In this document: one piece after another, positions 1-64,000 of the stretch | Position numbering within the stretch: position 1 is the stretch's first letter | Layout: the number at the start of each line of letters is the position of its first letter | DNA from: Anaeramoeba ignava BMAN | Lineage: Eukaryota; Protista; Anaeramoebae | Length of the DNA stretch: 64,000 nucleotides | NCBI GenBank assembly: GCA_028826165.1 | Contig: JAPDFW010000044.1 | Location: 530,617 to 594,616, forward strand | Direction: 5' to 3' | The notes under the pieces: generated by a model | The model's database searches: none | Told to the model about the DNA's origin: nothing | What the model saw: the letters and a program-made list of their open reading frames with translations, nothing else | Position numbers and translations under genes: made by a program

Positions 1-2
1 AA

Positions 3-1333
3 ATGAAAGTGAAAATGAAAGTGAAAATGAAAATGAAAATCAAAGTGAAAGTGAAAATGAAAATGAAAATGAAAATTAAAAATGAAATTAAAAATGAAAT
101 TAAAAATGAAAATATCAAAAATAATACCTTAAGGAGATTACAAGAAATTACAAATCTCGAAGATGGAATTATTATTGAAAAATTTTACAAAATCATCGAC
201 AAACAAATTGAACAAATTATTGCAAATCGAGATTATATACATCTTAAAGATAAAGAAATCACAGAAATTATCAAAAGAGATACATTAAATATTTCAAGAG
301 AATTATTGATTTTTTATATGGTTATTGATTTTGCTTTTGTTGTTTATCGGAAAATTGAAGAAAAAGAAACAAAATCTCAAAAAGTTGAAGTTTCTAAAAT
401 TTTTTTGGATAAAAAATCAAAAAGACAATTGAGAAAAAATTTACTTAAAAGAATTCGATTTGGAGCAATGAGTTTGAAAGATTTTGAAGAAGTATTAAGT
501 TATAATATCATTTCAGAAAAGGAAACTGAATTAATTCAAGATATTGCAGATTTTATTGAAAACAAAATGGATGGATTGTATGAAGAAAATAAAGAAATAT
601 CCAAAAAATATGAAGAAGAAGATGTTGATTGGTTTAAAAATAACAGAAATTTTTTTGATTTGGAATCTTTTGAATCAAATAAAAAAACCAGAGAAATGCA
701 AATCAACGAAAATATTCAATTGATTTCCCAAAATGTAAATGAAAATTACTTGAATAGGTATAATGTAGCTTTACAACAATGGATTGATAAAGAAATTTTG
801 AATAATTTCAAACTTCAATTTATTTCAATAAAGAATGATAATTTGAATTGCAAAGATTTTCATGAAATTTGTGACAATAAAGCTCCAATACTTATTATTA
901 TTGAAGCTCAAGGATCTGTTTTTGGAGGATTTAGTTCAATTGGTTGGACAACAAAAAAAGAAGAAAAAAAAGTGTCAAAATAGAAAATAAAGAAAATAAA
1001 GAAAATAAAGAAAATAAAGAAGAAGAAGTAAGATTTATTAAAGATGATAAAGCTTTTATTTTTGTCCTAAGATCCTTCGATTCAAAACAACAAATCTTGA
1101 AAGTAATTCCTGAAAAAAAGAAAACTGCTTTAATTTATTATTCAAAAAGAGGTCCAATTTTTGGAGATGGTTGGGATTTATCAATTTCTGCTGATTTGAA
1201 AACTTGTTTTTCTAATTTGGGTTATAATTATCAACTTCCAGATGGTATTAAATATAAATCAAAAGAAGCAAGACTGCTTTTTACTGGAAGATATGGAGAA
1301 TTGGATGTTGAAAGATTTGAAGTTTATTTTTAA
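3..1333 (+). CDS. BACK/TLDc-domain protein (probably BTB-BACK-TLDc), 5'-truncated by the window edge; one frameshift near 960-983
   Basis: BACK-like segment (LNISRELLIF...LLKRIRFGAMSLKDF). TLDc motifs are split across ORFs 3..983 (DFHEICDNKAPILIIIE...VFGGFSSIGW) and 944..1333 (DDKAFIFVL...GPIFGDGWDLSI...SNLGYNYQLP...VERFEVYF). The break lies in an A-run. Confidence 0.8.
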
Positions 1334-1434
1334 ATTTCAAAATTAAATCAAATTAAATTAAATTAAATTAAATTTAAATTTTCAAAAATATTTTTTTCAT
1401 TTTTTAATTTTTTAATTTAATTTTAAAATTTAAA

Positions 1435-3775
1435 ATGAATTCTTTAAATGAAAATCAAAATGAAAATGAAAATGAAAATGAAAATGAAAATGAAAATGAA
1501 AATGAAAATCAATTAGTTTTCTCAGCAAAACTTATTTCTTTAACAAAAATAAATCAAACAAATTCTCAATTTGAAAATATGGGAAAAGTTATTGTAGCAA
1601 TTACAGGAATTCCTGATTTATTTAATTATCAAATTATTTTTTATCAAGATAAAAGAAATCCAATCTCAACAATTTTTTTGAATAAATCCTTTAATTTTCA
1701 AGTAAAAATTAAAATTAAAAATATTAAAAAATTTAAAATGATAAAATTTATTTTCTTGTTTTTTTTTAGTCTCAAAACCAAAATTTTTTAACTTTTTATG
1801 AAGAAAATAATCAAAAATGGATTTTAAATTTTAATAATTCTCAAGATTCTATTGAATTTTCAACTCAACTTGCTTTCATTTTAATATTATTAAAAACTCA
1901 GATTTTGATTTAGATTTTGATTCAGAAAAATTAATTATTTTGATATTTATTTTGGAAATGATGAAAAAGTTATTGAAGGAACAAAAATTAGAATTAATTA
2001 TATTGGATGGATTGTTTTATGATATTTCAAATCCTAAAAATTCAAACCAAATTCGATACAACTTATGAAAAAGAAATTAAATTTGGATGTCAAATTGGTG
2101 ATTCAACAATTAGTAAAGGTATAAAATATATAAAATATAAATAAATATTTAAAATATAATATTTATTTTTATATTATTTAGTTTGGAATTTAGGTCTTCT
2201 TGGAATGCAAAAAGGTGGTCAAAGAATAATTTGTTCTCATCCTAAATTTCATTTCCAATATCAATATGAATATGAAAGAATGTTTAAACAAAAATTTTCA
2301 GAAAATTCAGTTATTGTTTATTTTGTTGATTTGAAAGAATTAATCCCATTAAATCAAATTAAAAATGATCAAAATGAATATTATTATGATAATTATTTCT
2401 CATTTCAACCAACAGAACAAGTCATGCTTGACAAAAATGATCCCTTTCAATTTAATCAATTTAATCAATTTAATCAATTTAATCAATTTGAACAATTTGA
2501 TTCAAAAGAATTTCCATTAATTGAAAATATTCAAGAACATGAAAACTTTGAAAATATCCAAAAACATGAAAGTGATGAAAAAACTCAAAATAAAATTTAT
2601 GATAATATTTTCGAAACAGATGAAATTAACAATTTAAACGAAGAAAAAAAACCAAAAGAAATTCCTCAAAAAGAAAAAGAACCAAAACAAATTTTCATTC
2701 AACAAAATTATCCAAAACAACCATTAATGAATATTAATGAAATATTAGATTTACTAATTGATACAAGAAGAAATGGAGTGGATAGTAAAATTCTTATCAA
2801 TAGTCTTTCCTTTTCATTTGATTCAATTTCTCAAAAAATTCAACAATTTCTTCATTCAATTCAAAAAATGGAAAATCAAAGTGATAAATCAAAAAGAAAT
2901 CAAAGCTTGAATCAAAAATTGATAATATAACAAATCAACAAACAAATATTGAAAGTCAATATTTACAAATTCAATCCAAAATGGAAAATCTTTATAAACA
3001 ATTTGATATCATTGAAGATGAAAGTTATTTTGATTCAATTTCTCAACAAGAAACAAAAGATAAAATGAAAGAATTAGAACAAAGTATTCATAATTTAAAA
3101 GAAGAAAATGAAAAACTCAAAGAAAATGAAGTTCAACTTCAAAATTTTAGATCAATTAATGATTCTAATGAAATTTCAATTCTTCAAGAAAAATTAGATG
3201 AAAAAGATGAAGAAATTTTAGAATTAAAAAAGAAAATTGAAGATATTTCAATTAAATCAAATGAAGAATTTGAATTAAAACAAAAAGAGTTTGAACAAAA
3301 ACAAAAAGAATTTGAACTAAAACAAGAAGAATTTGAATTAAAACAAAAAGAATTTGAACAAAAGCAAAAAGAATTTGAATTAAATCAAAATCAAAATCAA
3401 AATCAAAATCAAAATCAAAATCAAAATCAAAATCAAAATCAAAATCAAAATCAAAATCAAAATCAAAATCAAAATCAAAATCAAAATCAAAATCAAAATC
3501 AAAATCAAAATCAAAATCAAAATCAAAATGAAAATCAAAATCAAAATGATTTATTAAAAGAACGTAAAAGAATGGAAAAAAATATAACAAAATTAATGAA
3601 TTGGATTTTTTTACAATTACAAAAAATTTTTAAAAATGAAGAGAAATATGATGGAAAAACAATTTTAAAAACAAGTGCTGAAATTATAAAACATGGAACT
3701 ACACAATTAGTTTCAAATATTAATCCAAAACAAGAAGAAAATTTAGAAAATAAAAAAGACAAAAAGAAGAATTAA
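1435..3775 (+). CDS. FKBP15: FKBP15/WAFL-like protein (WH1-like N-terminus, FKBP-type PPIase-like domain, coiled coil); introns at about 1702-1769 and 2119-2181, several homopolymer frameshifts
   Basis: Spliced N-terminus ...FENMGKVIVAITG...YQIIFYQ...FLTFYEENNQKWILNF...IEFSTQLA resembles the FKBP15 N-terminal domain. GTKIRINYIGW...WNLGLLGMQKGGQRII matches the FKBP core. The C-terminus is a coiled coil with an (NQ)n run. Confidence 0.65.
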
Positions 3776-4028
3776 AATTAATTAAAATTAAAATTAAAAT
3801 TAGAATTAAAATTAAAATTAAAATTAAAATTAAAATTAAAATTAAAATTCATTTTAAAATTAAAATTAAAATTAAAATTAAAATTAAAATTAAAATTCAA
3901 ATTAAAATTAAAATCGAATTTAGTTCAAATTTAATTTTTTTCTTTTTAAAAAATAAATCAAAATTTTTTTCATTTTTTAATTTTCATTTTTTTATTTTCA
4001 AATTTTCATTTTTTTTTTTTAAATAAAA

Positions 4029-7000
4029 ATGTTTTCAAATTCTCCACTTAAAGATGCAGTTGAAAAAGCAACAGATAATTTATTAGATGCAGATTGGACT
4101 TACAATTCTAAAATAATTAATTATGTTAGGAGACATCCAACAGAGTAAAATAAAAAACAAAAAAATAACAAAAAAAAATTTTAAAAATTTAAAATTTAAT
4201 TAATAAAAATAATTTAGAGAAGAACATCTTGTTAATGCAATTAAAAATCGTTTAGGCAAAAATAATGCAAAAACTAAATCTCTTTCATTAATTGTAAACA
4301 AATTAAAATTAAAATTAAAATTCATTTATAAAATTAAAATTAAAATTAAAATCAAAATTAAAATTAAAATTAAAATTAAAATTAAAATTAAAATTAAAAT
4401 CAAAATTAAAATTAAAATTAAAATTAAAATTAAAATTAAAATTAAAATTAAAATTAAAATTAAAATTAAAATTAAAATTAAAATTAAAATTAAATTTAAA
4501 ATTAAAATTAAAATTAAAATTAAAATTAAAATTAAAATTTAAAATTAAAATTAAAAATTAAAATTAAAATTAAAATTAAAAATTAAAAATTAAAATTAAA
4601 ATTAAAATTAAAATTAAAATTAAAATTAAAAATTAAAATTAAAATTAAAATTAAAATTAAAAATTAAAATTAAAATTAAAATTTAAATTAAAATTAAAAT
4701 TTAAAAATTAAAATTAAATTTAAATTAAAATCAAAAATTAAAATTAAAATTAAAAATTAAAATTTAAAATTAAAATTAAAATTAAAATTAAAATTAAAAT
4801 TAAAATTAAAATTAAAATTAAAATTAAAATTAAAATTAAAATTTAAAATTAAAATTTAAAATTTAAAATTAAAATTAAAATTAAAATCAAAATTAAAAAT
4901 TAAAATTAAAATTAAAAATTAAAATTAAAATTAAAATTAAAAATTAAAATTAAAATTAAAATTAAAATTAAAATTAAAATTAAAATTAAAATTAAAATTA
5001 AAATTAAAATTAAAATTAAAATTAAAATTAAAATTAAAATCAAAATTTAAAATTAAAATTAAAATTAAAATTAAAATTAAAATTAAAATTAAAATTAAAT
5101 TTAAAATTAAATTTAAAAATTAAAATTTAAATTTAAATTTAAATTAAAATTAAAATTTAAAATTAAAATTAAAATTAAAAATTAAAATTAAAATTAAAAT
5201 TAAAATTAAAATTAAAAATTAAAATTAAAATTAAAATTAAAATCAAAATTAAAATTATAATCAAAATTAAAATTAAAATTAAAATTAAAATTAAAATTAA
5301 AAATTAAAATTAAAATTAAAATTAAAATTAAAATTAAAATTAAAATTAAAATTAAAAATTAAAAATTAAAATTAAAATTAAAATTAAAATTAAAATTAAA
5401 ATTAAAATTCATTTTAAAATTAAAATTAAATTTAAAATTAAAATTAAAATTAAAATTAAAATTAAAATTGAAATCAAAATCAAAATCAAAATTAAAATCA
5501 AAATTAAATTTAAAATTAAAATTAAAATTTAAAATTTAAAATTAAAATTAAAATTAAAATTTAAATTAAAATTAAAATTAAAATTAAAATCAAAATTAAA
5601 TTTAAAATTAAAATTAAAATTAAAATTTAAATTTAAATTAAAATTAAAATTAAAATCAAAATTTAAAATCAAAATTCATTTATAAAATTTAAATTTAAAA
5701 CAATAAAGCTTTTAGATGCATGCTTAAAAAATATACCAAGTTTAATTAAATATATTGAAAAAGATAATTTTATGAAAAAATTAATGAGTATTTCCAAAAG
5801 TGATAAAGCACCAGAAGCAAGAGATAGAGCAAGATATTTGATTCAAAAATATTCTAAAAATAACAAAAAAATTGCAAAACATTTACAAAATTTACTTAAA
5901 ATTGGAGCAAAGCTTCCACCAGAAGGAACTTTTGAAGAACCTCCAGATATTCCAAAACCAAAAGAATCAACTCAAAATACAACTAGAAATTTTCAATCAA
6001 TTCCTATGGCAATGGGAATGTATGGTGGAACTTATCCTGTTTTTTCTCCTCAAATTCCTCAAAATTATTATTATTATCAACAACAACAATTTCAACAACA
6101 ACAATTTCAACAACAACCTCAAATGGTAAACAATTTAAAACAATTTCCAAAAATATTTAAATTAAAAGAAATATTTAAATTAAAGGAATATTTAAATTAA
6201 AAGGATATTTAAATAAAAAGAAATATTTAAATTAAAAGAAATATTTAAATAAAAAGAAATATTTAAATTAAAAGAAATATTTAAATTAAAAGGAAATATT
6301 TCCAAAAATATTTAAATAAAAAGAAATATTTAAATTAAAAGAAATATTTAAATTAAAAGAAATATTTAAATTAAAAATATTTAAATTAAAAAGAATATTT
6401 AAATTAAAAGGAAATATTTCCAAAAATATTTAAATAAAAAAGAAATATTTAAATTAAAAATATTTAAATTAAAAATATTTAAATTAAAAGAAATATTTCC
6501 AAAAATATTTAAATTAAAAGAAATATTTCCAGAAATATTTAAATTAAAAAGATATTTAAATTAAAAGAATATTTAAATTAAAAAGAATATTTAGATTAAA
6601 AGAATATTTCCAAAAATATTTTAAATTAAAAGAAATATTTCCAAAAATATTTAAATTAAAAAGGAATATTTAAATTAAAAGAAATATTTAAATTAAAAAA
6701 GAAATATCTAAATTAAAACAATTTCCAAAAATATTTAAATTAAAAATAATATTTAAATTAAAAGAATATTTAAATTAAAAGAATATTTAAATTAAAAGAA
6801 ATATTTAAATTAAAAGAAATATTAAAATTAAAAGAAATATTTAAATTAAAAGAATATTTAAATTAAAAGAAATATTTAAATTAAAAGAAATATTTAAATT
6901 AAAAGAATATTTAAATTAAAAAGAATATTTAGATTAAAAGAATATTTCCAAAAATATTTAGATTAAAAGAATATTTCCAAAAATATTTAAATTAAAAAGA

Positions 7001-8528
7001 AATATTTCCAAAAATATTTAAATTAAAAAGAAATATTTCCAAAAATATTTAAATTAAAGAAATATTTCCAAGAATATTTAAATTAAAAGAAATATTTAAA
7101 TTAAAAGAATATTTAAATTTAAAGAAATATTTAAATTTAAAGAAATATTTAAATTAAAAGAAATATTTAAATTAAAAGAAATATTTAAATTAAAAGAAAT
7201 ATTTAAATTAAAAGAATATTTAAATTAAAAAAAATATTTAAAATCAAAAAAATCATTTTTATTTTTGATTCTATTTTAGATGATGTCAAACATGACAAAA
7301 GAACAAAAAGCAGAAAAAATTAGAAAAGATTTAAAAGTAGTAAAAGAAACAATCCAATTATTAACAGAAACTTTAAAAGCTGTTCAACCTACAGATGATA
7401 TTAAAAAAGATGAAACAATACAAGAATTATATTTAACTGTGAAACAAATTAGTTATTTAATGATTCGTTTAGCTGGAAAAATAACTGATAATGATGAATT
7501 ATTAACAGAAGTTTTGATTTATAACGATATTGTTAATACTGCAAAATTAAATTATCAAAAAGCTTTGAAACATGAACCAGTTGATGAAATTCGTAAATTA
7601 ATTTTTCATTTTAATTAATTTTAATTTAATTTAATTTAATTTAATTTAATTTAATTTTGAAATAAAGATTTTCCTGGAGATTCTGAAAAAAAAGAAGAGA
7701 AATCATCTGATGAAAGTATTAGTGATAATGAATTTAAAAGTGTATCAGATGATAGTGATATTGAATCTGATGAAAAAGATGAACAAAAAAAAGAAAAATC
7801 AACAAATCAAAAACCAACTAAAATTGAATCAAATCAACAAAATAATTTAATTGATCTTGATATTAATCCAAAACCAAATCCACAATTAAATCAACAACAA
7901 AATCAATTTAATCAACCAAATCAATTTAATCAACCAAATCAACAATTAAATCAATTTAATCAACCAAATCAATTTAATCAACCAAATCAATTTAATCAAC
8001 CAAATCAACAATTAAATCAATTTAATCAACCAAATCAATTTAATCAACCAAATCAACAATTAAATCAATTTAATCAACAACCAAATCAATTTAATCAACC
8101 AAATCAATTTAAACAAAATCAATTTAATCCACAATTAAATCAACCAATAAATCAATTTAATCAACAACCAAATCAATTTAATCCACAATTAAATCAACAA
8201 CCAAATCAATTTAATCAACAATTAAAATTATTTAATCAACCAAATCAAGTTAAACAACAACCAATAAAACAAGTTAATCAACAAAAACAAAATCAACCAA
8301 AAGAAAAAGATCCTTTTATTGATGGAATTGAATATCTTGAATCAATAAATTCAAAAAATCAAAATCAAAATCAAAAATCAAAATCAAAATCAAAATCAAA
8401 ATCAAAATGAAGAAAATCAAAATGAAGAAAAAGATGAAAAATCTTCAAATAGTGAAGATGATTTTGATAGTTTTTTCTCAACTCGTTCTAAAAAAAAGAC
8501 AACAAAAAAAACAGCTTTATTTAATTAA
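4029..8528 (+). CDS. TOM1-like VHS-GAT adaptor; exons about 4029-4144, 4218-4293, 5709-6125, 7280-7592, 7668-8528
   Basis: Manual splicing gives the VHS domain MFSNSPLKDAVEKATDNLLDADWTYN...AIKNRL...SLILLDACLKN and a GAT-like helical exon at 7280. The C-terminal region has a clathrin-box-like LIDLD and DFDSFFSTR. All introns are GT-AG. Confidence 0.8.
4294..5708 (+). repeat. 1.4-kb intron almost entirely (AAAATT)n
   Basis: GTAAAC...ATAAAG boundaries join in-frame VHS exons; the interior is a hexamer microsatellite. Confidence 0.9.
6126..7279 (+). repeat. 1.15-kb intron filled with a ~19-20 bp minisatellite (AAATATTTAAATTAAAAG)
   Basis: GTAAAC...TTTTAG boundaries; the tandem unit is directly visible, with TTTCCAAAA variants. 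Confidence 0.85.
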
Positions 8529-8805
8529 AAAATTTTTAATGAAATGAAATGAAAAATTCAAATTAAATCAATCAATTAAATTATTATTTCTTTTTTTTTT
8601 TTTCCTTTTTTAAAAAAGAGAAGAAAAATATTATTTGAACAAAACAAAAGAAAACAAAAGAAAATAATTTCAAAATTGAAGAATTTCTTTTTTTCTTTTC
8701 CTAAATTTATTCTTTTTATTCTTTCAAAAAAAAAATGAATTGAAAAATGAATTGAAAATTGAAAATTGAAATGAAAATTTTTTAGATTTTGTTTGTGTCT
8801 TGTTT

Positions 8806-10746
8806 TTAAATTAATCCATTTGCAAAACTTTGAATTATTCCAGGAGCACTTGAATCAAATCCAACAACATCAAGCATATAAGGATCAGAAGGATCTGCAA
8901 TTGAAAATTTTGTAGCAGTAAATCCAATAACAACTAATTTAGCATCAGGAATATTCATTTCTTTTCTATAATTCTTTATTGCTTGAAAAGGATGAATATT
9001 TCCAGAATAAGTCTCATTATCAGTCATTACAACAAAAACATCAACAGGAATTCTCTTTTCCAAAGCATAAATCATAGGTTGAGCACAATCAGTTCCACCA
9101 AAAGCAAAACCTGACATTTTTGAAATTAAACCTTCAAGTTTTTTTTCTTTCTTGAGATAATCAACATTTTGGAAAGTAGTTGAAAATGCACATAAATGAG
9201 TATCTTTTTCCACTCTTGTAATAACAGACATCATTGCAGCAGCAGCATCACGAGCACAAACAGCAGGATTTCCACTGATAAAAGCACATGACATACTTCC
9301 AGAAACATCAACTCCAAGAAGCCATCTCTTGTTTGTTGGTTCGACATAATTGAAGGTTAAGTAAAAAGCTTCATCAAGTGCATTAAGAATTTTTGGAACA
9401 GGTTTCCAAGTTAAATTTCCTTTTATACCTTTTCCTCTTCCATAAACTTTGAGAGCAACAAAAACATTGAATGGATGAATTCTTGATTTCTTCAAATATT
9501 CTTCATTCAAAAAATTCCGAACAACAATATCATTGTATTTTTGACTATCCTTTGAATCAGCTGAAAGTAATCCTATTTCAGTCATCTTCCCAAGATTCCG
9601 AATTGTTGCTGTAAGTGGCATTGATTCAAGAAGAGCTGCCCAGATTTCTTTTGTGTTAAGCCATACTGTTGGAATATGTTCTCGTGCAAGATTTTGTTCT
9701 TTTATCAATTCAATCACATTTTCTGCTGTTTCTGATTTTTTGATTTTTTCAACTGTTTCAAGAAATTGGAAAACTTGTTGGAATTCTTTGTCATTTGCAA
9801 TATCGTTAGTATAAACTGGATATTGTTTAGGTTTTTTCTTTTTGTCTGTTTCTTCAATTTTCATTTCTTTTTGATCTTTATCAGTTGAAATTGTCATGTT
9901 CTTGTCTTTTTCTTTTTCTTTTTCATTTTCATTTTCATTTTCATTTTCATTTTTATCAGTTGAAATTGTCATGTTCTTGTCTTTTTCTTTTTCATTTTCA
10001 TTTTCATTTTGTTTATTAGAAATTTCTTGATTGGTTTTCAATTCATTTTTTTCATTGCTCAATTGAATCAAATTTTGAGGAATTCTCACAAGAGCATCTT
10101 TTCCATTAACAATATAATCAAAAATAAGTTTCAAGGAATTTGTAGAAGGTTTTGGATGAATAAGTCTCAAAAGATCACGATGACTCCAACCTTCTCTTGA
10201 TTGGTATTTAGTAATCAAGTAAGCAAGTTTCTTAGCATCATGATCATTTTTGTACCATTTGGCTAAAGATTCTCTGTGTTTTCTTCCCCAACCTTTTGAT
10301 TTCGATTGAAGCTTAGAAAATTGCAAACAATATTTAACAAAAAGAAAAAGTGTTGTAGGAATTCTGCACACTTTTGGAACAGCAGCATAAGCAGCATCAA
10401 TTGTATCTTTGAATTTCTTTCGATCCGCCAACTTGGCACAAATTGCAAGAGCAAAAATCCCTGGTTCTTGTTTTGCTGCTCTTCCTTCAACTGAGTATTC
10501 TACAATTGTTTCAACTACTTCTAATCCTCTTCCTTTATCAATGAGTTCAGTGATTGATTTTGTGTTTTCTAATTTTAATTGAGGTGCATTTTGATAATAT
10601 GTTCCTGTTTCACATCCTAAAGTGAGAAATCTTCGTAATCGTACCATATCATCTACTTCGAAAACAAATCCACCTGCATTGTTTCGAACCATGTCATTTT
10701 CTCTCCCTTTTTCTGGTTGTTGTTGATTTGTGAATTTTTTACTCAT
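8806..10746 (-). CDS. RO60: Ro60 (TROVE + vWA) RNA-binding protein, intronless
   Basis: NNAGGFVFEVDDMVRLRRFLTLG..GTYY, KYQSREGWSHRDLLRLIHPKP, MPLTATIRNLGKMT, SRIHPF, MIDAS motif DVSGSM, GGTDCAQPM, TDNET, DPYMLDVVGFD. Confidence 0.97.
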   Translation of the reverse strand: MSKKFTNQQQPEKGRENDMVRNNAGGFVFEVDDMVRLRRFLTLGCETGTYYQNAPQLKLENTKSITELIDKGRGLEVVETIVEYSVEGRAAKQEPGIFALAICAKLADRKKFKDTIDAAYAAVPKVCRIPTTLFLFVKYCLQFSKLQSKSKGWGRKHRESLAKWYKNDHDAKKLAYLITKYQSREGWSHRDLLRLIHPKPSTNSLKLIFDYIVNGKDALVRIPQNLIQLSNEKNELKTNQEISNKQNENENEKEKDKNMTISTDKNENENENENEKEKEKDKNMTISTDKDQKEMKIEETDKKKKPKQYPVYTNDIANDKEFQQVFQFLETVEKIKKSETAENVIELIKEQNLAREHIPTVWLNTKEIWAALLESMPLTATIRNLGKMTEIGLLSADSKDSQKYNDIVVRNFLNEEYLKKSRIHPFNVFVALKVYGRGKGIKGNLTWKPVPKILNALDEAFYLTFNYVEPTNKRWLLGVDVSGSMSCAFISGNPAVCARDAAAAMMSVITRVEKDTHLCAFSTTFQNVDYLKKEKKLEGLISKMSGFAFGGTDCAQPMIYALEKRIPVDVFVVMTDNETYSGNIHPFQAIKNYRKEMNIPDAKLVVIGFTATKFSIADPSDPYMLDVVGFDSSAPGIIQSFANGLI

Positions 10747-10979
10747 TTTGAAAATAACTTGGTTAAATTTTTAATAATTATTTTTGTTTAATTAATTATT
10801 AATTTATTAAGCAAGTGATTAAGAATGAAAAAATGAAAAAAAAAATATATTTTTTCTTTTAAACTTGAATAAATAAAAATGACATATTTCTATATTATTT
10901 CCTATACATATTAATTTATATTTTTTCTCTTTTTTTTATTTAATTTTTATTTCTCCTTTTTTTTTTCTATTTAATCTTT

Positions 10980-11705
10980 AAATAAATTTAAAAAATAAAA
11001 AATTATTAATTAATATATTATAAAATAATTTATAAATAAATATTAAATTAAAATTATTATAAATATTTATATAAATTTATTTCAAAAAAAAGTGGAATAA
11101 AAATATTTTAATAAATAAATATAAATAAATTAAATAAATATTAATTAAATTTAAAAATAAAAATTATTAATTAATATATTTTAAAATAATTTATAAATAA
11201 ATATTAAATTAAAATTATTATAAATATTTATATAAATTTATTTCAAAAAAAAGTGGAATAAAAATATTTTTATAAATAAATATAAATAAATTAAATAATA
11301 ATTAATTAAATTTAAAAAATAGAAAATTATTAATTAATATAATATAAAATAATTTATAAATAAATATTAAATTAAAATTATTATAAATATTTATATAAAT
11401 TTATTTCAAAAAAAAGTGGAATAAAAATATTTTAATAAATAAATAAAAATAAATTAAATAAAGATTAAATAAATTTAAAAAATAAAAAATTATTAATTAA
11501 TATAATATAAAATAATTTATAAATAAATATTAAATTAAAATTATTATAAATATTTATATAATTTTATTTCAAAAAAAAGTGGAATAAAAATATTTTAATA
11601 AATAAATATAAATAAATTAAATAAATATTAATTAAATTTAAAAAATAAAAAATTATTAATTAATATAATCTAAAATAATTTATAAATAAATATTAAATTA
11701 AAATT
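10980..11705. repeat. Tandem repeat, ~162-bp unit, ~4.5 copies, in the divergent intergenic region between Ro60 and the RhoGAP gene
   Basis: The GTGGAATAA anchor recurs at 11092, 11253, 11416 and 11579 with near-identical flanks. Confidence 0.9.
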
Positions 11706-11889
11706 AAAAGAAAAAATGAAAAAAAAGATCAAATTATTTTCGAAAAAAAAAAAAATTTTTTTTTAATTAATTTTTAATTTAAATTGATCAGTTTTTTTTC
11801 TTTTTAAAATAAAAAAACAAAAAAAAACAAAATAACCATTTTTTTTAATTTAAAATTTAGTTTATTCAAAAAGCAAAAAAAAAAATTAA

Positions 11890-11940
11890 ATTTCATTTTT
11901 TTTCATTTTTTTTCATTTTTTTCATTTTTTTCATTTCAAT
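11890..11940 (+). promoter_or_regulatory. Cluster of TTTTCATTTT (Inr-like) motifs upstream of the RhoGAP ATG; representative of a window-wide motif
   Basis: Five tandem TCATTT copies here. The same motif lies shortly upstream of almost every start codon, on the coding strand. Confidence 0.55.
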
Positions 11941-12049
11941 TTATTTTATATTTTTTATATTTTTTTTAAATTTAAAAAAACAAAAACAAAAAAAATTAAA
12001 AATTATTTTTTAAAAAAAAATAACGGAATAAATAATAAAAATAATAAAA

Positions 12050-14360
12050 ATGTCAGAATGGAGTGAACATATTGATCCAAGTTCAAATAGAATTTATTAT
12101 TACAATTCAAGAACAGGACAAAGTGTATGGACAAAACCAGCAGAATTAGAAGAAAAAAAAGAAGAAAAAAAAGAAGAAAAAAAAGAAGAAAAAAAAGAAA
12201 ATGAATGGGAAGAAATATTCGATCCAAATACAGGAAAAAAATACTATTATAATCACAAAACTGGGGCAAGTGTTTGGACGAAACCAAAAGAATTAGAAGA
12301 ACAAAAAGAAACTAAAAAAACTGAAAATATTGAAAATTTTGGAAATCAATCAATTGATTTACCTCCTATATTGAATGAAGACTTACCACCACCAATTCTT
12401 AATGATGATATCCAACTGCCTTCTTTAGACATGGATTTACCACCTCCAATATTTGATGGTGATATGCCACCGCCTGTTTTTGACGGAGACTTACCACCGC
12501 CTATTCTGGATGAAAATTTTTCAATTCCACAAATTGAATCAATTCCAAATAATAATTTTGATCAACAATTAAATCAAATTCCTCCACCTATAAATACTTC
12601 TCCAAACATAACAAAATCTCCTTCACCTACTAAAGAAAGAAAGTGGCCGCCTTGTTTTGGTTATCATGAAATTCCTGATGATATTATGAATGAAAATCCT
12701 GAATTAAGAATTACTGAATTTGCAAGAAAATTTTTTAATAATCAAAAATCTTTAAAAAAAGCTACTCCAAAACAATTACTCTCTTTCTCTTCAAAACCTA
12801 TTAAGAAACCTTTACTTTTATCTGTTAATAAATCTAAAACTCCAAAAATATCTTCTGAAGCTGTTGATAATTTCAAAAGTAATTTGAAATCTAAATTAAA
12901 ATTCATTTATAAAAATAAAATTAATTTATAAATATAAAATTAAAAATAAAATTAAAATTAAAATTAAAATTAAAATTAAAATTAAAATTAAAATTTAAAT
13001 TAAATTTAAAAATTAAAATTAAAATTAAAATTAAAATTAAAATTATTTTAAAGATATTTTGAGTTATATTGGTGAAAAAGGAAAAAAATCAGCAGGAGAT
13101 CCTGAAGTTGCCAAAAAAATTTTAACAAGAGGACTTCAATATCCAGAATTATGGGATGAAATTTATATTCAACTTTTAAAGCAAACACAAGGAAGAATTG
13201 AAATGTAAAATTAAAATTAAAATTTAAAATAAAAATTTAAAATTAAAATTAAAATTAAAATCTAAATTAAAATCTTTCTAATTATGTTATAAAAGGACAA
13301 CTTTAAAGAGAGTTTGGGAACTTTTAGTTTTATGTTGTAGTACATTTCCTCCATCAGAAGATTTAGAAAATTATTTGAAAAATTTTGTTTGTTTAAATAT
13401 TAAAAATGAAAGGGTTGAAATATCTGAATTTGCACAATATTGTATTCTTAAATTATTTCCCATTTCCAAAGCTCGAAATTCTAAAAAATTTTCAATTCCA
13501 CCTGATCGAACAATTCAATCAATTAATGTTTGAATCAATTATTTATTATTTTTTAAATTATTTTTTAATTTTTTAAATTATTTTTTAAATTAGGTTGCTC
13601 CTTATCAACAATCTAGACTTTTTGGAATAACTTTTGAAGAAATATTATGGTATCAAAAAGATTGGGATCCTGATCTTAAAATTCCCAAAGTTATTAAATT
13701 TTTATGTGATCAAGTTAAAGAAACTGGAGGTTAATAATCTTTAAAAATAATCTTTAAAAAAATATTCAAAATTTAAAAAAATTCAAAAAAAAAATTATAA
13801 AGGAATGTCAACTGTTGGAATTTTTAGAATTCCAGGTCAAAATGAAGAAGTTAATTATGCAAAAGATTTACTTGATAGAGGAAGTTTAGAAGTTAAATTC
13901 TCTCAACCAACAACTCCTGCATCTTTATTAAAACAATTTTTTAGAGAATTATATGAATCTTTAATTCCAGAAGAATTTTAGTAAATAAAAAATTAAATTG
14001 AAAAACGAAATTAAATTGAAAAAATAATTTTGTTTCTTTCTTTCAAAAAAAAAAAGTGATGATTGTTTAAAATGCGCAGGAAAATTAGATGAAGAAGAGA
14101 AAATTATTCAAAAATTACGTCCAATTAATTTAGCTGTTTTAACTTACTTGATTCGATATATCAGAGAATTTAGTCAACAAAGTGTTCTTTCAATAACAAA
14201 AATGGGACTTCCAAATCTTGCTCTTGTATTTGCTCCAAATTTATTACGTTGTCCACCAACAACAGAATTAAAATTAACTATGAATCAACCAAGAGAGCAA
14301 TTATTCTTTTTAACACTTTTAAAGAATTTGGATTGTAGTAAATATGAAAAGATGCTTTAA
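12050..14360 (+). CDS. ARHGAP39: WW-WW-MyTH4-RhoGAP protein (ARHGAP39/Vilse-like), multi-exon
   Basis: Two WW domains (WSEHIDPSSNRIYYYNSRTGQSVWTKP; WEEIFDPNTGKKYYYNHKTGASVWTKP). Spliced MyTH4 (FKNILSYIGE, LWDEIYIQLLKQT, VWELLVLCCSTFPPS). RhoGAP with arginine finger GIFRIPG and TKMGLPNLALVFAPNLLR. Introns include 12879-13053 and 13205-13295. Confidence 0.9.
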
Positions 14361-14454
14361 TTTCAATTCTAAAATAATTTTTCTTTTCTTTTTTTTCTTT
14401 TTTTCTTTTCAAACAAAAAGGTTTATCTTCAATTTCGTAATAAAAGAACATTAA

Positions 14455-16750
14455 CTAAATTATTAATCTTTTTAAAATCAATTATTTATAAATTATTTAA
14501 TAATAAATTATTAATCTTTCATTTATTTATTTATTAATAAATTATTAATCTTTTATTTATTTAATAATAAATTATTAATCTTTTATTTATTTAATAATAA
14601 ATTATTAATCTTTTATTTATTTATTAATAATAAATTATTAATCTTTCATTTATTTAATAATAATAAATTATTAATCTTTTCATTTATTTATTTATTAATA
14701 ATAAATTATTAATCTTTCTTTTATTTATTTATTTAATAAATAATAAATTATTAATCTTTCATTTATTTATTTATTAATAATAAATTATTAATCTTTCTTT
14801 TATTTATTTATTAATAATAAATTATTAATCTTTCATTTATTTATTTATTAATAAATTATTAATCTTTCATTTATTTATTATTAATAAATTATTAATCATT
14901 TATTTATTTAATAATAAATTATTAATCTTTTATTTATTTAATAATAAATTATTAATCTTTTATTTATTTAATAATAAATTATTAATCTTTTATTTATTTA
15001 TAATAAATTATTAATCTTTCATTTATTTATTAATAATAAATTATTAATCTTTCATTTATTTATTTATTAATAATAAATTATTAATCTTTTATTTATTTAA
15101 TAATAATAAATTATTAATCTTTTTATTTATTTATTTATTAATAAATTAATCTTTCATTTATTTATTTATTAATAATAAATTATCTTTATTTATTTATTTA
15201 ATAATAATAAATTATTAATCTTTTATTTAATCAATAATAAATTATTAATCTTTTATTTATTTAATAATAATAAATTATTAATCTTTTATTTATTTATTTA
15301 TTAATAAATTATTAATCTTTCATTTATTTATTAATAAATTATTAATCTTTCATTTATTTATTAATAAATTATTTATTTATTTAATAATAAATTATTAATC
15401 TTTCATTTATTTATTTATTAATAAATTATTAATCTTTCATTTATTTATTTATTAATAATAAATTATTAATCTTTTATTTATTTATTAATAATAAATTATT
15501 AATCTTTTATTTATTTATTAATAATAAATTATTAATCTTTTATTTATTTATTAATAATAAATTATTAATCTTTCATTTATTTATTTATTAATAATAAATT
15601 ATTAATCTTTTATTTATTTATTTAATAATAAATTATTAATCTTTCATTTATTTATTTAATAATAAATTATTAATCTTTTATTTATTTATTTAATAATAAA
15701 TTATTAATCTTTTATTTATTTAATAATAAATTATTAATCTTTTATTTATTTATTAATAATAAATTATTAATCTTTTATTCATTTATTAATAATAAATTAT
15801 TAATCTTTCATTTATTTAATAATAAATTATTAATCTTTTATTTATTTATTTTATAATAAATTATTAATCTTTCATTTATTTATTTATTAATAAATTATTA
15901 ATCTTTCATTTATTTATTTATTTAATAATAAATTATTAATCTTTTATTTATTTATTAATAATAAATTATTAATCTTTTATTTATTTATTAATAATAAATT
16001 ATTAATCTTTTATTTATTTATTTATAATAAATTATTAATCTTTCATTTATTTAATAATAAATTATTAATCTTTCATTTATTTATTTATTAATAATAATAA
16101 ATTATTAATCTTTCATTTATTTATTTATTATTAATAAATTATTAATCTTTTATTTATTTATTTATTTATTTAATAATAAATTATTAATCTTCCATTTATT
16201 TATTTATTAATTATTAATCTTTCATTTATTTATTTAATAATAAATTATTAATCATTAATTTATTTATTTATTTATTTAATAATAAATTATTAATCTTTTA
16301 TTTATTTATTAATAATAAATTATTAATCTTTTATTTATTTATTATTAATAAATTATTAATCTTTTATTTATTTATTAATAATAAATTATTAATCTTTCAT
16401 TTATTTATTAATAATAAATTATTAATCTTTTATTTATTTAATAATAATAAATTATTAATCTTTTATTTATTAATAAATAATAAATTATTAATCTTTTATT
16501 TATTTAATAATAATAAATTATTAATCTTTTATTTATTTAATAATAATAAATTATTAATCTTTTATTTATTTATTATTAATAAATTATTAATCTTTCATTT
16601 ATTTATTTAATAATAAATTATTAATCTTTTATTTATTTAATAATAATAAATTATTAATCTTTTATTTATTTAATAATAATAAATTATTAATCTTTCATTT
16701 ATTTATTAATTAATAATAAATTATTAATCTTTTATTTATTAAATTAATCT
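14455..16750. repeat. Intergenic AT-rich minisatellite, ~30-35 bp unit (AATAAATTATTAATCTTT[T/C]ATTTATTT..)
   Basis: Tandem unit directly visible over about 2.3 kb. Confidence 0.95.
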
Positions 16751-17305
16751 TTCTTTCTTCAAATTAAACTTTTACATTATTTTAAATAAAGAATTGAAGA
16801 TTTAATTTATTTTTATTGTTTTGATCAAATAAAAAGATAATTTATTATTAAGAAATATTAGGGGATTAATTCAATTCAATTCAATTCAATTTTTTTTAAT
16901 TGCTTTTTGCTTTTTGCTTTTTGCTTTTTTTTTAAATTTAACAAAAAAAAACAATAAAAAACAAAAATTAAATTAAATTTTCATTTTTTTTCTTTTAATT
17001 TCTTTGCAATTTCAAAAAAAAATTGCCTTCTTTAATAATTTTGAAGTAACAAAAAAAGAATAAAAAAAATAAAAGAAACTAAAAGAAGAAATAACAATAA
17101 TTTAATTCTAAAATTTTAAAAAAAATTAAAAAAACACCTTTCCCGAAATTTCCAATAATTCAAAACATTAATTTCTGTGTTTAAAAAAAAAATTTTTTTT
17201 TGTTAAATAATTTTTTTTAAACAGAAAAAATTTTTTTCATTTTTTTTTTTAAATAATTTAAAATAAACAAATTATAAAAAAAACAAAAACAAAAACAAAA
17301 ACAAA

Positions 17306-20300
17306 ATGCAAAACTTAGCAAATGAAAATAATAATAAAAATAGTAATTCAAATTTATCTAGAAATGAAGTTCCTTATTTTTCTAATTCGTTAATAAATAC
17401 ATTTCAACAAAAACAAAATCAAGAAGATCAAAATCAAGAAATAAAAGAAATAAATGAAATAAAAGAAATAAATGAACAAAAAATTCTTAAATCAGAACAA
17501 AAGTAAGTTTAATAGTTAAAAAAAAAATTGATCAAATTTTTTATTCAAATTTTTTATTCATTTAAAATAGTAATAATCAAGAAGAAACGAGAAAAAAAGA
17601 AACAACAAACAAAATACTTGATTTAAATCAAATTCGATTATTTCTTAAAGAAGCACAAAATCAAAATGTTAATATTCCAGAAGATTTAATAAATTCAATT
17701 GAAAAATATGAAAAAAATGAATTAACTTATGATGAAATTAGTCAAAAAATTGATTATACTTTCCAAAATAATTTTGATCTTTCAAGATTTTATCACTTCT
17801 TTTTTTCACAAAGAAGAATACAAAAACAACAACAGAAAAAAAGACCTAATCCATTTAGTGATTTAGATGTTCAAGCATATTATTTCAATAGATCAATTGA
17901 TTTTATTCAAAAAGTGGAAAAAAAATATCAACCAAATTCAAATGAATTTTTACAATTTAAAATCATTTTAGACAAAATACTTTCAAAACAAATTAATTTG
18001 CAAGAAATTATAATTGAAATTCAAAATATTTTCCCATATAACTTAGATTTAATTCAAGAATTTTTAGAAATGATTCCTCCAAATAATAAATATGAACAGC
18101 AATTAATACACTTTTCATTATTACAAATTCAAAGAAAAAGACAAGAAATGTTGAATAAATCAAATATTCATGTTGAAAAAGGAGAATCACAAAATGATTC
18201 AAATAATATTCAAAAAAATGAACAAAATCCTCAAATTTCATCTCAAATGAAACATCAACATTTCTTCAAGAAAATCAATCAATTATTAAAACCTAATTAT
18301 TATAATGATTTTTTGAAGTGCATAAATTCATTTAATCAAGGATTTTTAACAAAGAAACAACTTCTTTTGCTTGTAAAACCTTTATTTGATAAAGATATTT
18401 TTACTGAATTTGAGAAATTGATATTATTTGATGATTCAACAGTTACTGAAATTGAAAAATTAGCTCCAGTGCAACAACTTAATTTCAAAAAATTAAAAAA
18501 ATGTGGACCTTCTTATCGAGCATTACCTTCTCAAGTTAATATTTTAATTCAAAATTTAATTTAATTCATTTTAATTTTCAAAATTTAAAATAAATTTATT
18601 TAGTATCATAAAATAAAATGTCAAGCAAGAGGAAAACTTGAAAAATCCATTTTAAATAATAAATGGGTTTCAACTGCTATTGGAAAAGAAGAAACAAATG
18701 CAGAACATGATTTGGAAGATGATCAATTTGAACAAGAAATGCAAAAATTTGAAGAAAAAAGATTTGAAGTTGATATGTCACTTGAAAGTTTATCAAAAAT
18801 ATTAAAAAGTTTAACAGAAATATCATTAAAAATTGATACAATTTCACAAGAAAAAATTGAAGAATTTGCAAAAAGTAATCAAATAATAAGAAATAAATAA
18901 ATAAATCAAGATCTCATTTCAATTATTTTATTAAATAAATAGATTTCTTAAAAGATCATGTTCATTTAAAAGTTATTAAATTGCTTTATCAAAAAAATTA
19001 TAATGGATTTTTATCTTTATTTAATAAATTCCCAAAAGGAGGAATTAAAGTTATTTTAAATACTGCAACAGAAAAATATCAATATTTGCAATTAAAGAAA
19101 AAAGAAATGAATAATCATTTTGGTAATCTTACAAAAAAATATGCTCAAAAATCAAGAGAAAATCAAATTATAAAATTTCAATCACAACAAAAAAGGAAAT
19201 TAAATGAGAAAAGTAAATTGTCTTATTTTTTTTAGATAATTTTAATTTTAAAAATAAGCAAATCATTTTTAAATTATTAATTCTTTTAATTTATTACAAA
19301 AAATAAAATAAATAGATTTATTAAAAGAAATTGAAATTAGAAAAAATCAAATTGAAGAATCAGATAATATGAATATTGAATCTAGTGATGAACTTTCAAC
19401 AAGTGAAACTGAAGATTCTTCATTAAATTCTGAAGATACATTTTCATCTGAAGATTCAAATGAAAATCAAAATCAAAATCAAAATCAAAATCAAAATCAG
19501 AATGAAAATCAAAATCAAAATCAAAATCAAAATCAAAATCAAAATCAAAATCAAAATCAAAATCAAAATCAAAATCAAAATCAAAATCAAAATCAAAATG
19601 AAAATTCAAATTCAAATGAAAATTCAAATGAAAATTCAAATGAAAATTCAAATGAAAATTCAAATCAAAATGAAAATTTAAAAATTTTAGGAAATGGTGA
19701 ATAATTCAAATGAAAATTCAAATGAAAATTCAAATGAAAATTCAAATCAAAATGAAAATTTAAAAATTTTAGGAAATGGTGAATTATTTAATCAAGAAAG
19801 AAAAGAAAAAAAGATTCACTTTAAAAAAAGAAATATCAAATATTTAGTATTTGATTTTAATGATTCAATTATTTTTAATGCAATATCCAAAATTACTCAA
19901 ATTGGAATAGAAAATATTTCAAATTTAAAGAACTTTGAAATAAATAATGAAAAATATTTTTCATCAGTTACAAATTTAATGAAAAAAATTGATAAAGAAT
20001 TTGATATTAATAACATTTCCAGTTTTCTAAATGAAAAAGTTAATGAATTTATTAAAAATTTTTTCAATACAAAATCAGAATTAACAAAAATTATTGATTT
20101 GAAAAATTCCAAAAATCAAAAAGATGAAAATGAAGAAGATCTTAATTATGTTTTAGGAATTTCATTTCCAACTTCAATTCAATCAAAAATCAAAGTTATT
20201 TCACAAATGAAAGGAAACAAATATTTATATTATTTCTTCCGTGTTTATCAAATATTTTATTCAATTCTTCAAAAAGCAAAAAAGATCATTTCTCAAAAAA

Positions 20301-20722
20301 AAGAATTAGGAACACCAAAATATGATATTAATTCAACAATTCCAATTGATTTACTTCAACATGAATATTTGAAATCAGTCATTTCAAATCAAAATGAAAA
20401 AGCTTATTCTTTTGAATTTTTTCTTGCTTTAATTTCAAAAAGATTAAAAAAAGAAATTTCTAAAAACGAATTTAAACAAAAATTAAATGAAATATTTGGT
20501 CAATATGATTTTCAATTTAGTACTATTTGTGAAGTAATTGGAACATTAATTTTTTCATTTATCAAATTATTTTCAAATCAAAATCAAAATCAAAATGAAA
20601 ATGAGAATGAGAAAACCAAACAAAAACATTTTTTCAATTTCCAATTTCATGAAGTTATGAATTTATCACAAAATCAAGTTGGGAATCGATATCAACTTTT
20701 AATTTTAAACAAAAAAAACTAA
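17306..20722 (+). CDS. SIN3: Sin3-like corepressor (PAH domains + HDAC-interacting domain), divergent; introns at 17503-17570, 18535-18603, 18875-18942, 19213-19315 and possibly 19697-19772
   Basis: PAH-like helices (EFLQFKIILD...DLIQEFLEMIP; FFKKINQLL..YYNDFLKCINSFNQG). HID motifs LKKCGPSYRALP, CQARG...ILNNKWVS, EEKRFEVDMSLES. Confidence 0.8.
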
Positions 20723-20754
20723 AATAAAAAGAAAAACAAAACACAATTTAAATT

Positions 20755-22046
20755 TAATAATAAAAAATGGAATAAATTTATTAATAAAAAATGGAATAAA
20801 TTTATTAATAAAAATATAATAAATTTATTAATAAAAAATGGAATAAATTTATTAATAAAAAATATAATAAATTTATTAATAAAAAATGAAATAAATTTAT
20901 TAATAAAAAATATAATAAATTTATTAATAAAAAATGAAATAAATTTATTAATAAAAAAGTGGAATAAATTTATTAATAAAAATGGAATAAATTTATTAAT
21001 AAAAAATAGAATAAATTTATTAATAAAAAATATAATAAATTTATTAATAAAAATATAATAAATTTATTAATAAAAATATAATAAATTTATTAATAAAAAT
21101 ATAATAAAATTAATAATAAAAAGTGGAATAAATTTATTAATAAAAAGTGGAATAAATTTATTAATAAAAAGTGGAATAAATTTATTAATAAAAATATAAT
21201 AAATTTATTAATAAAAAAATAGAATAAATTTATTAATAAAAATATAATAAATTTATTAATAAAAATATAATAAATTTATTAATAAAAAAGTGGAATAAAT
21301 TTATTAATAAAAATGGAATAAATTTATTATTAAAAATATAATAAATTTATTAATAAAAATATAATAAATTTATTAATAAAAATGGAATAAATTTATTAAT
21401 AAAAATATAATAAATTTATTATTAAAAAGTGGAATAAATTTATTAATAAAAAATGGAATAAATTTATTAATAAAAATATAATAAATTTATTAATAAAAAT
21501 ATAATAAATTTATTAATAAAAAGTGGAATAAATTTATTAATAAAAATATAATAAATTTATTAATAAAAAGTGGAATAAATTTATTAATAATAAAATATAA
21601 TAAATTTATTAATAAAAATATAATAAATTTATTAATAAAAATATAATAAATTTATTAATAAAAAGTGGAATAAATTTATTAATAAAAATGGAATAAATTT
21701 ATTAATAAAAAAATGGAATAAATTTATTAATAAAAATATAATAAATTTATTAATAAAAATATGGAATAAATTTATTAATAAAAAATTGGAATAAATTTAT
21801 TAATAAAAATGGAATAAATTTATTATTAAAAAGTGGAATAAATTTAATAATAAAAAATGGAATAAATTTATTAATAAAAAATAGAATAAATTTATTAATA
21901 AAAAATATAATAAATTTATTAATAAAAAGTGGAATAAATTTATTAATAAAAAGTGGAATAAATTTATTAATAAAAAAGTGGAATAAATTTATTAATAAAA
22001 AATATAATAAATTTATTAATAAAAAATATAATAAATTTATTAATAA
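20755..22046. repeat. Minisatellite, ~23-bp unit AAAAA[GTGG/TGG/TAT/TAG]AATAAATTTATTAAT
   Basis: Tandem unit containing the 12-bp palindrome AATAAATTTATT. Confidence 0.95.
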
Positions 22047-22162
22047 ATTAAATAAAAATGAAACAGATTTCTATAATGACGTTTTTATTTTTTTAATTTT
22101 TTTCAATCAAAAAAAATATTTTTTTTTCATTTTTTTTCATTTTTCATTTTTTTTCACAATCA

Positions 22163-23407
22163 ATGAAGAAAATTACAATTTATTCAACAATATTATTTCT
22201 TTTTTTAATAACAAAAACAAAAACAAAAACAGAAACAAAAGATGTAATTGAACTAAATTATTTAAATTTTGATTCAATCGTTTTAAAAAATTATGATCAA
22301 GATGTATTTGTAGTATTTGCAGCAGAATGGTGTCCCCATTGTCAAAAATTAATGCCTGAATGGAATAAAGCAGCATCTACATTAAAAGGATTAATAATAT
22401 TTGGACATGTTGATTCTTCAGATCAAGTTTTAAATCAAAAATATCAAATAAAAGGATTTCCAACAATTAAATTATTCAAACATACAAAAGAAGGAGGAGT
22501 TAAAGAAGTGATTGATTATAATGGACAAAGAGAATTTAACTCATTGAAAAATTTCGCACTTTCATTTCTTGAATCATATGTTGTTGATTTGCAAAATGTT
22601 GATCAATGGATTTCTTCTACTCAAGACAGAAAAAAAGTTGTTTTATTTCCTTCAAGTAAATTTAATGATGTTCCCCCTTTGTTTAAAGGTTTATCAAGAG
22701 ATTTTAGAGGGGATCTTGGTTTCGGTGTTGTTTTCCAAAACAATCCTGATCATAAATATTTAATGCAAATGTTTGGTGTTGATAATTCTCCAAAAATCGT
22801 TATTCTTGATAAAAATGGTTCTCCAATTTCTTATTATTCGGGAAAAACAGAATATAAACAATTAAAAAAATATTTGAGTTCTTTTGTTAGTTCAACTTCA
22901 GAAAATTTCGAAAATTTTGAAAATGAAAATGAACAAGAAAATGAACAAGAAAATCAAGAAAATCAAGAAAATCAAAAAAATCAAAATTTTATACATCAAA
23001 TGACAAACCAAAATTATCAAGATATTTGTTTCCTTCAAAAAAAAGGTCTTTGTGTTATTTTAACTTTATCCGAATTCAACAAAAACCAAAATGAAGAAGA
23101 AAAAATCTCACTTTTTGAACAAATGATGATTAAATTGAGAAAAGATCCATTATTTAAAAGCTTTTCTTATATTAATTTCCTTGAAAGTGATATCGATAAT
23201 TCTAATGATTTTATGGAAAATTTGGGAGATATTACAGATTTATCAAAGAATCATGAATTATTTGTTATCAATCCAAAAAAAAGTAAAATGGTTGTTTTTG
23301 AAGGAAAATTAGAAGATGAATTAGAAGTTTATAATTTTTTGGATCATATCATTTCAGGAGAAGGAAAGTTTATTTCTTTAAATAAGAATCAAAAAAAAGA
23401 ACTTTAA
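22163..23407 (+). CDS. Protein disulfide isomerase (PDIA6/P5-like), intronless
   Basis: N-terminal signal peptide, thioredoxin domain with FAAEWCPHCQKL and YQIKGFPTIKLF, further Trx-like domains, C-terminal KKEL ER-retention-like signal. Confidence 0.9.
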   Translation: MKKITIYSTILFLFLITKTKTKTETKDVIELNYLNFDSIVLKNYDQDVFVVFAAEWCPHCQKLMPEWNKAASTLKGLIIFGHVDSSDQVLNQKYQIKGFPTIKLFKHTKEGGVKEVIDYNGQREFNSLKNFALSFLESYVVDLQNVDQWISSTQDRKKVVLFPSSKFNDVPPLFKGLSRDFRGDLGFGVVFQNNPDHKYLMQMFGVDNSPKIVILDKNGSPISYYSGKTEYKQLKKYLSSFVSSTSENFENFENENEQENEQENQENQENQKNQNFIHQMTNQNYQDICFLQKKGLCVILTLSEFNKNQNEEEKISLFEQMMIKLRKDPLFKSFSYINFLESDIDNSNDFMENLGDITDLSKNHELFVINPKKSKMVVFEGKLEDELEVYNFLDHIISGEGKFISLNKNQKKEL

Positions 23408-23496
23408 AAATCAGAAAATAAGAATAAATCAAGAAAGCAAAAATTTTTTTTTTGAATTCCTTTTTTTTCTTTAATAATTTTAAATTGGAAAAGAGC

Positions 23497-26400
23497 AATA
23501 AATAATAAATATAATAAATTTATTAATAAAAAATAGAATAAATTTATTAATAAAAAGTGGAATAAATTTATTAATAAAAAGTGGAATAAATTTATTAATA
23601 AAAAAATATAATAAATTTATTAATAAAAAGTGGAATAAATTTATTAATAAAAAATATAATAAATTTATTAATAAAAAATATAATAAATTTATTAATAAAA
23701 AATATAATAAATTTATTAATAAAAAAGTGGAATAAATTTATTAATAATAAAAATGGAATAAATTTATTAATAATAAAAATGGAATAAATTTATTAATAAA
23801 AAATGGAATAAATTTATTAATAAAAATATAATAAATTTATTAATAAAAAAGTGGAATAAATTTATTAATAAAAATATAATAAATTTATTAATAAAAATAT
23901 AATAAATTTATTAATAAAAAAAATAAATTTATTAATAAAAAATATAATAAATTTATTAATAAAAAGTGGAATAAATTTATTATTAATAAAAAATAATAAA
24001 TTTATTAATAAAAATATAATAAATTTATTAATAAAAAATATAATAAATTTATTAATAAAAATGGAATAAATTTATTAATAAAAATAGAATAAATTTATTA
24101 ATAAAAAATGGAATAAATTTATTAATAAAAAATGGAATAAATTTATTAATAAAAATGGAATAAATTTATTAATAAAAATATAATAAATTTATTAATAAAA
24201 ATGGAATAAATTTATTAATAAAAATGGAATAAATTTATTAATAAAAATGGAATAAATTTATTAATAAAAATATGGAATAAATTTATTATCAAAAAAAAGT
24301 GGAATATATTAATAAAAATATAATAAAATTTTATTAATAAAAATATAATAAATTTATTAATAAAAATAAAAAAAATTTATTAAAAAAATATAATAAATTT
24401 ATTAATAATAAAAATATAATAAATTTATTAATAAAAATATAATAAATTTATTAATAAAAATATAATAAATTTTATTAATAAAAATATAATAAATTTATTA
24501 AAAAAATGGAATAAATTTATTAATAAAAAAATGGAATAAAATTAATAAAAATTAATAAAAATTAATAAAAATATAATAAATTTATTAATAAAAATGGAAT
24601 AAATTTATTAATAAAAAATGGAATAAAATTTATTAATAAAAAAAAATGGAATAAATTTATTATTAATAAAAATATAATAAATTTATTAATAAAAATATAA
24701 TAAATTTATAATAAAAATATAATAAATTTATTAAAAAAATATAATAAATTTATTAATAATAAAAATATAATAAATTTATTAATAAAAATATAATAAAATT
24801 TTGAAATTCAAATTTATTAATAAAAATATAATAAATTTATAATAAAAATATAATAAATTTATTAATAAAAATATAATAAATTTATTAATAAAAATAGAAT
24901 AAATTTATTAATAAAAATATAATAAATTTATTAATAAAAAATATAATAAATTTATTAATAAAAATATAATAAATTTTTAATAAAAATATAATAAATTTAT
25001 TTAGTGGAATAAATTTATTAATAAAAAATGGAATAAATTTATTAATAAAAATGGAATAAATTTATTAATAAAAATATAATAAATTTATTAATAAAAATAT
25101 AATAAATTTATTAATAAAAATATAATAAATTTAAAAAAAAAAATATAATAAATTTATTAATAAAAATATAATAAATTTATTAATAAAAATGGAATAAATT
25201 TAATAATAAAAATAGAATAAATTTATTAAAAAAAATAAATAAATTTATTAATAAAAAAGTGGAATAAATTTATTAATAAAAATATAACAAATTTATTAAT
25301 AAAAAATATAATAAATTTATTAATAAAAATATAATAAATTTATTAATAAAAATATAATAAATTTATTAATAAAAAAATATAATAAAATTAATAAAAATAT
25401 AATAAATTTATTAATAAAAAATGGAATAAATTTATTAATAAAAAATATATAAATTTATAAAAAAATATAATAAATTTATTAATAAAAATAGAATAAATTT
25501 ATTAATAAAAATAAATAAATTTATTAATAAAAATGGAATAAATTTATTAATAAAAAATATAATAAATTTATTAATAATAAATATAATAAATTTATTAATA
25601 AAAAGTGGAATAAATTTATTAATAAAAATATAATAAATTTATTAATAAAAATATAATAAATTTATTAATAAAAATATAATAAATTTATTAATTATTAATA
25701 AAAATATAATAAATTTATTAATAAAAAAAGTGGAATAAATTTATTAATAAAAATATAATAAATTTATTAATAAAAATGGAATAAATTTATTAATAAAAAT
25801 GGAATAAATTTATTAATAAAAATATAATAAATTTAATAATAAAAATATAATAAATTTATTAATAAAAATTGAATAAATTTATTAATAAAAAAATAATAAA
25901 TTTATTATTAAAAATTTAATAAATTTATTAATAAAAAATGGAATAAATTTATTTAAAAAAATGGAAAAATTTATTAATAAAAATTAATAAATTTATTAAT
26001 AAAAATGGAATAAATTTATTAATAAAAATGGAATAAATTTATTAATAAAAATGGAATAAATTTATTAATAAAAAATGGAATAAATTTATTAATAAAAAGG
26101 TGGAATAAATTTATTAATAAAAATATAATAAATTTATTAATAAAAAAATAATAAATTTATTAATAAAAAATAAAATAAATTTATTAATAAAAATATAATA
26201 AATTTATTAATAAAAATATAATAAATTTATTAATAAAAATAAAATAAATTTATTAATAAAAATATAATAAATTTATTAATAAAAATATAATAAATTTATT
26301 AATAAAAAGTGGAATAAATTTATTAATAAAAAAATATAATAAATTTATTAATAAAAATATAATAAATTTAATAAAAAATATAATAAATTTATTAATAAAT

Positions 26401-26947
26401 ATAATAAATTTATTAATAATAAATATAATAAATTTAATAATAAAAATATAATAAATTTATTAATAAAAATATAATAAATTTATTAATAAAAATATAATAA
26501 ATTTATTAATAAAAATATAATAAATTTATTAATAAAAAATAAATTTATTAATAAATTTATTAATAAAAAATGGAATAAATTTATTAATAAAAATATAATA
26601 AATTTATTAATAAAAAGTGGAATAAATTTATTAATAAAAAAGTGGAATAAATTTATTAATAAAAATATAATAAATTTATTAATAAAAAAATAGAATAAAT
26701 ATATTAATAAAAATATAATAAATTTATTAATAAAAATGGAATAAATTTATTAATAAAAAGTGGAATAAATTTATTAATAAAAATGGAATAAATTTATTAA
26801 CAAAAGTGGAATAAATTTATTAATAAAAATATAATAAATTTATTAATAAAAAGTGTAATAAATTTATTAATAAAAAATATAATAAATTTATTAATAAAAA
26901 TGGAATAAATTTATTAATAAAAAGTGGAATAAATTTATTAATAAAAA
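23497..26947. repeat. Minisatellite of the same ~23-bp family as 20755-22046, ~3.4 kb
   Basis: Same unit and same orientation as the upstream array. Confidence 0.95.
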
Positions 26948-27072
26948 ATTATTTAAAAAAAAATATTTTTTCATTTTTAATTTTTCATTTTTTTTCTTAA
27001 TAAATTTATTTTAAATTTAAAAAAAATTTTTTTTTTTAGAATTAATAAATAAAAATAATAAAGAAATAATAA

Positions 27073-29349
27073 ATGAATTCAGATTCAGATCAAGAAGAAA
27101 TTTGGGAAAAAAAACCACGTTCATTTCAAACAAAACAATTTCAAATTCCAGAAACACAAATTAAAAAATTACCTTTTAAAGATAGAAAAGGAAATTTAAT
27201 TGAAAATGAAAATGAAAATGAAAAAGAAATTAATCAAAAAATAAAAAGAAAAAAAAATTTGAAAAAATAAAAAGATGAATATGAAAATGTTTATAATGAA
27301 AATGATAATGAAAATGGAAATGAAAACGAAAATGATGAAGATGAAAATGAAAATAAAAAAAATGAAGAAATTAATGAATATAAATTATTTCAAATTTTGA
27401 AAGAAAAAAAAGAATTAATTGCTCAAATGTCATCAATAATAACTGAAGATCCAGAAAAAAGTGTTGAATTATTAAATCAAATATTTAAATATTGCAAAGA
27501 TAAATTTTATTCAATTAGAAAATATGCAATAATTTCATTAGTAGCAATATATATAGATATTATTCCTGGTTATACAATTAGAGAACTTTCTGAACAAGAA
27601 AAAAATCAAAAATTATCAAAAGAAGTTTTTCAATTAAGAAAATTTGAAGAGAAATTATTACAAAATTATCATAAATTTATCCAATATTTGATTGATATTC
27701 TCAAACAAGAACAGAAAAGAATCAATAGAAAGAAAAGAAAGAAAGATTATTTTTCAAATGAAGAAACAAAAAATAATGATTATAAAATTAATGGAGAAAT
27801 AATTACATCAGAAAAAGAAGAAAATCAACTTGTTTTAATTTCATTGAAATCATTGAATAGTTTATTGAAAGCAAAACCTTATTTTAATTTTAATAATGAG
27901 ATTTCAAAATCATTAGTTTCTTATATTGATGATTCAAGAGAAGATATTTCAAATGAATGTTTTGGATCAATTATTGAAGTTATTAAACATGATAAATCAA
28001 GAGATATTTCACTTGTAATTATAAAAGAAATTGCCAAAATTATCAAACAAAGAAATTATAAATCAAATCCTAAATTGGTTCAAGTATTTCTTCACATTTC
28101 AATTGATCCAGATGTTATTCTTAAACAGAAAAAAATGGAAGAAGAAGAAGAACAAAGAAATCTAAGTGAAAAATTAAAGAGAAAACTTGAAAGAAAGAAA
28201 AGCAAAATGAAACAAAGAATGACTCAAAAACAAAAACTGAAGAAAATAGAAAACGATAAAATTGAAAAAAAATTGAAAAAAACATTAGAAAACCAAGAAA
28301 AAGAAAGATCTCAAAGATTACAAATAGAAATGCTTAATGCAATATTTATAACATATTTCAGAGTTTTAAAAAGAGCAAAACATAGTGTATTGATGCCATT
28401 TGTTTTAGAAGGATTATCGAAATTTTCTCATTTAATCAATCTCAATTTTTGGAGATATAATTTCAACATTAAAAGAAACTGTGAAATACAAGAATATCAA
28501 TTTGAAAATGACTATTCATTGCATTTTTACAGCAATAGCAATAATTACAAAACAAGGAAAAGTATAATTTCAACAGATTTCAAAGATTTTTACGATAAAT
28601 TATATTCAAGAATGTTTCAATCATTCATCACACATCTATTACCAATATCCAAAGATAATTATGAATATTCCAACTCAAATAATTGTCTTGTTAGATTAGA
28701 AGGATATGTTCCAAATTTATCAATTTATAATTACAACAAAGAAATCAACTTATTACTTGTTAATTGTATTGAAAAATTACTATTTGGAATGAAAGAATTA
28801 TCTAATGAAAGAATTGCAGGATTTATCAAAAGATTGGCATCGTTACTTTTACATCAATACGAAGGAGTTTCTCTTGGAATTTTAATTTTGATGAAGGATT
28901 TAATGATGCAATATCCAAAAACTCAACAATTATTAGATTCAGAAAATTTAAGTTCAGGTGTTTATGATCCAAATATTAAATCACCAGAACATTCAAATGC
29001 TTTTTCTTCAAATCTTTGGGAATTCTGTTTACTAAAAAATCATTATAATCCTCAAATTTCTAGTTATGTTCAAACTGTTTCAAAATATATTGATGATATT
29101 GATTCTTTAGATTCTCATACTAAATATTTTTTAGATGATAAAAAGCCAAATCAAATTATTAATTCTTCAACTTCTTTTAATTTTATTAATTCAGAATCTG
29201 ATTTTTTAGATTTTCTTCAATTAAATGAACTTCCTCAAAATTTTAAGAATAAAATGAAACATAAAAAAGTTATTCATTATCATCATCAAAGTTATATTTC
29301 TGATTCTCCTTTTCTTAGATTAATTTTAGAAGAAGAAAATAAACAATAA
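27073..29349 (+). CDS. NOC3: Nucleolar complex protein 3 (NOC3/CBF family), with homopolymer frameshifts
   Basis: KLPFKD, IYIDIIPGYTIRELSEQEKNQKLSKEV..LRKFEEKLLQNY, ITYFRVLK, VLEGLSKFSHLINL, RIAGFIKRL, GVYDPNIKSPEHSNA..SNLWEF.LLKNHYNP. Confidence 0.92.
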
Positions 29350-29370
29350 ACTTTTAAATTTTTTAATTTT

Positions 29371-32300
29371 TTAATTTTTTTTTAATAAAGGAATAATAAT
29401 TTCATTATAAATTTCTTTAAATCTTTGAAATAAAGCTTCTAATTTAATTTCTCTTTGAGTTTTTAAAGTTTCATTTTGATTTTGATTTTGATTTTGATTT
29501 TGATTTTGATTTTGATTTTGATTTTGATTTTGATTTTCATTTTGATTTTGATTTTGATTTTGATTTTGATTTTGATTTTGATTTTGATTTTGATTTTGAT
29601 TTTGATTTTGATTTTGATTTTGATTTTGATTTTCATTTCAATTTTGATTTTCATTTTGAATTTTGATTTTGATTTTGATTTTGATTTTTATTTTCATTTT
29701 GATTTTCATTTTCATTTTCATTTTCATTTTGATTTTTGATTTTGATTTTGATTTTGATTTTGATTTTGATTTTGATTTTCATTTTGATTTTGATTTTGAT
29801 TTTGATTTTGATTTTGATTTTTATTTTGATTTTGATTTTGATTTTGATTTTGATTTTTGATTTTTGATTTTTGATTTTGATTTTGATTTTGATTTTGATT
29901 TTGATTTTGATTTTGATTTTGATTTTGATTTTGATTTTGATTTTGATTTTGATTTTGATTTTGATTTTGATTTTCATTTTGATTTTGATTTTGATTTTTG
30001 ATTTTATTTTGATTTTGATTTTGATTTTGATTTTGATTTTTATTTTGATTTTGATTTTGATTTTGATTTTGATTTTTATTTTTATTTTGATTTTGATTTT
30101 GATTTTGATTTTCATTTTGATTTTGATTTTGATTTTGATTTTGATTTTCATTTTGATTTTGATTTTGATTTTGATTTTGATTTTGATTTTGATTTTGATT
30201 TTGATTTTGATTTTGATTTTTGATTTTGATTTAGATTTTGATTTTGATTTTTGATTTTGATTTTGATTTTGATTTTGATTTTGATTTTGATTTTTATTTT
30301 GATTTTGATTTTGATTTTGATTTTCATTTTTATTTTCATTTTTATTTTGATTTTGATTTTGATTTTGATTTTGATTTTGATTTTTATTTTCATCATTTTC
30401 TTTCCAATATTTCTTAAATCTTTTTAAAGAAAAATCATCTGATTTAATAAATTGAAGAATAGAAAAAGCAAAATATATAATAACATAATGTTCTGATAAT
30501 CTTTGTTTTAACAAATGATGAAACAATAACCAATCATAAGAAATTGTCAAATAAAGAAATTCATCAACATTTAAATTTTGATGAATAAGACCATCAGCCC
30601 AAAATGAGCATCTTAATAATCCAACAAAAAAAGGAGTTCTATCATAACCTGAAACACAATGAATCAAAATTCCATCTTTATTATTAGGATTTGCAACAAT
30701 TAATAATAACAATTTAAGATAATTTAAAGTTATATCAATAATATCCCATTTTTGATAATCTTGATAATTAATATTTTTAAGTTCTGTTGAATTTAAACGT
30801 TCAAGTAATGTTTTATCAATAGATAATTTGGCTGTATTACTTGGTGATGACCAATCAAATTTTAAATCTTTTCCACAATATTTATTGTTATAAAATTCTG
30901 AAAATATTTCAACTCCTGGATATGGACATTCATTTATATGAAAATCTTTATATCTTTCAAAAGAATCTGCTTTTTCTGATGAACATACATAAACTCCATA
31001 TTTTTTCTTCCGTTTTTCTACCATTAAATCCATAATATATCCTACTTTAAATGTTTTTAAAAGAGCAATATCTGCATCTCTAACTTCTCCCATAACTCCA
31101 TCTTTTTGTAAAAGAAAATTTGATGTATCTTCTTTATCTTCTTTTTTTTCATTTTGATTTTGAATTTGAATTTTTTTGATTTTCATTTTGATTTTGATTT
31201 TCATTTTGATTTTGATTTTGATTTTGATTTTGATTTTGATTTTGATTTTGATTTTCATTTTCATTTTCATTTTCATTTTCATTTTGATTTTGATTTTGAT
31301 TTTCATTTTGATTTTCATTTTCATTTTCATTTTGATTTTGATTTTGATTTTGATTTTGATTTTCATTTTGATTTTCATTTTGATTTTCATTTTCATTTTC
31401 ATTTTCATTTTCATTTTGATTTTCATTTTGATTTTGATTTTCATTTTGATTTTGATTTTCATTTTGATTTTGATTTTGATTTTGATTTTCATTTTCATTT
31501 TCATTTCATTTTCATTTTGATTTTCATTTCATTTTGATTTTTGATTTTGATTTTGATTTTTGATTTTGATTTTGATTTTGATTTTCATTTTCATTTTCAT
31601 TTTGATTTTCATTTTCATTTTCATTTTCATTTTGATTTTCATTTTCATTTTCATTTTCATTTTGATTTTCATTTTCATTTTCATTTTGATTTTGATTTTG
31701 ATTTTGATTTTCATTTTCATTTTCATTTTATTTTCATTTTCATTTTTTTTTGATTTTGATTTTCATTTTCATTTTCATTTTGATTTTCATTTTGATTTTG
31801 ATTTTCATTTTGATTTTCATTTTCATTTTGATTTTGATTTTGATTTTGATTTTGATTTTGATTTTGATTTTCATTTTGATTTTCATTTTCATTTTGATTT
31901 TCATTTTGATTTTCATTTCAATTTCATTTTCATTTTCATTTTGATTTTCATTTTCATTTTCATTTTCATTTTCATTTTCAATTTCATTTTCATTTGATTC
32001 AATTTGAATATCAACAAAATCATCTTCTAAATCTTTCAATTTATAATTAACTTCTTGAGATTTTATTGGTTTTTGATTTGTTTGAAAAAATGATTTAAAA
32101 AAAGAAAAAGAAAAATCTGATTTATTATATCTAACTTCAAATTCTTTTGAAATTGTTGAAGATCTACAAATTGATTTTCCATTAACTTTAAAAACTTCAA
32201 TAGGAAATCTCATTCTAACTCTTGCATAACGAGCTTTATTAATTTTGTTTCTTAAATCATTAATTTTTTTTGAATTCTTATTCATTTTTTCATTTTTTGA

Positions 32301-32519
32301 TTTTTCAATTTGTTTTTTAGTTGAAAATAAAATTAATTTTAATGGATAAGATTCACATAAAATATTTTCTTGATTATCTAATAATTCAAATGAATAATCT
32401 TTTGACCATAATTTCTCTGTTCTTTTTTGTATTTTTTTAAGATTTGGTGTAATTTTTCTGTTTATTGAACCAATATTTTGAGCAAAATATAAAAATAAAT
32501 TTTTTAATTTATTTTCCAT
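29371..32519 (-). CDS. MTMR14: Myotubularin-related protein 14-like phosphoinositide phosphatase with two very long NQ/NE microsatellite inserts
   Basis: CESYP, ARYARVRMRFP, GKSICRSSTIS, DLMVEKRKKKYGVYVCSSEKAD, PYPGVEIF, catalytic IHCVSGYDRTPFF, SFWADGLIHQNL, SYDWLLFHH. Manually read C-terminus QREIKLEALFQRFKEIYNEIIIPLLKKN* ends at 29371. Confidence 0.9.
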
Positions 32520-32565
32520 TTTAAAAAGAAAAAAATGAAAAAAATGAAAAAATTATTTTTTAATT

Positions 32566-35500
32566 TTATTTCTTTTCTAAATTATTTATATTTTTAATAA
32601 CTTTCTCTAATTCTTTAAAGATAATTTCTGTTTTTCCTTTGTTAATAAGTGAAAATTTATAAATTTCTTTAAAAGAATCATTTAATTTCTTAAATTTTTG
32701 TGAAGATGATAAAAAATTTATAATTTTTTGAAGGAAAGAATGTAAATATGATTCTAATTTTGAAACATTTGATTTTTGGTTAAATTTTGAAGTAATTCTT
32801 GATTTAAAGGAAAACAACTTTGAATATCCAAAAAATTTTTAAATCCAATAATAAATTTTTTCAATTTAATATTTTCATGACAAATTTCAGCATATTTTAA
32901 ATATAATTTTGCTAAATAAATTCTAATTTCAATAAAATCATTCAAGAATTTTTGATGAGAAAAAAATTTGATTGCAATTTCAAAATGAGAAATAATTTCA
33001 TTCAATCTTTTCAAAGTAATTTTTTCCTTTTGATTTTCAACTTCCATTTCAAAAGTAATGATTCCAATTTGATAATTGGATTTACAAATCATTTCCGAAT
33101 GATTAAGAGAATTAAAAATATCTAATGATGATTTAAATATCTTCAAAATTGTATGTTTTGATCTATTAGAAGATGAATTCAATCTTGTTGCTTGAATAAA
33201 TAAAGCTTTTCCCAAAAGTAAATTGACATCAAATTCAAGACTAATTTTGATTTTTCTCATTTGAAATGATTTCTTTTGCATCAAGAAAATATTTGATTGC
33301 ATTTGCAAAATAGGAATCTTCAGAATTTGAGTATTCATTCTTGTAAAGTTGTCCTTCTTTGATTGCTTCTGAAAGCATCATTCTTGCAAAATTGAATTCA
33401 ATCACAATGATATTCATTTTATTTCCAACAATTTTTGCTGATTTCAATGCGTTTTCATAAAATCTAATAGCCATCGTTATTCTTTCCGATTGATTATAAA
33501 TTGTCGCAACTTCATTATAAATTTCAGAAAGTTTTTGGTGTATTTGTTGATATTTTTCTTGTTCTGAATTTAATCCAATATTGCTTGCTTCCAATTTAAT
33601 AAGTGCATTTTTTTGACTGTTTTTGATTGAATTGAAATCATTTGCAAAAGATGTTTCCATTGTAATTGATGCACGAAGAAAAATTCGTATTGCTATAAAT
33701 AATATATCCAATTTATCTGTTGGAATTTGTGGGAAAAATGTTTTTAAAAATGGATGACAATTTTTATGAATATTTTCTATTTCTTTTGTATAACTGTTGA
33801 AAAGCTTTTTTTTATCAATAATTTTGGAAATTTCATAATAAACACTTCCAAGTTCAACAAGCAAAGATGAAAATAAACTTTCAAATTCTTCCAATATTTT
33901 GTTATTTTTTCCTATTCCAAAATCTTCAAAGCATTTTATTGATAAATTAATCCAATGAATAATTTCAGGAATGTGTTTATGATCTTCTTTGATTGTCATT
34001 TCTGTGATTTTTTGATACATTTTAAACAAATCTTTTTGATGTTCTATGATTAATTTTTGGATATCTTGTTGATTTTCTTTAAAATCATTAAAATGAGATT
34101 TTAAAATGTTTACTGCTTTTTGGATATTTTGAGCAGCCATTTCAAATGATTTTTTCTTATGGTTTTGGAAATCATTTTTTTGGATATTTTCAATATTTTC
34201 AACTTTTTCAACTTTTTGAATATTTTGATTATTTTGAATATTTTGAATTTTCTTCTTTTTCCCTTTTTTTTGTTGTTGTTGTTTTTGTTGTTGTTGTTTT
34301 TGTTTTTGCTTTTGCTTTTTGTTTTTATTCTTTTTATTCTTTCTTTTTTTTAAATTGTTCTTGTTTTTTAATATTTTTTTATCCTTTGAATGTGATTCTA
34401 TATTTTCAATTTGAGGTTTCTCATTTATATCTAATTTATCGTTATTAATTGGATCTTCTTTAGTTTCATGATAAAATTCATATAAATAAGCATCTCTTAA
34501 ATGTTTATGAACATAAGCAGACAAAAGAGGAAAATTTTTTTCATCAATCATTTCCAAAAATTTACTTAGTAATGTTTGAGCCTTTTTAATTGATTCTTTT
34601 TCTCCTGTTTTCAAAAGATGAATACCAACTCTATGACAAAGTAATGCAACAGGGAAAAATTTTTCTGTTAAATCACCAATTTTAGAAATATCAAATAATT
34701 TTTCATCAAAATCTGTTTCAATTATTTTAAGAGTGTTTTTTGAGGCATTTTTCTTTAACAAATAAGTGCCAATATCTTTAGTTAAATTCGTTTTCAAAAA
34801 CGAAAAAATTTGTCGTGAAGTTTCTTGCAAAAAACCAGTGATATTGTTGTAAAAAGAAGATTGCAAGTTGTTTTTCTTTGTTGGATCATTATCATCCAAA
34901 TCTGAATACATTGCTTGAATAATTTCCTCAGTTTTAACAAATTCGTAATTAAGAATAAACCCATTTTTATGTTTGCAAACTAAACTTTCAGGAATATTTG
35001 ATAAAACATTATTCCAATAATATTCCAAACAAGTATTAAATGAAGGTTTATCTGCTACATCCTTAAGATAAAGAGTAACAATTGGATGTGAATTGTCGAA
35101 ATTGAAAAGCATCATATCACTTCCCAATGTAATGTTTAAATTATCAAATTTCCATTTGCAAATTCTTGGGAAAGTTGTTGGTAAATTTGCTTTTGATGAA
35201 AATGATGTTTTTGTAATTGAATTTTGCATTTCTTGATTTTTATAATATTGTTGATGTTGAAGTAAATAATAACTGATCAACGAATCCTCATCTATTGGTT
35301 TTGATAAAAAATTCTGAGGTTTTTGCGGTTGAAGATCATTTGGAGAAAGTGAATAATAAATGAATTTAGAATATCGATTTTTTTGTTTAATTTCTTTTTC
35401 TTGAAGAATATTTGATAAAATGTTATTTTTCAAATTTAATTGGCCTAAATTAAAAGAATCATTTTGCATTGAATTTGGATTAATTTTTTCTCTAATCAAT

Positions 35501-36643
35501 TGTTTTATTTCCGGAATTTGATTTTGTTTTGAAATTTGTGAGAAATGAGAAGGTAATTCTATATCATCAAGAAGAATAGTATTTCCAACTTTATTCATTA
35601 AAAACATTGAATCTTTTTTTTGGAAAGGAATTGTTAATAATCTAATCATTGTTTCATGAGTTGAAATAAAATCAGTGTCTTTAAGATCATCAGTTAAATC
35701 CAACAAATCTTTAAGATTCAATAAAGTAAGTTTTTGTGATTTAAATTCTGGGGATTGAATCTTTTATTTTTAAATTAAATAAAAATAATTTAATTAATTT
35801 AAATTTCAAACTATAAAATTATTAATTTACTCGATAATCGTATTGAAGCCAATTTATTGGTGGTTTGTTTATGTTTGTATTTTGAGGTAATTGAATAAAA
35901 TTTAAGCTTCCAAATGTATCTCTTAAAATTTTTATTGTATTTTTAATTTGATTTTTTTCGTTTATTTTTTGATTTTGTAATTTTATATCTTCAAGGTTTG
36001 AATTATATATTTTTGCAATTTGATTTTTTGGTATTTCAATTAAGGATAATTGTTTCTTTTTCTTTTGATTTTCATTTTCATTTTCATTTTCAATTTGAAA
36101 TTGATTTTGATTTTGATTTTTATTTTTATTTTTATTTTGATTTTCATTTTGATTTTGATTTTGAATTTGATTTTGAATTTGATTTAAAGTTAAAATTTCA
36201 TTTTGATTTTGATTTTGATTTTGAATTTGATTTTGAATTTGATTTTGATTTTGATTTTGATTTTGATTTTGATTTTGATTTTGATTTTGATTTTCAATTT
36301 GATTTTCAATTTGATTTTCAATTTGATTTTCAATTTGATTTTCAATTTGATTTAAAGTTAAAATTTCATTTTGATTTTGATTTTGATTTTTATTTTGATT
36401 TTGAATTTGATTTTGATTTTCATTTTCAATTTGAAATTGATTTTTATTTTTATTTTCAATTTGAAATTGATTTTCATTTTCATTTTGATTTTTATTTTCA
36501 TTTTGATTTTGATTTTGATTTTGATTTTGATTTTGATTTTGGTTTTGATTTTGATCAGGTAAAAAAAGAAACCTTGAATTATCTGCTAAAATTTTATTAT
36601 CAATTAAAAGTTTTGTAAAATCAAGTGTTGCAATTGTTTTCAT
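32566..36643 (-). CDS. EDRF1: Erythroid differentiation-related factor 1-like (TPR-containing) protein; intron 35761-35830, frameshifts near 33250-33340 and 32760-32820
   Basis: LPQNTNINKPPINWLQ, DFISTHETMIRLLTIPF...NKVGNTILLDD, WKFDNLNITLGSDMMLF, CLEYYWNNVLSNIPE..VC.HKNGFILNYEFVKTEEI, IFSFLKTNLTKDIGTYLL all match EDRF1 N-terminal motifs. Confidence 0.8.
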
Positions 36644-36967
36644 TTATTAAAAAAAAATTTATTTTTATTTTTTGAAATGAAAAAAAATGGAAAAAATGAA
36701 AAATGAAAATTATTTTTTTCTTTTTTTTTTTTAAATAAATTAAATTAAAAGTAAATTATTTCTTTCTATTCATTAAAAAAAAATCCAAATAAATTTAATA
36801 ATAAATAATAATAAAAATATAAAATAAAAATTAAATATAAAACGATTATTTAATAATTATTTAATAATTCAATATTATTTGAATATATAAAAAAGGGAAT
36901 TAAATTCTATTTTTCCTTTTTTCCTTTTCATTTTTTTTCTTTTTTTTCAAATAAAAAATAAAAAGAA

Positions 36968-39900
36968 ATGAGTGATTCTTCTCAAGAAACTAAATCAACA
37001 AGTAAATCAATAAGTAAATCAACACAATTAAAAGATAAAGAAAATAAAAAAGATCAAGAAACTAAATCAAAAAGTAAATCAATAAGTAAATCAACACAAT
37101 TAAAAGATAAAGAAAATAAAAAAGATCAAGAAACTAAATCAGAAACTAAATCAAAAAGTAAATCAAGAAATCAAAAAGTAAATCAAAAAGTAAATCAAAA
37201 AGTAAATCAAAAAGTAAATCAACACAATTAAAAGATAAAGAAAATAAAAAAGATCAAGAAACTAAATCAACAAGTAAATCAATAAGTAAATCAACACAAT
37301 TAAACGATAAAGAAACTAAATCAACAAGTAAATCAAAAAGTAAATCAACACAATTAAAAGATAAAGAAAATAAAAAAGATCAAGAAACTAAATCAAAAAG
37401 TAAATCAAAAAGTAAATCAATAAGTAAATCAACACAATTAAAAGATAAAGAAAATCAGAAAAAAAAAACAAGCAAACACAAACACAAACACAAACACAAG
37501 CACAAGCACAAGCATAAAAAGAACAACGAAAATGAAAATCAAAATCAAAATCAAAATGAAAATCAAAATCAAAATCAAAATGAAAATCAAAATCAAAATG
37601 AAAATGAAAATCAAAATGAAAATCAAAATCAAAATCAAAATGAAAATTCAAAATGAAAATCAAATTGAAAATGAAAATGAAAATGAAAATCAAATTGAAA
37701 ATCAAAATGAAAATCAAAATGAAAATGAAAATGAAAATGAAAATCAAAATGAAAATCAAATTCAAAATCAAAATGAAAATGAAAATGAAAATCAAATTCA
37801 AAATCAAAATCAAAATCAAAATCAAAATCAAAATCAAAATCAAAATCAAATTGAAAATCAAAATCAAAATCAAAATCAAAATGAAAATGAAAAAAATGAA
37901 AATGAAAATGAAAAGATCAGAATATCAAAATTATATCAATTTCATTCTCAAAAACTTAATCAACTTTTATTATCAGAACTTCTTTTAAATTATAAAATAA
38001 TGTTCCAAAATGAAGAAAATTGTGATTTTACAATTTATGTTGGAAATAAAAAAGAAAAGATTTTATGTCATAAAATAATACTTAATTCAAGATCAAGATT
38101 TTTTTATGAAAAAAATCATGAAATTATAGATAATGAAGAATTATATCTTCCAAAATTTGAAATTGATATTGTGAAACCAATAATTTCATTTCTTTATGAT
38201 TCAGAATTTAAATTGGATTTAAACAAATTTGAAAAATATTTTAAACTTGCAAAACATTTTAAATTAACAATTTTAAAAATCAAAATTGAAAAAGAAGTTT
38301 CAGAACAAATTAATGAAAAAAATGTTATTCAAATTTATTTCAAAAGTATTTCAATTGAATCAAGATTTCTTTCCAATTTTTGTGAAATTTTTATTAAAGA
38401 AAATATTCCTAAAATTATTGAAGAAGATCAAATTGGAGAAATTAATGATACAAAAATTAGAGAAATTATCAAAATCATTCAAAAAACACCAAAAGAAAAA
38501 AGAATAGATTTAATTTGGGAATTATCAAAAGATTGGGAGAAGAAATTCAAAAAAAATAAGAAAAATTTAATAGATAAATATAAATATATTGATCCAATTC
38601 AAATTCAAACAATTAAATATGATATTACAAAATTTCATGATATTATTTCTAATATTAAAAATTCTGGATATATTTCATCTGATTTAACAACTCGAAAAAA
38701 TCCAATTTTACCTTCAACTGATCAATTTGAATTAATGGTTCAAAAAAATAGAGAATTAAAACAAGAAAATGAAAAACAAAATAAAGAACTTAAAAAAATT
38801 CACAAAACTAATCAAGAAAAAGATCAAGAAATTATCGAAAAAGAAAATAAAATTCAAAAACAAAAAAATAAGATAACACAAATGGAAAAAGAACTTCAAA
38901 CATTTCAACCAGCAAGAAATGCAGAAAAAACCTTAGAAGATTTTGTAAATCAAACTTCAAATTTAACTGAAAGTAAATCATTTTAAATTTTAAATTTTAA
39001 ATTTTAAATTTTACTTACAATCAACAAAAAAAAATCAAAAAAAAAGCATCTATTCAACAAACAATTAAATTCATGAATTATTTTCCATTAGACCAAAATA
39101 TTCAAGAAAATGGATCATTTATTTTACAAAAATTTGCAACAGAAAATGAAAGTAAAATCTATCTTTTCAAATCAAAAAAAACAATTTTACTTTATCATTA
39201 TGAAAATTTAATACAATTATTTCCTTATATATTTTTTGATATAAATTTTTTTTTCTAAAATCAATTAATCTTTAATTTTTTTAAATTGGAATTTGAAAAC
39301 AATTAAAAGAAAATCAAAATCAAATAAGAGAATTAAATGGAATTGAGCTTATTATTAAATCAATGAATAATTTTCCAAATAATGAAGATATTCAAATCAA
39401 AGGATGCGGAGCTTTATTGAATATTTGTTTTAATGCTGGTAATTCAAAATTTAAATCAAAATCAAAATTAAAATCAAATTCAAAATCAAAATCAAAACCA
39501 AAATTAAATCAAAATCAATATCTAAATCAAATTCAAAATCAAATTCAAAATCAAAATCAAAATAAAAATCTAAAATGAAAATCAAAATCAAAATCAAAAC
39601 CAAAATTAAAAGAAAATCAAAATCAAATAAGAGAATTAAATGGAATTGAACCTATTATTAAATCAATGAATAATTTTCCAAATAATCAAGATATTCAATT
39701 TTATGGATGTGGAGCATTATGGAATATTTGTTTTAATGATCGTAAATTAATTACAAAAAAAAAGAGATTTAAATTCAAAATTAATTTATTCAAAAAAAAA
39801 AGAAAATCAAATTGAAATTAGTAAACTCAAAGGAATTAAAACTATTATTAAAGCAATGAATAATTTCCCAAATAATCAAGATATTCAAATCAAAGCATGC

Positions 39901-42900
39901 GGAGCCTTATTAAATATTGGATTAAATGATCGTAAATTAATTATAAAAAAAAAAAGAGATTTAAATTCAAAATTAATTTATTCAAAAAAAAAAGAAAATC
40001 AAATTGAAATTAGTAAACTCAATGGAATTGAAACTATTATTAAAGCAATGAATAATTTCCCAAACAATCAAATAATCCAAATACAAGCATGTGGAGCCTT
40101 ATTAAATATTGCTATGAATGAAGGTAGATTAAGGCATAAATACAACAAAAATAAAAATAAATTTATTCAAAAAAAATAATATAAATTTTATTCAAAGAAA
40201 ATAAAATCCAAATACGAAAGCTACATGGAATTGAAACTATTATTAAAGCAATGAATAATTTCCCAAATAATGAAGATATTCAAATCAAAGGATCTGGAGC
40301 TTTAGGGAATATTTCTTCAAATAATAATGGTAAATCACCAAAAAATCAAAAACAAAAATAAAAATCAATTTATTCAAAAAAAAAATAATATAAATTATTC
40401 AAAGAAAATCAAATCCAAATACGGAAGCTAAATGGAATTGAAACTATTATTAAATCAATGAATAATTTTCCAAATAATGAAGATATTCAATTTCAAGCAT
40501 GTGGAGCTTTATTAGTTATTGCTTTAAATTATGGTAAATCCAAATATAAATTACTAAATAGCAAATTCAATTTACTCAAAAAATAACAAAAAATAAAAAG
40601 AAAATCAAATTGAAATACGCAAATTAAATGGGATTGAAACTATTATTAAATCTATGAATAATTTCTCAAATAATCAAGATATCCAATTAAAAGGATGTGG
40701 AGCTTTATTGAATATTGCTTTAAATTATGGTAAATCCAAATATAAATTAATAAATAACAAATTCAATTTACTCAAAAAATAACAAAAAATAAAAAAAAGA
40801 AAATAAAATTGAAATAAGAAAGCATCAAGGGATTGAAACTATTATTAAAGCAATGAATAATTTTCCAAATAATGAAGATATTCAATTTCAAGGAAGTGAA
40901 AATTTAACAAATATTGCTTTGGTTTATGGTAAATCCAATCAGAAAAAAAGTTATCTAATTTAAATTTAAAAAATCAATTTATTTTAATAACAAAAAATAA
41001 AAAGAAAATCAAATTGAAATACGAAAATTAAATGGAATTGAGCCTATTATCAAAGCAATGAATAATTTCTCAAATAATGAGGGTATCCAAAATAGAGGAT
41101 GTGGAGCTTTATTGAGTATTAGTTATAATAATAATGGTAAATTCAATCAGAAAGAAATGATCGGATTTAAATTTACAAAATCATTTTAAAATCAAAAATA
41201 ACAAAAAATAAAAAGAAAATCAAATTGAAATACGAAAATTAAATGGGATTGAAACTATTATTAAAGCAATGAATAATTTCTCAAATAATGAGGGTATCCA
41301 AATCAAAGGATCTGGAGCTTTAGGGAATATTGCTTATAATGACGGTAAATTAAAAATAAAAATTAATAAAATTCAAATCCAAAAAATCAATTTATTTTAA
41401 AATCAAAAATAAAAATAAAAATAAAAATAAAAATAAAAAGAAAATCAAATTGAAATTAGTAAATTAAATGGAATTGAACCTATTATAAAAGCAATGAATA
41501 ATTTCCCAAATAATCAAGATATTCAAATCAGAGGATGTGGAGCCTTATTGAATATTGCTATGAATGAAGGTAAATTAAAAATAATTAATCCAATTTAAAT
41601 TTAAATTTAAAATCATTTTAAAATCAAAAGAAAATAAAATTGAAATACGAAAATTAAATGGAATTGGAGTTGTTATAAAAGCTATGAATAATTTCTCAAA
41701 ATAATCAAGATATTCAAAAAAATGGATGCTGGACTTTAGGGAATATTGCTATTAATGAAGGTAAGTTAAAAATAATTCATCTCATTGAAATCCAAAAAAA
41801 TACATTTATTTTAATAAATAAAAAAAAAAAGAAAATCAAATTGAAATCTATAATTTAAAAGGAATTGAACCTATTATCAAAGCAATGAATAATTTCCCAA
41901 ATAATGAAGATATTCAAAATAGAGGATGTGCAGCTTTATTGAGTCTTGCTAATAATAATCGTAAATTAACAAAAAATCAAAGAATATCAAAAACAAAATA
42001 ATTCATTTTAAAATCAAAAAAATTAAAAAGAAAATCAAAATCGAATAAGAGAATTAAATGGAATTGAACCTATTATTAAAACTATGAATAATCTCTCAGA
42101 TAATGAAAATATTCAAGTCACAGGATGTGGATTTTTATTGAATATTGCTTCGAATAATGATGGTAAATCAATAAAAAATTAAAGAATATCAAAAACAAAA
42201 TAATTCATTTTAAAATAAAAAGAAAATCAAATCGAAATACGCAAATTAAATGGAATTGAAACTGTTATTAAAACTATGAATAATCTCTCAAAAAATGAAG
42301 ATATTCAAATTAGAGGATGTGGATTTTTATTGACTATTGCTGTTAATAATAAAGGTAAATCAATAAAAAATCAAAGAATATCAAAAACAAAATAAATCAT
42401 TTTAAAATCAAAATTAAAAGAAAATCAAAATCGAATAAGAGAATTAAATGGAATTGAACCTATTATTAAAGCAATGAATAATTTCCCAAATAATGAAGAT
42501 ATTCAAGAAAATGGATGTTGGGCTTTAGGAAATATCTCTTTTAATAATGCTAGTAAATCAAACAAAATTAAATTCCAAAAACAAAATAATTCATTTTAAA
42601 ATCAAAAAAACAAAAAATAAAAAGAAAATCAAAATGAAATTCTCAAATTAAATGGGATTGAAACTGCTATAAAAGCAATGAATAATTTTCCAAATAATGA
42701 AGATATTCAAATTAAAGGATCTTGGACTTTATTGAGCTTTGCTAATAATGAAGGTAAATCACCAATAAATCCAATAAACATAAAATTTATTCAAATCAAA
42801 AAATCAAAAAATCGAAATAGAAAACAAAACAAAAATTAGAGAATTAAATGGGATTGAAACTGTTATAAAAGCAATGAATAATTTCCCAAATAATGAAGAT

Positions 42901-45900
42901 ATTCAAATCAGGGGATGTGGAATTGTATTGAATATAAGTTCAAATAATAAAGGTAAATCATCAATAAATTCAATAAACATAAAATTTATTCAAATCAAAA
43001 AATCAAAAAATCAAAAAATCGAAATAGAAAACAAAACAAAAATTAGAGAATTAAATGGGATTGAAACTGTTATAAAAGCAATGAATAATTTCCCAAATAA
43101 TGGAGATATTCAACATTATGGATGTTGGGTTTTATTAAATATTGGTTCAAATAATAATGGTAAATCAATAAAAAAATCAAATCCAAAAAATCAATTTATT
43201 TAAAAACAAAAAAAAAAAAGAAAATCAAATTGAAATAAACAAATTGAAAGGAATTGAATCAATTATAAAAGCAATGAATAAGTTCCAAAATAACCAAGAT
43301 ATTCAACTTAAAGGATGTGGAGCTTTAGGAATTATTGTGAATAATGAAGGTAAATAAATTAACACAAAATGAAAATGAAAATGAAAATAAAAATAATTCT
43401 TCTTTTTAATCTTTATTAAATCAAAAAAAAAAAAGAAAATCAAAAAGAGTTGATGAAATTAAATGGGATTGATACAATCAAAAAAGCAATGGGCCAATTC
43501 CATCCTCATTTGCCACACGAAAAAAATAAAATTTTTTATATAAGAAATTTTTTTTTGTTTTTTAAAAATAATAAAAATTTCTTTTTGAGGATTTTAATTT
43601 TGATTTTGATTTTTATTTATTTAAATCCTCTTTTCAACAAAATTATGAAAAGGAAATGATTCCCAAAAAAAAATCTCACGGAATTTTAAGGAGATTGTAT
43701 TTAGGATTGCTCTCAAATTTGGGTCTTCTTTCCCTTTTTCTTCTAACTTATTCTTAAGAAATTGAATTTGTTGATACAACCTTCTTATTCTAAAATGGAT
43801 TGTTTGAACTTCTTCTCTTTCTAGAAGAAATGCAAGCATATATCGAGTTTTTCTTCCATGTTTTTTTTGAATAAAATTAACAATTTGAGGGCATTCCCAT
43901 CTTAAAAAGCATCTCAAAAATCCAAATAAACATATGAAAGGTCCACAATCGTTGCTATTTTTTTGTAACTCTTTTTGCTTCCATTTAATAACCTTCAATT
44001 TTGCCTTCAATAATGAATTAAGCTGATTTATTCCTCTAGAGTATATTTGATGTGGTTTACTATTAAAGATCTCCAATTCATTCTTATTTCGATGAAAAAC
44101 TGCTAGAATCCAGTGATGTTGATAAAATAAGGGAATAATCCATTCATTTTTTATTGCAAGAAGCTCACTATTTTGGATTATTTGAGATCTAATCATTTCC
44201 AAATTTCCTGAATCAAAAATAAAAAGATGTTGGGGTCGTTTGTAGCAGTAAAGAATTTGAAAAAAATTATCAATATCAGAAGTGGAAAACCAATTTTTAG
44301 TTGGGATCCAAGATAAAATTCGATCTCTCCAAGTTGTAAATCTTCCAGGATCTAGACTTTCATTAATTCTCAGTGTTTCAATAATTTGATCTATGTTTTC
44401 CAGATTGTAAATAAGATCCAAATTTTGTTGCATATTTTGTTGTTTACCTATCTCTTCTTGTATATTTCGTTCATTCTTTTCTGATTCCTTTTTTTCTTTC
44501 TCTGTTTGTTTTGACTTATGTTTTGACTTATGTTTTGATTTATGTTTAGATTTATGTTTTGACTTATGTTTAGATTTATGTTTAGATTTATGTTTTGATT
44601 TATCTTTAGATTTATGTTTTGATTTATGTTTAGATTTATGTTTTGATTTATCTTTAGATTTATCTTTAGATTTATGTTTTTGTTTATCCTTTTTTTTTGA
44701 AATAGGTTCTGAATTTGAATTATTTCTATCACAACTTGCTTTTTTCTCATCATTTTGAATAATATTAATTTTCTTTTCCTCATTTAACTTTCCTTTTTTT
44801 GTTGTTTTCCTTCTTTTTCTTTGTTGTTTATTCTCCATTTTGCTTTTGTTTTTTTCTTCCTCTTTTTTTAGCTTCTCTTCTTTTTGTGCACGTTTTATTT
44901 CTTTGATTACTTTTTTGTTTTCTTGTTTTTTTTCATATATCTTTGTTTCTTTTTCATTTCTAGTTGTTTTTCTCAAAGTACGTCCTTTTGCTGACAAATT
45001 ATAAAGTGCAGCACAAACCAAAATGACTGCTTTATGTAAATGAAGATTGAGCCGCACTTTTTCTCTCAGAATTCTTTTCACCTTTAATATGGAGAAAACA
45101 TTTTCTATAATAGATCTTTCTTTATTAATCAAATCATTTCTATCCTTTTGTTCTTTTGTAAAACCTTTTTTTCTTTTTTTGAATGGAGTGATAGAATATG
45201 AATGATGGAATGCCTTATCTCCTAAGACTTTATAAGGTTTTAATTTTTTATCCAAATCACATGCATAAACAGCAGGAGAATCATGCATAGATCCCTCAAA
45301 ACCAACTGCAAAAAAAATTATGACTCCTTTTCGATCACAAACAACTATTGCTTTCATACAGCTTGTTCCTCTCTTCATACTATACCAAGCTTTTTCATCT
45401 TTCAAAATTCTGCTTCGAGGAAAATCAGTCCCGTCAATTACACCAATAACAGAAGGAAGACCTACTTGATTCCATTCCGCTTCCAATCTTATAAGTTCTT
45501 CTCTTGGAGGAAATTGAATCTGGTTTTCCAGAATAGTTTTTAATTGTGTTAACACTTCTTCAATATATCTCTTCACTGTTGTTGTCCCAATACGCCAAAT
45601 CACTGCTAAAAAAGAATAAGAACAATAATGTTTTATCCAAGTTAATAGGATTAATAAACGATTGGGAAGATCCACTAATTTCTCGTTTCGAGAAGGACTA
45701 TTAGGAGGACTTGAATTTTGCTTATTTGGAAATGCAGTTTGAATACCATTAATAAGAAATTCAATTGTTTGTCTTTTTTCTCCAGTAAAACTGAGCAAAC
45801 TTTTTGGATCGTTTTTGATTTCTTCCCAAACATCTCTGTAAAGTAGATTTTTCACAATTTGAGACTGAAATTGTGAATTCTGACTTGAAGATTGTGAAGA

Positions 45901-46428
45901 AATTGGAGAATTGGAATTTTGAGATGAAATGATTTTTGATTTATTGAGTGTGTCTTTTTGATAAAGAAAAAATCTATAGACTTCAATCATTTCTTGGATT
46001 AGTTCATCATAAGTGAGCGTGTTTTTGAGCTGCTTTAATTGATCTACAGTGTTTTTACTCACTTTAATTGTGGTATTTTTTGATTTAGAATTGTTATTCA
46101 TTTGTGTTGAGTTGAAAAAAATATTTAGAAATGAAAATAAAAAGAAAAAAATGAAATTGGATTGTTTATTTTTGGATTAAAAAAAAAATTTTAGTTAAAC
46201 ATTCACTATTTCAATCTTAACTGGGTATACCTAAGTGTCGAAAATTTTCTTTGAGTATAATTTGAGTATTGGAATCGTTTTATTTTAAATAAATGAGGAG
46301 TTGAAATTTTGAAATTTTCCTTAGGAATCTCCCCAATGAATAATTTTCCAAAAAATTCAAAAATTCAAGAAAAAGCAAATTTGATTATTAAAAAATTACC
46401 TAAAAAGAAGAATTTCTTTTTCTTCTAA
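36968..46428 (+). CDS. BTB/BACK - coiled coil - armadillo-repeat protein: large first exon (36968-38972), cap exon 39047-39151, 20 cassette exons (39310-43349), terminal exon 43436-43490 + 46338-46428 split by a transposon
   Basis: BTB motif CDFTIYVGNKKEKILCHKIILNSRSRFF...IISFLYDSE. Repeats of consensus ENQIEIRKLNGIETIIKAMNNFPNNEDIQxxGCGALLNIAxN are ARM-like. Every exon has AG/GT boundaries in phase 1. Confidence 0.85.
36983..37460 (+). repeat. Coding tandem repeat, 72-nt unit (QETKSTSKSISKSTQLKDKENKKD) at the N-terminus of the BTB-ARM gene
   Basis: CAAGAAACTAAATCA recurs at 36983, 37055, 37127, 37255 and 37381. Confidence 0.85.
39310..43349 (+). repeat. Tandem array of 20 exon+intron units, each exon encoding one ARM repeat
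   Basis: Exons: 39310-39438, 39613-39741, 39803-39931, 39995-40123, 40198-40329, 40405-40533, 40601-40729, 40800-40928, 41005-41136, 41216-41344, 41441-41569, 41631-41760, 41832-41960, 42031-42162, 42223-42354, 42421-42552, 42625-42753, 42821-42952, 43028-43159, 43221-43349. All are 129 or 132 nt except one of 130 nt. Confidence 0.92.
43491..46334 (-). mobile_element. DNA transposon of the PIF/Harbinger/ISL2EU (IS5-related) group, 2844 bp, AAT target-site duplication
   Basis: Removing 43491-46337 restores the host repeat AAAGCAATGAATAATTTTCCA (KAMNNFP). AAT lies at 43488-43490 and 46335-46337. Imperfect TIRs GGGCCAATTCC / GGGGAGATTCC (8/11). Inverted TCCTCATTT at 43503 and 46291-46299. The element encodes a DDE transposase. 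Confidence 0.93.
43621..46101 (-). CDS. Transposase fusion: RHH-like N-terminus, HTH_Tnp_4-like, DDE_Tnp_4-like nuclease, K-rich linker, Ulp1/C48-like (clan CE) cysteine protease
   Basis: VIDGTDFP, YSMKRG, GSMHDS, LGDKAF and RSIIENVFSILK give the DDE triad. LLILLTWIKHYCSYSFLAVIWRIGTTTVKRYI is the HTH. WFSTSDID...IIPLFYQHHWIL...IFNS...QKNSNDCGPFIC is the protease. The 826-aa ORF is intact and intronless. Confidence 0.9.
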   Translation of the reverse strand: MNNNSKSKNTTIKVSKNTVDQLKQLKNTLTYDELIQEMIEVYRFFLYQKDTLNKSKIISSQNSNSPISSQSSSQNSQFQSQIVKNLLYRDVWEEIKNDPKSLLSFTGEKRQTIEFLINGIQTAFPNKQNSSPPNSPSRNEKLVDLPNRLLILLTWIKHYCSYSFLAVIWRIGTTTVKRYIEEVLTQLKTILENQIQFPPREELIRLEAEWNQVGLPSVIGVIDGTDFPRSRILKDEKAWYSMKRGTSCMKAIVVCDRKGVIIFFAVGFEGSMHDSPAVYACDLDKKLKPYKVLGDKAFHHSYSITPFKKRKKGFTKEQKDRNDLINKERSIIENVFSILKVKRILREKVRLNLHLHKAVILVCAALYNLSAKGRTLRKTTRNEKETKIYEKKQENKKVIKEIKRAQKEEKLKKEEEKNKSKMENKQQRKRRKTTKKGKLNEEKKINIIQNDEKKASCDRNNSNSEPISKKKDKQKHKSKDKSKDKSKHKSKHKSKHKSKDKSKHKSKHKSKHKSKHKSKHKSKHKSKHKSKQTEKEKKESEKNERNIQEEIGKQQNMQQNLDLIYNLENIDQIIETLRINESLDPGRFTTWRDRILSWIPTKNWFSTSDIDNFFQILYCYKRPQHLFIFDSGNLEMIRSQIIQNSELLAIKNEWIIPLFYQHHWILAVFHRNKNELEIFNSKPHQIYSRGINQLNSLLKAKLKVIKWKQKELQKNSNDCGPFICLFGFLRCFLRWECPQIVNFIQKKHGRKTRYMLAFLLEREEVQTIHFRIRRLYQQIQFLKNKLEEKGKEDPNLRAILNTISLKFREIFFWESFPFHNFVEKRI

Positions 46429-46479
46429 CTTTTGATTTTTCTAATCTTTTTTTTTTCTTTCTCTTTGAAAAATAAAATA

Positions 46480-47310
46480 ATTTAAAAAAATGAGAATAGA
46501 TTTAATTTAATATTTAATTTATAAATTAATTTAAAAATATAATTTAATATTTAATTTTATTATTAAAATAATAATTTAATGTTTTAGATTTGAATATTTT
46601 ATTATTTAAATATTTAACATATAAATATAAAAAATAAGAATAGATTTAATTTAATATTTAATTTATAAATTAATTTAAAAATATAATTTAATATTTAGTT
46701 CCATTATTAAAATAATAATTTAATGTTTTAGATTTAAATATTTTTTTATTATTTAAATATTTAACATAAAAATATAAAAATAAGAATAGATTTAATTTAA
46801 TATTTAATTTATAAATTAATTTAAAAATACAATTTAATATTTAGTTTTATGTTTAAAATAATAATTTATTGTTTTAGATTTAAATATTTTATTATTTAAA
46901 TATTTAACATAAAAATATAAAAATGAGAATAGATTTTAATTTAATATTTAATTTATAAATTAATTTAAAAATATAATTTAATATTTAATTTTATTATTCA
47001 ATTTCTAATTTAATGTTTTTAGATTTAAATATTTTATTATTTAAATATTTAACATATAAATATAAAAAATAAGAATAGATTTAATTTAATATTTAATTTA
47101 TAAATTAATTTAAAAATATAATTTAATATTTAATTCCATTATTCAATTTCTAATTTAATGTTTTAGATTTAAATATTTTATTATTTAAATATTTAACATA
47201 TAAATATAAAAAATAAGAATAGGTTTAATTTAATATTTAATTTATAAATTAATTTAAAAATATAATTTAATATTTAGTTTTATGTTTAAAATAATAATTT
47301 AATGTTTCAA
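46480..47310. repeat. Tandem repeat, ~145-bp unit, ~5.7 copies, intergenic
   Basis: The GAATAG anchor recurs at 46494, 46638, 46784, 46927, 47073 and 47217. Confidence 0.9.
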
Positions 47311-47384
47311 AATATTTTTTTATTTTTTATTTTTTATTTTTTTATTTTTCATTTTTCATTTTTCATTTTTCATTTTTCATTTAA

Positions 47385-49674
47385 ATGGAAACTCTTCAAA
47401 TTTTATCTGAGCAAATCCCACAATTACAAGGAGATTTTGCGATTATTCAACAACTTTATGAGAAAAAACTTTGGCATCAATTAACAGAAAAATTAGATGA
47501 ATTAATGACGAATCCAGTTTTTCGAATTGGTGATATTCTTCAAACTTTTTATACAGGTTTTCTTATGAAAATAGAAACAAAACTTAATCCTTTAAAAGTT
47601 GTTAGTTTTGTTATTGAAGTTTCACGAACAATTCCAGGTTTAAAATTAAAATTAAAATTAAAATTAAAATTAAAATTAAAATTAAAATTAAAATTAAAAT
47701 TTAAATTTAAATTAAAATTAAAATTAAAATTAAAATTAAAATTAAAATTAAAATTAAAATTAAAATTAAAATTAAAATTAAAATTAAAATTAAAATTAAA
47801 ATTAAAATTAAAATTAAAAAAAAATTAAAATTAAAATTAAAATTAAAATTAAAATTAAAATTTAAATTAAAATTAAAATTAAAATTAAAATTAAAATTAA
47901 AATTAAAATTAAAATTAAAATTAAAATTAAAATTAAAATTAAAATTAAAATTAAAATTAAAATTAAAAAAATTAAAATTAAAATTAAAATTAAAATTAAA
48001 ATTAAAATTAAAATTAAAATTCAAAATTAAAATTAAAATTAAAATTAAAATTAAAATTAAAATTAATAATAAAATCAAAATTAAAATTAAATTTTTAGAT
48101 CTTGAAGAGAAAATAAAATTATTACAAAATTTATTAAGAAAAGTAGAAAAATCAATTAGTTCAGCAATTCTTCTTAAACTTGAAATTTCCAGAATTTTGT
48201 TAAAACAAAATGATTTAATAAAAGTAAATGAAATATTACAAGATACAAAAACATTAATAGAAGGATCTGGTGGAATATCTTTAATAGAATCTAATGTTCT
48301 TGCTTCTTATTATCAAGTTTCATATAGTTACTTTAAAGTATGTTAGAAAAAAATATAAACCAAAATTATTTTTATTCAAAAAAATATAAATCAAAATTAT
48401 TTTTATTCAAAAAAATATAAACCAAAATTATTTTTATTCTATTTTATTCTTATTAGTTTAAAGAAGATTATGATAAATTTTATCATCAAGCTATGCTTTA
48501 TTTGACTTTTGAAAAACTTGAAAATGTTCCTGTTTTTAATCAACAAGATTTGGCTTTTAATTTAGGTTTAGCTGCATTAATTTCAGAAACAATTTTTAAT
48601 TTTGGAGAACTTGTAAAAATATTAACAAATTAATTTAAAAATAAATTCAAAATAAATTTAAAATAAATTTAAAATAAATTCAAAACAAATTCAAAACAAA
48701 TTAAAACAAAAAATAAATTTAAAAATAAATTTAAAATAAATTTAAAATAAATTTAAAAATAAATTCAAAATAAATTTAAAATAAATTCAAAATAAATTCA
48801 AAATAAATTTAAAAATAAATTTAAAATAAATTTAAAATAAATTTAAAATAAATTCAAAATAAATTTAAAAATAAATTTAAAATAAATTCAAAATAAATTA
48901 AAAATAAATTCCTAATTAAATTCAAAATAAATTTAAAATAAATTCAAAACAAATTCAAAACAAATTCAAAACAAATTTAAAATAAATTTAAAATAAATTT
49001 AAAATTAATTTCAAAATAAATTTAAAATTAAATTCAAAATAAATTCCTAAATAAATTTAAAATAAATTTCAAAATTAAAAAATAAATTTAAAATAAATTT
49101 AAAATAAATTTAAAAATAAATTCAAAACAAATTTAAAATTAATTTAAAATAAATTCCCTAAAATAAATTTTAATGTTAGATTGCTCATCCAATTCTTGAA
49201 TCACTTAAAAACTCAAATTATAATTGGATGTATGAACTACTTCACGCATACAACAATGGAGATATGAAGAAATACGAGGAAATAATCAGCATTCACAACG
49301 ACGAAATGGAAAACGAAATTCTATTAAAAAAACATCATGAACTTTTAAAACAAAAAATCACCGCATCAGCACTTGTTGAGTTTATATTTCGGCAACCAAC
49401 AGAAAGTAGAGTCCTTTCTTTCGAGTCAATCGCACAATTTCTTCAAACACAAGTCGATTCTGTTGAGCTTTTAATCATGAAATGCATGTCTCTCAATCTG
49501 ATAAAAGGAACAATTGACCAAGTCGATCAAGTTCTAAAAGTAACTTGGGTCATTCCACGTGTATTGTCCCAAAATCAAATCCAAGTTTTAAAAGACAGAT
49601 TGCAAAGTTGGAATTCAAGAGTCCATGAAAAACTTTTGTTATTAGAATCAGAAACTCAAGAGCTTTTCAATTGA
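47385..49674 (+). CDS. PSMD13: 26S proteasome lid subunit Rpn9/PSMD13; exons 47385-47637, 48099-48337, 48457-48612, 49180-49674
   Basis: LYEKKLWHQLT, AALISETIFNFGEL/IAHPILESL, PCI domain VELLIMKCMSLNLIKGTIDQVD..VTWVIPRVL. GT-AG introns, two of them filled with micro/minisatellite. Confidence 0.95.
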
Positions 49675-49997
49675 TTTTTTTTTTTCTTTCTTAAAAAAGA
49701 TTTTCTTTTGATTTTTTTTTTTCTTTCTTTCTTTCTTTCATTTTCTTTTTCAAAATCCCAAAACAATTTAAACAAGATTAATAAAAATTCAAGAATTTAA
49801 ATTGTTTTTTGTTTTTTTTTTTTTAAATTTTTGTTCCACTTTTGATTTTTTTAATTATTTTTTCTTATTAAAATTTTTTTTTTAATTTTAGATTTAGGAA
49901 TAAAAAGGGGATAAAATTTTTTTTTTAATTTTTTTTTTTCATTTTTTTTCTTTTTTCTTTTATTTTCTTTTTTATTTTTTTGATTTGTTTTTTTAAA

Positions 49998-52900
49998 ATG
50001 GAATTGAAAAAATTTACAAGAACTTCTTCAATTACAACTTTATTAAAAAAACCTAACGTTTCGATTGAAGATCTTTTTGAAAATGATTATCTTTTTGACG
50101 AATTAAGAAACAATGAAAAATTAAAAATATAGTAGAAATTATAAATAAAAACATAAAATTTAAAAATTAAATTTAAAAATTAAAAATTTTTCTTTTTTTA
50201 ATTGCAATTTAAAAGTTTTTTAAAACCTGAAAATTTAGAAAAAATTTTACAATATTTTTTCAACGAACAAATTACAAATTTTACAATTTCAGAAAAAATA
50301 GAAGAAAAAATATTCAAGTATATAAATTCATAAAGAAATTTTTTTCAAAAAAAACAAAATAAAACAAATTCATGTTTTTTTCTTTATTGAAAAGATACTC
50401 AAATATTGCAAATCAAATTATTTGTTCAGAACAAATTGTACCAAGATTAACTGAAGATAATAAAATTTTAGAAATGATTTTTTCAAGAATTTATCTTCCT
50501 TCGATTGAAAAATTTCATAATCAACTTTCTCGGATAATAATGCTAATAATTTCAACAAATGCATCAAATGTATTTTCCAAAACAAAATTTAAACAAATTT
50601 TTTTTCTATTTATTATTTAATATTTAATATTTAATATTTATTTATTATTTATTATTATTTATTATTCAATATTTATTAGGTTATTAACTTTCTTGAATCA
50701 AAAGAATCAATTTTTGATCATTTCCTTCTTCATTTTGATTATGAAACAATTGCTGAAATTTTTACTCATTTATTCACTTTATCGAAATCAGAAATTGAAA
50801 AAGTTGATCAGGTTTTTACTATTTAAATTTATATTTTTATTTATATTTTTATTCATATTTTTAATTTCAAATTCACAGTGGCTTTCAAAAACAAATTTTG
50901 TTTCAAAATTATTACAACTTCTTAGCCCAAAATTCTCAATGAATGTATGTCATGTCATGTCATGTTTTAAAAATAAAATTATCAATTTACATTAAATGTC
51001 ATGTTAAAATTCGAAATTGTTTTAAATAAATAATTAGTTTCATTATAATTCTTCGCATTGTTTAATTTCAGCAATTTCATCCCCTCATCTTTTATCGGAA
51101 TCATTAGTTTTATCACAAATTCTTCAAGAATCAACCATTAATGAAATTTTTCAAAGAATTTTTGAAAATGTTTGCCAAAAACAAAACAAAACAAAACAAA
51201 ACTAAACTAAATACTAAAAATTTTTTTTCTTAAAATTAAAATTAAAATCAAAATTAAAATTAAAATTAATTTAGAATCCAATATCTCCAAGTATTTTTCA
51301 ATCTGGATTGGATATTATCACTCAAATTTTAGTTAAAGTTGACTTTTCAAATGAATTTGAAGATGAAAATGATTTAATGAAAATTACAGAATCTTTAATT
51401 GATAAATTAGATAAATTATGTTTACTTCTTTCAGAAAATGTATTTACAACCAAATTTTAAATTTTTAGAAAAAAAAATTCAAAACAAAAAATCAATTTGG
51501 TTTTTTACAATTTTAAAATTAAAAAGAAACCTTCAGAAATAAAATTATCGTTTGGAAATTTAACTCCTCCATTAGGAGTTATAAGATTTAAAATTGTTGA
51601 ATTTATACATTTTTTAGTTCGTATTGAAAGTCCTGAATTAATTGAAAAAATTTGTGAAATAAAAATTTTCAAACCAATTCTTGTAAATAAATTTTTTTCA
51701 ATTAAAATTAAAATCAAAATCAAAATCAAAATCAAAATTAAATTAAAACAAAACAAAATCAAAACAAAATCGAAATAGGATCTTTTTTTTGAATATAAAT
51801 GGAATAATTTTCTTCATAATCAAGTTAGAGATATGATTCTTTATGTTATTGAATATGGTTCACCAAATTTATTAAAATCACTTTTTTTTGATTGTAATTT
51901 AATTCAAAGAATACTTGAAGTTGTTCCAACAACAGAATTAAAAGAGTAAATATTAAATCAAAATTAAAATCACAATTAAAATCAAAATCAAAATCAAAAT
52001 CAAAATCAAAATCAAAATTAAATCAAAATTAAATCAAAATTAAATTAAATCAAAATTAAATCAAATCAAATCAAATCAAATTAAATCAAAATTAAATCAA
52101 AATCAAATTAAAATTAAATTAAATTAAATCAAATCAAATTAAAATTAAATCAAAATTAAAATTAAATCAAAATTAAATCAAAATTAAATTAAATCAAAAT
52201 TAAATCAAATCAAATCAAATCAAATCAAATCAATTTAAATCAAATTAAATTAAATCAAATCAAAATTAAATTAAAATTAAATTAAAATCAAATCAAATCA
52301 AAATTAAATCAAAATTAAATTAAAATTAAATCAAAATCAAATCAAATCAAAATCAAAATCAAAATCAAAATTAAAAAATTAAAATCAAATCAAATCAAAA
52401 AAAAATCAAATTAAAATCAAATCAAAATCAAAATTAAATTAAATCAAATCAAATCAAATCAAATCAAATTAAATCAAATCAAATCAAATCAAAATTAAAT
52501 TAAAATCAAAATCAAAATTAAATCAAAATTAAATCAAAATTAAATCAAAATCAAATCAAATTAATTTAAAATCAAAATTAAATCAAAATTAAAATTAAAT
52601 CAAAATTAAATCAAAATCAAATTAAATCAAAATTAAATCAAAATCAAATTAAATCAAAATCAAATTAATTGTTTTTCGATTTTTTTGTTTATTATTTAGA
52701 CCAATTAAAATACTTAATCAAGCAGGTTATTTTTCTCATTTAGCAAAAATTTCAAATTTAGTTATTGAATTATCAGAAATGGATGAAGATATTTCTCAAA
52801 CAATAGATGGTTTATAAAAATTTTCTTTTATGAAAAAAAAATTAATCAAAAATTTTAATCAAAATTCCTTTTTTTATTATTATTATTATAATTATTTTAA

Positions 52901-53636
52901 AAAAAGAACAAAGTGATTTATGGAATGGATATGTTGAAAATTTTTTAGATTTTATAAATGAAATCCAAGAAGTTTCAGATTTACCTCAACATAAAGCATT
53001 TGATGATAGTGATGATGATTTTTATGATTTTCAAGTAAATGAAAAAAAAAATCCTTTTTTCAAAAAAATTTACAAATATTTGACAATATTCAAAAAAATT
53101 CATTTATAAAATTAAAATTAAAATTAAAATAGGAAGACCAAATTTTTAGTGAAAAAATTCCTTCAGATAATCAACCAAAAAAAAAGAGAGATCCAGTTAG
53201 TCAACAATTTATTGATTATCTTGAAGAGGATTTGGGATTTGAAGATGGAGATGAAGATGATACTAATGATAATGATAATGATAATGATAATGATAATTTA
53301 GAAAATCAAACAAGTTCAGATTCAGATGATGAAACAAATCAAACAAGTTTGCAAAATAATATCAGTCAAGAAAAAATAAGTGATGAAGATTTCGAAAATT
53401 TCAATTTCAAAAATCATTCAAAAAATTCTTTAAAAAATCAAGATTCAAATGATCAAGAAAACAAACAAAATAAAGTTAATCACAAATTTGATGATCATGA
53501 AAAATATGAAATGGATTTTCTTAATGATCTTGAAAATTCATTAAATTTAGATGAAATTCAAGATAAAATAGAAAAATTAATTCAATTAGGAGATGATGAA
53601 GAAAAACAGAAAAGAAATGAATCAAATCAAGATTAA
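49998..53636 (+). CDS. SAPS-domain protein (SIT4-associated / PP6 regulatory subunit-like), many small exons
   Basis: SSITTLLKKPNVSIEDLFENDYLFDELR, KYSNIANQIICSE, FGNLTPPLGVIRFKIVEFI, FFEYKWNNFLHNQV, GYFSHLAKISN, acidic tail. Confidence 0.85.
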
Positions 53637-53895
53637 TAAAAAATCAAAAAAAAAAAAAAAAGAAGAACAAACAAAACAATTTCTAAATTTAAATAATCCA
53701 CTTTCTTTCAAAAAAAAAATTTTTTTTTTGGAATAAATGTAGTTCTCTTTTTTTTTTTCTTTTATTCTCTTTGAAAAATTGATAAAAAAAAATATTGATT
53801 TAACTGAAAAACAAAACAAAACAAAACAAAAAATTCTCAATTTAAATTTTCATTTTTTTCATTTTTTTTCTTTAAACAAGAAAACTCTTTTATAA

Positions 53896-55629
53896 ATGTC
53901 ATATCATTTAAATATTAAATTGGGATTTAAACAAATTCATATCAAAGTCATTCCTTCTCAAACACTTGCTAATGTCATTACAACAATTTGCAAAAAAGAA
54001 AAATTAAAAGGAAATTATAAAGTGATATTTCAAGGAAAAAACATTGACAAATCAGTGTCAATTAAAGTTACAGGAATACCAACAAATGCCAAAATTGAAT
54101 TAGTTGAAGAAAAGAAACGGACATTAACAGCAGCTCAAGTGAAAATAGCAGTTCAAATTGAAAGAGAAAGATTAATTGGAAATTTTGAACCAAAACAAAG
54201 TTTGTTTGACATTTTAGAATATTTTGATCCAAAAATAGGAATTTTGAACAGAAATTATTTTTCAGATGATAATCTAAAGGAATTTTGGTTAGAACCTTGT
54301 ATAATTTATATGAATAAAAAATATAAAGAAATAAGTTTTTTAAAAAGAACTACTTTAACTTCTATTGGATTGACAACTGGATCTGCTTTATTTAGAATTT
54401 TATTTGAAAAAAGTGGATTAACAATTGAAGAAGCACAAGAAAAATTAAAGGAGAAAAAGAAATTGAAGTTAAAGAAGAAAAAGAAATTGAAGAAGGGATT
54501 GAAATTTTAGAAATTGAAGATTTTAAAGAAGAAATTGATATAAATTTATATCAAAACCAAAATCAAGAAAAAATCGAAATCAAAATCAAAATCAAAATCA
54601 AAATCAAAATCAAAATCAAAATCAATATTTGAATCAAGAAAAAATTGAAAATCAAAATTTGAATCAAGAAAAAATTGAAAATCAAAATTTGAATCAAGAA
54701 AAAATTGGAAATCAAAATTTAAATCAAGAAAAAATTGAAAATCAAAATTTGAATCAAGAAAAAATTGAAAATCAATATTTGAATCAAGAAAAATTGACGC
54801 AAAACAAAAATGGTATCAACAAGTTCAAAAAGAAGCTTTAGAACAACAAAAAAAAGAAGCTTTAGAATTCGAAAAACTTAAAATTAAATATTTGGCACTT
54901 AAACAAATCGAAGAAAAAGAACAAAAAAAAGAACAAGAACAAAAACAATTTGAAGAACAACAACAAATTTTGAGAATGAAACAATTTTGGAAAGAAGAAG
55001 ATAAAAAAAAAGAAAAAATTTATGAGTTAATTAGATTAGAAGAGGAATTGGAAAAAAAAAAGAAAGAAAGAAAAAAAAAAGCAAAATTAGAAAAATTAAA
55101 AAATTTCAAACACAAAATTCAAGTTTTTCCACCTTCTTTACAAGAAAAAACAAGTGAAGTTATAAATGATTTTGATCTTCCTGATAATTTTTTTAATCCA
55201 AAAGCAAAAGAATTAACACAAATGGTCAGAAATTCAACTCAAAAACAAGAGCAATCCAAAATGTTACAAACGAAAAAACTTCGAAAAAAATTATCAAAAG
55301 CAAATTTACCTGAAATTTCAGAAGTTATTTTGAGATTTGTTTTTCCAGATCAATATATTATTCAAATAACATTTCTTCCTTATGATACTTTACAAAATAT
55401 TTATCAATTCCTTCGAGAGAATATTTTCCAAGAAAAAAAAAAGGATATTTATTTCTATTTATATGTAACTCCACCTTTTAATAAATTTGAAGGCAAAAAT
55501 CAAAAAACTTTAAAAAAATTGCAATTACTTCCTGCTTCAACACTTCGAGTTTCTTTTGGAAAAGAAATTGAATTGAAAACAGAGGAATTAATCAAAGAAG
55601 AATTACTTGGAAAAAAAGAATTATTTTGA
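53896..55629 (+). CDS. ASPSCR1: TUG/ASPSCR1-like UBX-domain p97 cofactor, with homopolymer frameshifts
   Basis: N-terminal UBL1 (IKVIPSQTLANV...GIPTNAKIELV), second UBL (LTSIGLTTGSALFRI), DLPDNFF motif, UBX domain LRFVFPDQYIIQITF...FYLYVTPP...LQLLPAS. Confidence 0.85.
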
Positions 55630-55818
55630 ATCTAAAAAAGGAAATTTTTTTTTCTTCTTTTGCTTTTTTTTTTTTTTTTTTTTTTTGATTTAAGAAAATA
55701 AATTCAATCAAATCAAAAAGAAATAATTGAAAGTAAAAAAAAAAAAAGTTCCTAAAAAAAAATATTTTTTTTTTGCTTAATCAATACAAAAGAAAAATGA
55801 AATTTGATTATTTATTAG

Positions 55819-57052
55819 TTAAAAATTTTTGCACCATTCTTCTTGGATATCTTTTTGATTTTGTAGTATATAAATGATTAAATCGTTACAAAATTGAGAT
55901 TTTAAAAAACGAGGAAAACAATCAGTTTCCATTAAACGATAAATTTTATCTTGAGAACTTTCAAACAAGGCTTTATCGTAATCACCTTTAAGAAAAACAG
56001 ATTCAACTTTTCTTCGATCCAAATAATCAATATTTACTTCACGTTGAGAACCTTCTTTGATGTATTTATTGTAAATTAATTGAGCCATTTTGGAAATATC
56101 GGATTTTTTATTCAATTTTTTGAAAACTTGAACAGTTGCCCAAAAGTCCACATTTTCATCAGAAAATTCTGATTTAAGAAAAGAACGAAAATAACCTAAA
56201 GCAAATTTCGAATGGAGAACTTCGTCGAATTTGTGAACCAAAAAGCGTTTTTTCTGTTCAATTTCTTCTTTTTGATCGTGATCCGTTTCTTTTTTTTTAT
56301 TTTCTTTTTGTTTTTGGAATTTTGTCTTTTTGATTTTGCGAGATCTTCGAGGTTTTGTTTTCTTTGCTGAAATGGGTTCAAGGATTTTTTTGGTGATTTC
56401 TTGCTTTTTGGGAATTTCTTTTTCAAGAATTCTTTTTGGTTTTTGTTGTTTTTCGTTTGGTTTTTTTTTTCTTGTGCGAATTTTTTTGATTTGATTCAGA
56501 ATCATTGAGAAGCTTTTGTGTCTTTTGAGTTCTGTTTTTTTGGGTTCTTTTTTTGGGATTTCTTTTTGGATCGGAATATGTTCTTCACTTTTTCTTTTTC
56601 GGGGTTTTTTAGGGGATATTTTTTCTAAATTTTGGGGGGATTTTGGTTTGTTATAGTTGATCTAAAAAGGAAAAAGAAAAAAATAATCAAAAATTTAAAT
56701 TTAAAAATTTAAATCTTTTTAGTTTTCATACATTTTCTTTTGATTCTTCTTTTACTGGTGTTGATGTAGTCATATTTGATCTTTTTAATAAAACTCTCTT
56801 ATCTTTTAATCCAGAAAAATCTGTTGCTTTGTGATAATTTGGAGTTGGACTGTGATGTCTTGATGATTGAAATTCTGAATTAAATAAATGTGCTGAAAAG
56901 GAAAAAGATCGATTTTCTTGTCTTAAAAGATGTGAAGAACGAACTGGAGTTATGTTTCTAGAAATATCCATTTGTTTTGAATTTGGAGAAACAATTTGAA
57001 CTGATCTATCGTTTAAATCAACAATTTTTTGAATTTGAAAATCCATATTCAT
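55819..57052 (-). CDS. Regulator of G-protein signalling (RGS) domain protein; intron 56662-56731
   Basis: FRSFLKSEFSDENVDFW...IYNKYIKEGSQREVNID...QDKIYRLMETDCFPRFLKSQF. The 70-nt GT-AG intron joins ORF 56726..57052 in frame. Confidence 0.92.
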
Positions 57053-57367
57053 CTATCTATATTTTAAATAATATTATTAATAATAAAAAATAAAAAATAT
57101 AAAGAAAGAAATTGGGGAAAAAAATTGAAAAATGATTTCTAAACAAAAAAATAATTAAATTAAATAAACCGTTAAAAATAAAAATAAATAAAATAAATAA
57201 AATAATTTTTTTAACGGTTTTTTTAATTTAAATTTTAAAATAAATTTCAAAATGAATTTTAAAATGAATTTTGTTTTTAATTCAAATTTGGTTTGGTAAA
57301 AAAAAAAATTCGCAAAAAATCCAAAAAAAAAAATTTTTTTTCTTCTTCTTTTTTCTTTTCTTTTCTT

Positions 57368-60300
57368 TTAAATCAATTTATCTTTTTCTGTTGTCAAATT
57401 TTCGGAATATAAAGATTTCTCAGCAGTAATTGTTTCAGTAACAATTTGGTCAATTTCCTTATCATCAATCTGGTCTGAAACAGAGTAAATAGAAAGAGAA
57501 GAAGTGATTTTGACGACTCTTCTTTTCTTTTTCCAATAATAACCAAGAATAACAATCAAAGCTAAAAAAGCAAAACAACCAGAAACAGCAATAATAATTA
57601 TAGTAGCTTTTTGAGCGGAAAATTTTGTTTCGCAAGAAAAATCCGGAGACCATTCAGCAAAGCCAATTTCATTGAGAGCGCGAATATGAACAGTGTATGT
57701 TACTTCGGAATCAAGATTTGAAAAATAAAAGGAATTTTCTGGAGTATTTAAAAAAGTGGAATGATGAGGGGAAGATAGTTTGATCTGATAAAACGAGATG
57801 TTTGGAGAGTTTGGAGAGGGGACATCCCAAGAAATGGAGAATGAGCTTGATGAGACATTAGAGAATTTGCAGGAGGTGATCTGGGCGGGGACCGAAGGGG
57901 AAGTTGTAACGTTGATGGGGTCGCTCCAAAGTGAGCTCCATCCGTTATCAGCCAGAGCGGCTATGCGGACGGTGTAGTTAGAGAAGGGGCGGACATTAAC
58001 AAAGGTGTAAACAGTCTGGAAAATTTGTCCCCAGGCGTAAGTGTTGTTGTTTATCTCTGCGATGTAATTAATGACATAAGGATCAGTTTCGTCCCAACCG
58101 AAAACAATTTCGTTATAAGAAAGATCGATGATATGAAGATTAGTAATTGGCGGAGGTATTTTCGAAAGCGTTACAAATGAATATAGTGTTTGTTGGCCGC
58201 AACCGAATGAGTTGCAAGCATTTATAAGAAAACCGTATTTTGTCTGGAAATCCAAATTTTGATCGACAATCAAAGATGTTGAATTTGTCGTGAAATTTCC
58301 GTGATAGCTAGTTCCATTCTCCGAATAAACATAGATGCGATAACTTGTGATCTCCGCGCCTCCGCTCCACGGAGTTGGCCATTCTACTCCCAATCGGTAT
58401 CTTTCGCGGATGAAAAGCGACATGTTATTAACCTCCCCAGGCACAGTGGCTGCTGTTGTGTCGCAGATGATCTCTGGGCTCCACAGCGCGCTCAAACCTG
58501 CAGAGTTCTGCGCCTTGATTTTTATTGTGTAATTTGATGAAAAAAGATTCACAAGAATTAAATTGATTGTTTCTTGCGATGTTTTATTTGCAAAGATCAA
58601 AACAGGATTTTCTGATGTTCCTGTTTGCACGTATGATATGAGATAGTTTAAGATATCAGCCCCGCCATTCTCGCTTGGAGACAACCAGTCGATGCCGATT
58701 GATGTCTCGTTTTTCTGGCTTGTGTTGCAGAACAACTCAACGACTTGGCCCGGAGGCGATGGATCGGATGTTGAGATGATGATCCGTCCTGTTGAACTTC
58801 CATTTCCAATAGAGTTTCTTGCGTATCCGTCAATGCAATAATTTGCGGAGAGAAGATTGTCGATGCGGTACACAAGGCTTTGTCTGGTTGTTTGTGAAGT
58901 TAGTGAAGATAATATTGCGGATGACTGTTGTATTTTCGCTGAATGTCAATTCGAAAAAATATTCCAAAATATAACGGCCGTTCATTTGAGCAGGAATCCA
59001 GAAGATATCAATTGAAGTCGAAGAAGCGGAGACTTGTGAGAGATCTGTTATTGCGCCTGGCACCTCCGGATCTGCTGTTTGCATTACTGCTGATATATTT
59101 TCACTGAGCCCAGCCGCGTTCATTGCGGAAACCGAAATTGTGTAATTGTCTGACAGCAGATTTATTATGTTTGCTGTGATTGATACTCCCCAAACAATCT
59201 GTGTTCCGTTATTGTTTGCATCGTTTACACAAACATATGTGACTTGATATCCTGTTATTTCTGCTCCGTTGTTGTTTTCTGGTGGTTCCCATCTCACAGA
59301 AATGCTGGATGCCGTGTTTGCTGTGAATGTGAGATTGAGTGGTTTGCTTGGCACGTTTGGTTTCTGTGTTGGTGCCTCAAGAACATCTGAGTATGGCCCA
59401 TCTCCGTTGCGGTTTCTTGCAAGTACCTTGATGTTGTATGTTCCTGAAAGGAGCGAGGAAATTGTGTATGAATTTCCATTTTTTGGATTTTCAAATAAAT
59501 TTTCAACAGAATTATCGAATTTTGATTTGAAATCTTTAAATTTTGATTTTAATTTTGAATTATCAAATTTTGATTTGAAATCTTTTAATTTTGAATTAAA
59601 TTTTGAATTATTAAATTTTGATTTCAATTCTTTAAATTTTGATTTAAATTTTGATTTGAATTCTTTAAATTTTGATTTTAATTTTGAATTAAATTCTGAA
59701 TTATTAAATTTTGATTTCAATTCTTTAAATTTTGATTTCAATTTTGATTTAAATTCTGATTTAGATTCGGATTCAGAATTCGTATTAATAACTACAGTAT
59801 TCCACTCAGATGATCCCTCCAAACACCACGCAACAACATAAGCAGTAATTTCTGCTCCACCATCATCAGGTGTATCCCATTCTATAGTCAAAGAGGTTGA
59901 TGTAGAATTTGTACAATTTGGTTTTGGCGTGATCTGTCCAGGATGAGTCGAGGGATTTGATTCGAACTCAAACACAGTTGAATTGTCTCCCCAACCAACA
60001 TCATTCATACTAGCGATTTTCACATCATACAATGCAGAAGACTCGAGACCAGTGATGTTGTAAACAGTTATATTGTTTCCAGTTTCATTTTGCAAAAAAA
60101 TAGGATCATCATGAAGTTTCCAATACAAACAATAGTTCTGAATAAGAGCACCACCAAAGTCCTCAGGAGCGGTCCAAATGATTTGTAGAGAAGAAGAAGT
60201 GCCGCCTGTTTTGATAATTGTTGTAATTGCTGATGGAACAGATGGCGATTTTGTGGAAAAAATTTGTTGATCACTTTGCGGTCCTTCGCCGATCGAATTG

Positions 60301-63300
60301 CATGCCGCAATTTCGACAGAATAATTATCTGAAAGTAAGTTTTCCAAGAAGTAGATGTTTGCCTGTTCACCTGTGTTGACTTGAGTCCATGTTGAATCTT
60401 CTTCTGGTTTGTATTTTATTGTGTAATTTGCAATGATGTCTCCGCCGGTGTCAGGAGGATCCCAAAGAATCCCAATAGAAGAAGAAGATTTACTTGCTTG
60501 GGAGACTGTAGTGATTTTTCCAGGGGTAGTCATAGGAAGAGTAGGGAAGACAAAATCTGCGCTCCAGGGACTAGTCATCCCGTTGAGAGATCGGATTTTG
60601 AATGTAAAATTTCCGGAAAGTAAACCGTCGAAAATTTCGGTTGTAAAATTTGGATCAACAAATTTTGAATAAGACTTATTTGCCGAATCAGTTATCTGTA
60701 TTTCGTAGTTTGTCAGAAGCTGCCCGCCATTGGAAACTGGTGGGTCCCAGGCTAATGTAATTGAGTCGGAAGTACTGTTGGATTTCCATACTGTGGTTAT
60801 TGCGAATGGAGCAACAGCAGGATCTGTCCAGTAGGTGATGTTCTCTGACTGTTCTCCTTTTCCAACGGAATTTATTGCGCAGACACGAATGATATAAGCG
60901 CCTGAAAGGAGATTTTCTAACTGGAAAAATAATTGATTTCCGGATGTGCTTGAAAATGTCCAATTATTTGTCGAGTTGCGCTGGACATATGCGACCTCGT
61001 AAGTGTTGATTGTGGCGCCGCCATTATCCGGTGCTGACCAATAGACGACAAATGATGTGGAGTTTTTTGTGGTTTGGTTCTGGTTCACGTCTATGACCCT
61101 GTCAGGCACGGACGCGTTTTTTGTTTCTCCAATGCTTATGTCGCTCCATTCTCCAGTCCCAGCGCTGTTTATTGCGCTTATTTTCATCTTGTATTTCCCT
61201 GATAGATCAACTGTTACAATGTAAGAGTTATCGTTGTCGTTCTCAATTGTGTAATTTGTCCATTGGCAATTTTGACAGCTTTCATTCTGCAAAGCGATGA
61301 CATATTTTTCAATTGAGAAATTTGTGTTTGGTGTTGTCCAGTTGATAAGGATCTCCTTTGCAGACAAAGCGCTTGATATTGGTGGTTCCATTTTTTCTGG
61401 TGTGCATTCATAGTTTCCTGTTCCCGTGTTGTTTGTGCCTTGCGGACATGCTGTGCATTTTGCGTTTCCTTCTCCAGATGCATATGTTTGTTCATTGCAA
61501 GGTGAACAATAGCTATTGTTTTGATCAGAAAATTCCCCAGGTTTGCAGAACTCGCAATTTGGTGATGGTGGTTCTGACCCAGGAAGGCATATGCATTCTC
61601 CTGTAGGATAGCAATTTCCTCCGTTATAACATATTGTGCAATTTTTTAATTGATTTTTTTCTGAGTTGTATGTCTTTTTTTTTGGATAATAAATATATAA
61701 TTTAATTTAAATAATATAATTTAAATAATTTAATTAATTTAATATAAATAATTTAATATAAATAATTTAAATAATATAATTTAATATAAATAATATAAAT
61801 AATATAATTTAAATAATATAATTTAATTTAATTAATTTAAATAATTTAATTTAAATAATATAATATAAATAATTTAATTTAATTTAATTTAAATAATATA
61901 ATATAATAAATATTCAATACTTACACATGCATCTGATGATCCATCAGTCGGAAAATCTTCAATATTAAAAGAATTATTCACAACATAATATGTTCCTTCA
62001 AAAATTAAATTAGGATGAATGTTTTTATCATTACTTGTGCAAAATAACCCTACTCTATTTTCAATAGCTGTAAAATTTACAATTCTTGTTCCACACATAT
62101 TATTATAAATTCCACCAGAATTCATTTCAAAAACACAATTTGAAACCACAATATCAGTTAAATTTGTTTTGCAATTTAATTGAATTGCACCAACTATTCA
62201 TTTTAAAAAAATATTCAATTCAATTCAATATAAATATTTTAATATAAATATTTTAATATTTAATTCAATAATATAAATATTTTAATATTTAATTTAATAA
62301 TATAAATATTTTAATATTTAATTCAATATAAATATTTTAATATTTAATTTAATAATATAAATATTTTAATATTTAATTTAATAATATAAATATTTTAATA
62401 TTTAATTTAATAATATAAATATTTTAATATTTAATTCAATAATATAAATATTTTAATATTTAATTCAATAATATAAATATTTTAATATTTAATTTAATAA
62501 TATAAATATTTTAATATTTAATTTAATAATATAAATATTTTAATATTTGATTCAATAATATAAATATTTTAATAATTAATTCAATATGAATATTTTTTAA
62601 TAATTAATTTAATAATATAAATATTTTAATATTTAATTCAATAATATAAATATTTTTAATATTTATTTTAATTCAATATAAATATTTTAATATTTAATTT
62701 AATAATATAAATATTTTAATAATTAATTTAATAATATAAATATTTTAATATTCAATTTAATAATATAAATATTTTAATATTCAATTCAATTCAATTCAAT
62801 AATATAAATATTTTTAATATTTAATTTAATAATATAAATATTTCAATATTGAATTTAATAATATAAATATTTTAATATTTAATTTAATAATATAAATATT
62901 TTAATATTTAATTTAATAATTAATTCAATATGAATATTTTAATAATTGAATATTCAATTCAAATACAATATTTTAATAATTGAATTTAATAAAAAAAAAT
63001 ATTTTTAATATTTAATTCAAACAATATAAATATTTTTAACAAAATTTAGTATTTAATAAATCAATTATTAAGATATTTAATTTACTGATAAATATCAAAA
63101 AATATTTTTTTTATTCAATTCAATTCAATATAAATATTTTAATATTCAATTCAATTCAAATAAATATTTTAATATTTAATTTTAATAATATAAATATTTA
63201 TTTATTTTTTTTAATTTGAAACATAATATTCAATTCAATAATATAAATATTTTAATATTTAATTCAATATATAAAATATTTTATTATTTTAATTTTAATT

Positions 63301-64000
63301 TTCAATATAAATATATTTTTTTCTTTTTCTTTTTAAAAATATAAAAATTTTAAAATTTAAAAATAAAAATGATTTTTCAATTTTTTTTCATTTATTCATT
63401 TTTCATTTTTCATTTTATTCATTTTATTAATTAAATATTTTGTTTAAAATTCAATTCAATTCAATTCAATAATATAAATATTTTAATAATTAATTTAATA
63501 ATATAAATATTTTAATATTTAATTCAATAATATAAATATTTTAATATTTAATTTAATAATATATATATTTTAATATTTAATTTAATAATATAAATATTTT
63601 AATATTTAATTCAATATTTAATTCAATAATATTAATATTTGAATATTTGAATATTCAATTCAAATACAATCATTATCCTGTTGAGCACAATCCAAAAAAG
63701 TAAAACCATCAATATAAAAATCACTATCTGCAGTGAAATTAACACAAATTTGAGTATTTCCACCATCAATTATAGTAGTTTAATTTTAGACACTGATACT
63801 TATCAAAGATATATTTTTGTTAATATTAATAGAAGAAGCGATGAAATAATGACCTTCAAAAACACAAACAACATTATTTTCTTTTGCAATTTTTACTCCT
63901 TCTTCAATTGTTTTGCAACTTGTTTCTGTTGTTGTGCAATTGTTCAAATCGCTTCCGTTACGTGAAACATAAATATCACATCCTTCAATACTATTTGATA
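57368..64000 (-). CDS. Type I membrane protein: beta-helix/pectin-lyase-like N-terminus, EGF-like + Cys-rich repeats, ~12 fibronectin type III domains, TM helix, short tail; 5' end lies beyond the window; introns 62194-63667 and 61674-61924
   Basis: IYVSRNGSD..C..CKTIEEGV start. CYNGGNCYPTGECICLPG...CKPGEFS...CPQGT. Repeated W.PP..GG..I..Y...L....Y...V.A.N..G.G FN3 motifs. TM IIIIAVSGCFAFLALIVILGYYW followed by KKKRR. Single-base frameshifts near 58870, 61392 and 63790. Confidence 0.85.
62200..63660. repeat. Intronic ~28-bp AT-rich minisatellite (AATATAAATATTTTAATATTTAATT[T/C]AAT)
   Basis: Tandem unit visible within intron 62194-63667. Confidence 0.85.

Follow-up and report, generated by a model that had tools for sequence, protein, structure and literature searches.

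Adaptors of the BTB-BACK type normally target self proteins. ARMC5 is a single-copy adaptor in which the armadillo (ARM) part lies ahead of the BTB domain, unlike the gene described here, and the nematode MATH-BTB and F-box families are lineage expansions without a repeat-per-exon design. Repeats encoded one per exon are a feature of the brown-algal ROCO-LRR and NB-ARC-TPR proteins, which are candidate immune receptors (PMC3341825, PMC11378527). In designed armadillo repeat proteins, Glu30, Trp33 and conserved asparagines contact the bound peptide (PMC4756613). We analyzed a stretch of 64,000 nucleotides (the window) from Anaeramoeba ignava, a metamonad housing bacterial symbionts, that carries a gene combining a BTB-BACK adaptor part with an array of ARM repeats. 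No description of an Anaeramoeba BTB/armadillo family was found in searchable papers, including the genome paper and its supplements.

Architecture and expression of the array gene

The array gene lies on the plus strand and sits amid housekeeping genes. Exon 1 (36968 to 38972), whose start codon matches the starts of paralogues, encodes in order a low-complexity K/S/N/Q leader, a BTB domain (approximately 38000 to 38305), BACK-like helices, and a coiled coil. It is followed by an N-terminal cap exon of 105 nt (39047 to 39151), phase 1 on both sides and homologous to caps that precede other arrays, and by 20 ARM cassette exons (39310 to 43349) separated by GT-AG introns of 60-174 nt. Cassettes 1-10 start at positions 39310, 39613, 39803, 39995, 40198, 40405, 40601, 40800, 41005, and 41216, and cassettes 11-20 at 41441, 41631, 41832, 42031, 42223, 42421, 42625, 42821, 43028, and 43221. 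Each cassette exon encodes one repeat of 43-44 residues, is in phase 1 and frame-neutral, and has borders of the form AG/AA and N/GTA; twelve are 129 nt long and seven are 132 nt. This layout, given in a preliminary description of the locus, was confirmed in the sequence, with only cassette 12 off-length in the assembly.

Cassette 12 measures 130 nt in the assembly, with a surplus A at 41698 to 41701 (plus strand). A DNA contig (X1 record 4) and an RNA contig (X3 record 11) spanning the cassette each align with a 1-nt gap and are otherwise identical; as both are one base shorter there, the frameshift is an assembly error, and the reads rule it out as the sign of a pseudogene. Two further 1-nt frame breaks in the low-complexity 5' part of exon 1, near 37165 and 37645, are probably assembly errors as well. 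Single-base assembly errors also conceal other members of the cassette-array family.

The BTB domain matches Pfam PF00651 (E 3.6e-13; 50.1 bits against a cut-off of 20.5). A direct Pfam search of the gene gave no match to BACK; the BACK region aligns with a paralogue (P0004) that carries Pfam BACK (BLASTP, E 2e-31). The AF2-modeled BTB-BACK fold matches KBTBD2, SPOP, gigaxonin, and KLHL11 in Foldseek (TM ~0.5) and is closest to Cul3 adaptors, in agreement with the adaptor role first proposed for the gene; Cullin-3 binding itself is putative. The A. ignava genome contains eight cullin genes.

The ARM solenoid proposed earlier is likewise supported, with fold evidence from single exons and annotated paralogues rather than from the joined, spliced protein of the window gene. 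Cassette 16 matches ARM proteins in the PDB (E 1e-13; designed ARM proteins and importin alpha), and the AF2 model of a paralogue (P0001) has a pLDDT of ~90 across its repeats, with Foldseek matches to designed ARM proteins, beta-catenin, and Vac8. W33 and N37 of the cassettes align with designed ARM proteins, and the asparagine at position 37, where a helix-3 asparagine ladder would be expected, is present in only 118 of 168 cassettes. Residue entropy peaks at positions 40, 36, 30, and 29, which fall on a single face of helix 3 in the AF2 model of P0001.

A transcript, on which the preliminary reading depended, is present and correctly spliced at six RNA joints: RNA contigs join introns 6, 8, 11, 14, 15, and 17 exactly as modeled, and these six listed GT-AG joints all connect adjacent exons, at depths of 56-96 in RNA run X3.

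Exchange within arrays and family-wide variation of the putative binding groove

A genome-wide search for paralogues, suggested in the preliminary description, recovered many arrays of differing length; the top 150 of 1385 candidates include at least 38, spread over 28 contigs. Paralogous genes contain from 3 to 21 or more cassettes, in a survey of 20 loci from one strain that is biased toward close BTB paralogues. The cassette module is partnered with BTB, RING-kinase-SH3, or RCC1-BTB modules, all of which are ubiquitin-ligase related. A profile search of the window and the 20 paralogous loci found no inverted cassettes, every match being on the coding strand. No relatives above ~38% identity were found outside A. 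ignava in searches limited by length windows, and most family members, including the closest paralogues, were not found in protein databases.

The groups of near-identical introns reported initially (after cassettes 2/3, 6/7, 13/14/15, and 17/18) hold up in counts of aligned bases. The introns after cassettes 2/3 differ by 1 substitution in 61 aligned bases, those after 6/7 and 17/18 by 2 in 67 each, and those after 13/14/15 by 3 or 4 per 60-66, against 26% mismatch in a shuffled-intron control. The exons beside these introns differ by 9-23%, and the whole exon-plus-intron unit is therefore not near-identical. Exchange tracts break within exons, so that the unit exchanged is the intron plus part of an exon and not the duplicated exon-plus-intron originally put forward; the divergence of exons relative to introns also rejects whole-cassette duplication as the sole mechanism. 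In the window array, near sites (defined by 15 nt) were more compatible than far sites (P 0.001), and the recombination test was significant in just two of nine arrays. The window array is older and less homogenized.

Within arrays, pairs of cassettes with intron divergence below 2% differ by 1.1% in introns, 1.7% at synonymous sites, 3.5% in the helix-3 core, 4.1% in helices 1-2, and 26.4% in the groove. The helix-3 core codons are interleaved with the groove codons. Using a custom codon likelihood, since IQ-TREE caps omega at 1, we obtained a groove omega of 3.2 in 12 homogenized loci (2dlnL 21.8) and of 1.85 over all 168 cassettes (helices 1-2, 0.4-0.5), values that assume a single tree and may be inflated by recombination, which violates this assumption. 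Sites 36 and 40 remained significant after correction for 40 sites in the codon model, and the groove class test was not blind, because variable positions were spotted by eye before the groove set was fixed. For the window array alone, groove omega was 0.76, indistinguishable from 1, with 0.21 for helices 1-2. Diversifying selection on the groove is seen at the family level, and the window array by itself does not show it.

The 168 cassettes carry 152 distinct groove codes, and the nearest neighbor of a code is usually within the same gene. Third bases are nearly constant at codons 36, 37, and 40; at codon 36 the third base is G in ~100 of 115 cassettes while the first two bases vary, in a genome that is 80% A+T. 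Mutagenesis resembling that of DGRs was considered and rejected, as codon 36, the most variable, centers on TGG/TTG and changes at non-adenine bases; no reverse transcriptase with a template repeat was found among the window ORFs scanned.

A transposon in the terminal exon

The terminal (C-cap) exon, recognized from paralogue terminal exons, is split by a DNA transposon. Its 5' part (43436 to 43490, plus strand) ends in the left AAT target-site copy, and its stranded 3' part, which with the right AAT copy spans 46335 to 46428 (plus strand), carries the original stop and is 74-81% identical to paralogue terminal exons. The transposon itself (43491 to 46334, minus strand; 2844 bp, with an AAT duplication) has imperfect 11-bp terminal inverted repeats (8/11 matching) and a transposase ORF of 826 aa (43621 to 46101, minus strand) comprising HTH_Tnp_4, DDE_Tnp_4 (E 1.3e-25), a lysine-rich linker, and a C-terminal Ulp1-like peptidase C48 (Peptidase_C48, 20.8 bits against a cut-off of 20.7). 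The transposase gene is present in RNA runs, and the read depth of the transposon is ~5-6 times that of single-copy sequence. A second copy, on another contig (C98), is set apart by one substitution, one 1-nt indel, and the length of a tandem repeat; in their flanks the two copies have only AAT/AATG in common. A 5-bp CAATG target duplication was discarded, as the second copy lacks the C and AAT brings the terminal repeats into register. The insertion is very recent. It has swapped the final helix for ~55 transposon-coded residues, and the BTB domain, the cap, and all 20 repeats stay in frame.

The Pangu group of the PHIS superfamily is defined by an ANT target-site duplication and termini starting with GG or AG (PMC4482050). 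The insert shares with these transposons DDE_Tnp_4, an ANT duplication (AAT at both copies), and short termini starting with GG. Described members have two ORFs and a transposase free of further domains, whereas the insert has one long ORF with a Ulp1-like domain and imperfect terminal repeats; on account of this single 826-aa ORF with HTH and Ulp1-like domains we class it as PHIS, Pangu-like only.

Interpretation and comparison with known systems

Taken together, the data suggest that this is probably a modular recognition family with a ubiquitin-ligase output, whose receptors are diversified at the genome level by crossing-over or conversion and selection, not by combinatorial splicing. It resembles a genomically diversified recognition kit in that the repeats vary mainly at the target-binding face. 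The BTB-BACK domain would bind a Cullin-3 ligase, the coiled coil would link it to the ARM solenoid, and the helix-3 groove would hold an extended peptide, so that each gene would direct its own target to ubiquitination. Recombination between near-identical stretches of intron and framework, by unequal crossing-over and gene conversion, would change repeat number and homogenize the scaffold, exchange points within exons would shuffle groove residues, and selection would retain new residues at positions 29, 30, 33, 36, 37, and 40. The transcript is spliced in plain exon order at the joints listed, and diversity would arise in the genome. The chances appear evenly balanced that the targets are fast-changing foreign or selfish proteins, and a role in defense or symbiont control may be envisaged. 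It is improbable that the family is a natural, re-programmable repertoire of ARM binders coupled to ubiquitin ligases, in which sub-exon recombination reshuffles groove residues quickly enough for them to differ within clonal populations, forming an antibody-like intracellular system against viruses, invading bacteria, or the amoeba's symbionts.

The preliminary description had envisaged a combinatorial or diversifying system, of which diversification stands, in the binding face and at the family level. Its other half fares less well: no cassette-skipping joints were present for cassettes 6-20 among the joints listed from two RNA runs, whose contigs lose rare forms. It seems very unlikely that a different subset of cassettes is used per cell or transcript, through combinatorial splicing or programmed somatic shuffling of the Dscam-like or proposed brown-algal kind. 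All cassettes are frame-neutral, alternative splicing is known for brown-algal ROCO repeats (PMC11378527), and a single RNA joint connects the end of cassette 15 to the start of the upstream cassette 12, one base being altered; there are eight more joints beyond those listed. However, the six listed GT-AG joints unite neighbors with zero skips, the back-joint and the non-GT-AG joints are compatible with paralogue mRNAs, no inverted cassettes were found in 20 paralogous loci, and no recombinase signal was seen. Neutral turnover, in which an AT-rich, slippage-prone genome expands an ARM scaffold whose surface residues are merely unconstrained, is hardly probable at all, even though tandem repeats abound in this genome and the groove omega of the window array is consistent with 1. 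Divergence above the neutral level is not expected at relaxed sites, yet the groove bases differ ~20 times as much as adjacent introns and ~15 times as much as synonymous sites; other surface positions, in helices 1-2, remain conserved, and codons 36, 37, and 40 are almost without third-base change.

Two other readings concern the targets and the window copy. The family could be a diversified set of adaptors that serve proteins of the amoeba itself (e.g., expanded membrane-trafficking families) rather than defense. This would accord with the expansion of Rab and TBC families in Anaeramoeba (PMC11550330), with the location of the gene among housekeeping genes, and with the mostly self-directed service of BTB-BACK adaptors. 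We regard this as unlikely, as self targets rarely drive an omega well above 1 with continual homogenization, and rapid gene birth, breakage, and change in repeat number also speak against it. That the window copy is decaying, its C-terminal cap taken by the transposon and its product unstable or non-functional, is somewhat unlikely. The final helix is replaced by the ~55 transposon-coded residues, transcription of the transposase gene runs head-on into the 3' end of the array gene, the assembly contains no second, uninterrupted copy, and the joints listed include no empty-site joint. Set against decay, 20 of 20 repeats are intact, helices 1-2 are under purifying selection (omega 0.21), spliced transcripts of the gene are present, the insertion is very recent, and a half-depth empty allele could exist among joints other than those listed.

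Under the reading of a genomically diversified recognition family, it is a concrete, testable candidate for intracellular recognition of foreign proteins in single-celled eukaryotes. Repeat-per-exon diversifying receptors would have arisen again on another scaffold (ARM) and with another output (ubiquitination), and the hundreds of natural repeats, in which the scaffold is constant and the binding face varied, may guide designed armadillo binders. Like designed armadillo repeat proteins (PMC4756613, PMC6838082), the arrays have a near-constant scaffold, N- and C-caps, and variable helix-3 binding positions; unlike them, the cassettes are natural and genomically diversified, Asn37 differs in 30% of repeats, and peptide binding is putative. 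With BTB-BACK Cullin-3 adaptors (KLHL/KBTBD, SPOP, gigaxonin) the gene shares the BTB-BACK fold followed by a substrate-binding repeat domain, as well as lineage-specific expansion, but its substrate domain is an ARM cassette array of variable length. In Dictyostelium Aardvark, too, LRRK2-type ARM repeats follow a coiled coil and an adaptor domain for a ubiquitin ligase, which is F-box-like rather than BTB-BACK, at ~32% identity; the "Aardvark" label on paralogues in the NCBI annotation reflects repeat similarity, not orthology. A Dscam-type mutually exclusive cluster contributes one exon per mRNA, whereas here adjacent cassettes are co-spliced in RNA.

The family shares with the brown-algal ROCO-LRR and NB-ARC-TPR proteins the encoding of each repeat by its own frame-neutral exon, differences in repeat number, the birth and death of genes, and diversifying selection on the ligand face (here with omega of 1.85-3.2 at the family level and 0.76 in the window array). 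It differs in having ARM rather than LRR or TPR repeats and BTB-BACK or RING-kinase rather than ROC-COR or NB-ARC modules (Pfam scans), in the lack, in 20 loci, of the inverted repeat exons that the brown-algal genes have on the non-coding strand within introns, in the lack of skipping among the listed joints, in exchange tracts that end inside exons, and in its host, a metamonad and not a stramenopile. The HNWD NLRs of fungi, het-d and het-e (PMC12222747), similarly have near-identical repeats maintained by concerted evolution, a small number of their sites being hypervariable and under diversifying selection. They are HET-NACHT-WD40 cell-death receptors, whereas here ARM repeats, one per exon, are joined to ubiquitin-ligase modules, and Pfam scans found no NACHT or HET domain. 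The family works like the brown-algal exon-per-repeat receptors and the fungal HNWD repeats and belongs to neither.

Structure and splicing of the BTB-ARM gene

The sequence supports the preliminary description of the BTB-ARM gene (plus strand, 36968-46428) as 20 one-repeat exons of 129 or 132 nt behind a BTB-bearing first exon and a cap exon, with the exception of cassette 12, which is 130 nt long in the assembly; the cap exon measures 105 nt. The cassettes, each encoding one armadillo (ARM) repeat, span 39310-43349, start with AG|AA and finish with N|GTA. One DNA-derived and one RNA-derived contig both lack a base that the assembly has in cassette 12, so its frameshift is an assembly error and not genuine. 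The low-complexity 5' leader of exon 1 carries two frame breaks in the assembly.

The predicted model of the BTB exon resembles KBTBD2, SPOP, gigaxonin, and KLHL11, all four of which are BTB-BACK Cul3 adaptors. The ARM fold was judged on an annotated paralogue, P0001. Its model consists of three-helix ARM repeats (pLDDT ~90), with structural matches to beta-catenin, Vac8, and designed ARM proteins. Residues W33 and N37 of window cassette 16 align with the same residues in designed ARM repeats; together these results uphold the earlier identification of the repeats.

Four sequencing runs were compared over 40470-46450, from cassette 6 onward. Runs X3 and X5 behave as RNA, showing GT-AG joints at introns 6, 8, 11, 14, 15, and 17 that each link adjacent cassettes precisely as in the gene model, and the DNA run X1 shows no GT-AG joints. 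The introns of the array (39439-43435) have A-rich 3' ends, frequently with an A run immediately before the AG, and lack a pyrimidine tract; the RNA joints confirm that such ends function. A single RNA joint that connects the 3' end of cassette 15 back to the 5' end of cassette 12 has one base changed and most likely derives from a paralogue.

The transposon insert and neighbouring genes

An insert of 2844 bp (43491-46334), overlooked in the preliminary description, interrupts the last exon; it is a recently active PHIS-type transposon. Its minus-strand transposase ORF of 826 aa encodes HTH_Tnp_4 and DDE_Tnp_4, has a borderline Ulp1-like peptidase domain at its end, and is transcribed in the RNA runs. 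Contig C98 carries a second copy, distinguished by one substitution, a single-base indel, and the length of its tandem repeat; comparison of the two fixed the target duplication as AAT and the termini as an imperfect 11 bp. The insert has the ANT type of duplication by which the Pangu group of PHIS transposons is recognised (PMC4482050), although its single-ORF layout differs. Two copies are assembled, several more distant families are also present in the genome, and read depth suggests a copy number of roughly 5-6. No insert-free allele was found in the assembly or among the listed read joints, although an allele at half depth might have escaped notice.

The gene's neighbours are ordinary and include PSMD13/Rpn9, NOC3, a disulphide isomerase gene, and an EDRF1-like gene. 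The window also holds a minus-strand Ro60/TROVE gene (8806-10746) and two adjacent, GC-richer minus-strand ORFs (57368-61391) with many fibronectin type III repeats, which probably represent one large surface protein. Long AT-rich tandem arrays with periods of 33, 24, 23, and 144 lie between or within genes (14497-16748, 20749-22047, 23501-26947, and 46485-47307).

Paralogous arrays and their variable face

Anaeramoeba ignava is an anaerobic metamonad amoeba with a genome of 80.65% A+T (PMC11550330). The search for paralogous arrays proposed earlier was fruitful: one cassette retrieved 1385 candidates from the 42.8-Mb, 147-contig assembly, and the best 150, by our count, belong to 38 or more arrays spread over 28 contigs. 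In 20 fetched loci the arrays contain 3 to 21 or more cassettes, alike in length and phase and all on the coding strand, and a terminal cap exon usually closes the array. The ARM module is also placed after a RING-kinase-SH3 head and before RCC1-BTB. L033 (G000:C68:272000-281999) has a BTB-ARM gene in tandem with one of RING-kinase-SH3-ARM type; both contain the cap and cassette module, and the junction with the kinase head appears to fall where the coiled-coil exon ends. At L035 (G000:C2:268000-277999, ORF 132-2261), a close BTB paralogue with 63% identity has short DDWGNN-type repeats at its end and no ARM array in the fetched stretch; thus the BTB head swaps tails too. L029 (G000:C107:199200-209199) is a BTB gene that has three cassettes but lacks a terminal exon, and L030 (G000:C107:186000-195999), ~12 kb away, is a headless 11-cassette array; they are probably a single gene split by another transposon, and by eye the gap contains an ORF resembling a Mutator-type transposase.

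Protein databases yielded merely a handful of members. Single-base breaks of the reading frame affect the BTB exons or cassettes of many paralogues (L025, L027, L039, L043, and others); as in cassette 12, many of these could be errors of the assembly, and this would account for the absence of paralogues from databases. A transcriptome set supplied a complete transcript of a more distant BTB-ARM member, P0175, and the best relatives in other species reach ~38% identity at most.

Across 168 intact cassettes, variability is highest at positions 40, 36, 30, and 29, which with 33 and 37 form one face of helix 3. We take 29, 36, and 40 to belong to the peptide-binding face from helix geometry. In designed ARM proteins, Glu30, Trp33, and conserved asparagines bind peptide (PMC4756613; PMC6838082). 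In within-array cassette pairs whose downstream introns are less than 2% different, differences amount to 1.1% of intron bases, 1.7% of synonymous codons, 3.5% of interleaved helix-3 core codons, and 26.4% of groove codons, a comparison that is independent of any tree but not blind, as the six groove positions were fixed after the variable positions had been noticed. A codon model gave a groove omega of 3.2 (115 cassettes, 12 homogenised loci) or 1.85 (all 168) against 0.4-0.5 for helices 1-2, values that are only indicative because recombination violates the single-tree model; sites 36 and 40 were still significant after 40-site correction. Codon 36 retains a third-base G while its first two bases vary (leucine is TTG/CTG there but TTA at 35), which points to selection on amino acids rather than to local hypermutation or adenine-specific mutagenesis.

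The window array has introns differing by ~20% on average, versus 2-7% in homogenised arrays, and is therefore older. Near-identical neighbouring introns do occur as first described, but the whole exon plus intron is not the exchanged unit: the likeness usually continues past the intron through the first half of the following exon and ends before helix 3. In pair 17/18, the introns differ at 2 of 67 bases, and the exons at none of their first 60 bases but at 14 of the 62 that follow. As compatibility is also greater between nearby than between distant sites (P 0.001), and another family array carries two groove motifs in all four combinations, exchange acts both inside exons and between them.

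Proposed function and comparison with known systems

We consider it likely that the family comprises ubiquitin-ligase substrate receptors diversified in the genome. Unequal crossing-over and conversion would generate variants, selection on the binding face would filter them, transcripts would then be spliced constitutively, and the proteins, presumably binding Cul3 and peptides, would serve the ligases. Diversity could instead arise by combinatorial splicing, and the cassettes are indeed frame-neutral as proposed; however, the GT-AG joints listed for 40470-46450 link neighbouring cassettes and none skips, although contigs drop rare forms and minor skipping may occur.

Neutral repeat turnover is a rival to selection on the binding face. 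In the window array alone, omega is 0.76 for the groove, indistinguishable from 1, and 0.21 for helices 1-2; even so, the groove is the most variable part of this array (45% versus 17-18%). The window copy may also be decaying, since reading through into the insert replaces the final cap helix with ~55 other residues; despite this, the BTB, cap, and all 20 repeats remain in frame. For genomically diversified receptors, the chances that the targets are foreign or selfish appear even, the alternative being self proteins.

Interest rests on the family; the window copy contributes a fresh transposon insertion, exchange on a sub-exon scale, and RNA evidence that splicing is plain. No description of the family was found in the searchable literature, and the database name aardvark on its members reflects repeat similarity only. 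The family lacks the defining domains of brown-algal ROCO and NB-ARC-TPR exon-per-repeat receptors (PMC3341825, PMC11378527) and of fungal het-d/het-e (PMC12222747), but works like both the algal receptors and the fungal repeats.
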